A stretch of 64,000 nt of DNA from assembly GCA_964640125.1 (NCBI GenBank), contig CAZXGG010000001.1, positions 94,445 through 158,444 of the forward strand, given 5' to 3'. This DNA is from an uncultured Rikenellaceae bacterium. Lineage in GTDB: Bacteria > Bacteroidota > Bacteroidia > Bacteroidales > VadinHA17. Below the pieces are notes generated by a model that saw nothing but the letters and a program-made list of their open reading frames with translations, did no database searches and was not told the DNA's origin. This document shows, piece by piece, positions 1 through 64,000 of this stretch. The number at the start of each line of letters is the position of its first letter. Position 1 is the first letter of the stretch. A program made the translations under genes and the position numbers.

Positions 1-538
1 ATGCTTTTTGCTCTTCTTCCTTGATGTTCTTAAAGAAAAGCGATTGCTTCCTCATGTTGTTGATACGCTCTTCAAGTTGTAACAATTCCTGATCATTAAA
101 TTTTTTACCGTGAACAATATAGAATTGCGTACTCGAAGATGCCTGATCCGGATTAACATCATCACCCATCCTTGCAGCAGCTAGAGCACCTTTTTTATGG
201 AAAAGGTCGGGATGAAATTCAGCAGGAATGGTGTAATCAATATCAATACCGTCTGTTCTGTTGTTTTCGGAGATAACGTTAGTGGGATCACCGGCCTGAA
301 TCATAAATTCATCGATGACACGGTGAAAAGTCATGCCGTCATAAAAGTTGTTCTTTATTAAAGATAGAAAATTATCACGGTGGCGTGGCGTTTCGTTGTA
401 AAGCCTGATCTTCATGGTTCCCAGATTTGTTTCGATTGAAACCAACCATACCTTTTCTTTTCTGTTTGAAGTACAGAATGAAAAGGAAATAATCAGAAAA
501 AAGGCAAGGAGAAAATGGTATAACCGGTTTGTTTGCAT
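1..538 (-). CDS. Peptidyl-prolyl cis-trans isomerase, cyclophilin type; C-terminal end cut by window edge
   Basis: Absent from the ORF track because it runs off the window. Hand translation of the minus strand from ATG 538-536 gives MQTNRLYHFLLAFFLIISFSFCTSNRKEKVWLVSIETNLGTMKIRLYNETPRHRDNFLSLIKNNFYDGMTFHRVIDEFMIQAGDP... with no stops down to nt 2. It has a signal or lipoprotein-like N-terminus plus the cyclophilin FHRVI..FMIQ.GDP core. Confidence 0.85.
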   Translation of the reverse strand, partial: MQTNRLYHFLLAFFLIISFSFCTSNRKEKVWLVSIETNLGTMKIRLYNETPRHRDNFLSLIKNNFYDGMTFHRVIDEFMIQAGDPTNVISENNRTDGIDIDYTIPAEFHPDLFHKKGALAAARMGDDVNPDQASSSTQFYIVHGKKFNDQELLQLEERINNMRKQSLFFKNIKEEEQKA

Positions 539-704
539 CACAAAAGACGTAAAGAAGGTTAACAATTGTTCGAATAAACATACAAAAATTATGATTATAT
601 ATATGGATTCATGCAATTTATTCTGGAAAACGTAACTTCCGGAAAAATTTAAAAAAAGGAACCGTTCATGATGATGACATGATTATTGTGTAATTTTGGG
701 AAAC

Positions 705-1568
705 ATGAGTAAAGTAATTGCAATTACAGGATCTTCTGGTTTCATCGGAAAAGAAATAAGCACATATTTTAACAGCCAGGGAGATCGAATTATCCGGATA
801 AGCAGGGAAGTTGTCCGGGATAGGGAGAAGCTACACACGATCGTTAACCAAGCTGATGTTGTCATAAATCTTGCCGGAGCGCCTATAGTGGCGCGGTGGA
901 CGAAAAAAAAGAAGGGAAACATAGTGGATAGCCGGGTTGAAACCACAAGAATGATAGTATCTGCCTTTAATACGGCTGATGAACCCCCAGCAATATTTGT
1001 CTCCGCTTCAGCGGTTGGGTTATATGATACTCATCATGAACATACAGAAGCGAGCCGGAATGTGAAAAACGATTTTTTGGCACAGGTCGTACAACAATGG
1101 GAAAAGGAAGCCGAAAAAATCAGAACTAAAAAGACACGAGTGATTATTTTTCGGCTTGGCATTGTTTTAGGAAGAAACGGGGGGATGATGAAAAAGATGA
1201 TGACAATCATTAATTTTGGACTGGGAGCTATCCTGGGATCAGGAAAACAGAGCTTTCCGTTCGTCCATATTGAAGACGTGATCGAAGCAATAAAACACGT
1301 CATGATGTTTGAAAAAAGTGCAGGGATATATAATTTGGTTGCTCCCTTCCACGCAACAAACCAGGTGTTTACAAAAATGATGGCAAAGAAAATGCAAAGG
1401 CCCGTTTTCTTAAGAATACCAGAACGATTATTACAGGTTGTTTTCCTGGATGGAGCAACGGTTTTGTCCGAAGGACAGAAGGTTATTCCTGAACGATTGC
1501 TTTCGGAAGGATTTATCTTTCAATATGATACCCTGGATAGTTGTCTGGAAAACATTGTAAAACAATAA
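705..1568 (+). CDS. TIGR01777/YfcH-like epimerase family protein (SDR fold with DUF1731-type C-terminus)
   Basis: N-terminal Rossmann motif ITGSSGFIG. Length is about 290 aa. ATG at 705 is preferred over the TTG at 696 used by the ORF track. Confidence 0.7.
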   Translation: MSKVIAITGSSGFIGKEISTYFNSQGDRIIRISREVVRDREKLHTIVNQADVVINLAGAPIVARWTKKKKGNIVDSRVETTRMIVSAFNTADEPPAIFVSASAVGLYDTHHEHTEASRNVKNDFLAQVVQQWEKEAEKIRTKKTRVIIFRLGIVLGRNGGMMKKMMTIINFGLGAILGSGKQSFPFVHIEDVIEAIKHVMMFEKSAGIYNLVAPFHATNQVFTKMMAKKMQRPVFLRIPERLLQVVFLDGATVLSEGQKVIPERLLSEGFIFQYDTLDSCLENIVKQ

Positions 1569-1580
1569 CATACGTGATTC

Positions 1581-2486
1581 ATGCATCGGTTAACGGATAA
1601 ATCGTCAAAATACAGACTTAGTATACTGGAAGGATGGCTATCCTTGTTTGCAAACATCATCCTTTTTGGACTGAAATATTGGGCAGGAGTGGTGACAGGA
1701 TCTGTAGCACTGATTGCCGATGCATGGCATACTGTGAGCGATTCAATATCATCCGTAGTCCTTCTTGTAGGGCTTGCTGTGGCTAAGAAACCGGCTGATA
1801 AAGAACATCCTTTCGGACATGGAAGAGCAGAGTTAATATCTTCTATTATCATCGGTTTTATACTTGCACTCATCGGATTCAATTTTTTTCGGGAATCGGT
1901 CTTGAGATTAATGAAGCACCAGGAGGTGTTTTTTGGAACAATTGCCATTGTTGTCACCGCGATTTCTATCGTGGTTAAAGAAGCCATGGCACGATTTGCA
2001 ATTTGGGCCGGTAAAAAAGAGGGAATAAGATCCACCATTGCAGACGGGTGGCATCACCGGTCTGATGCATTATCATCCGTTATCATATTGATTGGAATAT
2101 TTTTAGGAAAATTTTTCTGGTGGATAGACGGAGTGCTTGGACTCCTGGTGTCGTTATTAATATTTTATACCGCTTATGTAATCATTAAGGACGCAGCCGA
2201 TTCACTGTTGGGAGAAATACCGGATCGTAAACTGTTAAAGAAAATTGAGAACATTGCCAGGGAGGTCTATCCCCATAACCTTGGACTGCACCACTTCCAT
2301 ATACACCGGTATGGTGAACATACTGAAATGACATTCCATATCATTTTGCCTGAAGAAATGGAACTAAAAGAAGCAGGTAAGTTAACGAAAAGACTATTTG
2401 AGAGGATCAATAACGAGCTAAACATCGTTGCTACAATACACATTGATACGAGAAGTAATTATATGAAAGAGAGAGAGGACGATTGA
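1581..2486 (+). CDS. Cation diffusion facilitator (CDF) family metal efflux transporter
   Basis: Six predicted TM helices. HxxxD metal-site motifs occur in TM2 (HTVSD) and TM5 (HHRSD). A cytoplasmic C-terminal domain is present. Confidence 0.85.
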   Translation: MHRLTDKSSKYRLSILEGWLSLFANIILFGLKYWAGVVTGSVALIADAWHTVSDSISSVVLLVGLAVAKKPADKEHPFGHGRAELISSIIIGFILALIGFNFFRESVLRLMKHQEVFFGTIAIVVTAISIVVKEAMARFAIWAGKKEGIRSTIADGWHHRSDALSSVIILIGIFLGKFFWWIDGVLGLLVSLLIFYTAYVIIKDAADSLLGEIPDRKLLKKIENIAREVYPHNLGLHHFHIHRYGEHTEMTFHIILPEEMELKEAGKLTKRLFERINNELNIVATIHIDTRSNYMKEREDD

Positions 2487-2523
2487 GAAAAACAACCTAT
2501 CTTTCCTCCATAATTCATCATTC

Positions 2524-3999
2524 ATGTTTCATCCCATTAAGCAACTTGCAGGACAAACAGCCATTTACGGCCTTGGAACAATGATCCCGAGGTTTTTAAA
2601 CTATGCTCTTCTGACACCATTTTATACGCGTATCTTGGGACTTGGAGAATATGGCGTCCTGACTGAATTGTATGCTTATGTTGTGGTTTTATTGGTGGTG
2701 CTGACCTATGGTATGGAAACGGGATATTTCCGGTTTGCGACAACTGATAAACAGAAGGATAGTGTTTTTAGCACCGCCTTGAGCTCCTTGTTTATTACAT
2801 CATCTTTGTTTATTCTGGTCGTAGTTCTGTTTAATCAATCGATTGCTGATAAGCTGGATTATTCGGCCAACAAGGAATACATAACGATCTTTGCAATTAT
2901 TGTTGGCATGGATGCTTTTTCAACCATTCCTTTTGCAAAGTTAAGAAGGGAAAACAGAGGATTACGATTTGCAATCATCAAATTAGTAAATGTTGCAGTT
3001 ATTATTGTGCTTGTCTTTTTTTTCCTGCTTTTTCTTCCACGAATTATAGGGAGGAATCCAAACTCCTGGTTGAGGCTGATTTACGCTCCTGGTTTTGGTG
3101 TAGGCTATGTCTTTATTGCCAATCTGGCGGGAAGCACGATTACACTGCTCTTGTTACTTCCTGAGATCATTGGTATAAAACCCGTATTTAAAAGCGAATT
3201 GCTGAAACGGATGTTGCGATACTCCTTTCCACTGCTGATTGCAGGATTAGCAGGCACACTGAATGAAGCACTGGATAAAATCGTATTGAAACACCTGCTG
3301 CCTGATGATATCGACGCCATGGCTCAACTGGGTATTTATGGTGCAAGTTTTAAAATAGCCGTTTTTCTAAGTCTGTTCATCCAGATGTTTCGGTATGCTG
3401 CGGAACCGTTCTTCTTTGACAGGGCCAGGGATAAGAATGCAAAAGAACTTTATGCAAGCGTGATGAAATATTTCGTAATTGTCGGCTTTATGATCTTTTT
3501 AGGAATTTCATTATTCATAGAAATCGTAAAATATTTTATCGGATCAAAATTCTGGGAGGGCCTTGATGTGGTACCGGTAATTCTTATGGGATACCTGTTT
3601 TATGGGATATTTGTGAATTTATCAGTTTGGTATAAGATAAATGACCTGACAAAATTTGGTGCAGTGCTAACCATCATCGGAGCGATTGTAACCGTTACTG
3701 TTAATGTACTATTTGTCCCGGTATATGGCTATCATGCATGTGCCTGGGGTCACTTTTTGTGTTATCTGGTTATGGTTATTTGCTCCTATTTCATGGGAAG
3801 ACACTATTATCGAATTGATTATCCGATTAAAACCATTGTATTGTACGGAATCATAGCCATTGCACTGTTCATTGTCGATAAGCTTGTACAGATTGAAAAG
3901 AGACCTTTGGAACTTGGATTCAATCTTTTGTTATTTACTATTTTTGCGGGATTTATATGGGTAAAGGAGAATGTACGAGCGCTAATTTTTAAAACATGA
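2524..3999 (+). CDS. Polysaccharide biosynthesis / oligosaccharide flippase family protein (MOP superfamily, Wzx-like)
   Basis: 491-aa polytopic membrane protein with about 14 hydrophobic segments. The N-terminus (GQTAIYGLGTMIPRFLNYALLTPFYTR) is typical of this family. Confidence 0.65.
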   Translation: MFHPIKQLAGQTAIYGLGTMIPRFLNYALLTPFYTRILGLGEYGVLTELYAYVVVLLVVLTYGMETGYFRFATTDKQKDSVFSTALSSLFITSSLFILVVVLFNQSIADKLDYSANKEYITIFAIIVGMDAFSTIPFAKLRRENRGLRFAIIKLVNVAVIIVLVFFFLLFLPRIIGRNPNSWLRLIYAPGFGVGYVFIANLAGSTITLLLLLPEIIGIKPVFKSELLKRMLRYSFPLLIAGLAGTLNEALDKIVLKHLLPDDIDAMAQLGIYGASFKIAVFLSLFIQMFRYAAEPFFFDRARDKNAKELYASVMKYFVIVGFMIFLGISLFIEIVKYFIGSKFWEGLDVVPVILMGYLFYGIFVNLSVWYKINDLTKFGAVLTIIGAIVTVTVNVLFVPVYGYHACAWGHFLCYLVMVICSYFMGRHYYRIDYPIKTIVLYGIIAIALFIVDKLVQIEKRPLELGFNLLLFTIFAGFIWVKENVRALIFKT

Positions 4000-4064
4000 C
4001 ATGAAAACGGATACACGTTATTAACGGTGAGGGGGATGAACAAAAAAATGAAATTATTGAGCAG

Positions 4065-4499
4065 ATGAAAATCCGGATTGTGAATAAATCGAAGCACCCG
4101 CTACCCGGGTATAGCACAAAATTTTCAGCAGGAATGGATCTTCGTGCGAGCCTGGAACATCCCGTTGTTCTTAAGCCGATGGAACGGTCTTTGATACCAA
4201 CCGGGATATTCATTGAATTACCAAAAAATTTTGAAGCGCAAATTCGTCCAAGAAGCGGACTGGCACTGAAAAAAGGCATTACTGTTTTGAATACACCGGG
4301 TACTATTGATTCAGATTACAGAGGAGAAATTTGCGTGATATTGATTAACCTTTCCATGGAAGATTTTATTGTGGATGACGGAGAAAGGATATGCCAGATG
4401 ATTATCACAACACACGAAACGATTGAGTGGGAACCAGTAGATGCTCTGGAAGTGACAGATCGTGGAGCCGGGGGATTTGGACATACCGGCAGTGAATAA
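4065..4499 (+). CDS. dut: dUTP diphosphatase
   Basis: dUTPase motifs are present: [29 protein letters not shown] and the C-terminal [10 protein letters not shown]. Confidence 0.95.
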
Positions 4500-4557
4500 C
4501 AAGCGATGAATAAAATGTAAGATTGAAAGAAAGATAGATTCATAAAAGAGAAAAGCG

Positions 4558-6291
4558 ATGAAGCATTGGTACGTTTGGTTTGTAATGCTGTTTTCTTACA
4601 TCCTTTTAGGCGGTTGTGCGAATAAGACCATACTGGCTAAAACAGAAACGGCAGATAGAGAGCTTACCCGAAAAGAGGAGATTAACTACCAATATGCTTT
4701 TACAGAAGGCATAAAAAAGAAAATAACAGGAAATCTTAGGGAGGCAATTCCATATTTTACTGAGTGCATAAGAATTAATCCACAGAGTGATGCAGCTCAC
4801 TACGAATTGAGTTCAATACTGACCATGGGCGGAAATTATGAGGAATCCATTAAATACCTGAAAAAAGCGAATGAAATTGATCCGCAAAATGTCTGGTACC
4901 AGTTGCAAATGGCAAGCTTATATCATGCCATGGGCATGAGGGATAGTACCATAATGATGTATGAAGAAATCCATGAAAATTACCCGGCTAGAACAGACTT
5001 ATATTTTAATCTGGCATCACTTCATGGAGAATATGGTGATGAGAAAAGAGCAATTAAGATCTTTGATGAACTGGAAGATCAATATGGGTCAAACGAAACA
5101 ATATTGTTGGCAAAGCAACAGATCTATGCAAAATCCGGAGAATTGGATAACGCCATTAATGAAGTATTAAAACTCATTAATGCCTATCCAAACGAAGTGC
5201 GGTTTTATGGGATTTTAGCCGAGTTATATTGGGCGGGAAAGCAGGATGAAAAGGCATTGGAAACATACCAGAAGCTGTTCCAAATCGATCCGGATAATGG
5301 ACTGGGACAATTATCAATTATTGAATATTATAAAAGTAAAGGCGAACAGGAAGAGATGTTCGCTATGATAGGTAAATTAATTGATAATGAAGATGTTGGT
5401 GTGAATATAAAAATTCAGATAATCATTCAATTCTTCACAAATGAGGAAAATTTTAAGAAGAATGAAGCAGGCATTAGACAAGCAATTGAAGCACTTGCTA
5501 ACCGATATCCAGAAGACACAAGAATAAAAACACTAAAGGCAGATTACCATGTAAAACTGGGTGAGTTTGAGCAAGCAGCTGTGGAGTTAAGGTTTGTTAC
5601 ACAACGGGAAAAAACAAACTATATCATTTGGGAGCAACTGCTTTATGTTGAGAATTCAATAGGAGAGTTTGAACGATTGTTTGATGAAACTGGAGAAGCA
5701 ATTGAACTTTTTCCAGGAGCCCCAACTGTATACTTAATGAGGGGCATTGCTGCAATGGAGCTTGGAAAAAACAAGCAAGCAATAAAAGCTTTCCAGGAAG
5801 GATTAGAATTGGCTGAAGAGAATCAAGAACTGAAGGTGCAATTCTATTCAATGTTGGGGGAAGCCTATAAAAACAATGGCAACAATGAGATGTCCGATGA
5901 ATCATTTCAAAAAGCACTGGATCTGGATAATGAAAACATGTTTGTATTAAACAATTATAGCTATTATCTGTCTTTGAGAGAAGAAAGACTGGATGATGCT
6001 CTGGTAATGAGCAAAAAATGCATTGAAAAAGAGCCAAATAATTCGACATACCTTGATACCTACGCATGGATATTGTTTAAATTGAAACGGTTCGATAAAG
6101 CAAAAGAATACATTGAAAGAGCAATCGAGAACAATGGAAGAAATAACAGCGAGATCGTGGAACACTACGGTGATATATTGCTTGTTTTCGGTGAGAAAGA
6201 GAAAGCGCTGATGCAATGGAAGAAAGCAGCTGAACTGGGAGGAGAGTCAGAAGAACTGAAAACAAAAATAGAAAAGGCGGAAAAAGAATAA
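4558..6291 (+). CDS. Tetratricopeptide-repeat lipoprotein
   Basis: Lipobox LLGGC follows the signal sequence. TPR-like helical repeats run throughout, with periodic A..Y/W..LG motifs. Confidence 0.75.
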   Translation: MKHWYVWFVMLFSYILLGGCANKTILAKTETADRELTRKEEINYQYAFTEGIKKKITGNLREAIPYFTECIRINPQSDAAHYELSSILTMGGNYEESIKYLKKANEIDPQNVWYQLQMASLYHAMGMRDSTIMMYEEIHENYPARTDLYFNLASLHGEYGDEKRAIKIFDELEDQYGSNETILLAKQQIYAKSGELDNAINEVLKLINAYPNEVRFYGILAELYWAGKQDEKALETYQKLFQIDPDNGLGQLSIIEYYKSKGEQEEMFAMIGKLIDNEDVGVNIKIQIIIQFFTNEENFKKNEAGIRQAIEALANRYPEDTRIKTLKADYHVKLGEFEQAAVELRFVTQREKTNYIIWEQLLYVENSIGEFERLFDETGEAIELFPGAPTVYLMRGIAAMELGKNKQAIKAFQEGLELAEENQELKVQFYSMLGEAYKNNGNNEMSDESFQKALDLDNENMFVLNNYSYYLSLREERLDDALVMSKKCIEKEPNNSTYLDTYAWILFKLKRFDKAKEYIERAIENNGRNNSEIVEHYGDILLVFGEKEKALMQWKKAAELGGESEELKTKIEKAEKE

Positions 6292-6302
6292 ACAGGGAAT
6301 CA

Positions 6303-7136
6303 ATGAGAATTGGGAAAGATAAAATCGTTTGGATAATCATGGCATTGTTGGTGTGGTTTGGATTGTATTCCTGCAAAACAATGGAAATGACCACACGGAT
6401 TGACCCCAAGGATATTAGCGTGAAAGATATTTCCAGTGCCGCTGTAAAAAGGAGTGATTGCATACCGGGTATATGGGTAAAGAAAATTAGGGGAACAATA
6501 CATAATGAAAATATTGAATTATCATTTAAAGCAAATTATCGCATTAAAAGAGATTCGGTGATTATCATTTCAATACTGAATCCAGTGGGCATAGAAGCGA
6601 TTAGAATTTTATGCATACCGGATTCAATTGGATTTATTGACAGAATAAACAGGGAATATTATTATGGAACATATGAAGTGTTGAAAAAGAAAATTGGATA
6701 TCAAATGAACTTCGGTTTAGTCCAGTCGCTGTTACTAAATGAAATTGCAACAGTGTACAAAGAGACGAAAGACAATTTTTTCAAAAAATATCGAAAACTA
6801 AATGTGAACAATAACCATGGCAGTGTCTCATTGGATGAATTAAATAGAGATGGATATGGAATAGCGAAGATTAGATATGATCTTGACTTTGATCCGATTA
6901 ATTATTATCTGGTGAGGAATAGAATAACTGACGATAAAGAGAAGAATGAAATTGATATCGTGTATAAGAATTTTATGGAAGTGGAGCAAACATGGTTTCC
7001 GGGTCTTATAAACGCAAGCATTAAAAATGGAAGAAATCAGATAACATGCAGTTTAGACCTGGAGAGGATTACAATAGGTACTGATTTTAATACGAACTTC
7101 AGCATTGGTCAAAAATATAAGAAAATTGACTGGTAA
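6303..7136 (+). CDS. DUF4292-like lipoprotein (LolA/LolB-fold clan assignment is tentative)
   Basis: Signal peptide with lipobox GLYSC. Its position between the TPR protein and the M23 peptidase matches the conserved Bacteroidota dut neighbourhood. The family assignment rests on synteny and memory, not on a search. Confidence 0.5.
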   Translation: MRIGKDKIVWIIMALLVWFGLYSCKTMEMTTRIDPKDISVKDISSAAVKRSDCIPGIWVKKIRGTIHNENIELSFKANYRIKRDSVIIISILNPVGIEAIRILCIPDSIGFIDRINREYYYGTYEVLKKKIGYQMNFGLVQSLLLNEIATVYKETKDNFFKKYRKLNVNNNHGSVSLDELNRDGYGIAKIRYDLDFDPINYYLVRNRITDDKEKNEIDIVYKNFMEVEQTWFPGLINASIKNGRNQITCSLDLERITIGTDFNTNFSIGQKYKKIDW

Positions 7137-7140
7137 AACC

Positions 7141-8340
7141 ATGAAAATAGCAACGGTAAGGTGGAAAATAACCTTGCTTTGTGTGTTATGCCTTTTTACT
7201 GCAACAGGCCATGGACAGAGTAAAAATGAACTGGTAAAAAGGAGGGAGGATGCATTACACGAGATAAGCTTAACTAATGAATTACTGAAAAGAACGGAAC
7301 GCGACAGAAAAACCTCATTGAATGAATTGATACTGCTAAACCGAAAACTGAGCCTTAGAAACAATGTTATTCAAAGCATAAATTTAGAACTTCAATTTGT
7401 GGAGAGACAAATTGAAGAGAACAAAGAATTGATTGGATTGCTGGAAGAAGATTTGCAAAAATTGAAGAAGGAATATGCTGATATGATCTATTCAGCTTAT
7501 AAGAAAAGGGAAAACTACAATAAAATAATATTTGTTTTTGCAGCAAAAGATATAAACCAGGCATACAAACGGATAAAATACCTGCAGCAATATGCGAAAT
7601 ATAGAAGAGAACAGGCTATTGTTATTGAAAGAATGGGTGATCTGATTGCACATAAAGTAACTAAACTGGAGGAATACCGGGAGGAAAAAAGGAGTCTGTT
7701 AGCGCAAAATGAAGGTGAGAAGAGTTACCTGGCTGAGGAGAGACAGGAGAAAAATACGGCGGTGGTGCAGTTACAAAAAGAAGAAAAGAAGCTGAAACAA
7801 CAATTGAGAGAAAAGGAAAGAATAGCAAAAGAATTGGAAAAGGCGATCCAGGATATTATTGCTGAGGAAGCAAGGAAGGTGCGTAATTTTAACCGGCTGA
7901 CACCTGAAGAAAAACTGCTGGCGGATAATTTTGTAAGCAACAAAGGTAGACTTCCGTGGCCCACGGAAAGGGGGGTTATAACAGGAACATTTGGTATACA
8001 GGAACATCCGGTGTTAAAAGGTGTAAAAATTGAAAATTTCGGCATTGACATATCTGCACCGGAAAATGCAATGGCAAGAGCAGTTTTTGACGGCGAAGTG
8101 AAAAAAATTATTGGAATTCCAGGAGCAAACCAGGCAGTTATAATTCAGCATGGTAACTTTTTTTCAGTATATCAAAACCTGGTCGAAGTGCGTGTAAATA
8201 TGGGAGATATGGTCAAAGCAAAACAATCCATAGGAAGAATATTTACAGATCATAACGACGAGAACAAAACAGTACTTAACTTTATGATTTGGGAGGAGAA
8301 GAATAAATTGGATCCCATGCCATGGCTAAGCGGACATTAA
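7141..8340 (+). CDS. Peptidoglycan DD-metalloendopeptidase family protein (M23 domain with long N-terminal coiled coil, EnvC-like)
   Basis: Signal peptide MKIATVRWKITLLCVLCLF. A coiled coil of about 250 aa is rich in E/K/L. The C-terminal M23/LytM domain contains GIDISAP...QHGNFFSVYQNL. ATG 7141 is preferred over the longer ORF starting at 7105, which overlaps the upstream gene. Confidence 0.85.
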   Translation: MKIATVRWKITLLCVLCLFTATGHGQSKNELVKRREDALHEISLTNELLKRTERDRKTSLNELILLNRKLSLRNNVIQSINLELQFVERQIEENKELIGLLEEDLQKLKKEYADMIYSAYKKRENYNKIIFVFAAKDINQAYKRIKYLQQYAKYRREQAIVIERMGDLIAHKVTKLEEYREEKRSLLAQNEGEKSYLAEERQEKNTAVVQLQKEEKKLKQQLREKERIAKELEKAIQDIIAEEARKVRNFNRLTPEEKLLADNFVSNKGRLPWPTERGVITGTFGIQEHPVLKGVKIENFGIDISAPENAMARAVFDGEVKKIIGIPGANQAVIIQHGNFFSVYQNLVEVRVNMGDMVKAKQSIGRIFTDHNDENKTVLNFMIWEEKNKLDPMPWLSGH

Positions 8341-8426
8341 AATATGGGAATAAAATGAAACCCTTGGGAATTATTCAAGTATAAGTAGATTACCACATCA
8401 AACCAGATAAATGAAGTTGGGACATC

Positions 8427-8822
8427 ATGGAAAAGAACATTACTATTGAATCCGAACAGAAAAATATTAGAATCATTGAAAATTTAATAGAGGAAATTTG
8501 TTCGCAGATAGAAATGAACGCTGAGATGTATGGCAAAGTGCTGGTTGCCGCAATAGAAGCTGTTAATAATGCCATTATTCACGGTAACAAATCAAACCCT
8601 GAAAAAAAGGTGGATGTCCGGTTAGCAGTAAAAAACAAGGAGATGCAAATTTGCATTGCAGATGAAGGTGAAGGTTTTGACTATGAGAATGTTCCTGATC
8701 CTACAGCACCAGAAAATATTGATAATATTCATGGCAGGGGAGTTTTTCTGATGATACAACTATCGGATGAGGTTCATTTTTTTGAAAACGGATCAAAAGT
8801 TGAATTGATATTTTATATTTGA
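8427..8822 (+). CDS. Small HATPase_c-type ATP-binding protein (anti-sigma regulatory factor / RsbW-SpoIIAB-like Ser kinase)
   Basis: N-box EAVNNAIIHGN, G1 box DEGEGFD and G2 box HGRGVFLM. At 131 aa it has no sensor or DHp domain. Confidence 0.75.
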   Translation: MEKNITIESEQKNIRIIENLIEEICSQIEMNAEMYGKVLVAAIEAVNNAIIHGNKSNPEKKVDVRLAVKNKEMQICIADEGEGFDYENVPDPTAPENIDNIHGRGVFLMIQLSDEVHFFENGSKVELIFYI

Positions 8823-8826
8823 AGCG

Positions 8827-9246
8827 TTGAGCATCTATTTTCATAATGAAGGGTGTCGTTTTAAGTATAGGGAAATAGCAAAAAGTAAAAAATGGCTAAG
8901 GAAGATACTGCGTGAAGAACAGAAAAAGGAAGGCGACATAAACATTATATTTACTGATAATAATACAATACTACAGCTAAACAAAAACTATCTTTCCCGT
9001 AACTATTTTACCGACATCATTGCGTTTCCTTACACGGAAGGAAAAACGGTTGCTGGTGATATATACATTAGCATCGATACGGTAAAAGAAAATGCAAAAC
9101 ACTATAAATGCACCTTTTGGGATGAAATACACCGGGTTATGATTCATGGTTTACTACACCTTATTGGATACGGTGATAAAACGGCGAAGGAGAAGAAAGA
9201 GATGAGGAAAAAGGAGTCATTTTATTTATCGGAATTCACGAGTTAA
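8827..9246 (+). CDS. ybeY: rRNA maturation RNase YbeY
   Basis: Zinc motif HGLLHLIGYGD (H..LH..GYDH type). 139 aa. Apparent TTG start. Confidence 0.9.
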   Translation: MSIYFHNEGCRFKYREIAKSKKWLRKILREEQKKEGDINIIFTDNNTILQLNKNYLSRNYFTDIIAFPYTEGKTVAGDIYISIDTVKENAKHYKCTFWDEIHRVMIHGLLHLIGYGDKTAKEKKEMRKKESFYLSEFTS

Positions 9247-9327
9247 TAAGCAGAATATCAACAGAATACATTGTTTTATATCATCTGGATGATAATGGTT
9301 ATATTTGCATCCCGGCACATAAGATAA

Positions 9328-11202
9328 GTGAAAATGGAGTATGATATTATCGTCGTTGGTGGGGGACACGCAGGTAGTGAAGCAGCAGCAGCAGCAGCAA
9401 ATATGGGCTCTAAAGTGTTGCTCATTACAATGGACATGACAAAAATCGCACAAATGTCGTGCAATCCGGCAATGGGAGGAATTGCAAAGGGACAGATAAT
9501 ACGGGAAATAGATGCTCTGGGAGGATATTCAGGAATTGTGACGGACCGCTCAATGATTCAGTTTAGGATGTTGAATAAATCGAAAGGACCGGCAATGTGG
9601 AGCCCAAGGGCACAATGCGATAGGATGAAATTTAGCCTGGTGTGGAGACAAGTGCTTGAAAGTATTGATAATCTTGATTTTTGGCAAGATACGGTTAAGG
9701 AAATAGTGGTTGATCATGGAAAAGTTACAGGGGTTTTAACAAACCTGAAGGTGACATTTAGATGCAAAAGCGTAATACTGACAAGTGGAACCTTCTTAAA
9801 TGGTTTAATGCATGTAGGGAAAACAAAAATTAAAGGTGGAAGAGCAGCAGAACCCCCGGCAATTGGATTATCAAAACAACTGAGAAATACAGGGTTCAGG
9901 GTAGGGAGGTTGAAAACAGGAACACCACCAAGAGCGGATGGTAGAACCATTGATTTTAATCAATTGATAGAACAAGCTGGGGACAAGGAGAAGAATTGTT
10001 TTTCCTTTTTGCATGAACGATTCAATATAGAAAACCAGCGAAGTTGCTATATTACTCATACCGATCTGAGTGTACACAGTGTTCTGGAAAAAGGGTTGGT
10101 GGATTCACCACTGTTTAATGGAACCATTAAAAGCATTGGACCAAGATATTGTCCAAGTATTGAAGATAAGATAGTAACGTTCGCAGATAAGGAGAAGCAT
10201 CAGTTGTTCATAGAGCCGGAAGGAAATGATAACATTGAATATTACATCAATGGATTTGCATCGTCCTTACCGTGGAATATACAGTACCAGGCATTGAAAA
10301 AGGTAAAAGGGATGGAGAAGGTGAAAATATTCAGGCCGGGATACGCCATTGAATATGACTATTTTGATCCGACACAACTGTTGCACACAATGGAGACGAA
10401 ATTAATAGAAAATCTATATTTCGCTGGACAGGTGAACGGAACAACCGGATATGAGGAGGCAGGTGCACAGGGCTTGATGGCCGGGATAAATGCAAGCCTC
10501 AAAATACAAGGAGAACAGGAGTTTGTATTGGGAAGAGATCAGGCATATATAGGCGTGTTGATCGATGATCTGGTAACAAAAGGGGTGGATGAACCATACC
10601 GTATGTTTACATCAAGAGCAGAATATCGAATTTTATTACGGCAGGATGATGCAGATTATCGTTTAACGAAACTGGGTTATGATCTGGGAATTGTAAAGAG
10701 AGAGCGGTATGAAATCATGAGGAAAAAATATGAATGGCGTGACAAACTATTGGAATTCATAGAAGAGATGAGTATAAAACCGGAATGGGTGAATGAAAAA
10801 CTGGTAGAGCTGGGTACAAACAAAGTAAAGCAAGGTGTTAAATTAAAGGAAATTTTGCTCAGACCACAGGTGTCGATTTTAGCAATGGCTGAGGTGTTGA
10901 ATGAATTAAGGGAAATGATAGATAAAATTCCGGAAAGAAATGAAGAAATACTGGAAAGTGCTGAAATATTAATTAAATATTCGGGATACATTGAGCGTGA
11001 AAAAAGGATTGCTGAAAAGATAAAGCGGTTGGAGCACATAAAAATTGAAAAGGAATTCGATTACATGAAAATTGCATCAATATCTACAGAAGCAAGACAA
11101 AAATTGGTGAGAATAAAACCTACAACGATTGGACAAGCATGCAGGATAAGTGGAGTTTCTCCATCGGATATCAGTGTTTTGCTTCTCTATATGGGGCGAT
11201 AA
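9328..11202 (+). CDS. mnmG: tRNA uridine-5-carboxymethylaminomethyl(34) synthesis enzyme MnmG (GidA)
   Basis: FAD-binding N-terminus YDIIVVGGGHAGSEAA, then MSCNPAMGG. The 624-aa protein is collinear with GidA. Confidence 0.95.
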   Translation: MKMEYDIIVVGGGHAGSEAAAAAANMGSKVLLITMDMTKIAQMSCNPAMGGIAKGQIIREIDALGGYSGIVTDRSMIQFRMLNKSKGPAMWSPRAQCDRMKFSLVWRQVLESIDNLDFWQDTVKEIVVDHGKVTGVLTNLKVTFRCKSVILTSGTFLNGLMHVGKTKIKGGRAAEPPAIGLSKQLRNTGFRVGRLKTGTPPRADGRTIDFNQLIEQAGDKEKNCFSFLHERFNIENQRSCYITHTDLSVHSVLEKGLVDSPLFNGTIKSIGPRYCPSIEDKIVTFADKEKHQLFIEPEGNDNIEYYINGFASSLPWNIQYQALKKVKGMEKVKIFRPGYAIEYDYFDPTQLLHTMETKLIENLYFAGQVNGTTGYEEAGAQGLMAGINASLKIQGEQEFVLGRDQAYIGVLIDDLVTKGVDEPYRMFTSRAEYRILLRQDDADYRLTKLGYDLGIVKRERYEIMRKKYEWRDKLLEFIEEMSIKPEWVNEKLVELGTNKVKQGVKLKEILLRPQVSILAMAEVLNELREMIDKIPERNEEILESAEILIKYSGYIEREKRIAEKIKRLEHIKIEKEFDYMKIASISTEARQKLVRIKPTTIGQACRISGVSPSDISVLLLYMGR

Positions 11203-11236
11203 TGTTCCACGTGGAACAGTTTTTAAAAATTATTCC

Positions 11237-12892
11237 ATGAATTCAAAAAAAAGCTTTTTTATTGAAGGATTTATTGTTGATGTAGTTAAAAAAACCATTT
11301 TTCCTGGCAGGATCACCATAGAAAACGGGAGAATAGCGGAGATAAAACCGCAAAAGAAGGTACAACATCATTATCTATTGCCAGGCCTGGTGGATGCCCA
11401 TGTACACGTTGAAAGCTCCATGCTTACACCCGGAAGTTTTGCTCAGTTAGCTGTTAAAAGCGGAACGGTTGCTGTTGTATCGGATCCGCACGAAATTGCA
11501 AATGTATTAGGGATAGCAGGAGTGAATTTCATGATTGAGGAGGGCAAAAAAGTACCCCTGAAATTTTACTTTGGCGCACCATCCTGTGTGCCCGCAACAC
11601 CGTTTGAAACCACAGGAAACAAGATTGGAACAAAAGAGATTGAGCGGTTAATGAAACGAAAGGAGATCCATTTTCTTTCTGAAATGATGAATTTTCCGGG
11701 TGTGATACACAAGGATCGGGAAATCATGGAAAAGATAGCATTGGCGAAAGCAGCGAATAAAAAAATTGATGGTCATGCACCGGGATTAACCGGTAATGAT
11801 TTGAATGTATATATAGCGGCGGGGATAACGACAGACCACGAATGCACAAGCGAAAAAGAGGCGGTAGAAAAACTAAAAAAAGGAATGAAAATTCTGGTTC
11901 GGGAGGGAAGTGCTGCAAAGGATATGGACAGCCTGGTGGCACTGGTTGATCAATTTCCGGATGATATCATGCTATGTACGGATGATATCCATCCGGATGA
12001 CCTTGCAAACGGACACATTAATCGGTTATTGAAGAAAGGTGTACAGAGCGGTGCCGACCTGTTTAACCTGATAAGAGCAGCAACCCTGAATCCCAAAAAT
12101 CACTATAATCTGCAGGTTGGTTTGCTGCAGATAAACGACCCGGCAGACATTATCGTGGTGGAAGACCTAACCTCTTTTAATGTGATGAAGACCATTGTCG
12201 ATGGTCAGATTGTGTATGAAAATGGAACGGTATTGTTTGCACATAAAACCCGTTCAACACCCAATCTTTTCATTCAAAATTTTGTTACAGCAAAAGACCT
12301 TACAGTGCGTGCCGGGAAAGGAAACATGAAGGTCATTGTTGCCAGAGATGGTGAACTGATAACAGGAAAAGAAACCATTGAACCAACAGTGGAAAACGGC
12401 CTTGTCGTGACGGATCCGGTTAATGATCTGTTAAAGATTGGAGTACAGAACAGGTATAAACAAACAAAACCAGCCATTGGGTTTATTCGTGGCATGGGCT
12501 TATCCACCGGAGCGATAGCAAGCAGCATAGCACACGACAGTCACAATGTCATTGGGGTGGGTGCCACTGATGCAGAACTGGCTCGTGCACTGAATCTTAT
12601 CAATGAGTTGAAAGGAGGAATTGCAGTCATACGGGGAGAGCATGCAGAATGGCTGGAATTACCGGTTGGTGGTATTATGTCCAATGAAAGCGGAAACACG
12701 ATCGCAGAAAAATATGTTCAGCTAAATCGGTTGGTAAGAGGAATGGGCTCTAACCTGAAGGCTCCTTTCATGACCCTTTCCTTCATGGCTCTGCTGGTTA
12801 TTCCGGAACTAAAGATTGGTGATCAGGGACTATTCGATGTACGGACATTCTCGCCAGTAACACTATTTGAAAATGAGTCCGGCAGTGAGTAA
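11237..12892 (+). CDS. ade: Adenine deaminase
   Basis: Amidohydrolase metal site GLVDAHVHVESS. Length is about 550 aa. ATG 11237 is chosen because the longer ORF from 11150 overlaps the mnmG 3' end. Confidence 0.85.
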   Translation: MNSKKSFFIEGFIVDVVKKTIFPGRITIENGRIAEIKPQKKVQHHYLLPGLVDAHVHVESSMLTPGSFAQLAVKSGTVAVVSDPHEIANVLGIAGVNFMIEEGKKVPLKFYFGAPSCVPATPFETTGNKIGTKEIERLMKRKEIHFLSEMMNFPGVIHKDREIMEKIALAKAANKKIDGHAPGLTGNDLNVYIAAGITTDHECTSEKEAVEKLKKGMKILVREGSAAKDMDSLVALVDQFPDDIMLCTDDIHPDDLANGHINRLLKKGVQSGADLFNLIRAATLNPKNHYNLQVGLLQINDPADIIVVEDLTSFNVMKTIVDGQIVYENGTVLFAHKTRSTPNLFIQNFVTAKDLTVRAGKGNMKVIVARDGELITGKETIEPTVENGLVVTDPVNDLLKIGVQNRYKQTKPAIGFIRGMGLSTGAIASSIAHDSHNVIGVGATDAELARALNLINELKGGIAVIRGEHAEWLELPVGGIMSNESGNTIAEKYVQLNRLVRGMGSNLKAPFMTLSFMALLVIPELKIGDQGLFDVRTFSPVTLFENESGSE

Positions 12893-12952
12893 ACCAGGAA
12901 AGCTATTGTGAACTGAACGAGGATTACCCCGTTCGGCTAAATTCAATCGGTT

Positions 12953-14770
12953 TTGGCAAATCAAAAAAAACAGAGCGAAGAATTGAAATCCAGAATGGAT
13001 CTGCTTCCGGAAAAACCGGGAGTGTATCAGTTCAAGGATAAACAGGGCGCTGTGATTTACATTGGTAAAGCGAAGAACCTGAAGAAAAGAGTGCTCTCCT
13101 ACTTCTCAAAAAGCCTTGTTGGCAAAACAGCCATCATGATGAGGCGTGTCAGGGAGGTCACACACGTTATTGTAGACAGCGAATCAGATGCGTTGTTGTT
13201 GGAGAACAACCTCATAAAAAAATACCAGCCACGGTACAATGTATTGCTGAAAGATGATAAAAGCTTCCCCTGGATTTGCATCAAGAATGAACCTTTCCCG
13301 CGCGTGTTCCATACCAGAAACAGGGTCGATGATGGATCAAAATATTTTGGGCCCTATACCTCAATGGTTGTTGTAAGAACGCTGCTCGACATGATTAAAC
13401 AGCTCTATCCCATGCGGAACTGTAACTACCGGCTTAGCCCTGAAAACATTAGAAAGAAAAAATTCAAGCTCTGCCTGGAATACCATATGGGGAATTGCCT
13501 GGGCCCTTGTATCGGATTGCAGGACAACCGTGACTACGATGACAGTATACACCAGATAGAATCCATTCTGAAAGGGAACATCAAAAGCGTTTTTACACAT
13601 TTAAACCATCTCATGAATCGATATGCCTCTGATTATCAATATGAAGAAGCAAATGAAGTTAAAGAAAAGATTAAAATTCTGGAACGCTTTCAAAGCAAAT
13701 CAACCATCGTTAACCCCTCGTTGCATAACCTGGATGTTTTTTCCTATACAGAGGATGAGGAACAAGCGTATGTGAATTACCTAAAAGTCACACACGGGGC
13801 TGTAATTCAGACACATACGGTAGAGATCAAAAGGAAATTGGAAGAGACAAAAGAGGATTTGTTGTTGTTCGCAATCACAGAAATACGGCAGAGAATGTTT
13901 AGCTCGGCAAAGCAAATTATTGTCCCCTTCAAACTTCCGTTTGACGTGGAGGGATGCAGGATAACCGTTCCACGAAAAGGGGATAAGCAGAAACTACTCA
14001 AGCTTTCGGAACGGAATGTAACCCATTACCGGCTGCAAAAAAACAGAAAAAAAATGGAGCAATCGGTCCCATCAAGCCGTGTGCGTATGTTAAATACACT
14101 GGCACAGGATCTGAGACTTAAGGAATTACCGGTCCGGATTGAATGTTTTGATGTTTCAAACATTCAGGGGAAGCACGCCGTAGCTTCGTGTGTTGTTTTT
14201 TATAATGCACGGCCCTCCAAAAAGGAGTATAGACACTTCCATATTAAAACGGTAGCAGGTGCAAATGATTATGCATCCATTGGCGAGGTGGTCCTGAGAA
14301 GGTACAGACGAGTACTGAACGAACGACAAAAACTGCCTCAATTGATTGTTATCGACGGAGGGAAGGGACAGCTTCATGCCGCGGTAAAAAGCCTTGAAAC
14401 CCTCGGGTTGAAGGGTACCATGGCGATTATCGGGATAGCAAAACGATTGGAAGAGATCTATTTTCCAGGAGATCCTGTTCCGCTATATCTTAACAAAAGT
14501 TCTGAAAGCCTGAAGGTGCTTCAGCATGTGAGGAACGAAGCACACCGTTTTGGGATTTCGCTGCACCGGAATACAAGATCCAGGGAACAGGTAAAATCGA
14601 TCATTGACGATATCAATGGAATAGGACCTCAAACCGCTCAAAAACTGATGCTGGAATTCAAATCGGTGGAGGGAATAAAAAACGCTGAAATGATCCAGCT
14701 TGAAAAATGCATAGGTGCTTCAAGGGCAAGAACAATCTATCATTTTTTTCATGGATCAGCCGGGGAGTAA
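12953..14770 (+). CDS. uvrC: Excinuclease ABC subunit C
   Basis: GIY-YIG N-terminus (PGVYQFKD...IYIGKAKNLKKRV). UVR and endonuclease regions and a C-terminal (HhH)2 are present. Apparent TTG start. Confidence 0.95.
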   Translation: MANQKKQSEELKSRMDLLPEKPGVYQFKDKQGAVIYIGKAKNLKKRVLSYFSKSLVGKTAIMMRRVREVTHVIVDSESDALLLENNLIKKYQPRYNVLLKDDKSFPWICIKNEPFPRVFHTRNRVDDGSKYFGPYTSMVVVRTLLDMIKQLYPMRNCNYRLSPENIRKKKFKLCLEYHMGNCLGPCIGLQDNRDYDDSIHQIESILKGNIKSVFTHLNHLMNRYASDYQYEEANEVKEKIKILERFQSKSTIVNPSLHNLDVFSYTEDEEQAYVNYLKVTHGAVIQTHTVEIKRKLEETKEDLLLFAITEIRQRMFSSAKQIIVPFKLPFDVEGCRITVPRKGDKQKLLKLSERNVTHYRLQKNRKKMEQSVPSSRVRMLNTLAQDLRLKELPVRIECFDVSNIQGKHAVASCVVFYNARPSKKEYRHFHIKTVAGANDYASIGEVVLRRYRRVLNERQKLPQLIVIDGGKGQLHAAVKSLETLGLKGTMAIIGIAKRLEEIYFPGDPVPLYLNKSSESLKVLQHVRNEAHRFGISLHRNTRSREQVKSIIDDINGIGPQTAQKLMLEFKSVEGIKNAEMIQLEKCIGASRARTIYHFFHGSAGE

Positions 14771-14787
14771 TCCCAAACACCAACTGC

Positions 14788-15762
14788 TTACCGCTCCCTG
14801 CTGGTGGTATAATGAACCAGTTCTGTCAGGGAATTTTTTGCCTCGTTATCCGGAAATTGGCTGAGAATATCCAGGGCACGGTCCCGGTATTCATTCATTT
14901 TTTGTACCGAATATTCAATTCCGCCATTGGCTTGAACAAATTGAATGATCTCCATCACTTTCAATGAATTCCGATTGTGTCGCCTGATGAGGTTCAAAAT
15001 CTTTCTCTTTTCAGAGAATCCGGAATTTTCAAGTGAATGAATCAAAGGGAGGGTGATTTTTTTCTCTTTAATATCATTCCCGGTTGGTTTACCCAAAATT
15101 CCGGTTTTTTGATAATCGAAAAGATCATCTTTGATTTGAAAGGCAATACCAACATTTTCCCCAAAATCTTTCATTTTATTGATCACCTCGCCATTCGCCC
15201 CGACACTTTTAGTTCCACAGGCCGAGCAGGCAGCGATCAGGGTAGCTGTCTTTTTACGGATGATCTCAAAATATTCCCTTTCCGTGATGTTCAATTTCCG
15301 GGATTTCTGGATTTGCAGTAATTCACCTTCGCTCATTTCACGAACGGCTCCGGAAACGATCTCTAATAACTCAAATTCTTTATTTTCAACGGCTACAAGC
15401 AATCCTCTTGCCAGTAAATAATCGCCGATCAATACCGCTATTTTGGATTTCCAAAGTGCATTAATGGAAAAAAACCCCCTTCTTTCGATGGAGTCATCAA
15501 CCACATCATCGTGAATCAGGGTTGCCGTATGCAGCAGCTCAATAAGGGTTGCTGCAGTGTAACTTGAATCACCTATCTCTCCATGAAGTTTGGCGGAGAG
15601 AAAAACAAACATGGGCCGCATTTGCTTTCCTTTTCGTCGGAGGATATAGTTGGTTATGATGTTCAGAAGAGGGACAGCACTTTTCATGGAGGTACTAAAA
15701 AAAGCATTGAACTTTTTCATCTCCTCATGAATGGGCGCATGAATGGATTTGATGGTTGACAT
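14788..15762 (-). CDS. Polyprenyl diphosphate synthase family protein (IspB-like, long-chain trans-prenyltransferase)
   Basis: First Asp-rich motif LIHDDVVDD and second motif FQIKDDLFD. Confidence 0.85.
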   Translation of the reverse strand: MSTIKSIHAPIHEEMKKFNAFFSTSMKSAVPLLNIITNYILRRKGKQMRPMFVFLSAKLHGEIGDSSYTAATLIELLHTATLIHDDVVDDSIERRGFFSINALWKSKIAVLIGDYLLARGLLVAVENKEFELLEIVSGAVREMSEGELLQIQKSRKLNITEREYFEIIRKKTATLIAACSACGTKSVGANGEVINKMKDFGENVGIAFQIKDDLFDYQKTGILGKPTGNDIKEKKITLPLIHSLENSGFSEKRKILNLIRRHNRNSLKVMEIIQFVQANGGIEYSVQKMNEYRDRALDILSQFPDNEAKNSLTELVHYTTSRER

Positions 15763-15860
15763 GAAAGCGGTAACAAGAGAGGTAAAGATAATAATTAAAA
15801 AGTATTCAAGAACATATCTAAATATGATAATTGTCTGTTTTTTTAAGAAGTATATATTTA

Positions 15861-15868
15861 TATATTTG
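15861..15868 (+). promoter_or_regulatory. Candidate Bacteroidota -7 promoter box (TATATTTG, fits TAnnTTTG) for the ArsR-family gene
   Basis: TATATTTG lies 26 nt upstream of ATG 15894 in an AT-rich divergent intergenic region. No clean -33 TTTG was identified. Confidence 0.35.
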
Positions 15869-15893
15869 TATGTTATCCTGTAAAAGCTGATCG

Positions 15894-16193
15894 ATGGAAA
15901 TGAATAACCTTACCCCGCAACAACTGGAAAAAGCAGCCAATATGCTTAAAGCCATTGCTCATCCGATGAGAATTGCCATTTTAAGTTACCTGGAAGAGGG
16001 CAAGAAGCTAACGGTGACAGAAATACATGAGCTTCTCAACATTGAACAATCCACTACTTCACATCATCTGGGCATTTTAAAAGATAAGGGTGTGCTCCTA
16101 TCAAAACGGGATGGTAAAAACACCTATTATTTTCTGAAGCACAATAATTTGAGGCAAATAGTCGATTGTGTCAGCCAATGCTGTGATTCTTGA
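15894..16193 (+). CDS. ArsR/SmtB family winged-helix transcriptional regulator
   Basis: 99 aa. The HTH region reads LTVTEIHELLNIEQSTTSHHLGILKDKGVL. Confidence 0.85.
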   Translation: MEMNNLTPQQLEKAANMLKAIAHPMRIAILSYLEEGKKLTVTEIHELLNIEQSTTSHHLGILKDKGVLLSKRDGKNTYYFLKHNNLRQIVDCVSQCCDS

Positions 16194-16398
16194 TCAGCAA
16201 CCCCCTTTCTTCCAATACCGCATCCTAATCCTTGACCCTTCGGATCTGATCAGGACTACAATCGACGTGGTTTTTATCTGTTATTACCCCCTGCATACTG
16301 GTACGTGACGATCAATATTGACAATTTGATGTTATATTTGTTCCTGAAGAGAGAGGAATTCGGCATACGTGAGATCGTGGCATCAATTCCGTAAAACC

Positions 16399-16848
16399 AT
16401 GGCAAGAATACGCGTTACAAAACAGTTTACATTTGAAATGGCCCATGCTTTGTGGAATTATGATGGACCATGTAAAAATGTTCATGGACACTCCTATAAG
16501 TTGTTTGTAACAGTTATTGGGACACCCATTGATGATAAGCAGAACAGGAAAAACGGGATGGTCATGGATTTCGGTGATTTGAAGAAAATTGTTGAAGAAG
16601 AAATTATTAATCGGTTCGATCACGCCGTCGTGATTTGCCGGGATGCTCCACACCACATGCTGAAAAACATTGAACAAATGTTTGAGAAATATGACGTTAT
16701 GGATTGTCAGCCCACCTGCGAAAACCTGGTATTGCATTTCGCCGGGAGACTAAAAAAAAGGCTACCACAACACCTTACGCTCTATCGCATTCGCTTAGAC
16801 GAGACAGCCACCTCTTTTGCGGAATGGTACGCAGATGATAATGAATAA
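16399..16848 (+). CDS. queD: 6-carboxy-5,6,7,8-tetrahydropterin synthase (6-pyruvoyl-tetrahydropterin synthase family)
   Basis: FEMAHAL and CKNVHGHSYKL zinc/catalytic motifs. ATG 16399 gives the usual protein of about 149 aa. Confidence 0.85.
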   Translation: MARIRVTKQFTFEMAHALWNYDGPCKNVHGHSYKLFVTVIGTPIDDKQNRKNGMVMDFGDLKKIVEEEIINRFDHAVVICRDAPHHMLKNIEQMFEKYDVMDCQPTCENLVLHFAGRLKKRLPQHLTLYRIRLDETATSFAEWYADDNE

Positions 16849-19681
16849 ATCCAACCCAACGGGATATGGATCGAGATACGCTGGAAGCATGAAGGAAAAA
16901 AAGGAAGAAAATCAAAAACGGTTATTTTTATTGGATGCATATGCATTGATATTCAGGGCGTATTATGCATTCATCAAAAATCCGAGATACAATTCCAAGG
17001 GACTAAACACCTCAGCCATATTGGGATTTGTCAACACACTGGAGGAACTGTTGCAGAAGGAAAATCCATCACATATTGCGGTTGTTTTTGACCCTCCATC
17101 ACCCACTTTCAGGCACGATCTATACGAAGAGTATAAGGCGAATCGTGAGGCAACACCGGAAGACATTAAAAAATCGGTACCGCTCATCAAGGAACTGATT
17201 GAAGGATTCCGGATACCGGTGATTGAAACACCCGGGTTTGAAGCAGATGATGTCATTGGTACACTCGCTAAAAAAGCGGAAGAACAGGGCTATTCTACCT
17301 ATATGGTTACACCGGATAAGGATTTTGCACAACTGGTTACCGACCATATTTTCATGTATAAACCAAGAAAGGGAGGAGATGATGCTGAGATCTGGGGGCC
17401 CAAACAGGTCAGGGAAAAATTTCACGTGGAACACCCCGAACAGGTTATTGATATCCTGGCACTTTGGGGTGATTCTTCCGATAATATTCCGGGAGCTCCC
17501 GGTGTGGGAGAAAAAACATCTCAAAAACTAATTCAAGAATTTGGTTCCATTGCGGAACTGTTTGAACAGACCGAGAAGTTGAAAGGAAAACTGAGAGAGA
17601 ACATTGAGAATAACAAGGAACAGATAAAGCTTTCAAAACAGCTTGCTACCATTGCATTGGATGTACCGGTTGATTTTAATGCATCGCAATTCCGAAAACA
17701 GGAACCTGACAAAACCCGGTTACGGGAATTATTTGATATGCTGGAGTTTAAAACACTTGCAAGGAGAATTTTAGATGAGAGAAGGGGTGAAGAAACAGAG
17801 AAGAAACCGTTTCAACCCTCCTTATTTGAAGGGGGAAATAAAGAAATTGTCCCAACCGCTTCTTCTGCCAATAACATATCCAACGTGACTCATCACTATG
17901 CCATTGTGGATACCATTGAATTGGTGGAAGCGGTTGTGCGTGAAATGAGCCAGAAGGATGAATTTTGTTTTGACACAGAAACAACCGGACTGGACATCCT
18001 GGATGCTGAACTGGTTGGTATCGCATTTTCAGTGAAAGAACATGAAGCAAGCTATATTCCGATACCGAAAGAAAAAGAGCAGGCAAACCGTTTTCTCGAT
18101 AAGCTGAAACCACTGTTTGAAAATCCCGGGATCAGAAAAATTGGGCAAAACCTAAAATATGATATCCAGATTTTGAAAAATTACGGGATTGATGTTGCCG
18201 GTGAACTGTTTGATACCATGTTAGCCCATTATCTGATCCAACCGGAACGCAGGCACAAACTGAGCTATCTTTCTGAATCATATCTCCAGTATACACCGGT
18301 AGAAATCGAAGAATTGATCGGCTCAAAAGCGAAAACACAGGTTAATATGAGATCGGTACCGGTTGAGAAAGTTGCTGAATACGCCGGTGAGGATGCAGAT
18401 CTTACCTGGCAACTGAAGGAAATCCTAACGCAAGAATTGAAAGAACATGATCTCCGGGAATTGGCGGAGGGTATTGAAATGCCGTTGATCTATGTTCTGG
18501 CTGCTATGGAACGGAACGGTGTCCGGCTTGATAAAAACGTGTTGAACCAGTACGCAACCGTCCTGCAAAAAGAAATGGCATCCCTGGAGAAGGAAATTTA
18601 TGACCTGGCAGGGGTAGAATTCAATATTGCCTCACCAAAACAGCTTGGAGAGATCCTGTTTGAGCGGCTGAAAATCACGGATAAACCCCAGAAAACGAGA
18701 ACAAAACAATACTCCACCAGCGAAGATATCCTTTCACGCCTGACCGATAAACACCCCATCGTTGCAAAAGTACTGGAACACCGATCCATGAAAAAGCTGT
18801 TATCGACTTACGTGGAAGTGTTGCCGGGATTAGTGCACCCGGAGACAGGGAAAATCCACACTTCCTTTAACCAGGCTGTCGCCGCAACCGGCAGACTTAG
18901 CTCCAATAATCCAAATCTTCAGAATATTCCGGTACGGGATGAAAGAGGAAGGGAAATCAGGAAAGCATTCATCCCTTCAGATGAAGCACACATCTTTTTT
19001 TCAGCCGATTATTCTCAGATCGAGTTACGGCTCATGGCTCACATGAGCGGAGATAAGAATATGATTGAGGCGTTTATATCCAATGAAGATATCCACAAAG
19101 CCACGGCAGCAAAAATCCATGGTATCCCCTTAGACCAGGTAAGCCCTAAAATGAGGAATCAGGCTAAAACAGCAAATTTTGGCATAATATACGGTATTTC
19201 CTCTTTCGGATTGGCACAACGATTGAACATTTCCAGAACAGAGGCGAATGAATTGATCCAGGAATATTTCAACAATTATCCCGATGTGAAAACCTATATG
19301 ATCAATAGCATTATTCAGGCAAGGGAATCGGGTTATGTTAAAACCATTATGGGGAGAAGAAGGTATTTGCCGGATATTCAATCCAGGAATTCAGTGGTTC
19401 GGGGAATGGCAGAGAGAAATGCTATTAATGCCCCCATTCAAGGCTCTGCTGCCGATATTATTAAACTGGCCATGATACGGATTCATCAGGAAATGAAACA
19501 ATACAAGCTCCGTTCGAAAATGATTCTTCAGGTGCATGATGAATTGATCTTTGATGTGCATCGGCCTGAATTGGAGCAGGTAAAAGAGATCGCATTGAGC
19601 AATATGGAAAAGGCAGTGGATTTGAAAGTGCCCCTCACAGTTGATTGGGGAACAGGAGAAAACTGGCTGGTGGCACATTAA
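16841..19681 (+). CDS. polA: DNA polymerase I
   Basis: The 5'-3' exonuclease N-terminus reads LFLLDAYALIFRAYYAF. Also present are 3'-5' exo motif FDTETTGL, pol motif A DYSQIELR and motif C QVHDEL. The start is ambiguous: ATG 16841 overlaps the queD stop as ATGAATAA, and ATG 16889 is also possible. Confidence 0.95.
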   Translation: MNKSNPTGYGSRYAGSMKEKKEENQKRLFLLDAYALIFRAYYAFIKNPRYNSKGLNTSAILGFVNTLEELLQKENPSHIAVVFDPPSPTFRHDLYEEYKANREATPEDIKKSVPLIKELIEGFRIPVIETPGFEADDVIGTLAKKAEEQGYSTYMVTPDKDFAQLVTDHIFMYKPRKGGDDAEIWGPKQVREKFHVEHPEQVIDILALWGDSSDNIPGAPGVGEKTSQKLIQEFGSIAELFEQTEKLKGKLRENIENNKEQIKLSKQLATIALDVPVDFNASQFRKQEPDKTRLRELFDMLEFKTLARRILDERRGEETEKKPFQPSLFEGGNKEIVPTASSANNISNVTHHYAIVDTIELVEAVVREMSQKDEFCFDTETTGLDILDAELVGIAFSVKEHEASYIPIPKEKEQANRFLDKLKPLFENPGIRKIGQNLKYDIQILKNYGIDVAGELFDTMLAHYLIQPERRHKLSYLSESYLQYTPVEIEELIGSKAKTQVNMRSVPVEKVAEYAGEDADLTWQLKEILTQELKEHDLRELAEGIEMPLIYVLAAMERNGVRLDKNVLNQYATVLQKEMASLEKEIYDLAGVEFNIASPKQLGEILFERLKITDKPQKTRTKQYSTSEDILSRLTDKHPIVAKVLEHRSMKKLLSTYVEVLPGLVHPETGKIHTSFNQAVAATGRLSSNNPNLQNIPVRDERGREIRKAFIPSDEAHIFFSADYSQIELRLMAHMSGDKNMIEAFISNEDIHKATAAKIHGIPLDQVSPKMRNQAKTANFGIIYGISSFGLAQRLNISRTEANELIQEYFNNYPDVKTYMINSIIQARESGYVKTIMGRRRYLPDIQSRNSVVRGMAERNAINAPIQGSAADIIKLAMIRIHQEMKQYKLRSKMILQVHDELIFDVHRPELEQVKEIALSNMEKAVDLKVPLTVDWGTGENWLVAH

Positions 19682-19795
19682 CCCTCACAGCCATTTTAAA
19701 GCCTTATGAAGGACGACTACAATGGAAGCGGGTAAACTCCCACCGGTTGCAGATCGTTCAAAATAACGCATATTATGGCTTTTACGGCAGGAGTT

Positions 19796-19814
19796 TAATG
19801 CAGGTTCTGCATTA
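19796..19814 (+). terminator. Stem-loop TAATGCAG-gtt-CTGCATTA downstream of polA (possible terminator, no U tract)
   Basis: Perfect 8-bp stem with a 3-nt loop, read directly from the sequence. It lies 115 nt after the polA stop and 65 nt before the moaD-like ATG. Confidence 0.3.
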
Positions 19815-19878
19815 CATTGAGTCCAAAATGGGGACCCTATAAAAAAGTGTTATACTCTAATCCTCCAAACCTTTTATC

Positions 19879-20112
19879 ATGAAAATAACGGTACTATTTT
19901 TTGGAGTGCTGACCGAAATTATTACCAGAAACAGGCTTGCCATTCACGATGTGAAAAACGTGGAGGACCTGAAAAGGCAATTGATAGAAAAATACCCGGA
20001 ATTACAGCGGTATGTGTACCAGGTGTTTGTGAACAAAGAATTGATTGCCGGTAACAAATCCCTGAACGATGGGGATGAGGTAGCTCTGATACCGCCTTTT
20101 GCCGGAGGATAG
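19879..20112 (+). CDS. MoaD/ThiS family sulfur-carrier protein
   Basis: 77 aa with a beta-grasp-like sequence ending in the diagnostic C-terminal Gly-Gly (PPFAGG). Confidence 0.8.
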   Translation: MKITVLFFGVLTEIITRNRLAIHDVKNVEDLKRQLIEKYPELQRYVYQVFVNKELIAGNKSLNDGDEVALIPPFAGG

Positions 20113-20125
20113 GCAGTGCAACTAT

Positions 20126-21829
20126 CTATTCTGCTTCAGCAACGATACGGGGAGCAGTGATCCGCAATATTGAGTAATATTGATCCTGATCCATAAGTAC
20201 CTTTGAGGCACGAAGCAGCTGTTCGTCGTGTGAGAGAGAAGCGTGAATTTTGCCGCCCTGGTAATAATAACGACCGGCGATCTCTTCTTTCAGCAGTTCC
20301 AGGATCTCATCCCGGAATGTTTCAAGGTCTTGGTATTTATCGTGGGTCAATTTTTCCGTTAACAGGCGAAACTCCTCTTCTGACCGGTCAAAATATTTCT
20401 CTTTTTTTGCCAGTTCTTCAAGTTTCTTCAGGGCATTTTCGGTTTGGGTGTTGTAATCAAATTTCCTGCTGTCGATAAACTGAATAAAATTTTCATAATC
20501 CTCATCGGAAATCGAAAAGCGGTCGGGAGGTGTAATGGAATCGTGTAGAATGGCATATTGCGTTGCAAAATCGAAGATAAGGAAACGAGAATATAGTTCG
20601 ACGGTTATTTGACTTACTGTTTCAGGATTAATTTGAACATCAGGCACAATACCTCCGCCATCGTATACCGGTCTACCATGGCTTGTTGTATATTCCGCAA
20701 TCAAAGAGTCGGGTATAGTTCCCACACTGCCATCTTCATTCCGGTTTGAATAGTCGAGTGCCTGAATGCATCTTCCACTGGGGATGTAATATTTTGCTGT
20801 AGTAACTTTCAGCTGGCTGTTGTAACTTAATGGTCTTGTGGTTTGAACCAGTCCTTTACCGAAGGTTCTCTCTCCGACAATAATTCCACGGTCAAGGTCC
20901 TGTACTGCTCCGGCTACGATTTCGGATGAAGAAGCCGAACTCCGATTCACCAGAACGGCGATGGGGATAACGGTATCGATGGCTGCTTCGGTGGTGACAT
21001 AACGGTGATCAAATTCCGTAACTTTGCCCCGGGTGCTGACGATTTCATGTCCTTTGGGGATAAACAGATTGGAGACAGTAACAGCTTCCAGCAGTAACCC
21101 TCCCGGATTGCCCCTCAAATCGAGAACCAAACCGTTCAGATCCTGTTTGCTTTTGAGGGAGACCAATGCATTTTTCACCTCTGTGCCGGCACCCATGGTA
21201 AAGTTGCTTAACCGGATATACCCAATATTCTGATCCAGCATACCATAATAGGGAACGCTTTTTATCTGGATTTTTTTACGAACCAGTGTTTTCACGATGG
21301 GTTGATCCAGGCCGGGGCGTTGGACTGTAATCTCCAGTTGAGTACCCGGCAGGCCTTTTAACAGATCACTGATTTTGGTAATATCAAGCCCACGGGTTGA
21401 TTTCCCATCCACCGCGACGATCAGATCGCCCGTTTTCAAATTGGCTCTATCGGCAGGAAAATTTTGATACACTTCGGAAATGACTGCATACTCACCACTG
21501 GCTCTGATCAGAGAACCAATCCCGCCATATTCCCCGGTTGTTAGCAATTGCAGGTCTTCCAGTTCCGATTCCGGAATGTACACGGTATAGGGATCCAATG
21601 TTTTCAGCATCTCATCAATGCTGGTTGTTATTAATTTTTCCGGATCCGTTTCATCGACATAATATAGATTAAGCTCCCGGAAAAGAGAGGTATATATTTC
21701 AATATTTTTAACCAGCTTAAAATCGTTACTCTCTGAAAAGGCAAGAATGAACAGCGAAACAAAAATCAACACACCACCCGTTAGGGTTACCTTCCGTCTC
21801 TTTAAGAATTCAATAGTTTTCATATGCAT
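20126..21829 (-). CDS. S41 family C-terminal processing peptidase (Ctp/Prc-like)
   Basis: N-terminal membrane anchor, PDZ region (GDLIVAVDG) and S41 core (RGNPGGLL, SASSSEI, TFGKGLVQ). The start is ambiguous among 21880, 21829 and 21823. Confidence 0.85.
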   Translation of the reverse strand: MHMKTIEFLKRRKVTLTGGVLIFVSLFILAFSESNDFKLVKNIEIYTSLFRELNLYYVDETDPEKLITTSIDEMLKTLDPYTVYIPESELEDLQLLTTGEYGGIGSLIRASGEYAVISEVYQNFPADRANLKTGDLIVAVDGKSTRGLDITKISDLLKGLPGTQLEITVQRPGLDQPIVKTLVRKKIQIKSVPYYGMLDQNIGYIRLSNFTMGAGTEVKNALVSLKSKQDLNGLVLDLRGNPGGLLLEAVTVSNLFIPKGHEIVSTRGKVTEFDHRYVTTEAAIDTVIPIAVLVNRSSASSSEIVAGAVQDLDRGIIVGERTFGKGLVQTTRPLSYNSQLKVTTAKYYIPSGRCIQALDYSNRNEDGSVGTIPDSLIAEYTTSHGRPVYDGGGIVPDVQINPETVSQITVELYSRFLIFDFATQYAILHDSITPPDRFSISDEDYENFIQFIDSRKFDYNTQTENALKKLEELAKKEKYFDRSEEEFRLLTEKLTHDKYQDLETFRDEILELLKEEIAGRYYYQGGKIHASLSHDEQLLRASKVLMDQDQYYSILRITAPRIVAEAE

Positions 21830-21929
21830 GAATTTTTCTGCAATAATCCGGCAATCATTTGGAAATGCAAAGATAAACAATCCGTCGTGATAACGTCTAA
21901 TTGTTGTGTCCTAAAAAAGGATGAAACGC

Positions 21930-22151
21930 TCAGGGCACGGGATCGTTTCCATGTCCACCCCATGGGTGACACCGCAGGATCCGTTTCAGGCAGAGCCATC
22001 CTCCCTTGAAGGGACCATGTTTTCCTATTGCCTCGATGCAGTAATTGGAACAGGTTGGAGTAAACCGGCAGGTAGCCGGGAATAACGGCGATATCAGGTA
22101 CTGGTATACTTTTACCAGACCAATCATCATTATGCTAAGCGGATTTCTCAT
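21930..22151 (-). CDS. yidD: Membrane protein insertion efficiency factor YidD
   Basis: YQ.LISP...[10 protein letters not shown] motif. Sits directly downstream of rnpA as in most bacteria. The internal ATG gives about 73 aa; the ORF track start at 22196 overlaps rnpA heavily. Confidence 0.85.
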
Positions 22152-22524
22152 GGTGAGCGATAAGCTGCTGCAGGGCAATGAATAATTTTTCCTCAATCAT
22201 GGAATATGAAAGCACTTCATCTGAGATGTATACAAGCAGAATAGAGAGCTTTTTTTCTTTGGCAGAAAGGGGTTCAAAAAACTCCTTGTGCTTGCGGTAG
22301 GCTTCTCTGATTCTTCGCTTGATCAGGTTACGAACGACCGCCTTTTTAAACCGTTTTTTGGATACGGAGAAAGCAACCTGAACCGGAGATGGTCTTTTTC
22401 CTGATTCAAACATCCAATAGATCCGGAAGGGATAGGTTGTGTGAGTTCTTCCGGATTCCAGCAGTTGGCCGATCTTTCGCGTACTGGTTAAACGCTCTGC
22501 TTTGTTGAAGGTGAATTTTTTCAT
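22135..22524 (-). CDS. rnpA: Ribonuclease P protein component
   Basis: RNR-type basic motif [17 protein letters not shown]. 129 aa. Followed by yidD. Confidence 0.9.
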
Positions 22525-22569
22525 CTATCAGAACATTTCAACCGGTACGATCCAAAAGCGTGAAGTGGA

Positions 22570-23322
22570 TTATTTACAATTTTTATTATGCTCTTTGATG
22601 TATTGTTCCAGCGCCATGGTCATGCTGGGAGCCTCTGGATTGGGAGCTTCAATATCAAGGCGTAATCCCGCATCAAGAACAGCCCTTGTTGTGGTTGGTC
22701 CAAAAGCTGCAATTTTTGTGTTATTCTGCTTAAACTCAGGAAAATTCTGTTGCAGGGATTTTATCCCTGAGGGACTGAAAAAGACCAGAACATCATAATT
22801 GACATTGGAAAGATCGGAGAGATCACTACAAACCGTTTTATACAGGATTGCAATGGAAAAGAAGATCTTATGCTTGTTTAACAACGCTGGAATTTCTGGC
22901 TTGTGTTGATCAGACAGCGGAACAAAGAACTTCTCATCCTTATGTTTAAGAATAAGCTCCAATAAACCGGTAAAATTATTGTGACCGTAAAAAATTTTCC
23001 TCTTTCGGTAGACAATGTATTTTTGGAGGTAGAACGCAATCGATTCTGAAACACAAAAGTATTTCATCGAATCCGGAATGGTTAGCCGCATCTCTTCACT
23101 GATCCGGAAGAAGTGGTCAATTGCCGTTTTACTGGTAAAAATAACAGCGGAATGACTTAAAATATCAGTTCGCGTTTGCCTAAAATCCTTTACCGACACC
23201 CCCTCTACATGAATAAATGGTCTGAAATCAATTTTCAGGTTATTCAGCCTGGCTAATTCGAAATAGGGAGACTTTTCATTCTCTGGTTCGGGTTGAGAGA
23301 CAAGTATCTTTTTGATTTTCAA
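22570..23322 (-). CDS. hemD: Uroporphyrinogen-III synthase family protein (HEM4 domain)
   Basis: Size is about 250 aa. The N-terminus KILVSQPEPEN and the position between the DUF4271 protein and rnpA match the conserved Bacteroidota arrangement. The call is mainly syntenic. Confidence 0.6.
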   Translation of the reverse strand: MKIKKILVSQPEPENEKSPYFELARLNNLKIDFRPFIHVEGVSVKDFRQTRTDILSHSAVIFTSKTAIDHFFRISEEMRLTIPDSMKYFCVSESIAFYLQKYIVYRKRKIFYGHNNFTGLLELILKHKDEKFFVPLSDQHKPEIPALLNKHKIFFSIAILYKTVCSDLSDLSNVNYDVLVFFSPSGIKSLQQNFPEFKQNNTKIAAFGPTTTRAVLDAGLRLDIEAPNPEAPSMTMALEQYIKEHNKNCK

Positions 23323-23369
23323 AATGCAAAATTTTAATTTTACTATCTCTATATCAAAAACTTACAATA

Positions 23370-24536
23370 CTACACCAATAGTCCAGATAGCTTAAGAAAT
23401 AGAAGTATTGGCAAAAATTCCAGGCCACAAAGGTATAAAAACCAATATAATATTGAAACTCCTTCCCGGATAAAAATTTGAAATCCCCGAAACAATCGGA
23501 ACATATAGGCTATTAAAATCAGGACCATTCCGCTATACAGAAACAGGGGCAATACGGTATCCGATATATACACCATACCCAGTACAACCGGGAACAGGGC
23601 AAGGCCGAGGTTCCGGTTGAAAAGGAACACCGTATGGGTGTATTCGGCAAATGTTTTTTGGGTTAGTGAAATAGCTCCGAGAAGGTATAAAGCGATCGAT
23701 TTTACAGCATAGAGCGCAATAATAAGAGCGGTCAGAAGAGCATATGCCCTGAAACCGCCCAACCGGCCAATTTCGATCTTCAGATAGGTTAAGGTAAGAT
23801 AAAGGTAGAGTCCGGTATTCAGGTAAAAGATAATGTTCAGACCCAATGCCACACGGGATGAAACACTGCTCCGGTCACGGAAAAGATTATAGGAAACCTG
23901 CTGGTTGATTAATGCCGCGACAGTGCGGGAGAGAAATTTGTTATAAAACAGACGTATCCAGGCTAGGATGATAAATGAGATCAGGAAAACCCCGAGAACC
24001 CAATCATGGGACACAACCATTTTTTCTTGTTCACCCAACCCCTTTTCAGCCTCCTTCTGTAACCCTACCGTTTCTTTCACTGTTTTGACTGTGTCACCTG
24101 TTTCCCCATGATCTTCTATGAAGACCGGTTCACCTTCTTCTTTTCCCAGATAGGAATACCTGGGCAGGTTCAATGAAAATTCCGGAAGGAGTAAAAAAGA
24201 GAGGGAATCCACTGATAAAATGACATGGCTTGAATCAAGCAAAACCACCGGTACGGGCTCAACCTCTTGAATGATACGAAAAGAAGGTCTTTGCGGCTGT
24301 CGGGCAAGTGAATCGATGGTGTCTTGATGGCGATTGCTTCGTTCAAAAAGTGACTGAATATCCTCCGGTGAGAATTGCGGGATTGACAGTGAATCACTCG
24401 CTTTCTGGACGGAATCCTGGCCCGCTTCCATGGCGGTGCTATCCTGAGACACACCGGATGGAATGCTATCCTGCAGGCTTATTATCCATTTTGAAGCTGG
24501 ATTGGTTTGATGCTTTTTATGATCGTTCACCAACAT
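23370..24536 (-). CDS. DUF4271-like polytopic membrane protein
   Basis: Soluble N-terminal half followed by about 6 TM helices. Assigned by synteny with hemD-rnpA, without a search. Confidence 0.5.
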   Translation of the reverse strand: MLVNDHKKHQTNPASKWIISLQDSIPSGVSQDSTAMEAGQDSVQKASDSLSIPQFSPEDIQSLFERSNRHQDTIDSLARQPQRPSFRIIQEVEPVPVVLLDSSHVILSVDSLSFLLLPEFSLNLPRYSYLGKEEGEPVFIEDHGETGDTVKTVKETVGLQKEAEKGLGEQEKMVVSHDWVLGVFLISFIILAWIRLFYNKFLSRTVAALINQQVSYNLFRDRSSVSSRVALGLNIIFYLNTGLYLYLTLTYLKIEIGRLGGFRAYALLTALIIALYAVKSIALYLLGAISLTQKTFAEYTHTVFLFNRNLGLALFPVVLGMVYISDTVLPLFLYSGMVLILIAYMFRLFRGFQIFIREGVSILYWFLYLCGLEFLPILLFLKLSGLLV

Positions 24537-24617
24537 CGATTTCTCAGATAAATAATGGGCAAAGATATATCAATTCGCTGAGAATATTCTTTCATGCTCT
24601 GGTACGCAGTTGCGGGA

Positions 24618-25532
24618 TTAAAAAAATGTGAACTCTGTTTTTTTGCCCGTCCTGAGTGATTCGATGTCAGACAATAAATGATTGGCCAATCGGCTTGCCC
24701 CGAAACGAAAAAGAGATGGTGTTATCCATTCAGCACCCAGGCTATTTGCAACGATAGCCAGAAAAGGAAGAGCCTCTGAAGAGAAGGATATCCCACCGGC
24801 GGGTTTAATGCCAACCCTTTTTCCTGTAGCGGAATAGTAATCACGTATCGCTGTACACATCACACCAACTGCCTCAATCGTTGCAGCAGGTTGAAATTTC
24901 CCGGTGGATGTTTTGATAAAATCAGCACCCGATTCCATGGCAAGCATACTGGCCCTATAGATGTTTTCATGGGAAGATAGCGCTCCTGTTTCAAGGATGA
25001 CTTTCAGTGGGTATTTTTGTGCGACCCGCCTTATCTCTTTTAATTCTTTTTCTACATCCGGAATATTTGATTCCAGGAATTTTCCTACAGAGATAACGAC
25101 ATCGATCTCTTCAGCTCCGTTTTCAATCGCCAGCTCAATCTCGGCTAATTTTATTTTCAAAAAGGTTTGTGAGGAGGGAAATCCTCCGGCGACAGAAGCA
25201 ATTTTTACATTTGGCACTGCAAGCACATCCCGGACACAGGACACGAGTGATGGATAGACACAGATAGCGGCAACATTTGGCATATCCGGGAAACGACTGG
25301 GAAATTGATTTACATTTTCACAGAGTGAACGGATTCTTTTCTCCGTATCGGTTGTATTTAACGTGGTCAGATCCAGCAAACTGAATATGGTCTTCAATCC
25401 GTCCGGGTGATTAAACGATCCGGCGGATGAAATGGCAGAATCCACAAGCTGTTTAACGAACCGATCCGAAATTTTTTTCCTGTAGTTTTTATGTTTTGTA
25501 TCCATTGTGTTACCCTGTGCTGATTGGTGCAT
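24618..25532 (-). CDS. deoC: Deoxyribose-phosphate aldolase
   Basis: Class I aldolase motifs IDVVISVG, KVILETGAL, and FIKTSTGK containing the Schiff-base Lys. An alternative start lies at 25505. Confidence 0.85.
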   Translation of the reverse strand: MHQSAQGNTMDTKHKNYRKKISDRFVKQLVDSAISSAGSFNHPDGLKTIFSLLDLTTLNTTDTEKRIRSLCENVNQFPSRFPDMPNVAAICVYPSLVSCVRDVLAVPNVKIASVAGGFPSSQTFLKIKLAEIELAIENGAEEIDVVISVGKFLESNIPDVEKELKEIRRVAQKYPLKVILETGALSSHENIYRASMLAMESGADFIKTSTGKFQPAATIEAVGVMCTAIRDYYSATGKRVGIKPAGGISFSSEALPFLAIVANSLGAEWITPSLFRFGASRLANHLLSDIESLRTGKKTEFTFF

Positions 25533-25583
25533 CTTTTTTGCAGTCCCTGACGGTCAACATAATTATAGCTTTAAACAAACGGA

Positions 25584-26993
25584 TTATCTCTTTCCGGAAT
25601 TTTTGCCGGGAGCCGTTTTACCTCTTGCTATGGAGGCAAAGATACCACCAAAACAGAGAATTGAAAAAATAAGGAATGCCATTTTCACACTTGATAAAAA
25701 TTCCGCATAATTGGATGGATTGATGTCAGTCCGGCCAATGAACAGGGAAAAGAGCATCATGGCAATGCCCATACTGAACATCTGACCGACCGCTCGCATG
25801 GTTGCCTGTGTGCCGGATGCAACACCGAGGAATTTTTTTTCAACGGAATTCATGATGGCATTTACATTGGGTGAGGAGAATAGTGCAAAACCTGTTCCCA
25901 GGATCAGCAGATTAATGATGATTACCAGCATTGAGGTAGCAGGAGTAAGAAAGACAAGCAGGAAGAGTCCCACCATGGATAATCCCATACCGACAGAAGC
26001 AACGATTCTGGATTCAATTCTATCGGAGAATTTCCCTGAAATCGGAGATAGTATTGCCATAATAATGGGCTGGGAGACAAGCACCAATCCTGCTTCATGA
26101 GGAGGGAGATCTTTGATATATTGCAGGTAGAGGCTTAATAGAAAACCGGTTGCAAAGGTTGCGGCATAGTTTATTAATGCCGCCAGATTTGAGAATGCAA
26201 AAATCCGGTTATGCCGGAACAAGTTTATTTCCAGAACTGGATATGCAGACCTCTTTTCAACCCGGAAAAACCCGCCGAACAATATCAGACCAGAAATGAT
26301 AAACAGCCAGCCAAACCATTCAGGTAGACGTGTAAATCCATACATCAGCAGAAATAGCGCCGCTCCATACAATATACTGCCCTGCCAGTCGAATCGCTCT
26401 TTGGCTGCATCAGCCCAATCCTGTTTTAGCATTAAAAGAATCAGGATAATAGCGGATAGTCCGATCGGTACAAGAACCAGAAAGATACTTTTCCAGCCCA
26501 GATATTGGGTCAGTAATCCTCCACCAAACGGCCCGATCGATAAACCGATATAGACGGCTGAAACGTTGATGCCTAAAGGCCTGCCACGTTCTCCCGGAGG
26601 GTAGACAGAAGTGATAATCGCTGTGCTGGTGCTGAAGATCATGGAGCTTCCAAGACCCTGTACTACTCTGAAGGCAATCAGTTGATGAATGCTGGCAGAG
26701 AGGGCACACAGGATGGAAGTGATGATAAACAGGGCAAGACCAATGGTGTAGATCTTTTTTCTGCCTACGATATCGGCCAGCTTGCCAAGGGGAACAAGAA
26801 AGATTGCTGCAGACAGGATATACGAAGTAGCCACCCAGGAGATTTGAACCGCATTGGCATTAAACTCTTTCCCAATCGTAGGTAATGCCACGTTAATTGC
26901 AGAACCCATGAACGGAGTCATGAACGATGCGATAACGGCAATCGATAACGCGGTTCGTTTAACGGATGTGTCGGGAAAATCCTGGTGAATCAT
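25584..26993 (-). CDS. MFS transporter, DHA2 (14-TMS drug:H+ antiporter) type
   Basis: 469 aa with about 14 hydrophobic segments. MFS motif A-like GKLADIVGRKK follows TM2. Confidence 0.8.
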   Translation of the reverse strand: MIHQDFPDTSVKRTALSIAVIASFMTPFMGSAINVALPTIGKEFNANAVQISWVATSYILSAAIFLVPLGKLADIVGRKKIYTIGLALFIITSILCALSASIHQLIAFRVVQGLGSSMIFSTSTAIITSVYPPGERGRPLGINVSAVYIGLSIGPFGGGLLTQYLGWKSIFLVLVPIGLSAIILILLMLKQDWADAAKERFDWQGSILYGAALFLLMYGFTRLPEWFGWLFIISGLILFGGFFRVEKRSAYPVLEINLFRHNRIFAFSNLAALINYAATFATGFLLSLYLQYIKDLPPHEAGLVLVSQPIIMAILSPISGKFSDRIESRIVASVGMGLSMVGLFLLVFLTPATSMLVIIINLLILGTGFALFSSPNVNAIMNSVEKKFLGVASGTQATMRAVGQMFSMGIAMMLFSLFIGRTDINPSNYAEFLSSVKMAFLIFSILCFGGIFASIARGKTAPGKNSGKR

Positions 26994-27032
26994 GTTGCTG
27001 TTTTACATGGATGGCAAGTCAGATAAGATGAA

Positions 27033-27485
27033 CTATTCTCTGTTTTTTGTGTCAATCCATATCGTTACCGGACCATCATTAATGAGGTTGATGTGCATGT
27101 ATGCACCAAACTCTCCGGTCTTTACCGTTTTTCCCAACATTGTCCCCAGTTGTTTTACAAACGCTTCGTATAACGGAATGGCAAATTCCGGCTTAGCAGC
27201 CCTGATGTAGGATGGGCGATTCCCTTTCTTTGTCTTGGCATGAAGTGTAAACTGACTGACTGCCAGTGCTTCACCATCAACCTCCGTAATGGGCACATTC
27301 ATGATTCCCTGCGCATCATCAAAAATGCGCAGTTGGGCAATCTTCCTGCATAACCACGCCACATCGTCCACAGTGTCTTCAATTTCTATCCCAAGCAGAA
27401 TCAACAAACCGTGGTCAATTTCTGATTTAATTTCTTCTTCAATGCTTACCGAAGCATGGGTTACTCGTTGTATCACTGCACGCAT
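27033..27485 (-). CDS. dtd: D-aminoacyl-tRNA deacylase
   Basis: MRAVIQRV N-terminus, SQFTL motif and GEFGAYM near the C-terminus. 150 aa. Confidence 0.95.
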   Translation of the reverse strand: MRAVIQRVTHASVSIEEEIKSEIDHGLLILLGIEIEDTVDDVAWLCRKIAQLRIFDDAQGIMNVPITEVDGEALAVSQFTLHAKTKKGNRPSYIRAAKPEFAIPLYEAFVKQLGTMLGKTVKTGEFGAYMHINLINDGPVTIWIDTKNRE

Positions 27486-27521
27486 AAATCAATACTTAAC
27501 TGTTTTTCCGATCATTCAGGT

Positions 27522-29264
27522 TCACTTTGATGGTAATGCACCCAGGGTAAAAAAGCGGGGATGGAGGTCGTCAAAATCGGTTTCCTGCTGATACATAGCT
27601 GCAACAGCAAGAATGGTTGCTTCATCAAAGAGATTGCCTATAAACGAAATGCTGGTTGGGGTTCCCCGCTGGTTAAATCCATTGGGAACCACGACAACCG
27701 GATGACCGGTAAGATTCGTTATGAGAAGCTGGTTTCCGCCAAAGCTGGGTGTGACGATGAGGTCGTATTGTTCCATTAGCTTCTGCATCTCCTGAATGAG
27801 CAGATAGCGAATACGGTTTGCCTGAATGTATTCGACGGCAGGAATAAATCGTGCCTGACGGAAAAGATTGGGCCAGGCTCCCCGGTTTTGACGAACCAAA
27901 AGCGTATCCCTGTTGGACCGGGTAAGCTCATCAAATGCTGCTGCAGCCTCTGCATTCAGAATGATTCGCAGGGAAGAGACAGGCAGCGTGTCGGGGAAGG
28001 AGACCGGCATGAGTTCAGCGCCCATCTTTTTCAGAACCGCGAGTGTCTTTTTGTCGTTCTTTTTCGTTGGATAATCTGCATCGAATGCTTCCTTGAAATA
28101 TCCGATGCGAAGGGTTGAAATATCCGGATTCGGGCTATAGTTAAATGGCAGATCGACCAGGGTCTGGTCAATCCCGTCCGGACCGATCATGGCATGGAAT
28201 ACCAGGGCACAATCGGCAGCATTTCTGCAGATCGGTCCGATCTTATCCATGGTCCAGCTTAATGCCATAGCTCCGGTTCTGCTAACCCGACCGTAGGTGG
28301 GTCTGAGACCTGATGTTCCACAACGTGTCGAGGGAGAGACGATAGAACCCAATGTTTCCGTTCCTATGGAAAAGGGGACCAGGCCGGCGGCAGTTGCGGA
28401 TGCGGAGCCGGCAGAAGAGCCACTGGAACCCTGCTTGAGATCCCATGGATTTCTTGTTGTATCGGCATACCAGACATCCCCCATGGCTAAAGCACCCATG
28501 GATAATTTAGCCACCAGCACAGCACCCGCCTCTTCCAGTTTTTTTACAACCGTTGCCGTTTCATCAATGATTTGTTCCTTAAAGGGTGCTGCACCCCAGG
28601 TCGTTTTATATCCCTCCACGGCTAGCAGGTCTTTCACACCATAGGGAATGCCATGCAGAGGGCCCCTGTATTTACCCTGAGCGATCTCTTCATCAGCACG
28701 GGTCGCTTGTGCAATGGCTAACTCTTCTGTCAGGGTGATCACACAATGAAGCGTATCCCCAAATTGTTTCAAACGATCGATGAAAAAATGCGTCAATTCA
28801 ACCGATTTGATTTTTTGGTTTTTTATCAGTTGTGCCAGTTCTGCAACGCGATAAAAGGCAAGATCATTCCTGTTTTTCGGCAAAGAAACATTTTCCGGTA
28901 AGCCCCATTCAACCGGTTCCTGTTGTTGAGGAAAAGTGACCCCGATTGGAATGGGATTAAACTGGATCGAAGGAGGAATGCTATTGTCAAGAGGGAAGGA
29001 GCGGATTTCATTGTATAACTGCGTATAATAGGCAAGGCCACCTGACATCTGAGCCCTTTCCGTCTGGTCAAACTGTAACCCCATGTGATTTTCTGCTTCA
29101 AGGATGACCGTATCGGGAAGCATTGTGCTGGTTTCTGTTCCATCAGCATTCGCTGTTGACTCACGCTTGCAGGCATGGATCACGATGAAAAAAAGCAACA
29201 GGATCGGAATGGACCGGTATATGAAATATTGGTATAAAGGAGTGTGAGAACGAGTCATGATCAT
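27522..29264 (-). CDS. Amidase-signature family amidase, exported (possible lipoprotein)
   Basis: Gly/Ser-rich AS signature GSSGSSAGSASATAAGLVPFSIGTETLGSIVSPS. The hydrophobic N-terminus ends in ...VIHAC. Confidence 0.8.
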   Translation of the reverse strand: MIMTRSHTPLYQYFIYRSIPILLLFFIVIHACKRESTANADGTETSTMLPDTVILEAENHMGLQFDQTERAQMSGGLAYYTQLYNEIRSFPLDNSIPPSIQFNPIPIGVTFPQQQEPVEWGLPENVSLPKNRNDLAFYRVAELAQLIKNQKIKSVELTHFFIDRLKQFGDTLHCVITLTEELAIAQATRADEEIAQGKYRGPLHGIPYGVKDLLAVEGYKTTWGAAPFKEQIIDETATVVKKLEEAGAVLVAKLSMGALAMGDVWYADTTRNPWDLKQGSSGSSAGSASATAAGLVPFSIGTETLGSIVSPSTRCGTSGLRPTYGRVSRTGAMALSWTMDKIGPICRNAADCALVFHAMIGPDGIDQTLVDLPFNYSPNPDISTLRIGYFKEAFDADYPTKKNDKKTLAVLKKMGAELMPVSFPDTLPVSSLRIILNAEAAAAFDELTRSNRDTLLVRQNRGAWPNLFRQARFIPAVEYIQANRIRYLLIQEMQKLMEQYDLIVTPSFGGNQLLITNLTGHPVVVVPNGFNQRGTPTSISFIGNLFDEATILAVAAMYQQETDFDDLHPRFFTLGALPSK

Positions 29265-29274
29265 GGGTTTAATG

Positions 29275-30486
29275 TTATCCTTCGCTGGCCATCAGGAAAA
29301 ATGGTTTCATTTCAAAGCTATGATAAAATGGCCGCAATCGTTCGGTATTGTAATTTTCTTTTACATTCACGATCTTTTTGTGACTGATCACTACATCCAG
29401 CGGGACATTATCATACCTTCCATTTTTCAGAACCACCAATCGGCCGTGGATTCCTTTCAGGAGAAGATCGAGGGCAAGATTTCCAAATGCCATGGGTACA
29501 ATGGAGTCCATCGCATCCGGGTCACCACCACGAACCATGTACCCTAATTTCTGGTTAATGATGTTGATGGTTTTGCCTTTGTTATACGTTGCAGAACGAT
29601 TTTTCAATTCTGCTGAAACGAGGTCACCTATACCACCCAGCTTTGCATGTCCGTATGCATCTTTTTCGGCATTCTTGAAAACCATCTCACCTCCTTTGAA
29701 CATGGCCCCTTCCGAAACGATTACAACCGAGTATTTACTCGGATTCTGATTCCTGTCTTCCACCAGCAGTTTTGTCAGCAAATCAATGTCGAATTTGTGT
29801 TCCGGGATCACACAGCGGTTGGCCGCCCCGGCCATCGTTGGCAGCATGGCTGTAAATCCGGCATAACGTCCGAAGACTTCCATAACCAGCAGGCGTTCAT
29901 GCGATCCCGCGGATGTACGAAGGGTGTTTGTCATCATGATTGTACGGGTTAAACAGGTACTGAAACCAATGCAATAATCGGTTCCCGGAACATCATTGTC
30001 CATGGTTTTTGGAATGGCAACCACCTTTACTCCTTCTTTGTAAAGCCTGACTCCATAGCTTAATGTATCGTCCCCTCCTATGGGAATCAGGTAATCAATA
30101 CCAAGCCAGCTCAGGTTCTTAATGACTTCCTCGGTCAGGTCGTTGTATTTGTCCTTATATTTCTCTTTCAGGTGTTCCGGAATATCGGCTTGCTTCATGT
30201 GACTTGGACGTGTGCGGGAAGAGTGTAGAAAAGTCCCCCCTGTACGTCCCGCTTTATTTACAATATCATCTGACAGAATCATATAACAATTGCTGTTATC
30301 CGCATTTTTGTCTCGAATCAGCTCAGTGATACCAGCCCAGCCCCGTCTCAACCCGATCACCTGGTACCCTTCACGATTCGCCCGGATAGTGACTGCCCGG
30401 ATAGCAGGATTCAATCCGGGAACATCTCCACCACCGGTCAGTATTCCAATTACTCTCTTTTTGTTTTTGTTCTTAATTTGTGTCAT
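29275..30486 (-). CDS. pfp: 6-phosphofructokinase family, residues indicating PPi dependence (diphosphate--fructose-6-phosphate 1-phosphotransferase)
   Basis: GILTGGGDVPGLN, then GGDDT (Asp where ATP-PFKs have Gly) and PKTMDND (Lys where ATP-PFKs have Gly). Confidence 0.8.
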   Translation of the reverse strand: MTQIKNKNKKRVIGILTGGGDVPGLNPAIRAVTIRANREGYQVIGLRRGWAGITELIRDKNADNSNCYMILSDDIVNKAGRTGGTFLHSSRTRPSHMKQADIPEHLKEKYKDKYNDLTEEVIKNLSWLGIDYLIPIGGDDTLSYGVRLYKEGVKVVAIPKTMDNDVPGTDYCIGFSTCLTRTIMMTNTLRTSAGSHERLLVMEVFGRYAGFTAMLPTMAGAANRCVIPEHKFDIDLLTKLLVEDRNQNPSKYSVVIVSEGAMFKGGEMVFKNAEKDAYGHAKLGGIGDLVSAELKNRSATYNKGKTINIINQKLGYMVRGGDPDAMDSIVPMAFGNLALDLLLKGIHGRLVVLKNGRYDNVPLDVVISHKKIVNVKENYNTERLRPFYHSFEMKPFFLMASEG

Positions 30487-30579
30487 TTGTTCCTGTTTTT
30501 TAACGTTAATTCTTTCGCTTTCCCGTCGTATATTCCGGTTGAAAAACCGGATAAAAGTATTAAAAAAACCGGTTCATTA

Positions 30580-31239
30580 TCATTCCACGTTGGAATCCTG
30601 CCAATGCTGATTGTGCCTTTTCCAGTTTTTGAATCCAATGACAAAAAAGAAGAAACCGGAGAGAAATGTCATGGTAAGCATCCCAAAATGAACGGAGAGA
30701 AGAATAGCCAAATACCGGAGTTTAACATTTTTACTCCGAATATTGGCCTGTACGATCTTAAGATCCCGGTCTTTCTGGTTAAAGGACCGGATTCGTTCCA
30801 TCAGCCGGTTTGATTTTTCGGTAAAGAGCTGATTCAATGAATCGATCATTCTTTCATCCGTCAAGATTCCGCGGTTGTATAAATCCTGAATGGTATCCAG
30901 CAGGTAGGGCTCATTTGCCGCTCTGTTCATCAGTGCATTGATGGAATCATTCAGAGAAGCTGAATGATGCATCAGCTGGTTGATTTCATTGTTGGCCTGA
31001 GTTACCTCGGTGTTCAGGTCGTTCATCTGTTCTCTGGAAAGTCCGTGTTCCATAGACAGTACTTCTGCTTCTGCTTCTTCTACCTCTTTCTCCCGGATCA
31101 TATCAATCCGGTTTACCAATAACGATTCAATGCGCATGGGCATAAATGAGATGCTGAAAAGAAGAAGAATAAAACCGATGATGGTGTTAAAAGCATGAAT
31201 ATTCGATACGTTATTCATAGTATCCGGATTTTTATGCAA
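30580..31239 (-). CDS. Hypothetical membrane protein with central coiled coil
   Basis: Hydrophobic segments lie near both ends (IIGFILLLFSISFM; LAILLSVHFGMLTMTFLSGFFFFVIGF). They flank a region of about 130 aa that is heptad-like and rich in E/N/L. No family was recognised. Confidence 0.5.
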   Translation of the reverse strand: MHKNPDTMNNVSNIHAFNTIIGFILLLFSISFMPMRIESLLVNRIDMIREKEVEEAEAEVLSMEHGLSREQMNDLNTEVTQANNEINQLMHHSASLNDSINALMNRAANEPYLLDTIQDLYNRGILTDERMIDSLNQLFTEKSNRLMERIRSFNQKDRDLKIVQANIRSKNVKLRYLAILLSVHFGMLTMTFLSGFFFFVIGFKNWKRHNQHWQDSNVE

Positions 31240-31312
31240 GGCGTCTATCGCAGTTCAATTCGGTCAGATCATCATTTTATGATCCCATGATCATTCGGAA
31301 GGCAGGAGAAAA

Positions 31313-33274
31313 TCACTCCCTGCTAAAATCAAGTGTCATCTTTTTGTTCAAGACGCCTCCACGTGTTGATGATATACTGATACTACAGGTTACATCTTGT
31401 TTCTGGTAAACCCGAACAGTAAAGATGGCCTGACTGGTTTCACCTCCGGGAGTAAATCCGCAATCCACACTTGCAGAGCGTTGATTACGGGAGAACCGGT
31501 CGTAATACCAGTTACGAGCTTCACCTGACTCCTCTTCCTCCCGAATAATTTTCAATACCGGTTTTTTCCCCGTTACCATCTCCTTTACAAATTCAATGGT
31601 GACCCGGTCTTCACGAACGATTTTTACCAGGTGTGCCTGTTTCAAGGCAGTGGGCAATTTCCCGGTATTCTGAAACGAGATGGTGATCTGAAAATCGGCT
31701 GAGTCATTGCCATAGGATTCGGTCTTTTCCAGATTGACATCGCTCCATGCGAGACGGGGCAGATGGTTTACCATTTCGAGGTTGAACAATGCCTGGTTTT
31801 TAGCCCAGGGTAAAAGCTCTTTTGCCGGGGGATTCTGGGAGAAAAATTTTGGATGAAATCCTCCAATTTCAGCTTCTCCGTAAACAGGATGTACAAACGG
31901 TTTCCATTCGGTATACCCGGTGCCCTCATTTTCTTCATCGTCCCATCTGAGCAGATCCAGCTGGTCGATGTCATCGTCCCCGTCATAATCTTTAAACCTT
32001 CCCCCGTTCCATAATTCATCACCGTACCAGATGGCACCGAAATACCAGTATCCAAAATCGGGGCCATGTCCAAAGAGCGGATTTCCATGGCCGTAATCCT
32101 GATATACATCCCCGGCTCTTTCATACCCGGTAATTCCCTTTCCAATGCTGTCAAAATATTCATACCACGCCAGGTCTTCCAGGTACATTCTCTCTTCAGA
32201 GGGGGAGGTTGATGGAGCCCGGAGATGCATTGGCACTCGTGTATCCATTGAGTTTACAATATATACATTGGGATGGCTTAACAGGAATGTAACAACCGAC
32301 CGGGTTTCAATCTCACTGAGCGGATATTCACCGGCGCCACGCTGGGTGAAACCGCGTCCGGTCGCCTCGGCATGCTGTTCCGGCCTCCAGTTTTCAGGAT
32401 AGTTGCGGTGAAGGTCCAGTCCCCCGATACCATCTTCATTCACCCGGCCATCCCCGTCATTATCAATCCCCTCAGATTCAGTTAAATAGACCCCTTCTCC
32501 TTCCGGAACCCTCATCATGAGCCTGCCGCTTGGATCATCCGGATCTGGCTTCATGTTTCCCCGTTTTTTATCTTTCCAGCGCACGGTGAGTATAATCCCG
32601 TCTCCATCAAGGTCCTCCGGAGAGTCTTCATCGATAAGGCCATCCAGGTCATTGTCCGTCGGCTTTACGGTACTGCGGTTGCTTTGTGCTGTGTGCATAT
32701 AGAGGGTATGTCCGTCGGGATTATTAATCGGACGGGCATAGATCGTTTTCGTGTTCAGCATTTCTGTTATTTCTGCATTGTTGCCATATTGTTCAAGCAG
32801 ATACTGGATCATCCACAGAACGGATTCTGCGCTGGTTACCTCTCCACTATGACGATTTCCTTCAAAAAAGGCAGCCGGTTTGTCGGTATCTTTTCCTGAT
32901 CGTTTATTGGTAATGGTTACCTGCAGGATGGGTCTTCCTTCAAAGCTTTCAGCGACCGTATAAAGATCCACCAGATCAGGATACTCATCTGCCCATCGTT
33001 TGAGCCAGGTGGTAAATACATCGGCCGAATGAAAGCGGTCAAATGTGAGTTTATCGGATGCCGTATACTCGACCTCGGGATACCTGACCTGAGGGAAAAA
33101 ACTGATACCGTGCCGCTCTCCTTTGACCGTATACCAGAGTGTATCCTGATCGGACTCAGGCCAGCTCTCTTCATGCAAAGGGAGGTAACCCTGGGCTAAC
33201 AAGGTGGCGGAAAACAAAAAGATACTGTATATCATCATGAACAGTCGGGCGGGGTGAAAGAGATTCTTTTTCAT
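31313..33274 (-). CDS. Secreted M14 family zinc carboxypeptidase with Asp-rich Ca-binding-like inserts
   Basis: Signal peptide, HxxE zinc motif (NRHSGE) and RPINNPDGH. Two DxDxDG-type inserts are present: DNDLDGLIDEDSPEDLDGDG and DNDGDGRVNEDG. Confidence 0.8.
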   Translation of the reverse strand: MKKNLFHPARLFMMIYSIFLFSATLLAQGYLPLHEESWPESDQDTLWYTVKGERHGISFFPQVRYPEVEYTASDKLTFDRFHSADVFTTWLKRWADEYPDLVDLYTVAESFEGRPILQVTITNKRSGKDTDKPAAFFEGNRHSGEVTSAESVLWMIQYLLEQYGNNAEITEMLNTKTIYARPINNPDGHTLYMHTAQSNRSTVKPTDNDLDGLIDEDSPEDLDGDGIILTVRWKDKKRGNMKPDPDDPSGRLMMRVPEGEGVYLTESEGIDNDGDGRVNEDGIGGLDLHRNYPENWRPEQHAEATGRGFTQRGAGEYPLSEIETRSVVTFLLSHPNVYIVNSMDTRVPMHLRAPSTSPSEERMYLEDLAWYEYFDSIGKGITGYERAGDVYQDYGHGNPLFGHGPDFGYWYFGAIWYGDELWNGGRFKDYDGDDDIDQLDLLRWDDEENEGTGYTEWKPFVHPVYGEAEIGGFHPKFFSQNPPAKELLPWAKNQALFNLEMVNHLPRLAWSDVNLEKTESYGNDSADFQITISFQNTGKLPTALKQAHLVKIVREDRVTIEFVKEMVTGKKPVLKIIREEEESGEARNWYYDRFSRNQRSASVDCGFTPGGETSQAIFTVRVYQKQDVTCSISISSTRGGVLNKKMTLDFSRE

Positions 33275-33439
33275 CGTACATTTTTTTCTGCCTGAAAGTA
33301 ATCATTTTTACCGAAGAGTCAGAATGGAAAACGAATAAATTGCTTGCATATCATTTGATTCCATATTTATGATTACGGGATAGATTAATTTTGGTATTTT
33401 TGAGATTCTTTATACAGTAACGCCCGTGATCTGCTTGTC

Positions 33440-35758
33440 ATGAAGAATAGCATTGTTCTCTTCTGTTTGCTTTGTTTCATACCCGGTCTGTATGCGCAGG
33501 ACCTGTTTACCATCAGCGGACATGTGACGGATGCGGAAAGCGGGGAAGAATTAATTGGCGCCACACTGTTTATTACCAATATGAGTAATGGAACAGCAAC
33601 CAACACGTATGGTTTTTATTCCCTTACCCTCCCCGGCGGGACATACCAGATAGGGGCAAGCTATATTGGGTATGAATCACAACGCTTTTCGGTTGACCTG
33701 ACGGAAGACCAAACGGTTAATGTTGAATTGAAGCCGAAAATCAGCATGCTTGATGAGGTGGTGATCAGTGAGGTTGGTGCAGATGAAAATTTGCGGTCGC
33801 CTGAAATGAGCATAGCAAAGCTGAACGTAAAAGAGGTGAAAGAGATCCCGGTTATTTTTGGTGAACAGGATCTCCTGAAGACCATTCAATTGTTGCCGGG
33901 AGTCAGTGCAGCTGGAGAAGGCGGAAGCGGTTATTTTGTACGCGGTGGAGGGTCGGGACAGAACCTCATTTTACTCGACGAAGCACCGGTCTATAATGCA
34001 TCGCACCTGCTGGGCTTCTTCTCTGTTTTTAATTCTGATGCCATAAAGGATGTGAAATTGTATAAAGGAGGTATGCCGGCCGAATACGGAGGGAGATTAT
34101 CCTCGGTCCTGGATGTGAAAATGAAAGATGGGAACCTGCGAAAACTAGGAATTTCCGGTGGAATTGGATTGATCTCCTCCCGGCTGACCATCGAAGGACC
34201 CTTTCTAAAAGAGAAAGGATCCCTCATTCTGTCCGGTAGAAGAACCTATGCCGATCTTTTCCTGAGACTATCCTCTGACACACTGGTGAACAAAAATATC
34301 CTCTATTTCTACGACCTGAACATCAAAGGAAATTATAAGGTGGGAGAAAAGGACCGGATCTACCTATCCGGTTACTTCGGGCGGGATGTATTTAAATACA
34401 GTGATGTTTTTGGATTTGATTGGGGAAATGGTACGGCCACCGTGCGGTGGAATCATCTGTTCAGCAACAGGCTTTTCCTGAACAGCTCCCTGATCTATAG
34501 CAACTACAATTATGATTTTTTCGTGGATGAGGGGGGGATGAAATTTACCATCAGATCGGCGATCCGTGACTGGCACCTGAAGGAGGATTTTCAATATTTC
34601 CTGCACCCCGGGAACACATTAAAATTTGGGCTAAAACTGAACCATCATAATTTCATTCCGGGCGTTGTCGATGCCTCAGAAGCATCGGGTGTGAACGAAT
34701 TGAAACTGACCGAGAAATATGCCCTTGAAACAGCCATCTACCTCAACCATGAATTGACTCTCTTTGACCGGCTAACCGTCAGTTACGGACTACGGTTTTC
34801 CATGTTTCACCTCCTTGGACCGGGTAACGTATATCGTTATGATGAAGAGGGATCAGTCTTTGACACCACAGCTTACAACAGTGGTGAACTGATAAGCGGT
34901 TATTACGGTCTCGACCCCAGAGTAACTGCCATGTTCAGAGTGGATGAATCAAGCTCTCTGAAAGCCTCCTTTGTCAGAACCAACCAGTACATCCATTTAC
35001 TTTCCAATACAACCTCCACAACACCCATGGATGCCTGGATCCCCAGCAGTTCGAATGTAAAACCACAGGTTGGAAATCAGCTGGCATTTGGCTATTTCAG
35101 GAATTTTAAGGAGAACAAATATGAAGCATCGGTTGAGGTGTATTATAAATGGATGCAGAACCAGATTGATTACCGCAACGGAGCAGATATTTTTCTCAAC
35201 GAACAGGTTGAATCACAACTTGTGTTTGGCAGCGGGAAATCCTATGGGTCTGAGTTTTATCTGAAAAAGAAAAGTGGGAAATTGCATGGCTGGATCAGTT
35301 ATACGCTTTCGAAAACTGACCGCCTGTTTGACGATATTAATGACGGGAAGGCATTTCCGGCAAAACAGGACCGGAGACATGACGTCTCCATTGTTGCTCT
35401 TTTAAGCATCGGTAAACGATGGACCATTTCGGGGACCTGGGTATATTATACAGGAAATGCCGTTACTTTTCCAGCCGGGAAATATGAAATCGAAGGAACA
35501 ACAGTAAACATGTACACGGGGAGAAATGGACACCGGATGCCTGCATATCATCGGTTGGACCTGGGGGTTACATTGAAGGGGAAAGAGCGAAAACGATATG
35601 AATCAAGTGTAGACCTGTCAATCTATAATGTCTATTCAAGGAAAAATGCATATTCCATTCGCTTTGAGGAGGATGAAGACGATCCATCGAAAACCGTGGC
35701 TAAAAAACTCTCCCTGTTTCCAATCGTACCGTCCATAACCTATAATTTCAGATTCTGA
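33440..35758 (+). CDS. TonB-dependent receptor with N-terminal carboxypeptidase-regulatory-like domain
   Basis: Signal peptide and a CarbopepD_reg-like domain (ISGHVTDAESGEELIGATLFI...GTYQIGASYIGY). A plug region and a long beta-barrel ending in ...ITYNFRF follow. No SusD-like gene follows it. Confidence 0.9.
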   Translation: MKNSIVLFCLLCFIPGLYAQDLFTISGHVTDAESGEELIGATLFITNMSNGTATNTYGFYSLTLPGGTYQIGASYIGYESQRFSVDLTEDQTVNVELKPKISMLDEVVISEVGADENLRSPEMSIAKLNVKEVKEIPVIFGEQDLLKTIQLLPGVSAAGEGGSGYFVRGGGSGQNLILLDEAPVYNASHLLGFFSVFNSDAIKDVKLYKGGMPAEYGGRLSSVLDVKMKDGNLRKLGISGGIGLISSRLTIEGPFLKEKGSLILSGRRTYADLFLRLSSDTLVNKNILYFYDLNIKGNYKVGEKDRIYLSGYFGRDVFKYSDVFGFDWGNGTATVRWNHLFSNRLFLNSSLIYSNYNYDFFVDEGGMKFTIRSAIRDWHLKEDFQYFLHPGNTLKFGLKLNHHNFIPGVVDASEASGVNELKLTEKYALETAIYLNHELTLFDRLTVSYGLRFSMFHLLGPGNVYRYDEEGSVFDTTAYNSGELISGYYGLDPRVTAMFRVDESSSLKASFVRTNQYIHLLSNTTSTTPMDAWIPSSSNVKPQVGNQLAFGYFRNFKENKYEASVEVYYKWMQNQIDYRNGADIFLNEQVESQLVFGSGKSYGSEFYLKKKSGKLHGWISYTLSKTDRLFDDINDGKAFPAKQDRRHDVSIVALLSIGKRWTISGTWVYYTGNAVTFPAGKYEIEGTTVNMYTGRNGHRMPAYHRLDLGVTLKGKERKRYESSVDLSIYNVYSRKNAYSIRFEEDEDDPSKTVAKKLSLFPIVPSITYNFRF

Positions 35759-35759
35759 C

Positions 35760-36566
35760 ATGGCACGCAATTATAAAATAGGATTGTTGTTGATTTCGTT
35801 GCTGTTATCGTGTGAGGAGATCATTACCATCGACCTGGAGGGAACAGATCCCAGGATCGTTATTGAAGGAAGCATATCCGACAGACCGGGTCCCTACAGG
35901 GTGATGTTGACCAAAACCACCGATTATTTCGCCCCTTTGGAATACCCGGCTGTATCGGGAGCAACGGTCGTGTTATCCGATGACCTTGGAACCCGGGATA
36001 CCCTGGTTGAAGCGAGTGAAGGAGTGTATGAAACAACCATTATCCAGGGAGATTACGGGAGAACCTACCAATTGGAAGTTGAGGCGGAAGGTGAGCAGTA
36101 TACAGCATCGGCCAGGCTGCCTGAACGAATTGATATCGACTCAATCCAGCTGGAGTACTATCCTGAAACTTATTACTATGAGGAATCCTACTGGCTCCAT
36201 TGTCATTTCAAAGACCCCAGGGATACGGTCAATTTTTACCGGATCAGGGTGTTTAAAAATGACACGCTCGATAAAAACATCTATTGCATCGATGATAAAT
36301 TCATCGATGGCAATCCGGTCGACCTGTTTATATGGGGGGATTCCTATTTACCGGGCGATACGGCAGTACTTGAACTGTTTTCCATGGACGATAAGGTGTA
36401 TGATTATTTCCTTACCCTGGCAAACCTGCTGTATAGTGGTGGAGACGGTTCCTATTCAACCCCTGCGAACCCCAACACCAATCTCTCCAATGATGCGCTT
36501 GGCTATTTCGGTGCGTTTGCCATTGACAGGGATACCGTAATTATTCCGGAATTTCCGGACCGGTAA
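35760..36566 (+). CDS. DUF4249-like lipoprotein, partner of the TonB-dependent receptor
   Basis: Starts 1 nt after the receptor stop. Lipobox LLLSC. This is the usual downstream partner of CarbopepD_reg-type TBDTs in Bacteroidota. The family call comes from synteny and memory. Confidence 0.55.
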   Translation: MARNYKIGLLLISLLLSCEEIITIDLEGTDPRIVIEGSISDRPGPYRVMLTKTTDYFAPLEYPAVSGATVVLSDDLGTRDTLVEASEGVYETTIIQGDYGRTYQLEVEAEGEQYTASARLPERIDIDSIQLEYYPETYYYEESYWLHCHFKDPRDTVNFYRIRVFKNDTLDKNIYCIDDKFIDGNPVDLFIWGDSYLPGDTAVLELFSMDDKVYDYFLTLANLLYSGGDGSYSTPANPNTNLSNDALGYFGAFAIDRDTVIIPEFPDR

Positions 36567-36703
36567 ATTTCCCGGGCATGAAAAGATTCTAAAAAGAAAA
36601 TATCCTGCTGCACAATACTTTCCATTTCTTCCTGATTCCAGAAAAAGATTGTAGGTTTAGCTTTTCGTTGAGAACCTATTGTAAACCATAAATATCACAA
36701 AAA

Positions 36704-39205
36704 ATGAGAAAGATTACGTTCGTCCTATTCATGATTGTATGTTTAAGCATGGGTACAATCCTTGGGCAGCATGCTGAAGTTACCAAAGCAAACTATGCAC
36801 TCGCCGCCCGGTTTTCCCCGGGAAAAATTAAAAAGATGGTCTTTTCTACTTCTGTGGATGCTCACTGGTTGAAACTGTCCGACCGGTTCTGGTATTCTTT
36901 TGAAACACCAAAAGGAAAAACCTTTTATATCGTTGATCCAGTCCGTAAAACCAAAACGGAGATATTTGACAATGTGAAAATGGCTGCAGATCTTACCCGC
37001 TTTACCAAAGATCCATATGATGCACTGCACCTGCCGATCGAAAAAATCAAATTTATTAATGGTGAGAAAGCCATTCAGTTTGAAGTGGAAAGCACGCAGG
37101 AGGAGGAAAAAAAGGAGGAAACGGATACCACTAAGACCGAACAGAAAAAAGGCAAAAGCCCCAAAAAGGAAAAACCCGAAAAGAAGAAGTTTTATTTTCA
37201 GTATGATCTTACCACCCGGGTTTTAATCCTTCTGGAAGATTATGAAAAACCAAAGGATAATCTACGATGGGCTTCCATTTCACCCGATGGGGAAACAATC
37301 CTTTTTACCAAACAGTATAACCTTTACTGGATGGACAGGGAAAACTACCAGAAAGCCCTGGAAGATGAGGAGGATTCAACCATTATTGAACACCAGCTTA
37401 CCAAGGACGGAGAAGAGTATTACAGTTATAGTTATGAGAGAGGGGAAACCAATGTGGATAAAGAAAAAAATAAGGACAAGCGAAAACCGGCGCACGTTGT
37501 CTGGTCTCCGGATTCGAAAAAAATAGCCCTTACCCGATCCGATAGCAGGGAAGTAAAAGATCTTTGGGTCATCAATTCTATTGCAGAACCCCGCCCAACC
37601 CTGGAAACATACAAATACCATATGCCCGGGGAAGAAGAATCACCCCAGGTCGAATTGCTGGTCATTGATATGGTTACAAAGGAGAAACTGCAGGTAGAGG
37701 CAGATGCTTTTAAAGATCAGACAATATCGATCCTGACTGCACCACGACTGGCAAAAAACCGGGATGATGATTACCATCCCCGTGTTTGGCTTGCTACGAC
37801 TGCAGATAAGGTTTATTTTACCAGGACAAGCAGGGATTTAAAGAGAATAGATGTCTGTGTTGCAAACAGTTTAACCGGAGAAGTTAAAGTGCTTGTTGAA
37901 GAACGGTTAAACACCTATGTTGAGACCCGACCATTGGGTCTGGTGAATAATGGGACGGAACTGATCCACTGGTCAGAACGGGATGGATGGGCCCATTTCT
38001 ATCTCTTTGACGAACAGGGGAACATGAAAAACCAGATTACAAGCGGACCCTTTCATTGTGAAAGCATTGAGGCGATTGATGAAAAGAACAGGATCCTCTA
38101 TTTCACAGCAAATGCCAGGGAAAGCAATGAAGATCCATATTACCTCCACCTTTACCGGGTAAATTTTGATGGTACCAGCCTCAAGCTGTTAAACAAAGGG
38201 AATTTTAACCATACTGTAAGCATGAACGATGCGCACACCTATTTCGTGAACACCTTCTCCCGGGTGAACATAATCCCCAAGTCGGAGTTGCGGGATAACC
38301 AGGGCAACGTTCTGATGGCGCTTGAAACAACAGACCTTTCCCTGCTGTTTGAAGCCGGTTACCAGTTTCCTGAACCCTATACGGTTAAAGCGGATGATGG
38401 TATGACCGACCTGTATGGCGTGATGTATAAACCGTTTGATTTCGATTCGACAAAAAAGTATCCCATCATTGCATATGTCTATCCCGGACCCCAGACGGAA
38501 TCCGTGAACAAATCGTTTTCGCTAAGTATGGACCGTATCGATCGGCTGGCTCAATTTGGTTTTATTGTAATAACCATTGGCAACCGTGGCGGACATCCAA
38601 GCCGGTCGAAATGGTACCATAATTATGGTTATGGGAACCTGCGCGACTATGGATTGGCCGATAAGAAAGCAGCCATTGAACAACTGGCTGACAGGTATTC
38701 GTTTATCAATATCGATAAAGTGGGCATATTTGGTCATTCCGGAGGAGGATTTATGTCAACTGCAGCCATGCTTGTATATCCCGATTTTTTCAAGGTTGCT
38801 GTTTCATCTTCAGGCAATCATGAAAACAACATCTATAACCGGTGGTGGAGTGAAAAACACCATGGTGTAAAGGAAGTCGTTGATAAAGATGGCAATATTA
38901 CATTTGAATACGATATTGATAAAAACTCGGAGATTGCTGAAAACCTGAAAGGTCGACTGTTAATCTGTACCGGCGATATTGATAACAACGTCCATCCTGC
39001 AAATACTATTCGTTTGGCAAACGCACTGATTAAAGCCAATAAACGGTTTGATCTTTTCATATTCCCGGGTCAACGACATGGATACGGTGATATGAATGAG
39101 TATTTTTTCTGGCTTCGCGGTGATTATTTCTGCAAACACCTTATCGGCGATTATGCAGATCAGGTGGATATCATCGAGATTAACCGGGAGAAGGAAAAGG
39201 AGTGA
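36704..39205 (+). CDS. S9 family serine peptidase (DPP-IV-like N-terminal propeller plus prolyl-oligopeptidase catalytic domain)
   Basis: Signal peptide. The nucleophile elbow is GIFGHSGGGFMS. Downstream lie ...GDIDNNVHP (Asp) and ...QRHGYG (His). Confidence 0.85.
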   Translation: MRKITFVLFMIVCLSMGTILGQHAEVTKANYALAARFSPGKIKKMVFSTSVDAHWLKLSDRFWYSFETPKGKTFYIVDPVRKTKTEIFDNVKMAADLTRFTKDPYDALHLPIEKIKFINGEKAIQFEVESTQEEEKKEETDTTKTEQKKGKSPKKEKPEKKKFYFQYDLTTRVLILLEDYEKPKDNLRWASISPDGETILFTKQYNLYWMDRENYQKALEDEEDSTIIEHQLTKDGEEYYSYSYERGETNVDKEKNKDKRKPAHVVWSPDSKKIALTRSDSREVKDLWVINSIAEPRPTLETYKYHMPGEEESPQVELLVIDMVTKEKLQVEADAFKDQTISILTAPRLAKNRDDDYHPRVWLATTADKVYFTRTSRDLKRIDVCVANSLTGEVKVLVEERLNTYVETRPLGLVNNGTELIHWSERDGWAHFYLFDEQGNMKNQITSGPFHCESIEAIDEKNRILYFTANARESNEDPYYLHLYRVNFDGTSLKLLNKGNFNHTVSMNDAHTYFVNTFSRVNIIPKSELRDNQGNVLMALETTDLSLLFEAGYQFPEPYTVKADDGMTDLYGVMYKPFDFDSTKKYPIIAYVYPGPQTESVNKSFSLSMDRIDRLAQFGFIVITIGNRGGHPSRSKWYHNYGYGNLRDYGLADKKAAIEQLADRYSFINIDKVGIFGHSGGGFMSTAAMLVYPDFFKVAVSSSGNHENNIYNRWWSEKHHGVKEVVDKDGNITFEYDIDKNSEIAENLKGRLLICTGDIDNNVHPANTIRLANALIKANKRFDLFIFPGQRHGYGDMNEYFFWLRGDYFCKHLIGDYADQVDIIEINREKEKE

Positions 39206-39219
39206 TGGGGGATAAACAA

Positions 39220-39240
39220 GTAAAAAGTAAAAAGTAAAAA
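39220..39240. repeat. Short tandem repeat (GTAAAAA)x3
   Basis: gtaaaaagtaaaaagtaaaaa, read directly in the convergent intergenic gap between the S9 peptidase and the flavin reductase-like gene. Confidence 0.9.
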
Positions 39241-39276
39241 GTTAGAATTTCATAATTTTGTTTCCCGGATTGTGAT

Positions 39277-39825
39277 TTATTTTCCGGAGCTTTTCTGAGT
39301 CGTGAACAGTTTGGTTCCACGGATAAGTACAATTTCACCAAAATAGATCCGGTGATAGTCTTTCAGGGGATAATTCCTGTGGATGGATTGATCAAGGAAT
39401 TGTTCCGGTTTGAAGTCGTCCCAGTAGATCTTTTTACACTCTACGATCAATAATGCTTCCAGGAATGTTGGAGCTTCAACCTTGCTGGAGGGGACAACCG
39501 TAAGTTCTGTTCCAGCCAGTTTGTCTCCGTCACGACCGGATGTGGAACCGAGAAGATTCAGATCCTCTTTGTATTTCTTGTCGAATGCTGAGAGTGTAAA
39601 GGTTTCATAGCGGTTCATGAATTCAAACGTATAACGGGTTGGCCTGACAACGGCCACTGCAACCGGTTTATTCCACATGATGCCGAAATAGCCCCAGCCA
39701 ACGGTCATCGTATTATAGTGATTAGCGGCATAGTCACCGCTGGTTAGCAGGAACCACTGCTGATCCCAGAGATGGTGGATTCGTGGCATGAACTCATAAA
39801 CGGGTATTTCTTTACGGTCTTTCAT
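39277..39825 (-). CDS. Flavin reductase-like (FMN-binding split-barrel) family protein
   Basis: 182 aa. NTMTVGWGYFGIMWNKPVAVAVVRPTRYTFEF resembles the Bacteroidota flavin reductase family core. Confidence 0.6.
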   Translation of the reverse strand: MKDRKEIPVYEFMPRIHHLWDQQWFLLTSGDYAANHYNTMTVGWGYFGIMWNKPVAVAVVRPTRYTFEFMNRYETFTLSAFDKKYKEDLNLLGSTSGRDGDKLAGTELTVVPSSKVEAPTFLEALLIVECKKIYWDDFKPEQFLDQSIHRNYPLKDYHRIYFGEIVLIRGTKLFTTQKSSGK

Positions 39826-39890
39826 AATGGCATAGTACTATTGAGTAGAATTATTTTGCTGGGTACCTTGTGAATGGAATATCCATTTTT

Positions 39891-42800
39891 TTATTTAATT
39901 ACCACGGGGAAATCATGTCCCCGTGAGAACGTATAGGGGTATTGAGCCTGTCCCTTGTATATCTTTGAAAGGGCAGGCACCTGATCATCGAGAAACGATT
40001 TCAGTTCATAGATGGTGACCTTCCCGTCTTTTGGGGCTCCGTCAGCGCTGCCGTTCAATGCTTGCAGGATAACGTAGGTAAAAAGACCATGGCCAAGACT
40101 TCCCACTTCGGTTGCAAACTGTTCGCTACCGGCAGCGGCAAGCACATGGACCCCGGAACTTCGGGACATCTGTGCCAGTGCTTTCTCCTCCATGGCTCCC
40201 CGTTGGGCCAGAAGCTCGGTCGATCCACCCGATTGACAGGCATCGAGCACAACCAGTTGCTTTAATGCCTTGATGTTTTTGAATTTTTCCTGCATATCCC
40301 CGGCATAAATGGATCCCTTGATCAGTTTATCCATCTGATACAAGCTTACACTTTCGGTCGGAATAAAAAAGAATTTATTTTCCACCATGCTTCCGTGTCC
40401 GGCATAATAGAAGAAAAAAACATCCTCGGGATTGATTTTCACGGACAGGGTATCCAGCGCACTCAAAATATTTTCCCGGGTCGCTTCTTTATCATAAAGT
40501 TCGATTAGTTCGATTCGCTTGAACAGTTTTTGAGCACGCTCTCCAACAAGTTTTGCAAATGCCCGTGCATCTGCTTTTGCATAGTTTAGTTCAAGCTGGG
40601 GATTTTCATATTTATTGATCCCGATCGCGATGACGTAACAGATGGCGGTACTTTCCAGTCCTTTGTAATGGAGGATGATCTCTTCGGGCCGGGATTCAAT
40701 CCTTCCGTCGCTGAATGCCGATAGTGAAAGAATATTTTCTCCGGGGATGAGGCTAACCGTGTAGTTCTTCATGATCGACTGGCCTTCTCTCCCAGACCTT
40801 CCCAGGCCGCTGTTGTCAACGGGAAGGCTTTTCCCGTTATGCAACAGTTTTACCTCATTAATGCCCCCTCCCGTGTTGGTAATTTTTGCAAAGATTTTAA
40901 CGTCGCTGTTTTCCATTTCAGTACCGGATTTTGGGGTGATGATGGAAACAACGGGTGGGGGTGATTCTTCCAGTTTATTCAGGAGGTTGACGGGTTCTTC
41001 GATCAGCCCGCGGTTCCGGTATACTTCCTGCAGTAATCCGGGATGGTAAAACTCTTCAAAAAACTGATCGATGTTATACGTGGTGGTTCCCCTGACAAAG
41101 AAAATTGATTTTCTGGCTCCTTCCGAAGCATCGAAAAATCCCTCTTTTGTTTTGACCAACCAGTCCGATTCACCGAGAAAAATCTGGGTCAGTAATTCAG
41201 ATCCTGTTTCCAGGTCCCAGGTTTTAATGGTTCCGTCATGACTTCCGGTAATCAGGAATTTTCCATCCGGACTGATCTGCACTGAACTTACGGTGCCATT
41301 ATGGCCGGTAAAGGTCCGGATAACCTTTCCGGTTTCCGCATTCCATAATTTTGCCGTGTTATCATCACTTCCCGTAACAATGAATTTTCCGGTTTTATCA
41401 AAGTTCACGGCATGGATACGGGCGGAATGGCCCCTGAATTTTTGTACCTGTAACCCGGTGGCTATATCCCATAGCTTAACCATCCCGTCGAAACTTCCCG
41501 ACAGCATGTACTTCCCGTCGGGACTCATCCGAATGGTTGTTACGATCTGCGTATGCCCGATGAATTCCCGGATTTCTTCTCCGGTGTCGATTTCAAACAA
41601 CCTCAGTTTTTTAGGATTTTCACGGGTTGGAAGGACAGCTGAAACGACATATAATCCGTTTCGGGTAAAGCGGACGGCATACGGTGTTAAACTGGGAATG
41701 GATTGGACCAGGTCACCCGCTTCAAGATCCCATACCCGTGTTCTTCCGTCCCAGCTGCCTGTAGCCAGGGATGTACCATCTGAACTGAAAGCAACAGTAA
41801 AAACCGGGATGTTGGATGTGCGATCGGGAAGTGTATATAACAATTCTCCGGAAGAGACATTCCAGATGCGTGCCGTACCATCCACACTGCCGGTGGCCAG
41901 ATACTTCCCGTCCGGGCTGAAATCAAGGGAGATGACCATGCCTTCGTGTCCCCGGTAAGTCTGAACCACCCTGCCGGTTGAAAAATCCATCAGTTTAGCA
42001 TTGTTCCCGGTTTTCCCGACTGCGATGTATTGCCCATCCGGACTCAACCGGACTTCATTGATAAAGGCAATCCAGTACATATAACCGTCACTCAGAACGG
42101 CTTCATCCACATCATTTAAAAATCCTCTTAGGGTAGTGAAATTCTTCCCTGATGGGATTTCCCATATCGAGGCTGTCCTGTCTTCGCTTCCCGTAAGGAG
42201 AAAATTCCCGGCAGGAGATGGTTTCAGATCCGTAACATCCCTGAGGTGGCCCTCGATGGTCGTCACCGGCTTTCCGGTTCGTGCATTGAAGATGGTTACC
42301 ACCTTATAATAGGATGAGACGATGTACTTTCCATCCGGGGAATAATAAGCCCCACCCTCCCGGTTACTCCTGCCATCCATCGGCCTGATTTTTTTACCCG
42401 ACTCAATATTCCAGGTATGGATGGAATCGTAATTTGAGATGAATTCGGTTTCATCCGGGCTAAAACTGGCAGAAATAATGCATGAGGTACAGGAGGAGCG
42501 GTCACCCTTGAATTTTTTCATTTCCTTTCCCGACTGGAAATCAAAAAGGATTACGGTTCGATCATTGCTGCCAACCAGTAACCGGGTGCCGTCACGGCTG
42601 ATCTCTAACGAACCGGCTGACGGATAGGTGAAGTTTTTCTGCATGGTGATATCCTGAGGCTCCGGGATGAATCGCCTGATCTCCTTGCCGGTGGAAAGAT
42701 CCCAAAGGATGGCATGGTTCCGTTCTGTTCCTGTAATCAGGTTAGCTCCCGAGGTAAACGCAGCACAAAAAATATCATCATCGGGAAGTACGATTGTCCG

Positions 42801-43157
42801 GATCAGCCGGCTGGTTTCTGTCTCCCAAAGTTTAAGTGAATAATCCTGGTCCACGGAAGCAATGAGTTTTCCATCCAGGCTAAAGGATAACTGCCTGGAT
42901 TCCCCAACACTACCGAGGTATGAACGGATCTCCCGTCCGCTGGCAGCATGCCATAGCTTGATGGTCTTATCATTACTGCCTGTGGCAGCAAATTCCCCAT
43001 CCGGACTGTATGCAACAGCGGTTACTGCTGCATAGTGCCCGGTCTGTATAACGGTTTCTATAGTCTGTTCCTGTGCAGTGAGTCTTGCAGACTGCAGGAC
43101 AAAACATGCAGTGACACAAAGGAATGTAAGGGTAGATGAGGTTCTTTTCAAATCCAT
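39891..43157 (-). CDS. Exported WD40-repeat (about 14 blades) protein with C-terminal caspase/peptidase C14 domain
   Basis: Signal peptide MDLKRTSSTLTFLCVTACFVLQSARLTA. There are 14 units of the type SPDGK..ATGS.D.T.K.W. The last 252 aa (nt 39894-40649) carry the catalytic His in YYAGHG (codon 40395-40397) and Cys in LDACQSGG (codon 40236-40238). Confidence 0.9.
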   Translation of the reverse strand: MDLKRTSSTLTFLCVTACFVLQSARLTAQEQTIETVIQTGHYAAVTAVAYSPDGEFAATGSNDKTIKLWHAASGREIRSYLGSVGESRQLSFSLDGKLIASVDQDYSLKLWETETSRLIRTIVLPDDDIFCAAFTSGANLITGTERNHAILWDLSTGKEIRRFIPEPQDITMQKNFTYPSAGSLEISRDGTRLLVGSNDRTVILFDFQSGKEMKKFKGDRSSCTSCIISASFSPDETEFISNYDSIHTWNIESGKKIRPMDGRSNREGGAYYSPDGKYIVSSYYKVVTIFNARTGKPVTTIEGHLRDVTDLKPSPAGNFLLTGSEDRTASIWEIPSGKNFTTLRGFLNDVDEAVLSDGYMYWIAFINEVRLSPDGQYIAVGKTGNNAKLMDFSTGRVVQTYRGHEGMVISLDFSPDGKYLATGSVDGTARIWNVSSGELLYTLPDRTSNIPVFTVAFSSDGTSLATGSWDGRTRVWDLEAGDLVQSIPSLTPYAVRFTRNGLYVVSAVLPTRENPKKLRLFEIDTGEEIREFIGHTQIVTTIRMSPDGKYMLSGSFDGMVKLWDIATGLQVQKFRGHSARIHAVNFDKTGKFIVTGSDDNTAKLWNAETGKVIRTFTGHNGTVSSVQISPDGKFLITGSHDGTIKTWDLETGSELLTQIFLGESDWLVKTKEGFFDASEGARKSIFFVRGTTTYNIDQFFEEFYHPGLLQEVYRNRGLIEEPVNLLNKLEESPPPVVSIITPKSGTEMENSDVKIFAKITNTGGGINEVKLLHNGKSLPVDNSGLGRSGREGQSIMKNYTVSLIPGENILSLSAFSDGRIESRPEEIILHYKGLESTAICYVIAIGINKYENPQLELNYAKADARAFAKLVGERAQKLFKRIELIELYDKEATRENILSALDTLSVKINPEDVFFFYYAGHGSMVENKFFFIPTESVSLYQMDKLIKGSIYAGDMQEKFKNIKALKQLVVLDACQSGGSTELLAQRGAMEEKALAQMSRSSGVHVLAAAGSEQFATEVGSLGHGLFTYVILQALNGSADGAPKDGKVTIYELKSFLDDQVPALSKIYKGQAQYPYTFSRGHDFPVVIK

Positions 43158-43306
43158 GTTGCCGGATAGATGAGTTTTTTTGAAAAGTAAGAAAAATTTT
43201 TTAGGTTGTGAAACATGTTTTACTGAAAAGAAAAGGGTTGACTGATCTTTGTATAAAAAGTAAATTTAACCGTTAAACAAATGTTAAACCAAATACCACA
43301 ACCGAA

Positions 43307-44842
43307 ATGGATATAAAAGATCATTTTATCAGTGATATTCCACGGAGGAAATTTCTGGATCTAACCTTCAAGGGGAGTCTTGCCCTTGCTGCCACTCCGG
43401 CAATCCTGTCCAATCTTTGGTCCTGTAAATCCCTCTCTTCCGGACCGGCTGAAGCGCTGGACCAGGGATTGCTGAACAGAGTCATTCAAAAAGCCCTGGA
43501 AAAAGGGGGTGATTTTGCTGAAGTGTATGTTGAGAACAGGATTACCAGGAATATATCGATGGAAGAGTCGAAGTTTAAAAGCGGCACATTCGGGATCGTA
43601 AAGGGAGCCGGGGTGCGGGTCATTACCGGAGATAAAACCGGATATGCCTATACCGACGAGTTGTCGGAAGAAAAACTGATGCGGGCAGCCGAAGTTGCGT
43701 CGTATGTGGCCCGGGGAAGTCAGCAGGTTGCCCCGGTTGATATTCAGGAAGCCCATCGCGAATCGTTCATTACAGTAAAGATCCCCCTTCAGGATCTGGC
43801 CGATGAGAAACGGTTGGATGTGATGAAACGGGCCAACCAGGCGGCGCTTGACTACGATCCGAAAATAAAAATGGCAATCATCGATTACTATGATGAGGTG
43901 CGGGGAAGAACCATTGCCAATAGCGAAGGACTCTACCTGAACGATGAATTACCCCAGCTATTCTTTATCGTTCAGGCAATGGGTGTGGGTAACAATACAC
44001 GCCACATGGCCAGGGAACGGCTGGGTCATCACTGCGGTTTCGAGATGTTTGAAAAAATTACTCCGGAAGAAGTGGCACGCCGGGCAGCCAGAGAAGCCGT
44101 TGTGATGCTCGAAGCAGAAGATGCCCCGGCAGGAATGATGGATGTCGTGATGCAAAACGGCTGGGGTGGTGTGCTGGTTCATGAAGCCGTGGGTCATCCC
44201 CTCGAAGCCGATAATATTGCAAAAGAAGTGGGTGCATTTACCGGCAAACTGGGCCAGAAAGTAGCCAGTGATCTGTTTACCATGGTGGATGACGGTTCCA
44301 TACCCGATCAACGCGGTACCACAAACTTTGATGATGAAGGAACTCAGATGAAACGGAATGTGTTGATTGAAAAGGGTGTGCTGAAGAAATACATGACCGA
44401 TATCCTTTCCGGTAAACAGATTAACATGGAAAGAACCGGAAACGGACGCCGTGAGTCATTCCGGCATATCCCTATCCCAAGAATGACCAACACATTCATC
44501 GAGCAGGGAGAAAATACTCCCGAAGATATTCTCTCTTCAACCAAAGAGGGTCTTTATGTCCGGAGCCTGAGCGGTGGGAGCGTCAATCCGGTTACCGGAA
44601 TGTTCAACTTTACCTGCCGGGAAGCCTATCTCATCGAGAATGGAAAGAAAACCACACCGGTAAAAGGAGCTACACTGATCGGAAACTGCCTCGACGTAAT
44701 CTCCGGGATCGACGCGGTAGGCAATGACCTGGCATTCGGTCCCGGAATATGTGGTAAGGGACAAATGGCCGAAGTATCCGTCGGACAACCAACCGTGCGG
44801 ATCAGGGGAATTAATGTTGGTGGTAGCAGAACCAGATCGTAA
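43307..44842 (+). CDS. tldD: TldD family metalloprotease with twin-arginine (Tat) signal, possible lipoprotein
   Basis: N-terminus IPRRKFLDLTFKGSLALAATPAILSNLWSC. HExxxH motif VHEAVGHPLE at nt 44180-44197. C-terminal GxC..GQ region. Confidence 0.85.
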   Translation: MDIKDHFISDIPRRKFLDLTFKGSLALAATPAILSNLWSCKSLSSGPAEALDQGLLNRVIQKALEKGGDFAEVYVENRITRNISMEESKFKSGTFGIVKGAGVRVITGDKTGYAYTDELSEEKLMRAAEVASYVARGSQQVAPVDIQEAHRESFITVKIPLQDLADEKRLDVMKRANQAALDYDPKIKMAIIDYYDEVRGRTIANSEGLYLNDELPQLFFIVQAMGVGNNTRHMARERLGHHCGFEMFEKITPEEVARRAAREAVVMLEAEDAPAGMMDVVMQNGWGGVLVHEAVGHPLEADNIAKEVGAFTGKLGQKVASDLFTMVDDGSIPDQRGTTNFDDEGTQMKRNVLIEKGVLKKYMTDILSGKQINMERTGNGRRESFRHIPIPRMTNTFIEQGENTPEDILSSTKEGLYVRSLSGGSVNPVTGMFNFTCREAYLIENGKKTTPVKGATLIGNCLDVISGIDAVGNDLAFGPGICGKGQMAEVSVGQPTVRIRGINVGGSRTRS

Positions 44843-44862
44843 ATCTCAAAAAAATTGACATC

Positions 44863-46197
44863 ATGGATTACAAAATAACAGCAGAAAAATTAGTCAGCCA
44901 ATGCCTTCAAAAAGGCGCTGATGCTGCAGAAGTATACATTGAGTCAGGCAGGGAACTGAGCATTGAAGTACGGAACGGAGCGGTGGAAACCGTTCAGGAA
45001 GCAGCCTCACACGGGGTGGGTCTCAGGGTCTTCATTGAAGGGAAAATGGCATTTTCGCATTGCAACGATTTTTCGGATGAAGCCCTTGACCATGCAGTAT
45101 CCAGTGCAGTGAGTTTTGCTGCCAATACCACACCGGATGAAAACAACGTGTTGCCGGAAGATCAGCCCGATACAGCCGTGGAAGAACTCTATGACCCTTC
45201 CATTGCTGCCGTTGATATGGATACGAAAATTGACATGGCAAAAGAGGTGGAAGCCCTTGCAATGAAAGATGAACGAATAACCAAAAGTTCCGGGGCCGGA
45301 TTTGGTGAAGGAGATGGTGAAATCATTATCGGCAATTCCAACGGCATGCTGAAAAGCTATAAATCTTCCTTTTGCAACTATGGAGTGGGCGTTGTTGCCG
45401 AAAAAGGAGAACAAAAATCTACCGGATATGAATACTGTGGAAGACGATTCTTCGAAGACCTGGAAGAACCGCGAAAAATTGCCGAAGTGGCCGCAAGAAA
45501 AGCATACGAAATGCTCGACCCGCAAATGGTTAAAACCCAGAAGGCATCGGTGATATTCCATCCGGATGTGGCACGTTCTATTCTGGGCGGAATACTTGGT
45601 GCACTCAACGGGGAGAGAGTCCTTCAGGGAGCCAGCTTCCTGGCAGATAAGATAGACCAGAAATTTACTACCGAGCTGATGACCCTCATCGATGATGGGA
45701 CCATACCCCGGGGACCAGGCAGCAAACCATTCGATGGTGAAGGAGTGCCAACACAGAAACGAATACTGGTCGATAAGGGGGTGTTGAGAGGATTTTTATA
45801 CAACACAGCCGTGGCAAAAAGAGCCGGGATGAAAAGCACCGGAAATGCTTCACGGGGTGATTTTCGCAGCCTTCCCGGGATCGGCTTCCATAACCTATAT
45901 ATGGTAGCCGGAACAAATACCCCGGAGGAGATTATCAAAGCAACAAAAAAAGGACTGTTGCTGAAGGGCGTTACAGGATATGGAATCAATCCGGTGAATG
46001 GTCATTTCAGCGGCGGAGCTTCCGGTTTCTGGATAGAAAATGGCGAGATCGCTTTTCCGGTCAAAGGACTGACCATCGCCGGAAGCGCATTTGAGATGCT
46101 CAACGCGATCGATATGATTGGGAATGACCTCGACATGAACCGCAGCTTTACGGCCCCAACCTTCCGAATACTTGAAATGCAGATCGGAGGCACCTAA
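44863..46197 (+). CDS. pmbA: PmbA/TldE family protein (TldD partner), no signal peptide
   Basis: 444 aa, 20 nt downstream of tldD. TldD/PmbA fold motifs (GVGLRV, ...GNASRG...) are present, but no HExxxH. Confidence 0.8.
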   Translation: MDYKITAEKLVSQCLQKGADAAEVYIESGRELSIEVRNGAVETVQEAASHGVGLRVFIEGKMAFSHCNDFSDEALDHAVSSAVSFAANTTPDENNVLPEDQPDTAVEELYDPSIAAVDMDTKIDMAKEVEALAMKDERITKSSGAGFGEGDGEIIIGNSNGMLKSYKSSFCNYGVGVVAEKGEQKSTGYEYCGRRFFEDLEEPRKIAEVAARKAYEMLDPQMVKTQKASVIFHPDVARSILGGILGALNGERVLQGASFLADKIDQKFTTELMTLIDDGTIPRGPGSKPFDGEGVPTQKRILVDKGVLRGFLYNTAVAKRAGMKSTGNASRGDFRSLPGIGFHNLYMVAGTNTPEEIIKATKKGLLLKGVTGYGINPVNGHFSGGASGFWIENGEIAFPVKGLTIAGSAFEMLNAIDMIGNDLDMNRSFTAPTFRILEMQIGGT

Positions 46198-46541
46198 AAG
46201 AAGTTATTCGTTATTCGTGATCTGTTATAAGTTAATTGGTGCAGCATTCAGTGTACAGAGTAAAGAGTTTGGACCATTCGATAGTTAGACTTAAGTCGAA
46301 GAAACAATTAACCAATCACATTTAACCATTAACATCAAGCAACCATCAATTGCTGGTCAGTTGTAATAATCCGTATAGAATATTGTGCCCTGGACATACC
46401 TTTGCTGGATGTTATCAAGCGATTCTCATCACGCAAACAGAAAAGGTCATTCCAAAGATAAACGAAAGGAAGTCCTTGCCAAAGATTGCATTATGGCACT
46501 TCATCTGTAGTAAAAGTTTAGGATAAAAGGTATTGTACAAC

Positions 46542-49500
46542 TCACCCTCTTTTGCGCATCTTTGCCTTTTCAGACCAGTCGATGATCCTGCGCAGAAGAT
46601 CGTATATCAGGAAAAAATAGAAGAGTAGACTCCACAACCAGATGACGATAATGTTGAACCAGAACGTATCCATCGTTTTGTCACCAATGATTTTCACCGG
46701 GGCATAGAAATGAGCCCTTCCGGCTTTTGATATCGGATCCATGTATACGGGCATCGCCTTCCTGACCAGTTGATGGTCCAATTCCGGCAGGAACGGAATT
46801 TCGCCACGGTTCAGAAGCAATTCATTCAGCTTGTCATTCTCGTGTTTATCTTTTAGTCTGTTTAGCGCATCTTTACTTCCCATGGAATCAACCAGGTGAT
46901 TGTATTTTTCATCCTTGAACCGGGTTGCCTTCTCTCCCGTTTCCTGGTAGTATTCTTTGACCCCTAACAGGTAGGATTTGGTAAGGTCGAATAGTTCGCT
47001 GGAGTAGGTTTCAATAGTCAGATCCGCTATCCGCTCAAAGAGCGGGAATGATTGAAAATCATGCAATTTTTGAAGCTCATTCCGGACTACCTCAAGGTTG
47101 GAAATTGCCTTTTCCCGGTTCAGATTGTTCTGGATGTTCCGGTCAGCCTCATTCAATTTGGAGATTACTTCCGGAATAAGATCACGGGAATTAAAGAGAG
47201 CATTCTTTTCTTCTTTTTCAAGGTCAAAGAAATTGCGCTGGTATTTATTTTTTTTGAACTGTTCCACGGCAATGGCTTCATACGCCCATCGTGAGGTCAT
47301 CAGTTCGCCGATTGTTGGGACAAAAACCGGATTTCGGAATACGTTGTGCAACCTGTCGAATTTAACTATCACTCCGCTAAAGAGAAGCTGGGGAACCAGG
47401 ATGAATGGAATGATGATATAGATTGCTACCACTGAATTCAGACCGGAGGAGAGGTTCAATCCGATCATATTTGCCATGCAGGAGGCGGAAAAGAGAACCA
47501 TCCAGTAGGGGAAGGTCATCCCTTTGATTTCCAGAATAGTATTCCCGATCAGGACAAAACTGAAGGTTTGGATCGCCGAGATCAGGAAGAGGATCAGGAT
47601 TTTTGAATGCAGATAGCTGAGCCGGCTCAGGTGAAGGAATGATTCCCGTTTCAGGATTTTTTGATCCCGGATGATCTCTTCGGCACTCACAGTCAATCCC
47701 ATGAACAGGGCTACCACAACTGCCATGAAGATATAGGCGGGAAGGTTTTCATTTTCCCTGAACACATAAGATAGGGTACCTGAATGATCGCTGATGTATT
47801 TGGTAAAATAGCCGATGATCAGGGCAAGTAGGGGCGCTTCCAGGAAATTGATCAGCATGTATTGCCGGTTGGAAAGTTTAGACAAGACATTGCGGGTGAT
47901 GAAGATCCAGAACTGAGACAACGGGTTGGGTATACTAAAGATGCGTGGAGGCAAGGGGTTTTTTTGATGCTTTTCCTGTTCTTCTGATTCGAAGTTTTCC
48001 AGGTAAAGCTGATACCATTCTCTGGGGGAGACCTTTCTCTTTTCCACCAGTTTCCCGTATTCATCCACCTCACGTGCTTCAACAATCTGGAGGATCTGTT
48101 CTGGCACTACATTTCCGCAGGAAAGACATTGTCCCTCTGTTGCATTTACATAATTGCTGGCCGATTTAAAATAGACCAGTGCGTCAATGGGATTCCCCTT
48201 GTAGATGGGATATCCCCCTTTATCCAGGATTAGTATCCTATCAAACAGTTTAAAAATATCGGAATAGGGCTGGTGGATGTTGATGATGACCAGTTTCCCC
48301 TTGAGTGTTTGCTCTTTCAGGAGCAGCATTACCTTTTCTGAATCCAGGGAAGAGAGTCCTGAAGTGGGTTCATCCACAAACAATATGGAGGGCTCGCGGA
48401 TTAGTTCCAGTGCGATATTTAATCGTTTTCGCTGCCCCCCACTGATGAATTTATTCAGGGGTGATCCGACCTTCAGATTCCGGCTCTCATACAGTTCAAG
48501 ATCCTTCAGTATTTTGTTGATCCGTTTCAGTACTTCCGCTTTTGATAGCTTGCTGAAACAGAGCTTGGCATTATAATAAAGATTCTGGAACACGGTAAGT
48601 TCCTCTATGAGCAGATCATCCTGGGGAACAAATCCGATCATCCCCTCCAGTTTTTCTTTCTCCGCGTATAGATCGTACCCGTTAATCAGGATTCTTCCCC
48701 GCTGTGGCTGCATGTTACCATTCAAGATGTTCAGCAGGGTTGATTTGCCCACCCCGCTTCCTCCCAGAATCCCTATCAAATTACCTGACTCTTCGGTAAA
48801 TGAAAACCGGTGTATTCCATGATCACTCCTTTTGAACTTGAATTCTATATCCAGGGCTTGAAAAACAATCTTTTCATGATCCCTTTCGCGAAAAAAACAG
48901 TTCGAAACGTCACTGTAATAAATGGGCCTGATCTTCGGACTGGTAATGAGCGACCCCTGATCAAGCAAGTGGATCCTTTCCGGTGGGATATAATGCCCGT
49001 TTAAAAGCAGGGTGCTGCTTCCCAGGTAGCGGAAAATAAAGGTGTTGGTACTGGTATGATGAAGGATGATGATCATCCCGTCAAGGTCACTTTTTTGAAT
49101 ATGGTGGATCCCCTCCACCGGGGGATCCGGTGCTTTGCTGATAACAAGCAGCTTATCTTTTTGAATATCATGTGACAGGGGATCCAGGATGTAGCTTTTT
49201 GTATTGTGAAGCTCCGTTTCGGTTATGTTGAAGCAACGGGCAACCATCTTAATAAAACCCAGTTCACGATCTGTCATTACCTCATCTTCATTGATGAATT
49301 CAACGAGTCGCATAAAAACAATGAACTTCTCTCTCTGCAGGAGATTCTTGTTTATTTCGGTACAAAAAGAATGAATGCTGTCAGTATTTAGCGGATCTAT
49401 TCCGGCAGTTAATGCTGCTCCCTCTTTCACCAGCTGAGGATGATAGGTGGCAATATACTTCTCAAACAGGGTAATGTATTTGTTAATGAGCTGGGCACTC

Positions 49501-49619
49501 AGGTGTTGTTGAAGGTAAAAATGGACAATCTCTATTGCTCTGGATGAGAGACCATCTTTACTCACATTGGCAATCATAGCAAACAGCTGCAGTAAAGCAT
49601 TAAGAATGGATTCATTCAT
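46542..49619 (-). CDS. ABC transporter ATP-binding/permease fusion (ABCG/ABC-2 type) with TerB-like and FHA-like N-terminal modules
   Basis: Walker A GGSGVGKST, signature ISGGQRKR and Walker B ILFVDEPTSGLS. An ABC-2-type TM domain follows (aa about 585-750). A helical region of about 200 aa precedes a last TM helix (FWFNIIVIWLWSLLFYFFLIY) and a basic tail. Confidence 0.85.
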   Translation of the reverse strand: MNESILNALLQLFAMIANVSKDGLSSRAIEIVHFYLQQHLSAQLINKYITLFEKYIATYHPQLVKEGAALTAGIDPLNTDSIHSFCTEINKNLLQREKFIVFMRLVEFINEDEVMTDRELGFIKMVARCFNITETELHNTKSYILDPLSHDIQKDKLLVISKAPDPPVEGIHHIQKSDLDGMIIILHHTSTNTFIFRYLGSSTLLLNGHYIPPERIHLLDQGSLITSPKIRPIYYSDVSNCFFRERDHEKIVFQALDIEFKFKRSDHGIHRFSFTEESGNLIGILGGSGVGKSTLLNILNGNMQPQRGRILINGYDLYAEKEKLEGMIGFVPQDDLLIEELTVFQNLYYNAKLCFSKLSKAEVLKRINKILKDLELYESRNLKVGSPLNKFISGGQRKRLNIALELIREPSILFVDEPTSGLSSLDSEKVMLLLKEQTLKGKLVIINIHQPYSDIFKLFDRILILDKGGYPIYKGNPIDALVYFKSASNYVNATEGQCLSCGNVVPEQILQIVEAREVDEYGKLVEKRKVSPREWYQLYLENFESEEQEKHQKNPLPPRIFSIPNPLSQFWIFITRNVLSKLSNRQYMLINFLEAPLLALIIGYFTKYISDHSGTLSYVFRENENLPAYIFMAVVVALFMGLTVSAEEIIRDQKILKRESFLHLSRLSYLHSKILILFLISAIQTFSFVLIGNTILEIKGMTFPYWMVLFSASCMANMIGLNLSSGLNSVVAIYIIIPFILVPQLLFSGVIVKFDRLHNVFRNPVFVPTIGELMTSRWAYEAIAVEQFKKNKYQRNFFDLEKEEKNALFNSRDLIPEVISKLNEADRNIQNNLNREKAISNLEVVRNELQKLHDFQSFPLFERIADLTIETYSSELFDLTKSYLLGVKEYYQETGEKATRFKDEKYNHLVDSMGSKDALNRLKDKHENDKLNELLLNRGEIPFLPELDHQLVRKAMPVYMDPISKAGRAHFYAPVKIIGDKTMDTFWFNIIVIWLWSLLFYFFLIYDLLRRIIDWSEKAKMRKRG

Positions 49620-49660
49620 ATGGACTTACGTTATCAGAAAGGGGAATACTATGATCGGAT

Positions 49661-49701
49661 AAAAAGCAAAAAAAACCCTGTCAGGCTCAGGCATGACAGG
49701 G
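49661..49701 (-). terminator. Rho-independent terminator after the lipoprotein gene
   Basis: The minus strand reads CCCTGTCA-tgcctgagcc-TGACAGGG followed by TTTTTTTT. The 8-bp stem is perfect and starts 15 nt after the stop. Confidence 0.8.
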
Positions 49702-49715
49702 TAATCTATACGTGA

Positions 49716-50546
49716 TTAAACGATTATGTTTCGGATGTTTTCCACGGTTGATACGATCTTCTCAAAGGTCTCGTCACTCATTTGATCCTCTATTGCATCA
49801 TAATGTCCTTTCAACTCGTTCAGTGCATTAATGATTTCTGTAACATCTTCATCCCCTTTAATCGGCTCCATGATTTCAATCAGCTTATTCAGTGAAGATC
49901 GCTGGTGTAATATGATATCCAGCAAGGCTGCGTTGTCTGCAGCGGTAATGGCTATTTGTGTAGTAATGTACAGACCCTCAATCCAGCTACCGGACATTAC
50001 TAAAATAGCCAGTTTGTCCTGGTTATTATCTGTCAGGTAATTGTAAGTGTCAATAAACGAGTCTGAAATGATGTTGATGAGCGAATCTCCGTTTTCCAGG
50101 TTACTTTCAATCCGTTCAGCGTACGTTTGATTGAATGCGCTTGAAATTTCAATTTCATCGGTAAGCTTTTTGGAAGCATCCAGGTACAACATGGTTTCCT
50201 GCTTCATCATATAGGTGCTTGCATAGCTTAAATCGGCTCCGTAAATACCCAGGTTAACCGCTTTTTCAACCTGTGTAAAGTAATTACCTGCATTTGATGC
50301 TGGATTAGAGATACTGAGAATATAGGGAGCACCTGCCTCATTTAACATGGTGGTGATTTGGAAAGAGGTGGGTAGTGGATAACCCGACATATTTTCAATC
50401 ACTTTCTCTTTTAGTGTATCTGTTTCAGCCGCCTCCAGTTCATTTGATCCAGATTTATCCGGCCTGGAAGTGCAGGCAATCAGACCAGTAACCAATAGGA
50501 TAACCAATCCTGCATTGAGGGTTTTAAAGAAGTTGGATCGTTTCAT
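49716..50546 (-). CDS. Hypothetical all-alpha lipoprotein
   Basis: Signal peptide with lipobox GLIAC. The remainder looks helical by composition. No family was recognised. Confidence 0.6.
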   Translation of the reverse strand: MKRSNFFKTLNAGLVILLVTGLIACTSRPDKSGSNELEAAETDTLKEKVIENMSGYPLPTSFQITTMLNEAGAPYILSISNPASNAGNYFTQVEKAVNLGIYGADLSYASTYMMKQETMLYLDASKKLTDEIEISSAFNQTYAERIESNLENGDSLINIISDSFIDTYNYLTDNNQDKLAILVMSGSWIEGLYITTQIAITAADNAALLDIILHQRSSLNKLIEIMEPIKGDEDVTEIINALNELKGHYDAIEDQMSDETFEKIVSTVENIRNIIV

Positions 50547-50702
50547 TTGTTTTCGGTTTTTAAATTAGGTTTAATGAACGATATGCGATGATCTGATCGC
50601 ATAAAATTATCCTTTCAAAGATCACTACAAGATAATAAAAACATAGAAACTAATAACAACAATGTTTGAACTACTTGATAATACATTCATTTTATACTCT
50701 TA

Positions 50703-51998
50703 TCAGGAGATTGGCATCGTGCTTTCCGGTTGATTTTCATACTCCCGGGAATCGATTATTTCTTTCACTGACTGTATCATGATCCAGATATCTTCATACC
50801 GGCAATAGAGGGGCGAAGGTGCAACCCGGATGATATCAGGACTTCTGAAATCGGCGATGATATTTTTTGATTTCAATGACTGAGCGATCTGTCGGGCATC
50901 TGTTTTTCGTCTAAGGGCGATATGGGCACCCCTTTTTTCGGGATCTGTCGGTGTGCCAATAAAAAAGTCGTAGGGTGGTTCAGACAGGAGGGTATCAACC
51001 AGGGCAATGATGTACGTGGTAAGGTTCGTTGATTTTTCCCGGATCTGTTCAATGCCGGCTTGCAGTATGAGGTCCAGTGCATCTTTCAGGGGGGCCATGC
51101 TAAAAACAGATGGTGTGGATATCTGCCAACCACCGGCATCTCGCTGATGTGAAAAGTCAAGAGACATGTCAAATTGCCTTTCCTTTTGAAAACCAAACCA
51201 GCCTGCCATCATCGGCTCTTTGCCGAAGTGACGTTCATTCAGGTAGATAAATGCGGGGCACCCGGGCCCCCCGTTGAGGTATTTATACCCGCACCAGTAG
51301 GCGAAATCAACACCCATCCCTGATAATGCGTGAGGAACAACTCCCGCAGAGTGAGAACAATCAAATCCAATGATGATTCCTTTTTTATGAGCAGCTTCGG
51401 TGATACGTTCCATATCAAGCAATTGGCCATTTCTGAAATATACCGAAGGGAGCAGTGCAAGCATAACCTCTTCTGTCAGGTATTCCAGGATTTTCTTTTC
51501 CGATATCGATCCATCCGGTTCAGCTGGAACAAGAGCCAGGTGCTGTGCCGGATCGTATCCACGCATCTTGAGGTGCCCTTTCAGGGCATAGATATCGGAG
51601 GGAAAGTTCTTTTCATCAGCCACTATTTTGGTTTTTTTACCCGATGGAGCATAAAATGTATTCAACAATGCATGCTGGTTTACCGTGGTTGTTCCTGTAC
51701 ATATCACCTCACCGGATCGTGCCCCTACCAGAGGAGCCATTAATTTTCCAATCTCTTCTGCCATCCAAAACCAGGGCTGATCTCCATTAAGCCATCCTCC
51801 AATACCCATCGATTTCCATTCGTTAAGCACACGAAGCAGGGAGGCCTCCCCCTCTCTTGAACACAGACCCAATGAGTTACCATTCAGGTAAATCGTCTTC
51901 CCGGGCAGGGAAAAATGTTGTCGAAATTGTTGTAACGGATCCTCCGAATCAAGTGTTTGTGCAAATTCCAGTGAGGGATTAAAGGCGGTTGGTACCAT
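50703..51998 (-). CDS. kynU: Kynureninase
   Basis: YLNGNSLG near the N-terminus and the PLP-lysine region CGYKYLNGGPG. 431 aa. Confidence 0.8.
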   Translation of the reverse strand: MVPTAFNPSLEFAQTLDSEDPLQQFRQHFSLPGKTIYLNGNSLGLCSREGEASLLRVLNEWKSMGIGGWLNGDQPWFWMAEEIGKLMAPLVGARSGEVICTGTTTVNQHALLNTFYAPSGKKTKIVADEKNFPSDIYALKGHLKMRGYDPAQHLALVPAEPDGSISEKKILEYLTEEVMLALLPSVYFRNGQLLDMERITEAAHKKGIIIGFDCSHSAGVVPHALSGMGVDFAYWCGYKYLNGGPGCPAFIYLNERHFGKEPMMAGWFGFQKERQFDMSLDFSHQRDAGGWQISTPSVFSMAPLKDALDLILQAGIEQIREKSTNLTTYIIALVDTLLSEPPYDFFIGTPTDPEKRGAHIALRRKTDARQIAQSLKSKNIIADFRSPDIIRVAPSPLYCRYEDIWIMIQSVKEIIDSREYENQPESTMPIS

Positions 51999-52069
51999 GA
52001 TGCAGGTGTGATTTGTTTTTAGCGGATCTGAATGGATTGTTATGGTGCTTTCTCATAGCCCGGGTCACC

Positions 52070-53194
52070 CTATATTTCATCGATAATACTAAGAATGGCT
52101 GAGACCAACGATGCACCAAAATGTTCGGATCGTTCCGGAGACCAGCCATATTGGGGATCGGGCAGGTTGTCGTTATCTTTAAAAGGCATTTCGATAGTAA
52201 GTGACAAACAATTAAATCGTTGTGCTATGTTTTTTGAACAAATACTTAAATTTGCCTTTCCCGGTCTGTCCCCCGGGTAGCCGTATTCCGTCTGAAAATC
52301 CGGAGTGATGCTCTCCCAATTCATGGTAAAGTGTTCCTGTAAAGAAGCCAATCGTTTGGTAAAATCCGGAATTCCCTGGATGGAAGATGCAAAAACATAG
52401 GGAATACCCTCTTCGCCGTGAATATCCAGGTTGAGGTCTACACCGGTTTTCAGCATGTACTGCAGTGTATAATATACTTCAGGGCTTTTTTCTTTGCTGG
52501 GATTTTCCCATTCGCGGTTCAGATCCACCCCGTTTGCATTGGTTCGCATGTTCCCCCGAATTCCTCCGTCGATATTGAGATAGGGTATGACGTAGATAAC
52601 CGCTTTTTCAATTATTCTACGGGATACCGGATCATCTTCGTCGAGCATCCGATCCAGAAAACCCTGGATGAACCAGGAAGCCATACTTTCACCCGGATGC
52701 TGGCGACCAAGAACCCAGATCTTTTTCTTGTTTTCTGCAGGTTCTCCTAAAATGAGCAGATCGATATCTTTTCCTTCAACGGTCTGTCCGATGGATTCAA
52801 GAATGCACTGAGGGAAACGCTGTGCAGCATGAACCAAATCCAGATGCTGATCATACGTGTAGGGTGCAAAATAGGCATAAAAGACAGCATTATATTCGGG
52901 TTTATGTTCGATGGTTAATACCTGGCCATCAAACGTCGTTGGTACCCTGAACCAGGTCATCCGGTCATAGGAAGCACAGGCATTATAATTCTCCCAGCCC
53001 TCTTTGGAGAATGCATTGCCCGCATTCGTGATCCTGATCCTGCATGGGTAACCGGCAACACCTTGCAACCTGAAATAAAACCACTGGAAAAAATCAGCCC
53101 GGTTGTCCGGCCTGATCTGAAGTTCAATGTTATCGATCTGTTTTGTGGAGATTATTCTGATATTCCCCCCATCAAAGTTGCTGCTGACTTTCAT
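52070..53194 (-). CDS. M14 family metallocarboxypeptidase, cytosolic-carboxypeptidase-like (N-terminal beta-sandwich domain, no signal peptide)
   Basis: N-terminus MKVSSNFDGGNI..., HxxE zinc motif (QHPGES), DLNREW and LDIHGEE. Confidence 0.75.
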   Translation of the reverse strand: MKVSSNFDGGNIRIISTKQIDNIELQIRPDNRADFFQWFYFRLQGVAGYPCRIRITNAGNAFSKEGWENYNACASYDRMTWFRVPTTFDGQVLTIEHKPEYNAVFYAYFAPYTYDQHLDLVHAAQRFPQCILESIGQTVEGKDIDLLILGEPAENKKKIWVLGRQHPGESMASWFIQGFLDRMLDEDDPVSRRIIEKAVIYVIPYLNIDGGIRGNMRTNANGVDLNREWENPSKEKSPEVYYTLQYMLKTGVDLNLDIHGEEGIPYVFASSIQGIPDFTKRLASLQEHFTMNWESITPDFQTEYGYPGDRPGKANLSICSKNIAQRFNCLSLTIEMPFKDNDNLPDPQYGWSPERSEHFGASLVSAILSIIDEI

Positions 53195-53215
53195 AACGGT
53201 ATTCGTTGAAACAAG

Positions 53216-53950
53216 TTATCTTCCTTTGACATGGAATAATTTTGTGTTTTTTTTCAGAACATGAATGGTGAACCAGATTACAGCTGCTGCAGCTGTGAGT
53301 ACAATCCACATTAGGGAAGGATACGGCTTCTTCGTCATAAAAAAATTTCTGAACAGATCAAGAAAGGTAAAGGAGATGAAGATATTGATAAATCCGTGAT
53401 ACTCCCGTTTGATCACATTACGCCAGGAAAAATACAATTGGCTGGATTGCCAATTTCTGAATCGCGGAAAGAAAGCCGGCGTATCAATTGACCAATCCAG
53501 AAATGATTTTCCAAACTTTTCCCGTAGGAATATCTCTTCGGCAAACATGATCCGTTCATAATAGAGCCAGAAGAGTAAAATAAACAGCAGGAGGCACCAT
53601 AGTGACTCAAGAAAGAGGGCAACACCCAGCCAGATGATCAAATTTCCAAGATATAAGGGATGCCTGACAAGGGAATAAATGCCGGTGGTATTCAACATTT
53701 CAGCCCTCTGCCTTTTGATGTTTCTACCCGAAGTGCCTCTCGGGGTCTGTCCAACAGTAATGATACGGATACCCAGCCCCAGTAGGCTTACACCCAGGTA
53801 TATCAGATCCCTGTATGGACTGGGATGATAGCCGGAAAAATCTTTCAGTGCATAATAGATTAGCGCTAAACAGAGGATAAAAACCGGCAGGTATCCCCGC
53901 CTTTTGAATAACCAGTTACCGCTTCTGTTGAATTCTTCGATGAGAGCCAT
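53216..53950 (-). CDS. ICMT/PEMT-like membrane methyltransferase family protein
   Basis: Polytopic. GIYSLVRHPLYLGNLI and EE.FLREKFG motifs are typical of isoprenylcysteine carboxyl methyltransferase-like proteins. Confidence 0.75.
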   Translation of the reverse strand: MALIEEFNRSGNWLFKRRGYLPVFILCLALIYYALKDFSGYHPSPYRDLIYLGVSLLGLGIRIITVGQTPRGTSGRNIKRQRAEMLNTTGIYSLVRHPLYLGNLIIWLGVALFLESLWCLLLFILLFWLYYERIMFAEEIFLREKFGKSFLDWSIDTPAFFPRFRNWQSSQLYFSWRNVIKREYHGFINIFISFTFLDLFRNFFMTKKPYPSLMWIVLTAAAAVIWFTIHVLKKNTKLFHVKGR

Positions 53951-54061
53951 ATTTCAGAAATCATGGATACTGAATCGATGTAAAAGTATAAAAAAAAATG
54001 ACGGGATTAAACCGGCCACCCGGTCAGGAAAGAACTATTCAGGATAAGCGGGGAGGGGAAC

Positions 54062-55249
54062 TTAAAAATTCCATTTCAGGCGAATAAAACCAAAACCCAG
54101 ATCTTCTGTTTGATCGGTAAACTTCCCGTTGAAATATTGAGCGATGAGGGAAATGGAGAGGTTGTCTTTGAGCGATAGATCGAGGGTTGGACCGGCAAAA
54201 ACGGCATCCATGGAAGGGAAGTAAATAACGGCGAGTGTTCCGTTAAACAGGGGTGTGAATGGATAGGATATCTGCATGCCGATCGAATAGTCGGTGAATG
54301 AAAGGGTCTTGACCGAGAGCGGCATGAAGTAAAATTCACTGAAATTGAGGATGGAGAGATCATAACCATTGTACAGAAACTCTGCCAGGAGGTAAATGGA
54401 GTTGTTAAAAGTATAATCTGCGGATATCCCCAGGATCATAAAACCGGAAGTGTCGGAAAACTCCTTTATCGGATGAAAATAGGTAACTTCTCCCCGGAAA
54501 CCGGCTCCCTTAATATCACCCGACCAACCGATACCTGCTACATAATCCTCACTGTTCAGCATACCTCCCAACAGTTGAATGTCGTAATTCCATTTGTTGA
54601 ACCGGAATAATCCGGCAGCCGTAATGTCATTGTTGTGATTCACTTTAACCGCTGCTTCTGCCAGGGACGAGACACCGGTAAAGTACTGGATACGAAGCGC
54701 ATCACTTCCGGGTTTCTCCACATAATCAAAATCGAAGAAGGAATAGGCATTGAAAATATCATTGGGGTTCCACATCATGTTCTGTCCCCAGTTTATCCGT
54801 TGCCTGCCTGCCCGAACCTGTAGATTCCCTTTTGAAAAATCGATCCACAACCGGTCAATGGTGGAATGAAAAATATAGGATTTTCCCTTAAGAAGGTTGG
54901 TTGATAGATCAAACCACCCCTGCTCATTGTTGATCAATTTTGCATAGTATGGGATGGTTTTTATCGATTCACCATAGATGAAGCGGTTTCTGACTTCGAT
55001 GTTTGTTCGGAAGGATTCGGAAATGTACCATTTCATGCTGAGCCGGTTATGGATCGTATTATCGGTGATCCAGGAACCGTCCCAGTATGGGATCATGGCA
55101 CTCTGCATATTGGACAGGTATCCGTTAAACTCGATGGCTCCGTTTCCCTCCTGGGATAAAAGAGGAAAAACAGACAGCAGGAAAAGAGAAACCGATAGTC
55201 TAAACCGTTGATATACCATGCGTTTTTTACTGGGTAACGTCCGAGACAA
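54062..55249 (-). CDS. Outer-membrane beta-barrel protein (alginate-export/porin-like), last gene of the ABC operon
   Basis: Signal peptide, RAGRQRINWGQ motif, alternating-residue strands and an aromatic C-terminus ...FIRLKWNF. Alternative start ATG 55219 lies 7 nt after the ATPase stop. Confidence 0.6.
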   Translation of the reverse strand: MSRTLPSKKRMVYQRFRLSVSLFLLSVFPLLSQEGNGAIEFNGYLSNMQSAMIPYWDGSWITDNTIHNRLSMKWYISESFRTNIEVRNRFIYGESIKTIPYYAKLINNEQGWFDLSTNLLKGKSYIFHSTIDRLWIDFSKGNLQVRAGRQRINWGQNMMWNPNDIFNAYSFFDFDYVEKPGSDALRIQYFTGVSSLAEAAVKVNHNNDITAAGLFRFNKWNYDIQLLGGMLNSEDYVAGIGWSGDIKGAGFRGEVTYFHPIKEFSDTSGFMILGISADYTFNNSIYLLAEFLYNGYDLSILNFSEFYFMPLSVKTLSFTDYSIGMQISYPFTPLFNGTLAVIYFPSMDAVFAGPTLDLSLKDNLSISLIAQYFNGKFTDQTEDLGFGFIRLKWNF

Positions 55250-55910
55250 TTTTGCCGTCTTCCATCGTAATCACACGGTGGGCTTTTTTAACAACCCGGG
55301 CATCATGAGTGGAAAAAATGAAGGTAATATTCTCCTCCCTGTTCAATTTTTCCATGATGTCCAGCAGGTTTTCGGTAGATTTGGAATCCAGATTGGCGGT
55401 CGGTTCGTCAGCGAGGATAAATTTGGGCTTAGAAGCCAATGCTCGTGCTACAGCCACGCGCTGTTGCTGACCACCGGACAGCTTGTTGGGACGGCTGTTT
55501 ATTCGATCAGCCAACCCGACTGCCTGCAATAGTTCTTTTGTTCGGGCATCCCGTTCGCGTTTTGACCTTCCCTGAAGGTGCATGATGAATTCCACATTCT
55601 CTTTGGCAGTAAGTACCGGGATCAGATTGTAGGATTGAAATACAAAGCCGATGTGGTTCATCCTGAAATTGATCAGTTTCCTGGAACGGAGCTTCCAAAT
55701 ATCCACTCCGTCAACGATCACCTCCCCGGAGGTAGGACTATCAAGGCCTCCCAGGAGATTGAGAAACGTTGTTTTGCCTGATCCTGAGGGTCCTACTATG
55801 GCGGCAAATTCTCCCTTTTCAAAATTCAGGTAAATGCCGTTAACGGCTTTCACTTCAAGCCCGGCTCCATCGTAAATCTTGGTCAGGTTCTTAATCTCAA
55901 TAATACTCAT
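55227..55910 (-). CDS. ABC transporter ATP-binding protein (LolD/MacB-type)
   Basis: Walker A GPSGSGKTT, signature LSGGQQQRVAVARAL and Walker B FILADEPT. Confidence 0.9.
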   Translation of the reverse strand: MSIIEIKNLTKIYDGAGLEVKAVNGIYLNFEKGEFAAIVGPSGSGKTTFLNLLGGLDSPTSGEVIVDGVDIWKLRSRKLINFRMNHIGFVFQSYNLIPVLTAKENVEFIMHLQGRSKRERDARTKELLQAVGLADRINSRPNKLSGGQQQRVAVARALASKPKFILADEPTANLDSKSTENLLDIMEKLNREENITFIFSTHDARVVKKAHRVITMEDGKIVSDVTQ

Positions 55911-55937
55911 GTCGATCTATTTAAAAAAGTTACCGAT

Positions 55938-57155
55938 TTATTCGATCCGTAATGCTTCTGCCGGATCATATTTTAATGCCTTGTATGCCGGATAGATGGC
56001 TGCAATAATACCGGTGAACAGCACCATGATGATCACCGTGATCATGAGATTAACATCCATACTGGTAAAGACCCGGGGATCATACCCAAGCTGGGAATAA
56101 CCCTCGGCCCAGAGCGACATATCAATGGCATGTGTTTCAAAATATTTTGATAAGCCACTTCCTGCCAGCGTCCCCACAACCCCGCCAACCAGCGTAAGCA
56201 ATACCGTTTCAAGAACAATCATGTTGAATACCCGCTGTTTGTTCATACCGATTGCCATTAACATACCCAGTTCTTTCACCCGCTCCAGGACAACCATCAA
56301 CATCGTATTGATGATCCCGAATAGCAGGGCAAACAGAATGATGATGATGAAGATGTACATGTAAAGATCCATTACTTCCGTTAAATACCCCATTTCCGGA
56401 CTCAGCTCTTTCCAGTTCAGGATCTCCAAATCCCCATTCATGGCAACAATCTGATGCTGAACCGTATCGACCAGTTCGTTGTTTTCTACCAGTATGGCAA
56501 TTTCATGCCCTGCATGGTCAGGTAATTCAGCAAGACGGGCAATATCACCACGCCTGACAAAAACGGTTGTTTCATCATAGGTTGAATTCGGTGTTTTATA
56601 AATACCAACAACCCGGAATGCTCCGCCGGCAATGTTGTTGTCCAGATCCTGAAGCGTGATGACTACCTTGGAACGAAGCTTAACTTTCAGTTTTTCGGCC
56701 AGTTTATTTCCAATCAGTACAGGATTGCTCCGGATGCCGTTAAAGTATTCACCTTCAATGATGTTCTCCTCCATATCGGTTACCCCTTTTTCATCTTCGG
56801 GATCCACACCAACAATCTTAACACCGGATGCGGTTTCAGCAGAGGATATCATGGATTGGATGACAATCCGGTTGCTGACACCTTTAACACCCGGGATATC
56901 CGCTATTTTCCGGGTCAGCTCAGCGCCCGTTGAGATGTAATTTCCCAGTTCCATAGTGGACCTGAAATCGGGATGGTGAATCTGAATGTGCGACAGTTCA
57001 TTGGAAATCACCTGTTCGATCCGCTGATTCATCATACCGGTAAAAAATGCAGTGGAGAACACACCGGCAGAAATGCCAAGGGTAATGGCTATAATTACCA
57101 CGGTGCTTCTAACCTTATTGCGCCAGATGTTTCTCCAGGATATCGACCATATCAT
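55938..57155 (-). CDS. ABC transporter permease, FtsX/MacB type (4 TM, large periplasmic domain)
   Basis: N-terminus WRNIWRNKVRS, then TM1. A periplasmic domain of about 220 aa follows, then three C-terminal TMs (FtsX domain). Confidence 0.85.
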   Translation of the reverse strand: MIWSISWRNIWRNKVRSTVVIIAITLGISAGVFSTAFFTGMMNQRIEQVISNELSHIQIHHPDFRSTMELGNYISTGAELTRKIADIPGVKGVSNRIVIQSMISSAETASGVKIVGVDPEDEKGVTDMEENIIEGEYFNGIRSNPVLIGNKLAEKLKVKLRSKVVITLQDLDNNIAGGAFRVVGIYKTPNSTYDETTVFVRRGDIARLAELPDHAGHEIAILVENNELVDTVQHQIVAMNGDLEILNWKELSPEMGYLTEVMDLYMYIFIIIILFALLFGIINTMLMVVLERVKELGMLMAIGMNKQRVFNMIVLETVLLTLVGGVVGTLAGSGLSKYFETHAIDMSLWAEGYSQLGYDPRVFTSMDVNLMITVIIMVLFTGIIAAIYPAYKALKYDPAEALRIE

Positions 57156-57194
57156 AATTACACGTTTTAACTGTTTGTTAATTGATCCATTCTG

Positions 57195-58415
57195 TTATGC
57201 CCTGAGTGCCTGATTAACCCGTAAGATACCGGCCCGGTATACCGGGAATATGGCAATCACGGCAGTTATGATGAATATGGCAATGACCTGGTTGTAAAAG
57301 ACCGAAGGCAACCATGAGAATAACAGAAGGGGCTCGATTCCCATCTGGATCATGGTTGCAGCAGCCTCTCCGGTTAATCGTATCGGATGATGAATGAACC
57401 AGGTGATAATCGGAACACTTCCTGCAAAACCAGCCAGCGTGCCAATTAAACCAATCAAAATGGTTTCGAAAAAGAGGATTACCCCAAGCTTCGTACGCTG
57501 CATACCGATGGCAACCATTACCCCCATTTCCCTTCTCCTCTCTGAAAGCATCATCAGGATGGTCCCGAAAATACCAAATCCAACCAGAATATAAAGGATG
57601 GCCTTCATAACAACTCCCCCGGCCCTGTCTGCCTCAATGAGCTGAACCACCTCGGGGTGCATCTCATTCCAGGTCATCAGACGATACGGAGAACCGATCT
57701 TTTCCTGTAGCCTTTCACGCACCCCGGGCATTGCATAATGATCCGTAACCATGATCACGAGAGCTGTAAGAAGCGATTCGGCTGAATAGAATTCCCTGCA
57801 ATTGTCTATGTCCATATAGATGAGCTCCTGGTTGATCTCGGGATTGGGGAATTCCAGAATGCCACGAATGGGGTATTTGCCTGCTGCACTCACCCCATGA
57901 TAGCCCTGACCCAGTAACACAAGGGTGTCTGATACACCAAGACCCAAACGGTTGATCAACCCGGACACTACCAGCAATCCGTCATCCCCGGGTTCCAGAT
58001 AATGCCCTGAGGTAATCCATTTGCTGACTTCGGTGATACGGTCTTCTCCTTCAGGATCAACACCCATAATCATGGCTCCCTTTGTGGTCTCTTCGGATGA
58101 GGCAAGTGCAAACGATACAAACCGGGGTGCGATTTGTGTAACCCCCTCAGTTTGTTTAACAATATTGATCAGTGAGTCCGTTTCCGGGAATGAATTGTTG
58201 ATGGTCTTATCTTCCCAATAATCTTCCTGGTGGATCTGCATGTAACCGGAATAAAACTTCACCCAGTTATCCACCATGGATGTGTATGACCCTTCCTGCA
58301 TGGAAGACATCACGGTGGAAATAATGACCGCAAAAAATACGGAGGAGACAGTGATTAAGGTTCTTCGCTTGTTCCTCCATAAGTTTTTCCATGCAATCTT
58401 CAAGTTTTTCATCAC
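57195..58415 (-). CDS. ABC transporter permease, FtsX/MacB type (paralog of the downstream permease)
   Basis: N-terminus WKNLWRNKRRT. Same 1+3 TM architecture with a large periplasmic domain. Confidence 0.85.
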   Translation of the reverse strand: MMKNLKIAWKNLWRNKRRTLITVSSVFFAVIISTVMSSMQEGSYTSMVDNWVKFYSGYMQIHQEDYWEDKTINNSFPETDSLINIVKQTEGVTQIAPRFVSFALASSEETTKGAMIMGVDPEGEDRITEVSKWITSGHYLEPGDDGLLVVSGLINRLGLGVSDTLVLLGQGYHGVSAAGKYPIRGILEFPNPEINQELIYMDIDNCREFYSAESLLTALVIMVTDHYAMPGVRERLQEKIGSPYRLMTWNEMHPEVVQLIEADRAGGVVMKAILYILVGFGIFGTILMMLSERRREMGVMVAIGMQRTKLGVILFFETILIGLIGTLAGFAGSVPIITWFIHHPIRLTGEAAATMIQMGIEPLLLFSWLPSVFYNQVIAIFIITAVIAIFPVYRAGILRVNQALRA

Positions 58416-58494
58416 AACTTTGAATGGTTTAAGTTTACATTAAGCTACTAGGGTATATACCAACTTTAATCTGTCTATACCAAATTTACAAAAG

Positions 58495-59265
58495 CTACCG
58501 GACCCGCCGCATGTTCTGAATGGAGAAAAAATCATCCTCCATGGGGACGTTGAATGTCACATGGGTGAACTCCATCGTTGTTTTTTGCCCCTCCTTGTCA
58601 ACCGGAATGATCTCAAAATAGGTGGGGATAACACGATCTCCTACGTTTTTTATTTTTGATAGGATTTCACGATTTACCAGATACCCGTCTTCATCGTAAT
58701 ATTCATTCTTCAGGGTGAAATACTCATCCCTGGAGATCCAGGATATAATCTTCCCCCATACAACCGGAGCATCCTCGTGTGGTTCCAATTGAATCTTATA
58801 ACAGTCGTACTCTTCAATCGTTTCAGTTCCAATAAGGGTGTGGCTGTAATCTTCTACGATTGATGATTCCTTCACCAGATCATCGTTGGTCATATCCGAT
58901 CCCATCCACGACTGCATCATCATCGATGGGGGGATCTTGATCATGCGTTCGATAGAAGGAACCCAATTCCACATCTCCTTCTCACGCTTCAAAAAGACCT
59001 GACCACTCTCTTTCGCGGGTTCTGTGATATAAATCAGGGATAAGTCAGTTCCTTTTGACCATGCTTTGAAGGAAAGGGTTCGATCCCATTTGGGGCGTAT
59101 GATCTTCATGGTCATTTCCGCATAACTGGAATTTCCACGCATCAGCTGATTCGCTCTGTCGATAATCTCCTTTGCTGTGGGATTATCCTGAGCCTGCAAC
59201 AGTCCCTTGCCGGGAAGTACTGTTCCAATTAGAAATACCAGTAAAAAAAAGTTGATCTTTTTCAT
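58495..59265 (-). CDS. Periplasmic LolA-like outer-membrane lipoprotein-sorting family protein (TP0789-like)
   Basis: Signal peptide MKKINFFLLVFLIGTVLPG. A body of about 230 aa is rich in beta strands. Sits immediately upstream of the FtsX/ABC genes. ATG 59265 abuts the tetR stop; the ORF track start at 59289 overlaps tetR. Confidence 0.6.
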   Translation of the reverse strand: MKKINFFLLVFLIGTVLPGKGLLQAQDNPTAKEIIDRANQLMRGNSSYAEMTMKIIRPKWDRTLSFKAWSKGTDLSLIYITEPAKESGQVFLKREKEMWNWVPSIERMIKIPPSMMMQSWMGSDMTNDDLVKESSIVEDYSHTLIGTETIEEYDCYKIQLEPHEDAPVVWGKIISWISRDEYFTLKNEYYDEDGYLVNREILSKIKNVGDRVIPTYFEIIPVDKEGQKTTMEFTHVTFNVPMEDDFFSIQNMRRVR

Positions 59266-59266
59266 C

Positions 59267-59848
59267 TTATTCATCTGCATAGAGTTCAATTATTTTTTGT
59301 TTAACCGATTCAAGTGGAAAACGTTCAGGGTTCATAACATAATGAATCCCGATACCATCCAGAAGTGCAACGAATAACCTTGCCGAAGCTTTTGGATTTT
59401 CATCTCCCAGCTGTTCAAAATAGCGTTCAACCATGCCGAAAAGTGATTCGATCGTCTCCTGAAACACCTTATCGACCAGTTTCAATACAGGCGGTTGTGT
59501 CAAAATGCCAAAATATAGCTTCCAGAATTCCACGTTTTCTTTCAGAATCCGGAAGGTCTCTTCAATGAAATACTTAATCTCCTGCCTGGTAAGCATACCA
59601 TCATGATCCGGATCAAAATAGGTCATGATCTCTTCAAGGCCCTTGGCAATGATGACGCGAATTAACTCTTCCTTGCTCTCAAAGTAATTGTACAAAAGCC
59701 CCTTGGAGATACCTGCTTTGTTCGCAATGTCCTTAATCGAAGTACTGTGAAAACCCTCATTAGCAAAAAGCTCAAGGGCCGTATCCATGATCAGCAGCTT
59801 TTTCCCTTCACGGATCGCTTCAAATTGTTCGGATGTGCGCGGCGACAT
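59267..59848 (-). CDS. TetR/AcrR family transcriptional regulator
   Basis: N-terminal HTH ALELFANEGFHSTSIKDIANKAGISKGLLYNYF. 193 aa. Confidence 0.9.
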   Translation of the reverse strand: MSPRTSEQFEAIREGKKLLIMDTALELFANEGFHSTSIKDIANKAGISKGLLYNYFESKEELIRVIIAKGLEEIMTYFDPDHDGMLTRQEIKYFIEETFRILKENVEFWKLYFGILTQPPVLKLVDKVFQETIESLFGMVERYFEQLGDENPKASARLFVALLDGIGIHYVMNPERFPLESVKQKIIELYADE

Positions 59849-59862
59849 ATTGTTTTATTTTA

Positions 59863-59880
59863 TGACTGAACGCACAGTCA
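59863..59880. promoter_or_regulatory. Candidate TetR operator 1: TGACTG-aacgca-CAGTCA
   Basis: Perfect 6-bp inverted arms, 15 nt upstream of the tetR ATG. Shares the 14-nt direct repeat TTTATGACTGAACG with operator 2. Confidence 0.5.
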
Positions 59881-59902
59881 ATATTTCTTTCTTAAAAAAA
59901 TG

Positions 59903-59917
59903 GCAAACTGTGTGCCA
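59903..59917 (-). promoter_or_regulatory. Sigma-54-type -24/-12 core match (TGGCAC-N5-TTGC) on the operon strand
   Basis: The minus strand reads TGGCAC ACAGT TTGC. This is embedded in palindrome ATGGCA-N7-TGCCAT (59900-59918). No enhancer-binding protein or rpoN is in the window. Confidence 0.3.
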
Positions 59918-59921
59918 TTTA

Positions 59922-59939
59922 TGACTGAACGTTTGGTCA
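59922..59939. promoter_or_regulatory. Candidate TetR operator 2: TGACTG-aacgtt-TGGTCA
   Basis: Same left arm and flank as operator 1, with one mismatch in the right arm. Overlaps the -7 box. Confidence 0.45.
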
Positions 59940-59969
59940 AAGATAAAGCAATCGGTATTAAAATCCAAA
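59938..59969 (-). promoter_or_regulatory. Bacteroidota sigma-A-type promoter: TTTG-N20-TATCTTTG
   Basis: The minus strand reads TTTG gattttaataccgattgctt TATCTTTG. This matches the -33 TTTG / -7 TAnnTTTG consensus, about 90 nt upstream of the tetR ATG. Confidence 0.55.
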
Positions 59970-60045
59970 TTTTTTAATGAAAAAATGGCACATTTTTTTA
60001 ATGCTTTGATATACAATGGTTAACGATTTAATGAATTGGAAACAT

Positions 60046-60870
60046 TTATTCTTGATGGTGATAACCTTGTAATTTTCGTTTCAACAGGGTTACCTTATCG
60101 ACCGTAGTGAGGGATTGTTCCTGGTGGTTGAGGGCTTTTTCCCATGCACCATACATTGGATTGGGTAAGATAATGAAACGGCTGCCAAAATCGTCAGCAT
60201 ACCGGTCGACAAGAAGATGTCCATCGTGATCGGAGCGATCCTCAAAAAGTGCGGAAAAATCATTCAGATTATCCCCCATCAGTAAAATAATTTCATGGTT
60301 ATCGGAGACTTTTTCCAGTCTTGCTTTTTTGCTGCTGGTGCTGTCTTTCGGTAGCAAATGGTTCTGATCTGCATAGGGGAAACCTAATGTGGCCAGATTA
60401 TTGATCGTTGCTTTCATCTCTTTTACGGTCCGGTTTGAGACATAAAAAATCTCGATCTCTTTTTCATATAGGTATTGACAGAATTTTAGGGCTCCAGGCA
60501 GGGCATCGGCTGATGCATGCTGGGTCCATTGGTACCAGAGATCCGGATTGTATGATTGCTCCTGAAGGATCAGTTCTGCCTGAAACGGGCTGTTATCCAG
60601 GATGGTTTCATCGATGTCAAGAATAACGGCCTTTTTCCCTTGGGATGGTTGAAGCAACCGTTGATCGACGACTGTTCTGGCCCAATTGAATGCCTGGTAA
60701 CTCAGGGCTCTCATCTCTGCCGATCTCTGATACCAGAGTGTGGCCATGATGAGATGATCCTGTGGTTGCTCAGCAGGAATTTTTAGAGGGTCAGCCGGGG
60801 GATTTGATCCCATGGTTGAACAGGAAAAGACGGTTACTACAAACAGAGAGAAAATGCGTATTGTTTTCAT
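60046..60870 (-). CDS. Class C acid phosphatase / 5'-nucleotidase, lipoprotein e(P4) family (HAD superfamily)
   Basis: Lipobox VFSC. HAD motif I ILDIDETILDN and motif IV GDNLNDF. Confidence 0.8.
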   Translation of the reverse strand: MKTIRIFSLFVVTVFSCSTMGSNPPADPLKIPAEQPQDHLIMATLWYQRSAEMRALSYQAFNWARTVVDQRLLQPSQGKKAVILDIDETILDNSPFQAELILQEQSYNPDLWYQWTQHASADALPGALKFCQYLYEKEIEIFYVSNRTVKEMKATINNLATLGFPYADQNHLLPKDSTSSKKARLEKVSDNHEIILLMGDNLNDFSALFEDRSDHDGHLLVDRYADDFGSRFIILPNPMYGAWEKALNHQEQSLTTVDKVTLLKRKLQGYHHQE

Positions 60871-60975
60871 CTTTTTGTTTTATCGAGGAATGGACAGAAT
60901 GTCAAAGATATCATTTTTGTTTGCAGTGTAACTTTCATCTGTCTATATTCGTCCTAGTTTTGAGTTTGCTACTGT

Positions 60976-61461
60976 ATGACTGTAGAGGAATACAACCGGA
61001 GCGTCGATCAATTCTCTGATGGGCTTTACCGTTTTCTCCTGAATAACATTAAGGATGCGGAGAAAGCACGTGATATCATTCAGGATACCTATGAAAAGTT
61101 GTGGAGGAAGGTAGAGACGGTTTCCAGTGAAAAGGTAAAGTCCTATCTGTTTACAACGGCATACCATACGATGATTGATCTACTGCGGAAAGAGAAATGG
61201 AGTACTGATTTCAATACTGTAAACCGGGACAGCTATTCTCATACGGACCAATATTCAGATTTGAATGAGATTTTACAGGAAGCAATAGAGCGGCTACCTG
61301 GGGATCAACGATCCGTGATCATGCTGCGGGATTACGAAGGATATTCCTATCAGGAGATAGCAGAGATTACCGGTCTGACTGAGTCACAGGTTAAGGTTTA
61401 TATATACCGTGGCAGGCTGTTTTTGAAGAACTACATTGGTAAAATTGAATCGGTCATTTAG
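60976..61461 (+). CDS. ECF-type RNA polymerase sigma-70 family factor
   Basis: 161 aa. Region 2 reads ARDIIQDTYEKLW and region 4 HTH reads YSYQEIAEITGLTESQVKVYIYRGR. Confidence 0.85.
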   Translation: MTVEEYNRSVDQFSDGLYRFLLNNIKDAEKARDIIQDTYEKLWRKVETVSSEKVKSYLFTTAYHTMIDLLRKEKWSTDFNTVNRDSYSHTDQYSDLNEILQEAIERLPGDQRSVIMLRDYEGYSYQEIAEITGLTESQVKVYIYRGRLFLKNYIGKIESVI

Positions 61462-61470
61462 TTTCAACGG

Positions 61471-62592
61471 ATGAACATCACAAGGGAAAATTACGAAATC
61501 TTTTTTCTGGATTACCTGGAGGGATCTCTTGATTCTTCCATGATGGAAGAGATGAATGCTTTCCTTGAGAGCAATCCCGATCTTAAGGAGGAGCTGGAGG
61601 GGTTTGAACAGGTGTCTCTTCAGGCTGATCCTATCATATTCAGGGATAAAGAGCAATTGAAAAAGATCGATTCAAAACGAGACGATATAGGGGACAAGCA
61701 CTTTGATCACCTCTGTATTGCAAAACTTGAAGGAGACTTGAATAGCGCTGAGGAGAAGGCACTGGATCAATTACTGATTGACCAACCACAGCGGAAAAAA
61801 GAACTGGATCTCTTTTTCAAAACTAAACTTCAGCCGTTACCGGTGATTTTCCCGGATAAGCGATTATTGAAAAGAAAAGCACCAGCTTTCCGGCGTAAAT
61901 ATGCCTGGTATTCTATTTCTGCTGCAGCATCAGTCATCCTGATGCTGTCATTTTTGCTGTTGTTGAGCCGATTCCGGAATCCGCAGGAAGAGGGCATTGC
62001 TATTATTTCACCGATGAATGAAAGCAGCGATGCCACGGTTTTAGAAGAGCCACCCATCATAGAAGAAGATATTCCAGCTTTAGTTGATCAAGTTGTTGAA
62101 CGAATGGTTCCCACAGTAGAGAGTGGAATAGTGAAAACGGATGATGTCGTTGCGATGGATATTCCTGAGACAACAATGGAACAGAAAGGTGAAAACATTA
62201 CCGTAAATTATCCGGATATCGTCGCTGATCGTAGAACCAATCTGGTACTTTTAAGCAGGCGTGAATTTGAACAGATCACTACCTCTCCATACACTACCAT
62301 AGCGACCACGGAGATCATGGAGCCAGAGAATGAGGATGAAGAAGAGTATCTCACCTTACGCGAAGTAGTTGCCCGGAGACTGAGAAGTGCCGTGTCTGTG
62401 AAAGAACCTGGCGCAACCGGACAGGAAGATAAAATAACGTTCCTGGATATTGCAGATGCCAGTGTACGGGGCATTAGCCGAATTCCCGGTATTGACATGA
62501 AATTGGATCGGTATTATGATCAAGATGGTCAGTTGACCTCCTATGCCTTTACCTCTAAATCCCTCTCTTTTTCGCACGAAGTAAAAAAGTAG
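61471..62592 (+). CDS. Putative single-pass anti-sigma factor with duplicated N-terminal module
   Basis: Starts 9 nt after the sigma gene. One TM helix (YAWYSISAAASVILMLSFLLLLS). Two copies of a module of about 60 aa lie exactly 70 aa apart (..YLEGSL..IIFRDK..LKK and ..KLEGDL..VIFPDK..LKR). Confidence 0.5.
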   Translation: MNITRENYEIFFLDYLEGSLDSSMMEEMNAFLESNPDLKEELEGFEQVSLQADPIIFRDKEQLKKIDSKRDDIGDKHFDHLCIAKLEGDLNSAEEKALDQLLIDQPQRKKELDLFFKTKLQPLPVIFPDKRLLKRKAPAFRRKYAWYSISAAASVILMLSFLLLLSRFRNPQEEGIAIISPMNESSDATVLEEPPIIEEDIPALVDQVVERMVPTVESGIVKTDDVVAMDIPETTMEQKGENITVNYPDIVADRRTNLVLLSRREFEQITTSPYTTIATTEIMEPENEDEEEYLTLREVVARRLRSAVSVKEPGATGQEDKITFLDIADASVRGISRIPGIDMKLDRYYDQDGQLTSYAFTSKSLSFSHEVKK

Positions 62593-62681
62593 CACTCATT
62601 GTAACATTTGAAACAGTGATACGTCCTACGGTCAAATGCAGGTTTATCCTGCAGCATGTTTAATTCACAAATTAACACACA

Positions 62682-63638
62682 ATGAAAAAATTTGCACTAC
62701 TACTACTGATCCCTGCGGTTGTTTGGACTTCATTTGGACAAACGGATACGGGAAAAGTTACTGTGAAGGAGAATGATGTGATCCTGATTGAGGGGGACAT
62801 TCAAGGAACATCCATTAACGTTGGATCGGATGATATACTGACTTACGAATCAAAGGATGATACCATTCAGGTGAAACTTGGCAGGCGAGGGATTAAAATC
62901 ATGGAAACAGAGGATGGAACTTCGATTGATATCATTGATCTGGATGAGCGTGACGATGACCGTTCAGATAAGAGATGGAAACGCTTCAGGGGGCATTGGA
63001 TGGGCGTGGAGCTGGGGTTGAATAATTTGCTTACCAGTGATTATAACATGGATTATCCTGAAGAGTCCAGGTTTATGGAACTGAATACCGGGAAATCGTG
63101 GAATTTTAACATCAATTTTCTACAGTATAGCCTTGGTTTTGGTACGGACAAGGTAGGCCTGGTGACGGGACTGGGGTTGGAAATGAACAATTACCGGTTT
63201 GATCATTCCCTTTCCATCATGAAAGAGGATGGGGTCATTGTTGCCGACAGCTCCTATTTGCTTAATCCGAATGTGGGCAACGTTGAAAAATCGAAACTGC
63301 ACACGGCCTATTTGACCCTGCCATTGCTTCTTGAATTTCAGATCCCTGCGGGCAGGAATAATCACCGGATTCATTTTTCTGCAGGTGCCATCGGAGGGGT
63401 AAAACTATGGTCACCAACGAAAGTTGTATATAAAGACCAGGATGGGAACAAAGAGAAAAATAAAGTGAAGGGGAATGATTACAATCTGTCTCCTTTGAGA
63501 TACGGTGTCACGGCCCGCATTGGTTACAGGGCTTTAAATGTGTATGCAAACTTAAACCTGACGCCCCTGTTTGAAAAGAATAAGGGGCCCGAACTCTATC
63601 CTTTTTCCATCGGGTTAATTGTCCATTTTTTAAACTAA
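62682..63638 (+). CDS. Outer-membrane beta-barrel family protein (porin/PorT-like) with N-terminal extra domain
   Basis: Signal peptide. The C-terminal 200 aa or so has alternating hydrophobic strands (YGVTARIGYRALNVYANLNLTPLF). Confidence 0.5.
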   Translation: MKKFALLLLIPAVVWTSFGQTDTGKVTVKENDVILIEGDIQGTSINVGSDDILTYESKDDTIQVKLGRRGIKIMETEDGTSIDIIDLDERDDDRSDKRWKRFRGHWMGVELGLNNLLTSDYNMDYPEESRFMELNTGKSWNFNINFLQYSLGFGTDKVGLVTGLGLEMNNYRFDHSLSIMKEDGVIVADSSYLLNPNVGNVEKSKLHTAYLTLPLLLEFQIPAGRNNHRIHFSAGAIGGVKLWSPTKVVYKDQDGNKEKNKVKGNDYNLSPLRYGVTARIGYRALNVYANLNLTPLFEKNKGPELYPFSIGLIVHFLN

Positions 63639-63717
63639 TTGGATCATCGGACATGAGAGGTAATGGGGGTCAGAAGCAGGATTAACCACAAGGCAGAATC
63701 GGTTGTTTGTTATTATT

Positions 63718-63742
63718 AAGGGCTGTAGAAAGCCCTTTTTTT
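63718..63742 (+). terminator. Rho-independent terminator
   Basis: AAGGGCT-gtaga-AAGCCCTT stem-loop followed by TTTTTT, 80 nt after the stop of the barrel gene. Confidence 0.7.
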
Positions 63743-63809
63743 GTGCCCTGGTTATCGAAGGGACTATCTGTTATTTTCCTATCTTTATCCACCCATTACA
63801 TCGTTGAGC

Positions 63810-64000
63810 ATGGAAAAGGAAGAACTTACTCACCAGGAATTGCGCCGGTATAACCGTCACATCATGCTGCCTGAGGTCGGTAGAGACGGGCAGAAGGCAC
63901 TGAAAAAGGCCAGAGTCCTGGTTGTGGGAGCCGGAGGCCTGGGGTGCCCGGTTCTGCAATACCTGGCAGCAATCGGTATTGGCACATTAGGAATCATTGA
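63810..64000 (+). CDS. ThiF/MoeB/HesA family adenylyltransferase, N-terminal part only (runs off window)
   Basis: Hand translation: [63 protein letters not shown]. It contains the RY.R...L motif and the GxGxxG nucleotide loop. Confidence 0.8.

Follow-up and report, generated by a model that had tools for sequence, protein, structure and literature searches.

The closest described systems to the locus reported here are of four kinds. In the eukaryotic ABCG half-transporters (ABCG2, ABCG5/G8, ABCG1), the nucleotide-binding domain (NBD) precedes the transmembrane domain (TMD), and the re-entry helix and TM6 are joined by an extracytoplasmic element, extracellular loop 3 (ECL3). ECL3 is a loop of roughly 40-60 aa that is disulfide-bonded in ABCG2. 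The FHA domains of EssC, the membrane ATPase of type VII secretion, lack the canonical pThr-binding residues. In Mycobacterium tuberculosis, Rv1747 is an FHA-regulated ABC exporter (PMC3138270, PMC8339232). Its polypeptide includes a phospho-acceptor linker and two FHA domains of the canonical, pThr-binding kind, and a Hanks kinase, PknF, is encoded next door. Finally, SiaABC(D) is a threonine-phosphorylation partner switch of Pseudomonas aeruginosa, whose output is the diguanylate cyclase SiaD (PMC7647112, PMC8457831). Regulated ABCG/ABC-2 exporters are, in short, an already known kind, and the protein described below is a variation on them.

The 64-kb window, i.e., the whole stretch of 64,000 nucleotides analyzed here, contains a 1025-aa ORF and, upstream on the same strand, a 276-aa ORF, both exactly as described in the first-pass annotation made from the sequence (Table 1). 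On balance, we lean slightly toward assigning them to a Bacteroidota-wide envelope export module composed of a homodimeric ABCG-type half-transporter with a periplasmic insert, a lipoprotein, and a TerB/FHA-like gate.

Table 1. Features of the transporter-lipoprotein locus, with positions counted along the window.
Feature	Position	Strand	Description and evidence
Lipoprotein gene, 276 aa	49716..50546	-	ORF; signal peptide, lipobox Cys25, ~30-aa charged linker, all-helical body
Intrinsic terminator, lipoprotein-ABC gap	about 49668..49702	-	9-bp G+C-rich stem, then U8
ABC transporter gene	46542..49619	-	1025-aa ORF, predicted NBD-first ABC half-transporter
TerB-like helical domain, cytoplasmic, aa 1-150	49170..49619	-	PF05099 at family level, AF2 helices, Foldseek
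FHA-like beta-sandwich, aa 155-245	48885..49157	-	AF2 strands, Foldseek, weak hhalign; without canonical phosphate-binding Arg/Ser
NBD, aa 255-480	48180..48857	-	PF00005 E 3.9e-30; all catalytic motifs; ABCG2 top PDB match
NBD-TMD linker, aa 481-565	47925..48179	-	Carries conserved CxxC
ABC-2/ABCG-type membrane domain, aa 566-785	47265..47924	-	TM1-TM5 and re-entry helix (768-786); PF01061, hydropathy, ABCG2/ABCG5 alignment
Extracytoplasmic insert, aa 786-984	46668..47264	-	ECL3 position; length, periodicity, ABCG5 alignment, K+R counts
TM6 and basic cytoplasmic tail, aa 985-1025, and stop codon	46542..46667	-	Hydropathy peak 985-1010; K/R content

An ABCG-type half-transporter with an enlarged periplasmic loop

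The start codon of the ABC protein is backed by M1 and E3, each at least 95% conserved in 79 orthologs, and the full-length architecture is kept in Bacteroidales, Flavobacteriales, Cytophagales, Sphingobacteriales and Chitinophagales. The closest solved relatives are ABCG2 (the top PDB match, E 2.5e-40), ABCG5 and ABCG1 (E ~1e-40 to 1e-35), with alignments that span both the NBD and the membrane domain. The best NCBIfam model is TIGR00955 (eye-pigment-precursor/ABCG subfamily), at 241.7 bits, which does not reach the curated cut-off of 736.35 for membership. As in the ABCG/ABC-2 (type V) exporters, a match to ABC_tran (PF00005; aa 270-420, E 3.9e-30, 105.7 bits versus a cut-off of 25) is followed in the same chain by one to ABC2_membrane (PF01061; aa 569-783, E 5.7e-19, 68.9 bits versus 26.9). 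The Walker A motif, the Q-loop, the signature ISGGQRKR, Walker B (D416-E417) and the H-loop (H449) are all present, and residues G286-T294, Q333, S393-Q396, D416-E417 and H449 are invariant among 50 homologs. Judged by these motifs, the protein is a catalytically complete, NBD-first ABC half-transporter of the ABCG type, in agreement with the earlier description of a giant ABCG-type transporter with a complete NBD at residues 255-480. The linker cysteines, C498 and C501 (nt 48117-48128), are at least 95% conserved in the 79 orthologs; unlike in ABCG2, this CxxC is found just upstream of the site that aligns with the ABCG2 NPADF motif.

Hydropathy analysis identified five hydrophobic segments within residues 587-755 and a sixth peak at 985-1010. 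Together with the PF01061 match, these segments bear out the five clear helices that had been proposed for an ABC-2-type TMD, followed by an insert of about 200 aa, a final TM helix and a basic tail (7 K/R among 16 residues; family mean, 4.7). The alignment to ABCG5 (aa 273-788 versus ABCG5 73-580) extends through the re-entry helix, and the TM5-TM6 loop that follows is much longer than in the ABCG proteins: it counts 199 aa in the window protein, and its length ranges over 187-220 aa (median 199) among the 79 orthologs. Because its position matches that of ABCG ECL3, the insert is predicted to face the periplasm, and the K+R counts of the loops fit a positive-inside pattern with the insert outside the cytoplasm; the first-pass placement of this segment as an enlarged last extracytoplasmic loop is thereby supported. 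Periodicity suggests that the insert is made mainly of amphipathic helices and ends, at 954-984, in a beta-like stretch rich in Pro and Gly; it matched no family in Pfam or PDB. The insert is the least conserved region of the protein, while the TMD is the best-conserved part after the NBD (29% versus 61% identity to the window protein), a pattern that would fit a translocation path within the membrane and an insert co-evolving with its partners. The protein thus differs from the eukaryotic ABCG transporters in its ~200-aa helical ECL3, in its extra 250-aa TerB/FHA-like N-terminus, and in having a bacterial host and a lipoprotein partner.

Neither protein matched a defense-specific model among the anti-phage systems of PADLOC. 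For the ABC protein, the similarity was confined to the NBD and of the generic ABC-ATPase type (mad3, mad8, AbiLi), and the lipoprotein had no PADLOC match.

The N-terminal TerB/FHA-like module

The window protein alone is a marginal match to TerB (PF05099; 13.2 bits, E 0.11, below the gathering score of 24.4). At the family level, where the TerB-like assignment of aa 1-150 is confirmed by profile similarity, 19 of the 30 diverse members searched reached E<=1 against PF05099 (best, 8.1e-13), and some scored above the Pfam cut-off (28.8 bits for P0128, against 24.4). AlphaFold (AF2) predicted helices at residues 3-145, and Foldseek returned 2H5N at rank 34 with the N-terminal module. The TerB similarity that had been noted from the sequence is therefore retained; the two repeats into which it had been divided are not, since the PF05099 match covers about aa 15-144 as a single domain. 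The N-terminal module is confined to the N-terminus of proteins of ~1000-1050 aa (547 clusters).

For the beta module, the evidence of an FHA relationship is structural. The AF2 model (pLDDT 79) has beta strands at 157-235, with a pLDDT of ~80-89 over aa 151-220 that falls to 59-68 by aa 221-240. Foldseek ranks 1-33 were all FHA domains, as were nearly all of the top 50, with probabilities mostly of 0.95-1.0, a TM-score to target mostly of 0.4-0.57 and E-values of only ~1e-2. Sequence profiles gave no match: HMMER detected FHA (PF00498) in 0/30 family members at E<=1, the beta module searched alone had no match at E<=10, and PDB profile searches found no FHA domain. The hhalign comparison with Rad53 FHA1 was weak (P 0.007, probability 5.6%). 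Residues 155-245 are, on the strength of the model, predicted to adopt an FHA-type fold, so that the FHA-like module proposed at first stands as a predicted fold and not as a sequence-profile match. The N-terminal FHA domain of EssC (5FWH), likewise a cytoplasmic module of a membrane ATPase, comes 17th among the Foldseek matches to the predicted fold, with an rmsd of 2.2 A for 73 aligned columns; unlike the fold, the sequences show no detectable relationship, and EssC belongs to a different machine.

In the weak hhalign register, [KR]172-H173 aligns with Rad53 K87-H88, S190-x-N192 with S105-T106-N107, and N207-G208 with the L110-N111-G112 (WLNG) stretch downstream of the latter. In 79 sequences, and subject to the same weak register, H173 is conserved in 72%, S190 in 80% and N192 in 56%. 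No equivalent of Rad53 G69-R70 was found in this alignment (an R follows G181 in just 8/79 sequences), nor of S85, whose aligned position, aa 170, is E/D/K/N/G. As far as the alignment can be trusted, the family has not kept the Arg and Ser with which canonical FHA domains bind pThr, as the first reading of the single sequence had suggested, and H173 and N192 are partly kept.

Rv1747 is a fair functional analogue, as first proposed. Both proteins appear to combine cytoplasmic FHA-type module(s) N-terminal to an NBD and an ABC-2-type TMD in one polypeptide, and both can have signaling genes next door, PknF in one case and SiaB/SiaC/PP2C in 17/80 loci in the other. In contrast to the two canonical domains of Rv1747, the present family has a single, divergent FHA-like fold that lacks the Arg/Ser clamp and follows a TerB-like domain, and the neighboring kinase is of the SiaB anti-sigma type. 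We know of no report of a large periplasmic insert or a lipoprotein partner for Rv1747.

The lipoprotein and its pairing with the transporter

The lipobox of the 276-aa protein reads ...LVTGLIAC25, with the Cys at least 90% conserved in 38 homologs, and eight residues are invariant (P59, G100, D105, Y108, D154, G186, E190 and R272). As had been noted, this helical lipoprotein has no recognized family: no match was obtained in Pfam, NCBIfam or PDB, even by profile. Its own family comprises at least 1039 clusters, every one named 'hypothetical', and its low-confidence structure model (pLDDT 54) matched only generic helical bundles in Foldseek.

The ABC transporter and the lipoprotein form a widespread Bacteroidota gene pair. 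In related genomes, a lipoprotein homolog was found within 6 kb of the ABC gene in 51/80 loci, and in 50 of the 80 it directly adjoins that gene on the same strand (46 upstream, 4 downstream). The linkage is spread over most ABC subclades and several orders, and reciprocal look-up from the lipoprotein side recovered the ABC pairing in 2/3 cases. The co-occurrence agrees with the initial view of the lipoprotein as a possible periplasmic partner. A third gene, encoding a small secreted protein of ~142 aa (S142), is present in 27 loci and extends the pair in a large subclade; it always goes with the long-form lipoprotein.

The fold of the intergenic terminator has a dG of -23.8 kcal/mol (z -3.6; 0/200 shuffles as stable), and inspection of intergenic sequences revealed a hairpin and T-run in ~19/21 adjacent pairs elsewhere. 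The terminator itself is confirmed. The independent transcription unit deduced from it is too strong a conclusion, because only 12 nt separate the two genes in some genomes; its probable role is to set how much lipoprotein is made relative to transporter rather than to uncouple the two.

SiaB/SiaC genes beside the transporter

Genes of the SiaB/SiaC threonine-phosphorylation switch lie beside the transporter in the 17 loci mentioned above. Twelve loci, which represent several families and ABC subclades, encode SiaC (PF09345; E 3e-44) and a SiaB-like kinase (DUF6272; E 5e-32) no more than 220 bp away from the ABC gene. In one related locus (L023), the PP2C, SiaB, SiaC and ABC genes are arranged co-directionally, in that order. 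The likeness to SiaABC(D) extends to PP2C/SpoIIE phosphatase genes, which also adjoin the transporter in related genomes. Unlike in Pseudomonas, no SiaD was seen as the output, the nearest conserved neighbor being the ABC transporter; no SiaC or other Sia gene was found within the window. An interaction between SiaBC and the transporter is hypothetical, and Sia-linked and unlinked orthologs did not differ at the FHA-like positions.

Proposed function and alternative explanations

In the export module that we favor, the dimer would flip or extrude a hydrophobic or amphipathic envelope component out of the inner membrane, the two periplasmic inserts would form a cap or receiving chamber above the exit, and this cap would pass the cargo to the lipoprotein, tethered via its ~30-residue linker and held in excess over the transporter by the terminator. 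The role of the lipoprotein in cargo hand-off is suggested by synteny and localization signals. The TerB/FHA-like module would gate ATP turnover upon a cytoplasmic signal; as it lacks the Arg/Ser pair that binds phosphate, this module probably reads a protein partner or a small ligand and not a canonical pThr peptide. In lineages with SiaB/SiaC/PP2C genes on the flanks of the transporter, their partner switch would be the likeliest input.

That the lipoprotein is an unrelated neighbor, the two genes being independent units merely found together in this lineage, is hardly credible. The strong terminator between them, the ~22 ABC loci with full flanks (of 80) without a lipoprotein, and one complete genome that keeps the lipoprotein with a peptidase where the ABC gene would be speak for independence, but same-strand adjacency in most loci and several orders, the 12-nt gaps, the gene order that survives inversion (ABC-LP-S142) and the conservation of the pair amid genes that are not conserved largely refute it. 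If the genes do work together, export is not the only use to which the pair could be put. As in FtsEX-EnvC, MacB and LolCDE, ATP hydrolysis might move the helical insert and thereby activate or release the lipoprotein (and S142), with nothing crossing the TMD. We consider such mechanotransmission unlikely. A large periplasmic domain with a dedicated lipoprotein partner would suit it, as would the absence of substrate-related genes nearby (no biosynthetic genes are conserved near the transporter among related loci) and the helical nature of both insert and lipoprotein, which recalls the coiled coil that couples FtsX and EnvC. The membrane domain, however, is of the six-helix ABCG/ABC-2 type and not the four-helix FtsX/MacB type; all characterized members of this fold known to us (ABCG2, ABCG5/G8, ABCA1, Wzm-Wzt, TarGH) translocate or extract, and a TMD second only to the NBD in conservation speaks for an intramembrane path that is functional.

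With regard to the gate, the N-terminal module could be a ligand or metal sensor without phospho-signaling, in which the TerB-like domain, perhaps jointly with the CxxC, binds a metal or small molecule, the beta-sandwich is an adaptor that docks onto the NBD, and the SiaBC neighbors are coincidental or transcriptional. This is less likely than not, yet it draws on several observations: TerB is the sole sequence-level match of the module, the canonical Arg/Ser pair is absent, the CxxC is highly conserved, most loci, the window included, have no Sia genes, and orthologs with and without them are alike in residues. Against it stand the consistently FHA Foldseek matches, the moderately conserved positions that align with Rad53 FHA1, and the closeness of SiaC in 12 loci that span several families and subclades, which chance would hardly explain.

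The export module can also be read in a bolder form, which we regard as quite improbable. The transporter would be the missing output of SiaB/SiaC-type partner switches in Bacteroidota, with SiaC or phospho-SiaC docking on the degenerate FHA-like/TerB module and switching on a three-part trans-periplasmic route (the ABCG-like dimer under its helical cap, plus lipoprotein and S142) that moves an envelope lipid or lipid-linked molecule toward the outer membrane. If true, this would be a previously unrecognized envelope-biogenesis pathway of the phylum. In one related locus (L023), the PP2C, SiaB, SiaC and ABC genes are arranged co-directionally, in that order.

Domain organization of the ABC protein

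The two minus-strand ORFs described in the first-pass annotation, the ABC gene and the lipoprotein gene upstream of it, were confirmed exactly. High conservation of M1 and E3 (at least 95% across 79 diverse orthologs) secures the start codon of the ABC protein. Pfam domains for an ATPase domain (NBD) and a membrane domain (TMD) were recognized, and the top NCBIfam model was TIGR00955 (ABCG-type), with a score of 242 bits that lies far under the cut-off of 736. Among the solved structures, ABCG2 was the best match (E 2.5e-40, aa 281-755 of the window protein against 75-559 of ABCG2), followed by ABCG5 and then ABCG1. The catalytic motifs of the NBD (Walker A, Q333, ISGGQRKR, D416-E417 and H449) are unchanged in 50 homologs. 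Judged by these matches, the protein belongs to the half-transporters of the NBD-first ABC-2/ABCG type and, as is inferred from its family, presumably works as a dimer. A CxxC motif, at least 95% conserved in the 79 orthologs, is located in the NBD-TMD linker, slightly upstream of the aligned position of the ABCG2 NPADF motif; since a homodimer would hold two such motifs, they might conceivably form a metal or redox site.

Hydropathy analysis located five hydrophobic segments within aa 587-755 and a sixth at 985-1010. The ABCG5 alignment reaches aa 788 (ABCG5 residue 580), spanning, by the residue assignment of ABCG5 structure 5DO7, the short re-entry helix that ABCG structures have ahead of extracellular loop 3 (ECL3). 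Additionally, the family-wide K+R counts of the loops alternate as an N-in, six-TM, C-in topology predicts. Together, these three lines indicate that aa 786-984 replace ECL3, and the insert is thus predicted to face the periplasm. It was found in 79/79 orthologs, with a length of 187-220 aa (median 199), and it is the least conserved region of the protein, with an identity to the window protein of 29%, compared with 61% for the TMD and 67% for the NBD. Hydrophobic periodicity of the alpha-helical type extends over ~810-947, and residues 954-984 make up a beta-like end rich in Pro and Gly; the aligned orthologs share no conserved cysteines in the insert. Neither Pfam nor PDB contained a relative of the insert, also when a 40-sequence profile was used, and a single-sequence Pfam scan of aa 758-1025 returned nothing for it.

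Features of the ABC-lipoprotein locus, of related loci and of neighboring genes (window coordinates unless a locus or protein is named)
Feature	Position	Strand	Remarks
ABC gene	46542..49619	-	1025 aa
ABC_tran	ABC protein aa 270-420	-	Pfam, E 3.9e-30
ABC2_membrane	ABC protein aa 569-783	-	Pfam, E 5.7e-19
Linker CxxC	48117-48128		C498, C501
Thr226 codon	48942-48944		FHA-like module
Lipoprotein gene	49716..50546	-	276 aa
Intergenic terminator	~49668-49702		hairpin and U8
Before TM1			27 residues, mean K+R 5.5, in
TM1-2 loop			16 residues, mean K+R 1.6, out
TM2-3 loop			18 residues, mean K+R 4.6, in
C-terminal tail			16 residues, mean K+R 4.7, in
[KR]172-H173	ABC protein		Rad53 FHA1 K87-H88; weak profile alignment
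S190-x-N192	ABC protein		Rad53 FHA1 S105-T106-N107; weak profile alignment
L206-N207-G208	ABC protein		Rad53 FHA1 L110-N111-G112 (WLNG); weak profile alignment
G222-S-x-I	ABC protein		Rad53 FHA1 G126-D-x-I (QGDEI); weak profile alignment
S142 examples	L016:5492-5917, L064:5528-5947, L030:10125-10610		and 24 other loci
Sia gene examples	L064:9145-10084, L023:1929-5129, L053:2984-5897		and others
Synteny without ABC gene	L084:6001-8418		CP070687.1
WD40-repeat protein	39891-43157	-	1088 aa, secreted
TldD/PmbA pair	43307-46197	+	convergent to ABC gene
MacB/LolCDE-like set	55227-59289	-	identified from matching contig L081

The N-terminal TerB-like and FHA-like module

The window protein alone matched TerB only marginally (E 0.11) in a single-sequence Pfam scan of aa 1-165, but 19 of 30 diverse family members matched PF05099 (TerB), some beyond the Pfam cut-off, with a best E of 8.1e-13. 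A single domain is matched (aa ~15-144, corresponding to profile positions 10-117 of 118). In an AlphaFold model of the N-terminus (pLDDT 79, from 19 homologs), helices are predicted over aa 3-145. A basic motif, K-[KR]-R-T-S-[VL]-N-S-V, occurs in a low-confidence, disordered loop of the TerB-like domain (columns ~85-100 of alignment A3, window aa ~66-80) in many members outside the window's clade; a role as phospho-acceptor site or basic patch is possible.

For the beta module, the FHA Pfam profile matched none of the 30 family members at E<=1, a single-sequence Pfam scan of aa 149-260 gave no match, and PDB profile searches with two N-terminus alignments returned nothing relevant and no FHA. 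In the AlphaFold model, a nine-strand beta module is predicted at aa 157-235, and the Foldseek search of PDB returned FHA domains throughout ranks 1-33 (Rad53 FHA1, CEP170, MEK1, DgcB, EssC-N and others), with a probability of about 1.0, a TM-score to target of 0.4-0.57, but an E value of only ~1e-2; rank 34, 2H5N (PG1108 of Porphyromonas), matched the helical half. The modeled fold of aa ~157-235 is therefore FHA-like, and the module is probably a divergent FHA domain.

The profile alignment to Rad53 FHA1, whose sequence was verified as authentic, was weak (P 0.007, probability 5.6%), with a sensible register. At the aligned positions, 79 orthologs conserve H173 (72%), S190 (80%) and N192 (56%), and position 172 is basic in 89%. 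A Gly-Arg counterpart of Rad53 G69-R70 was not found, an Arg after G181 being present in only 8/79 sequences, and the position that this weak alignment matches to Rad53 S85 is not Ser in the family. The doubt previously raised about the canonical pThr-binding residues was thus justified, as the phosphate clamp (Gly-Arg and the Ser of S85) is missing. At aa 226 of this module, the window protein has Thr at a position that is Arg or Lys in 77/79 of the aligned sequences (97%); this Thr is shared with just one other ortholog among 78.

An exhaustive search with aa 1-252 retrieved at least 547 clusters, defined at 50% identity, in which the module was always N-terminal in proteins of ~1000-1050 aa; it thus belongs to this transporter family alone. 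Shorter matches look like contig-truncated fragments.

The lipoprotein and its linkage to the ABC gene

In the lipoprotein, the signal peptide and lipobox Cys25 are followed by ~30 charged linker residues that lead to a helical body. Searches of Pfam, NCBIfam and PDB assigned it to no family, and a 38-sequence profile returned noise from PDB and Pfam. Grouped at 90% identity, its homologs fill at least 1039 clusters, all named "hypothetical protein", and share eight invariant residues (P59, G100, D105, Y108, D154, G186, E190 and R272). Structure prediction was poor (pLDDT 54) with a shallow alignment (>=51% identity), and the Foldseek matches of this model, generic helical bundles at E ~1, were discarded.

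Linkage was assessed in 80 loci from one-genome-per-species contigs, every named one of which belongs to Bacteroidota, in several orders. Cultured carriers among them are Marinifilum breve (L064), Labilibaculum euxinus (L037), Ancylomarina longa (L055) and Breznakibacter xylanolyticus (L021). A lipoprotein homolog lies <=6 kb from the ABC gene in 51 of these loci: directly upstream on the same strand in 46, directly downstream on the same strand in 4 and elsewhere in 1. Since the flank is too short to judge in ~8 of the 29 loci that lack the lipoprotein, the linkage rate is near 70%. Linkage is scattered over most ABC subclades and is missing from one, cluster 11; the idea that lipoprotein-less loci represent a separate paralog family holds for cluster 11 alone, presence and absence being mixed elsewhere. 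Starting from the lipoprotein, two of three long contigs (L085 and L086) carry a 1020-1025-aa ABC gene 12 nt downstream. In the third (L084), a complete 2.9-Mb Bacteroidales genome, the gene order matches that of the window (genes for ICMT-like protein, M14 peptidase, kynureninase, lipoprotein and PmbA/TldD, with TldD fragmentary), but an M20 peptidase gene stands in for the ABC gene, apparently because the latter was lost or replaced locally. The genes around the pair are otherwise not conserved in the 80 loci. The ABC and lipoprotein genes are a conserved gene pair.

The 96-nt gap between the two genes contains a 9-bp G+C-rich hairpin followed by U8 (dG -23.8 kcal/mol, z -3.6), verified by folding; a pattern scanner missed it, probably because inner pairs lengthen the apparent loop beyond 8 nt. 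In other genomes, 20/21 directly adjacent pairs have a T-run in the gap, and by inspection ~19/21 have a G+C-rich hairpin directly before it (L058, L035, L008, L056, L006, L027, L080, L043 and L020, among others), with sequences unrelated among genomes; the pair thus comes with a conserved terminator. The first-pass annotation was correct that a terminator separates the genes, but its reading as a sign of independent transcription units is too strong, given that the terminator recurs with the pair and that the gap is 12 nt elsewhere. Because of this recurrence and the 12-nt gaps in L085 and L086, we infer that the terminator sets the ratio of lipoprotein to ABC product.

Additional partners in related loci

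A small secreted protein of ~142 aa (S142), Cys-containing and with no Pfam match, comes directly after the lipoprotein gene in 27/80 loci, in the order lipoprotein-S142-ABC or ABC-lipoprotein-S142. It always occurs together with a long-form lipoprotein carrying an extra segment of ~20 aa. SiaC (PF09345, E 3.3e-44) and a SiaB-like DUF6272 protein (E 5.1e-32) are encoded within 6 kb in 17/80 loci; in 12 of these, no more than 220 bp separate them from the ABC gene. Some of the loci additionally encode a PAS-SpoIIE PP2C phosphatase or a hybrid response-regulator/histidine kinase. In L023, the PP2C, SiaB, SiaC and ABC genes follow one another in this order, all in one direction. Neither S142 nor SiaC was found in the window.

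In Pseudomonas, the switch operates by phosphorylating SiaC on threonine (PMC7647112, PMC8457831), and a connection with the FHA-like module is attractive for this reason. However, Sia-linked orthologs were no better than unlinked ones at keeping the FHA-pocket residues, so that a regulatory input from the SiaBC genes to this module stays a hypothesis. If a SiaBC switch does feed the TerB/FHA-like module, the known reach of both signaling modules would widen.

A candidate export machine

Among known systems, the eukaryotic ABCG half-transporters, whose core is homologous to the ABC protein, come closest, together with Rv1747 of M. tuberculosis as an analogue; regulation of this ABC exporter involves FHA domains at its N-terminus and a neighboring kinase (PMC3138270). 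Unlike both, the ABC protein has a TerB-like domain, a degenerate FHA-like fold, an ECL3 enlarged to a 200-aa domain and a dedicated lipoprotein partner. The family is widespread, but its engine is a familiar one. Both the family of the N-terminal module and that of the lipoprotein are large and span several orders, with the ABC protein annotated only as "ATP-binding cassette domain-containing protein". No account of the family turned up in literature searches on TerB/FHA/ABC, bacterial ABCG plus lipoprotein, TerB in Bacteroidetes and prokaryotic ABCG/FHA.

Envelope building in Bacteroidota differs on several points from the textbook picture for proteobacteria. The combination of an ABCG-type engine, a dedicated periplasmic domain and a lipoprotein elsewhere marks lipid or lipoprotein extraction from the inner membrane. 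We propose that the dimer would extract or flip a hydrophobic envelope component, and that the paired periplasmic inserts would cap the exit and hand cargo to the tethered lipoprotein, with S142 possibly joining this route in one large clade. The ABC-2 fold and the strongly conserved TMD argue against a rival role in mechanotransmission of the FtsEX/MacB kind. Coincidental adjacency of the two genes is largely excluded by their synteny.

Within the proposed export machine, the TerB/FHA-like module would gate ATPase activity on a cytoplasmic partner or ligand; the rival reading is that the N-terminus senses a ligand or metal and nothing else. The pair is a testable candidate, and through it the role of the ABCG extracellular part, here grown into a whole domain, could be studied in a bacterium.

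Other genes of the window

A PADLOC run on the pair gave no defense-system signal. The TldD/PmbA pair is kept only in close relatives of the window. The secreted protein beyond it has many WD40 repeats, according to the Pfam list of the matching contig, and a putative caspase-like His/Cys dyad (YYAGHGS and LDACQSGG) read from its C-terminal region. On the other side, the MacB/LolCDE-like set comprises a TP_0789-like (LolA-like) protein, two MacB_PCD+FtsX permeases and an ABC ATPase, then a 395-aa ORF without known family, with a TetR regulator upstream.

Follow-up and report, generated by a model that had tools for sequence, protein, structure and literature searches.

The closest relatives of the gene cassette described here are TetR-MMPL-LolA-like-DUF1302 operons, such as Porphyromonas gingivalis PG1178-81, and RND/DUF1329/DUF1302 cassettes. 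Operons of the first kind were labelled uncharacterised transport systems as late as 2026. For the second kind [the DUF1302/DUF1329/BNR/RND (HAE3) cassettes: AmeABCD of Castellaniella, Sama_1588-1591 and P. putida PP_0765/0766 with PP_2018/2019] there are published data on co-fitness, a predicted barrel-carrier complex and genetic phenotypes that concern monoterpene tolerance and growth on Tween 20. The DUF1302 protein is pictured with 18 strands and with matches to Occ and AlgE at TM about 0.55, and AlphaFold-Multimer gave an ipTM of 0.84 for DUF1302 with DUF1329 (PMC13499233). The Tween 20 growth phenotype of the P. putida DUF1302/DUF1329 mutants is compatible with uptake as well as with export. 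For Borrelia BBJ23-BBJ29 a computational proposal of 2026 has a non-polar ligand extracted and delivered to the outer membrane. One more precedent had been cited in an earlier reading of this DNA from the letters alone (the sequence-only reading), namely an ABC transporter coupled to a LolA-like protein in T. pallidum TP0786-0789. The source consulted does not confirm it: there TP0786 has a model as LptB, and TP0789 is listed beside a transporter of another class, the RND protein TP0790 (PMC8407342).

The window, i.e. the whole stretch of DNA analysed, is 64,000 nt long and comes from an uncultured Rikenellaceae bacterium. Between positions 54062 and 59848 its minus strand carries six tightly packed genes (Table 1). 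All six ORFs, and the spacings given for them in the sequence-only reading, were confirmed in the window sequence. The tetR stop codon lies at 59269-59267, and the LolA-like gene that follows has two candidate ATGs, one at 59274 (8-nt overlap with tetR; the start used by JGI gene calls) and one at 59265 (1 nt past the tetR stop). The next gaps measure 79 nt from carrier to permease A (58495 to 58415), 39 nt from permease A to permease B (57195 to 57155) and 27 nt from permease B to ATPase (55938 to 55910). Read from TTG 55249, the barrel ORF shares 23 nt with the ATPase gene; read from ATG 55219, it starts 7 nt past that gene. The ATG is the likely start because barrel homologues are 385 aa long.

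Table 1. Features of the cassette and its flanks (window coordinates)
Feature	Position	Strand	Basis or remark
LmtA-like integral-membrane methyltransferase (PEMT/ICMT superfamily), possible accessory gene	53216..53950	-	111 nt downstream of barrel gene
Predicted outer-membrane beta-barrel, ~18-20 strands, 385 aa, signal peptide, C-terminal Phe	54062..55219	-	AF2, Foldseek
LolD-like ABC ATPase, 227 aa, separate polypeptide	55227..55910	-	ABC_tran 121 bits
Permease B, paralogue of permease A, 405 aa	55938..57155	-	MacB_PCD + FtsX
Permease A, 4-TM FtsX-type with MacB_PCD periplasmic domain, 406 aa	57195..58415	-	Pfam; topology
Soluble periplasmic LolA-superfamily carrier, 259 aa	58495..59274	-	PF17131 (LolA_like/TP_0789-like) 187 bits; signal peptide
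TetR-family repressor, 193 aa	59267..59848	-	TetR_N 65.5 bits; FadR-like fold
Canonical EF-hand loop DPDHDGMLTRQE, TetR residues 79-90	59579..59614	-	break between modelled helices 59-75 and 88-104
Operator-like 18-bp palindrome O2, TGACTGTGCGTTCAGTCA on gene strand	59863..59880		15 nt 5' of tetR ATG
Operator-like 18-bp palindrome O1, TGACCAAACGTTCAGTCA on gene strand	59922..59939		upstream of tetR

The cassette is real, widely conserved and hitherto uncharacterised. We examined the 58 related species-level genomes with at least 5.5 kb of sequence upstream of the barrel gene; in 57 of them the barrel gene directly follows the carrier-permease-ATPase genes, down to a barrel identity of 43%. This identical gene order in 57 of 58 genomes places the arrangement far from chance. 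Further copies of the cassette occur in Vibrio, Persicobacter, Ralstonia and Burkholderia, and the proteobacterial ones retain the adjoining barrel at 26-33% identity despite an altered gene order and a fused permease. The linkage of barrel and ABC genes claimed in the sequence-only reading extends across relatives, Proteobacteria included. At least 596 matches were found among 185,579 species genomes, the best 80 being mostly environmental Bacteroidales MAGs; within the Bacteroidota, the cassette was found in part of the phylum only.

Both permeases have four hydrophobic segments with a TM1-TM2 loop of ~230 aa, both carry MacB_PCD and FtsX, and they are 24% identical to each other (E 2e-37), in agreement with the earlier claim that they are FtsX paralogues of four TM segments whose periplasmic domains span some 220 aa. 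The nearest solved structures for permease A are LolF (1e-13) and, across the full length, LolC/LolE; permease B matches LolF at 1e-23 and LolC/LolE across the full length, and MacB in the TM3-4 region only. The LolC hook, which docks LolA, is not clearly conserved, the hairpin of permease B being five residues shorter and devoid of the flanking prolines. The ATPase has the Walker A motif GPSGSGKT and the signature LSGGQ, and its best NCBIfam model is LolD TIGR02211 (239 bits versus a cut-off of 308), while the MacB model NF007826 gives 42 and 20 bits on the cassette versus a cut-off of 966. By sequence comparison the ABC part is nearer to LolC/E/F than to MacB. Of the label 'LolD/MacB-type' we therefore keep the Lol half and drop 'MacB-type': the full-length matches are to LolF/LolC/LolE, MacB resembles the permeases in the TM part alone, and the ATPase is made as an unfused polypeptide of its own.

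The carrier had been described as a LolA-like protein with a signal peptide, and its PF17131 score together with a single, N-terminal hydrophobic segment bears this out; inspection of its sequence revealed no lipobox cysteine. Its PDB relatives are 4Z48, 3BUU, 9TP6 (P. gingivalis LolA3) and 3BK5. It is a LolA3-type paralogue, not LolA1.

The sequence-only reading had staked its proposal on the last gene encoding a barrel. AF2 does predict one (pLDDT 80, pTM 0.71), and the best PDB matches of the model in Foldseek are 18-strand porins and channels; the model and these porin-class matches agree with the published DUF1302 picture. The protein contains RAGRQRINWGQ and a C-terminal RLKWNF, and residues G138-W144 are invariant among 26 homologues. 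The family is large (620 clusters at 50% identity, E <= 1e-30) and otherwise unannotated. It appears to be a distant relative of DUF1302, though the link in sequence is weak: DUF1302 scores 19.5 bits on the barrel versus a cut-off of 23.2, weak DUF1302 matches occur in 13 of the 26 homologues, and the alignment of the two families is local (~70 columns, hhalign probability 50%). The earlier description 'AlgE-like' is right for the generic 18-strand fold. Membership of the AlgE family was rejected, as the Pfam profile search yielded no Alginate_exp match on the barrel and the weak sequence link goes to DUF1302.

As had been claimed, genes for a membrane fusion protein or TolC are missing: neither MFP (HlyD-type) nor TolC (OEP) domains were found in the scanned window ORFs of at least 150 aa, and a census of 136 immediate neighbour genes of the cassette contained none, so that no such family recurs there. 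The commonest flanking family in this census was PEMT/ICMT/DUF1295. In our locus it is represented by the methyltransferase downstream of the barrel gene, which matches TIGR04571 LmtA over its full length with 230 bits (cut-off 325); a homologue lies at most 600 nt downstream of the barrel gene, often 39-46 nt, in 21 of 71 loci, and it is possible that this gene is accessory to the cassette. Biosynthetic genes were absent near the cassette at most loci examined.

TetR heads the cassette in 44 of the 58 loci. Its best NCBIfam match is Bacillus FadR, under that model's cut-off, and its AF2 model (pLDDT 92.7) has acyl-CoA-binding FadR/FasR regulators as top Foldseek matches (TM 0.72) at 15-24% sequence identity; the modelled fold gives only a hint of an acyl-chain ligand. 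AF2 also models a helix-loop-helix around the EF-hand loop. EF-hand_7 (26.9 bits) and EF-hand_1 (22.4 bits) score slightly under their cut-offs, and the loop pattern is retained by 37 of the 46 TetRs from cassettes and by 102 of the 120 closest TetR homologues, with Gly6 to Ser as the sole change in the exceptions sampled. The two palindromes upstream of tetR are 59 nt apart, start to start. O1 shares 2 nt with TATCTTTG at 59938-59945, which we read as a putative match to the Bacteroidota -7 promoter motif, presumably TAnnTTTG. Of 44 related loci, 24 have TGAC-N10-GTCA 5' of tetR, where 0.012 occurrences would be expected per 220 nt, and paired palindromes 58-66 nt apart recur in L005, L012, L013, L014, L023 and L027.

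From within the window and from relatives of the cassette we could also ask whether this is the housekeeping Lol system. It is unlikely to be, judging by sequence, because all NCBIfam Lol equivalog scores on the cassette genes are under cut-off, the carrier is LolA3-type, the predicted TetR operators are conserved, and a separate LolB1 gene is found in the window at 6303-7136 (139 bits versus an equivalog cut-off of 50). The same low Lol scores, LolB1 gene and operators lend indirect support to the inducible, non-housekeeping role suggested earlier.

We lean, if only slightly, towards an accessory, TetR-repressed envelope export route, akin to a private Lol pathway, that takes a hydrophobic cargo to the outer membrane. 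Function, cargo and transport direction are what we infer here; the core of the sequence-only reading, an extractor, a carrier and a barrel for hydrophobic cargo, finds support in the barrel prediction, the synteny and the MFP/TolC census. TetR dimers would silence the operon by binding both palindromes, which overlap the promoter and 5' region; a ligand bearing an acyl chain may free TetR, as its FadR-like fold suggests, and Ca2+ might modulate the response via the EF-hand loop that is conserved between helices 4 and 5. By homology to LolCDE/LolF, a heterodimer of permeases A and B with two LolD-like ATPases would form a type VII (Lol/MacB-class) mechanotransmission ABC machine, extracting a hydrophobic or amphiphilic molecule from the outer leaflet of the inner membrane. 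The molecule would pass to the soluble PF17131 carrier, which, by homology to solved structures, should have a LolA-type hydrophobic cavity. Strict synteny and the published DUF1302-DUF1329 multimer models suggest that the dedicated 18-strand DUF1302-like barrel serves as docking site for the carrier; the barrel would then place the cargo in the outer membrane or free it outside. The route would operate without a membrane fusion protein or TolC. If we had to name the cargo, we would guess at a lipid or amphiphile derived from fatty acids sooner than at a lipoprotein; the Aquimarina copy of the cassette has six KAS III genes and one 3-hydroxyacyl-CoA dehydrogenase gene around it.

A lipoprotein cargo is unlikely, although the proximity of the permeases and ATPase to LolF, LolC, LolE and LolD and the LolA-superfamily carrier would suit it. 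Here a second Lol system would extract a subset of acylated lipoproteins (e.g. surface-exposed ones) and its own carrier would bring them to the barrel as insertase or flippase. The surface lipoproteins of Bacteroidota do use an unidentified path independent of LolA/LolB (PMC11885536; PMC12889592), and the same idea was put forward for Borrelia BBJ23-29. However, TetR control and FadR-like sensing suit a small-molecule logic, the arginine conserved in LolA is absent from LolA3-PG, which moreover does not pair with LolB, and among the related loci and 136 neighbours no lipoprotein gene recurs as a conserved member of the cassette. As a general surface-lipoprotein pathway the cassette is a poor candidate because it was found in only part of the Bacteroidota.

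Reversal of the route, with the barrel admitting a hydrophobic nutrient (fatty esters, hydrocarbons), the carrier ferrying it inward and the ABC machine receiving or releasing it at the inner membrane, seems to us quite improbable. To our knowledge, all characterised type VII (FtsX/MacB/Lol) ABC systems are exporters or mechanotransmitters, and we know of no importer. A FadR-like regulator would fit a catabolic supply line, P. putida DUF1302/DUF1329 mutants fail to grow on Tween 20 or butyl stearate, and DUF1329/DUF1302 genes are located in aromatic and steroid catabolic islands; AmeABCD, however, acts in efflux and tolerance, and no catabolic genes are conserved beside the cassette in the related loci and 136 neighbours.

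We give little credence to a link with metals, by which the cassette would export a lipophilic metal chelator or remodel the envelope in response to divalent cations. The sibling PG1178-81 operon is among the genes most induced by haem/iron limitation in P. gingivalis and Prevotella, but this response was demonstrated for the MMPL siblings only, and the EF-hand loop conserved in TetR, itself suggestive of a metal, points to Ca2+ and not iron. Copies in Ralstonia and Burkholderia adjoin genes for a copper-type P-type ATPase, YHS and cupredoxin proteins, a context limited to two related megaplasmids, and neither chelator-biosynthesis genes nor TonB receptors are conserved among the 136 neighbours. 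That the barrel is an unrelated porin adjacent by chance, with the ABC machine and carrier releasing cargo to the periplasm or another receptor, is very hard to credit given the adjacency in 57 of 58 genomes, its retention in the reordered proteobacterial copies and the very short or overlapping intergenic gaps, even though in one genome (L052) the barrel gene stands alone behind a two-component system and some PF17131-MMPL pairs (Haliovirga, Pseudoalteromonas) have no annotated adjoining barrel.

Compared with known systems, the export route that we favour shares with LolCDE-LolA(-LolB) a heterodimeric 4-TM FtsX pair with large periplasmic domains and full-length similarity to LolF, LolC and LolE, a separate LolD-like ATPase, a soluble LolA-superfamily carrier and the lack of an MFP or TolC. 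It differs in equivalog scores far under the cut-offs, in a PF17131 (LolA3-type) carrier instead of LolA, in an integral barrel instead of the LolB lipoprotein as acceptor, and in TetR control with a separate LolB1 in the same window. It resembles the MacAB-TolC pump in its Pfam domains (MacB_PCD, FtsX) and in working by a type VII ABC mechanism, but its ATPase is unfused, it has no MacA-type adaptor or TolC, and the similarity is in the TM part only. Within the Bacteroidota, LolA2/LolB2 of the flexirubin clusters (Flavobacterium johnsoniae) set the precedent of LolA-superfamily paralogues that serve one particular lipid-like product, and the Aquimarina copy of our cassette lies inside a KAS III-rich lipid-synthesis cluster; LolA2/LolB2 belong, however, to another LolA subfamily, have an acceptor of the LolB type instead of a barrel and are embedded in a pigment biosynthesis locus. 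In Borrelia BBJ23-BBJ29, too, a single cluster combines a MacB/Lol-like type VII ABC with a LolA-like carrier and a barrel for the outer membrane, while that barrel is of the Omp85/BamA-TamA family, the permease is homodimeric, and the cluster is plasmid-borne, spirochaetal, equipped with TPR chaperones and without TetR. The HAE3 cassettes match ours in combining a DUF1302-class barrel with a LolA-superfamily protein of the periplasm and a transporter in the inner membrane that handles hydrophobic compounds; they are proteobacterial and have an RND engine, an extra BNR/Ycf48-like protein, DUF1329 (about 450 aa) in place of PF17131, a barrel of about 540-600 aa and LuxR or AraC regulators. The TetR-(ABC)-MMPL-LolA_like-DUF1302/porin operons of Porphyromonas and Prevotella (PG1178-PG1181 type) come from the same phylum and share TetR and a carrier of the PF17131 family (23% identity, E 7e-19), with the gene for a DUF1302-type barrel coming immediately after it. 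Their engine, in contrast, is an MMPL/RND proton-driven transporter with two type I ABC half-transporters, their barrel is a bona fide DUF1302 protein of 435 aa, and their induction by iron/haem limitation is demonstrated. These siblings, in Prevotella and in P. gingivalis (PG1178-81), thus place the same carrier and a DUF1302 barrel under TetR together with an engine of the MMPL/RND type.

The cassette comprises five structural genes and one repressor gene. The sequence-only reading had described six closely packed genes on one strand; all six minus-strand ORFs are present as described, with the reported gaps of 79, 39 and 27 nt after the carrier gene and the two permease genes again read from the sequence. 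Two ATG codons could start the carrier gene: 59274, which is the start in the JGI gene calls and gives an 8-nt overlap with tetR, and 59265. With a TTG start the barrel ORF shares 23 nt with the ATPase gene, and with ATG 55219 it begins 7 nt after that gene; the latter start yields 385 aa, a length common to the homologues. The remaining genes of the window are those of an ordinary chromosome (gidA, uvrC, polA, peptidases) of an uncultured Bacteroidales bacterium, whose nearest MAGs carry the label Rikenellaceae. An Rfam scan of positions 52000-62000 detected no RNA element, and a promoter and terminator consensus scan, made with consensuses that do not cover Bacteroidota promoters, gave counts close to the shuffle expectation.

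Coordinates of the cassette, its candidate regulatory features and other genes of interest in the window
Feature	Position	Strand	Remarks
Cassette	54062-59848	-	tetR, carrier, permease A, permease B, ATPase, barrel
Distal candidate operator	59922-59939		18-bp imperfect palindrome upstream of tetR
Proximal candidate operator	59863-59880		18-bp imperfect palindrome upstream of tetR, 59 nt from the distal one
EF-hand loop of TetR	59579-59614	-	TetR residues 79-90; canonical, 12 residues, DPDHDGMLTRQE
tetR stop codon	59269-59267	-	
Carrier gene	58495-59274	-	LolA-like protein
Barrel gene	54062-55219	-	from ATG 55219
LmtA homologue	53216-53950	-	full length, directly after the barrel gene
ECF sigma gene group	60976-63638	+	divergent ECF sigma factor (near the PG0214/GFO_1088 family), 373-aa anti-sigma-like protein without a Pfam match, OMP_b-brl_2 barrel
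ABC fusion protein	46542-49619	-	1025 aa; fused ABC ATPase and ABC-2 membrane protein; N-terminal extension of ~270 aa without a Pfam match; same neighbour genes kept in three close relatives
WD40 protein	39891-43157	-	1088 aa; many WD40 repeats; size unusual for a bacterial WD40 protein
LolB1 cluster	4558-8340	+	tight cluster of TPR protein, LolB1 equivalog and M23/EnvC-like peptidase
LolB1 equivalog	6303-7136	+	DUF4292

The carrier matches the Pfam family PF17131 (LolA_like, named TP_0789-like in a newer Pfam release) with 187.3 bits against a gathering score of 30. Its N-terminus bears a hydrophobic segment, and the signal region contains no cysteine. Among solved structures its relatives are 4Z48, 3BUU, 3BK5 and 9TP6, the last being LolA3 of Porphyromonas gingivalis, with which it aligns at an E-value of 2e-14. 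The LolA3_fam equivalog model NF053579 gave 19.4 bits, over an N-terminal stretch only, against a cut-off of 83, and LolA1_Flavo gave 17 bits against a cut-off of 100. By these sequence models the carrier is a PF17131 protein and not LolA. In P. gingivalis LolA3 the arginine of LolA and the leucine of LolB are both missing, and the protein shows no binding to LolB of the same species. Deletion of LolA3 in Flavobacterium johnsoniae gave no phenotype in the reported assays and its role was stated to be unknown (PMC11885536).

Both permeases contain MacB_PCD and FtsX domains (Pfam) and are paralogous (24% identity, E-value 2e-37); each has four hydrophobic segments with a loop of ~230 aa after TM1. 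A pair of 4-TM FtsX permeases bearing periplasmic Sabre/Porter domains, together with a LolD-like ATPase encoded by a gene of its own, is the layout of the Lol type. The 'MacB-type' label of the sequence-only reading is better replaced by 'Lol-type', since phmmer searches against the PDB aligned the permeases over their full length with LolF (1e-23 and 1e-13), LolC and LolE, and with MacB over the C-terminal TM region only. A hairpin that may correspond to the LolA-recruiting hook of E. coli LolC aligns with the hook region of LolF; in permease B it is five residues shorter and without the flanking prolines.

Such an architecture raises the possibility that the cassette is simply the housekeeping LolCDE/LolA machinery of this genome. 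The best model for the ATPase is indeed the LolD equivalog TIGR02211, with 239.1 bits against a cut-off of 307.75. The permeases stay further below their cut-offs: 88.5 and 132.6 bits for the NCBIfam lolCE equivalog TIGR02212 (cut-off 362), 57 and 73 bits for LolE NF008357 (439), and 30 and 65 bits for LolC NF008076 (473). These scores, the PF17131 partner and the presence of LolB1 elsewhere argue, indirectly, against that identity. The LolB1 equivalog in the window scores 139 bits against a cut-off of 50, which shows that this genome has a canonical Bacteroidota LolB1; LolA1 and LolB1 were present in all Bacteroidota examined (PMC11885536). Because of this, and of the TetR control, the cassette would be an accessory system distinct from the housekeeping Lol pathway, a conclusion drawn indirectly from the genes of this window.

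The last gene of the cassette was expected to encode an outer-membrane barrel, and structure prediction agrees. The AlphaFold2 model built from a 26-sequence alignment is all-beta with ~18-20 strands (pLDDT 80, pTM 0.71), and a Foldseek search of the PDB with it returned outer-membrane channels only, the best being 18-strand proteins. These include C. jejuni MOMP (1e-13) and chitoporins, Occ channels and AlgE (~1e-9 to 1e-10, TM 0.5-0.6, ~10% identity). The protein had been called AlgE-like, and AlgE does appear among the fold matches, in tenth place (TM 0.57, 9% identity). Since outer-membrane channels in general were returned, the fold is that of a barrel, and not specifically of AlgE; Alginate_exp (PF13372) had no match at E-value ≤0.01 in the 26 family members, and no alg genes lie near the cassette. 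Membership of the AlgE family is therefore rejected.

A weak sequence link leads instead to DUF1302 (PF06980), which scores 19.5 bits over 49 residues in the RAGRQRINWG region, below the gathering score of 23.2. Weak DUF1302 matches occur in 13 of the 26 homologues (best 2e-6), and hhalign against a true DUF1302 protein aligned the motif region locally (70 columns, E-value 1.7e-4, probability 50%). For DUF1302 itself, a barrel of 18 strands was described whose closest folds are Occ and AlgE (TM 0.55), and a multimer model pairing it with the LolA-like DUF1329 was confident (PMC13499233, 2026). The cassette barrel gives the same fold picture, with a predicted 18-strand barrel, Occ/AlgE-class fold matches and a gene adjoining one of the LolA superfamily. 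Its family is unnamed and forms 620 clusters at 50% identity (E-value ≤1e-30), all named members being annotated as hypothetical. The ~475-aa hypothetical proteins that occupy a similar place in cassettes of Burkholderia gladioli and Aliiroseovarius were not counted in it, as their hhalign matches were motif-level and non-significant (probability ~3%).

Scanning genomes at one per species brought up at least 596 loci, of which the best 80 were analysed. Where at least 5.5 kb was available upstream of the barrel gene, the carrier, two or three permeases and the ATPase lay directly upstream on the same strand in 57 of 58 loci, so that the expected synteny of the barrel with the ABC genes holds in the relatives. 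The only exception is an orphan barrel without ABC or carrier genes, located behind a histidine kinase and a response regulator (L052, 7920-9086). A tetR gene precedes the cassette in 44 of the 58 loci; the flanks of loci without it are unrelated housekeeping genes or other regulators. Apart from these, recurrent neighbours are limited to genes for a PEMT/ICMT-type membrane methyltransferase (in 21 loci), an ECF sigma factor (in 13), response regulators (in 12) and GH16 (in 11).

The same loci bear on the idea that the ABC genes are part of a MacAB-TolC pump, which the shared MacB_PCD domain might suggest. The MacB model NF007826 gave 42 and 20 bits against a cut-off of 966, and the permeases have no fused nucleotide-binding domain. 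The absence of MFP and TolC genes noted in the sequence-only reading stands: a domain scan found none in any sizeable ORF of the window. Nor do such genes accompany the cassette elsewhere, as neither family appeared in the clustering of neighbouring ORFs or in a Pfam census of 136 immediately flanking genes in the 80 loci. The MacAB-TolC reading is therefore rejected.

The cassette also occurs beyond Bacteroidota. Its five structural genes were found in Persicobacter and Vibrio campbellii, and megaplasmids of Ralstonia and Burkholderia thailandensis carry it with fused permeases and altered gene order. In the loci of B. thailandensis and Ralstonia pickettii the fused permease has ~830 aa and the order is carrier-ATPase-permease-barrel; an ABC1/UbiB-family kinase gene follows, in copper-type metal-resistance surroundings (P-type ATPase, YHS, cupredoxin). 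Seven other loci have three permease genes, the extra one being a paralogue of permease A, and the permeases of another clade are ~470 aa long with a longer periplasmic domain.

Several neighbourhoods deserve mention in their own right. The protein encoded after the barrel gene is homologous to Leptospira LmtA, the enzyme that O-methylates the 1-phosphate of lipid A, with 230 bits where the cut-off is 325. Of 71 related loci, 21 have such a homologue behind the barrel gene, in many cases at a distance of only ~40 nt; one locus has a gene for a DUF1295 enzyme ahead of the cassette, and the Ralstonia and Burkholderia copies have ICMT genes within a few kb. An ECF sigma gene is divergent upstream of tetR in ~20 of the 80 loci and is also found in two further ones (L095 and L096). 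In Aquimarina hainanensis (L051, 156-13260) a tetR-less cassette is surrounded, in the same orientation, by genes for six FabH-like KAS III paralogues and for a 3-hydroxyacyl-CoA dehydrogenase, a context that suggests a dedicated fatty-acid-derived product in this species.

The two candidate operators upstream of tetR follow a pattern TGAC-N10-GTCA (consensus TGACyrNNCGTTCAGTCA) that recurs ahead of tetR in 24 of 44 related loci, where 0.012 would be expected, often as the same pair of sites. The distal site abuts TATCTTTG, a putative match to the Bacteroidota -7 promoter motif. With its TetR_N helix-turn-helix (Pfam, 65.5 bits) and palindromes in its own promoter region, the regulator has the sequence hallmarks of an autoregulated TetR-family repressor. 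The top fold matches of its AlphaFold2 model (pLDDT 92.7) are mostly acyl-CoA-sensing regulators: Bacillus subtilis FadR with or without stearoyl-CoA (TM 0.72), Bacillus halodurans FadR and Mycobacterium tuberculosis FasR, among others. In agreement with this, FadR is its best NCBIfam match. The modelled FadR/FasR-like fold is thus a weak hint that the inducer may bear an acyl chain.

Unexpectedly, the same protein contains a canonical EF-hand loop, placed where the model breaks between helices 59-75 and 88-104. Of 46 cassette TetRs 37 conserve the pattern, as do 102 of the 120 nearest homologues; those exceptions that fall within a 30-sequence alignment differ in Gly6 only, which is Ser. No precedent for an EF-hand in a TetR-family repressor was found in the searchable literature, and the protein would merit attention in its own right, as a bacterial repressor that may respond to Ca2+.

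The passage of hydrophobic molecules across the periplasm, LPS and classical lipoproteins apart, poses an unsolved problem, especially in Bacteroidota, which are known to export surface lipoproteins by a route that depends on neither LolA nor LolB (PMC11885536, PMC12889592). Starting from the observed gene content, predicted folds, synteny and operators, and against the background of the relatives, the most economical reading of the cassette is an extractor-carrier-barrel route, whose hand-overs, direction and cargo we infer. The ABC complex would lift a hydrophobic or amphiphilic molecule out of the inner membrane, from its outer leaflet, the soluble carrier would shield it across the periplasm and the private barrel would receive it from the carrier. 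The FadR-like repressor, the adjoining LmtA-like/ICMT-type methyltransferase, the Aquimarina KAS III context and the UbiB-family kinase are hints, none of them decisive, that the cargo may be fatty-acid-derived. The sequence-only reading was accordingly borne out in its observations and supported in substance in its interpretation, with three labels corrected.

A more general proposal, which we advance tentatively and with some doubt, is that of a widespread third trans-envelope route. Its engine would be a Lol-class ABC extractor, for which an MMPL engine could be exchanged, its carrier a soluble PF17131 'LolA3' protein and its outer-membrane end a private DUF1302-class barrel; a lipid or amphiphile would thereby reach or cross the outer membrane with no need of an adaptor, TolC, an Lpt bridge or LolB. 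A TetR joining a FadR-like acyl-ligand pocket to a canonical EF-hand Ca2+ site would act as the switch. If true, this would account for the orphan LolA3 paralogues of Bacteroidota, and a TetR of such composition would be unprecedented. The cassette places LolA3-type carriers between two defined partners, an extractor driven by ATP and a barrel dedicated to the system, and thereby offers these orphans a testable pathway. The hypothesis is directly testable, since the cassette is compact, its candidate operators are mapped and it occurs in cultured organisms (Aquimarina, Persicobacter, Vibrio, Ralstonia and Burkholderia).

Literature searches found no paper on this cassette. The Treponema pallidum precedent TP0786-0789 invoked by the sequence-only reading could not be confirmed: TP0786 was modelled as LptB, and the transporter neighbouring TP0789 is the RND protein TP0790 (PMC8407342). 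Elsewhere, PF17131 genes adjoin an MMPL/RND transporter or an FtsX-type ABC. In P. gingivalis, PG1178-81 encode a porin, a LolA-like protein, an MMPL protein and a TetR; their induction by haem or iron limitation is among the strongest observed, and they are still termed an uncharacterised transport system. The Prevotella nigrescens operon, used as a proxy for PG1178 in our comparison, has the order TetR, two ABC genes, MMPL, LolA-like, DUF1302. In Proteobacteria, DUF1302 and DUF1329 co-fit with RND and BNR proteins and are required for growth on Tween 20, and the DUF1302/DUF1329 system AmeABCD serves monoterpene tolerance and dye efflux. The cassette ties LolA3-type carriers to the haem/iron-regulated PG1178-81 and to the Pseudomonas DUF1302/DUF1329 systems.

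Compared with Lol, the cassette appears to work in a similar way, yet it is not LolCDE/LolA by any curated threshold. With the DUF1302 systems it shares the carrier-plus-barrel module, and it differs from them in its ABC engine, its smaller, divergent barrel and its TetR switch.
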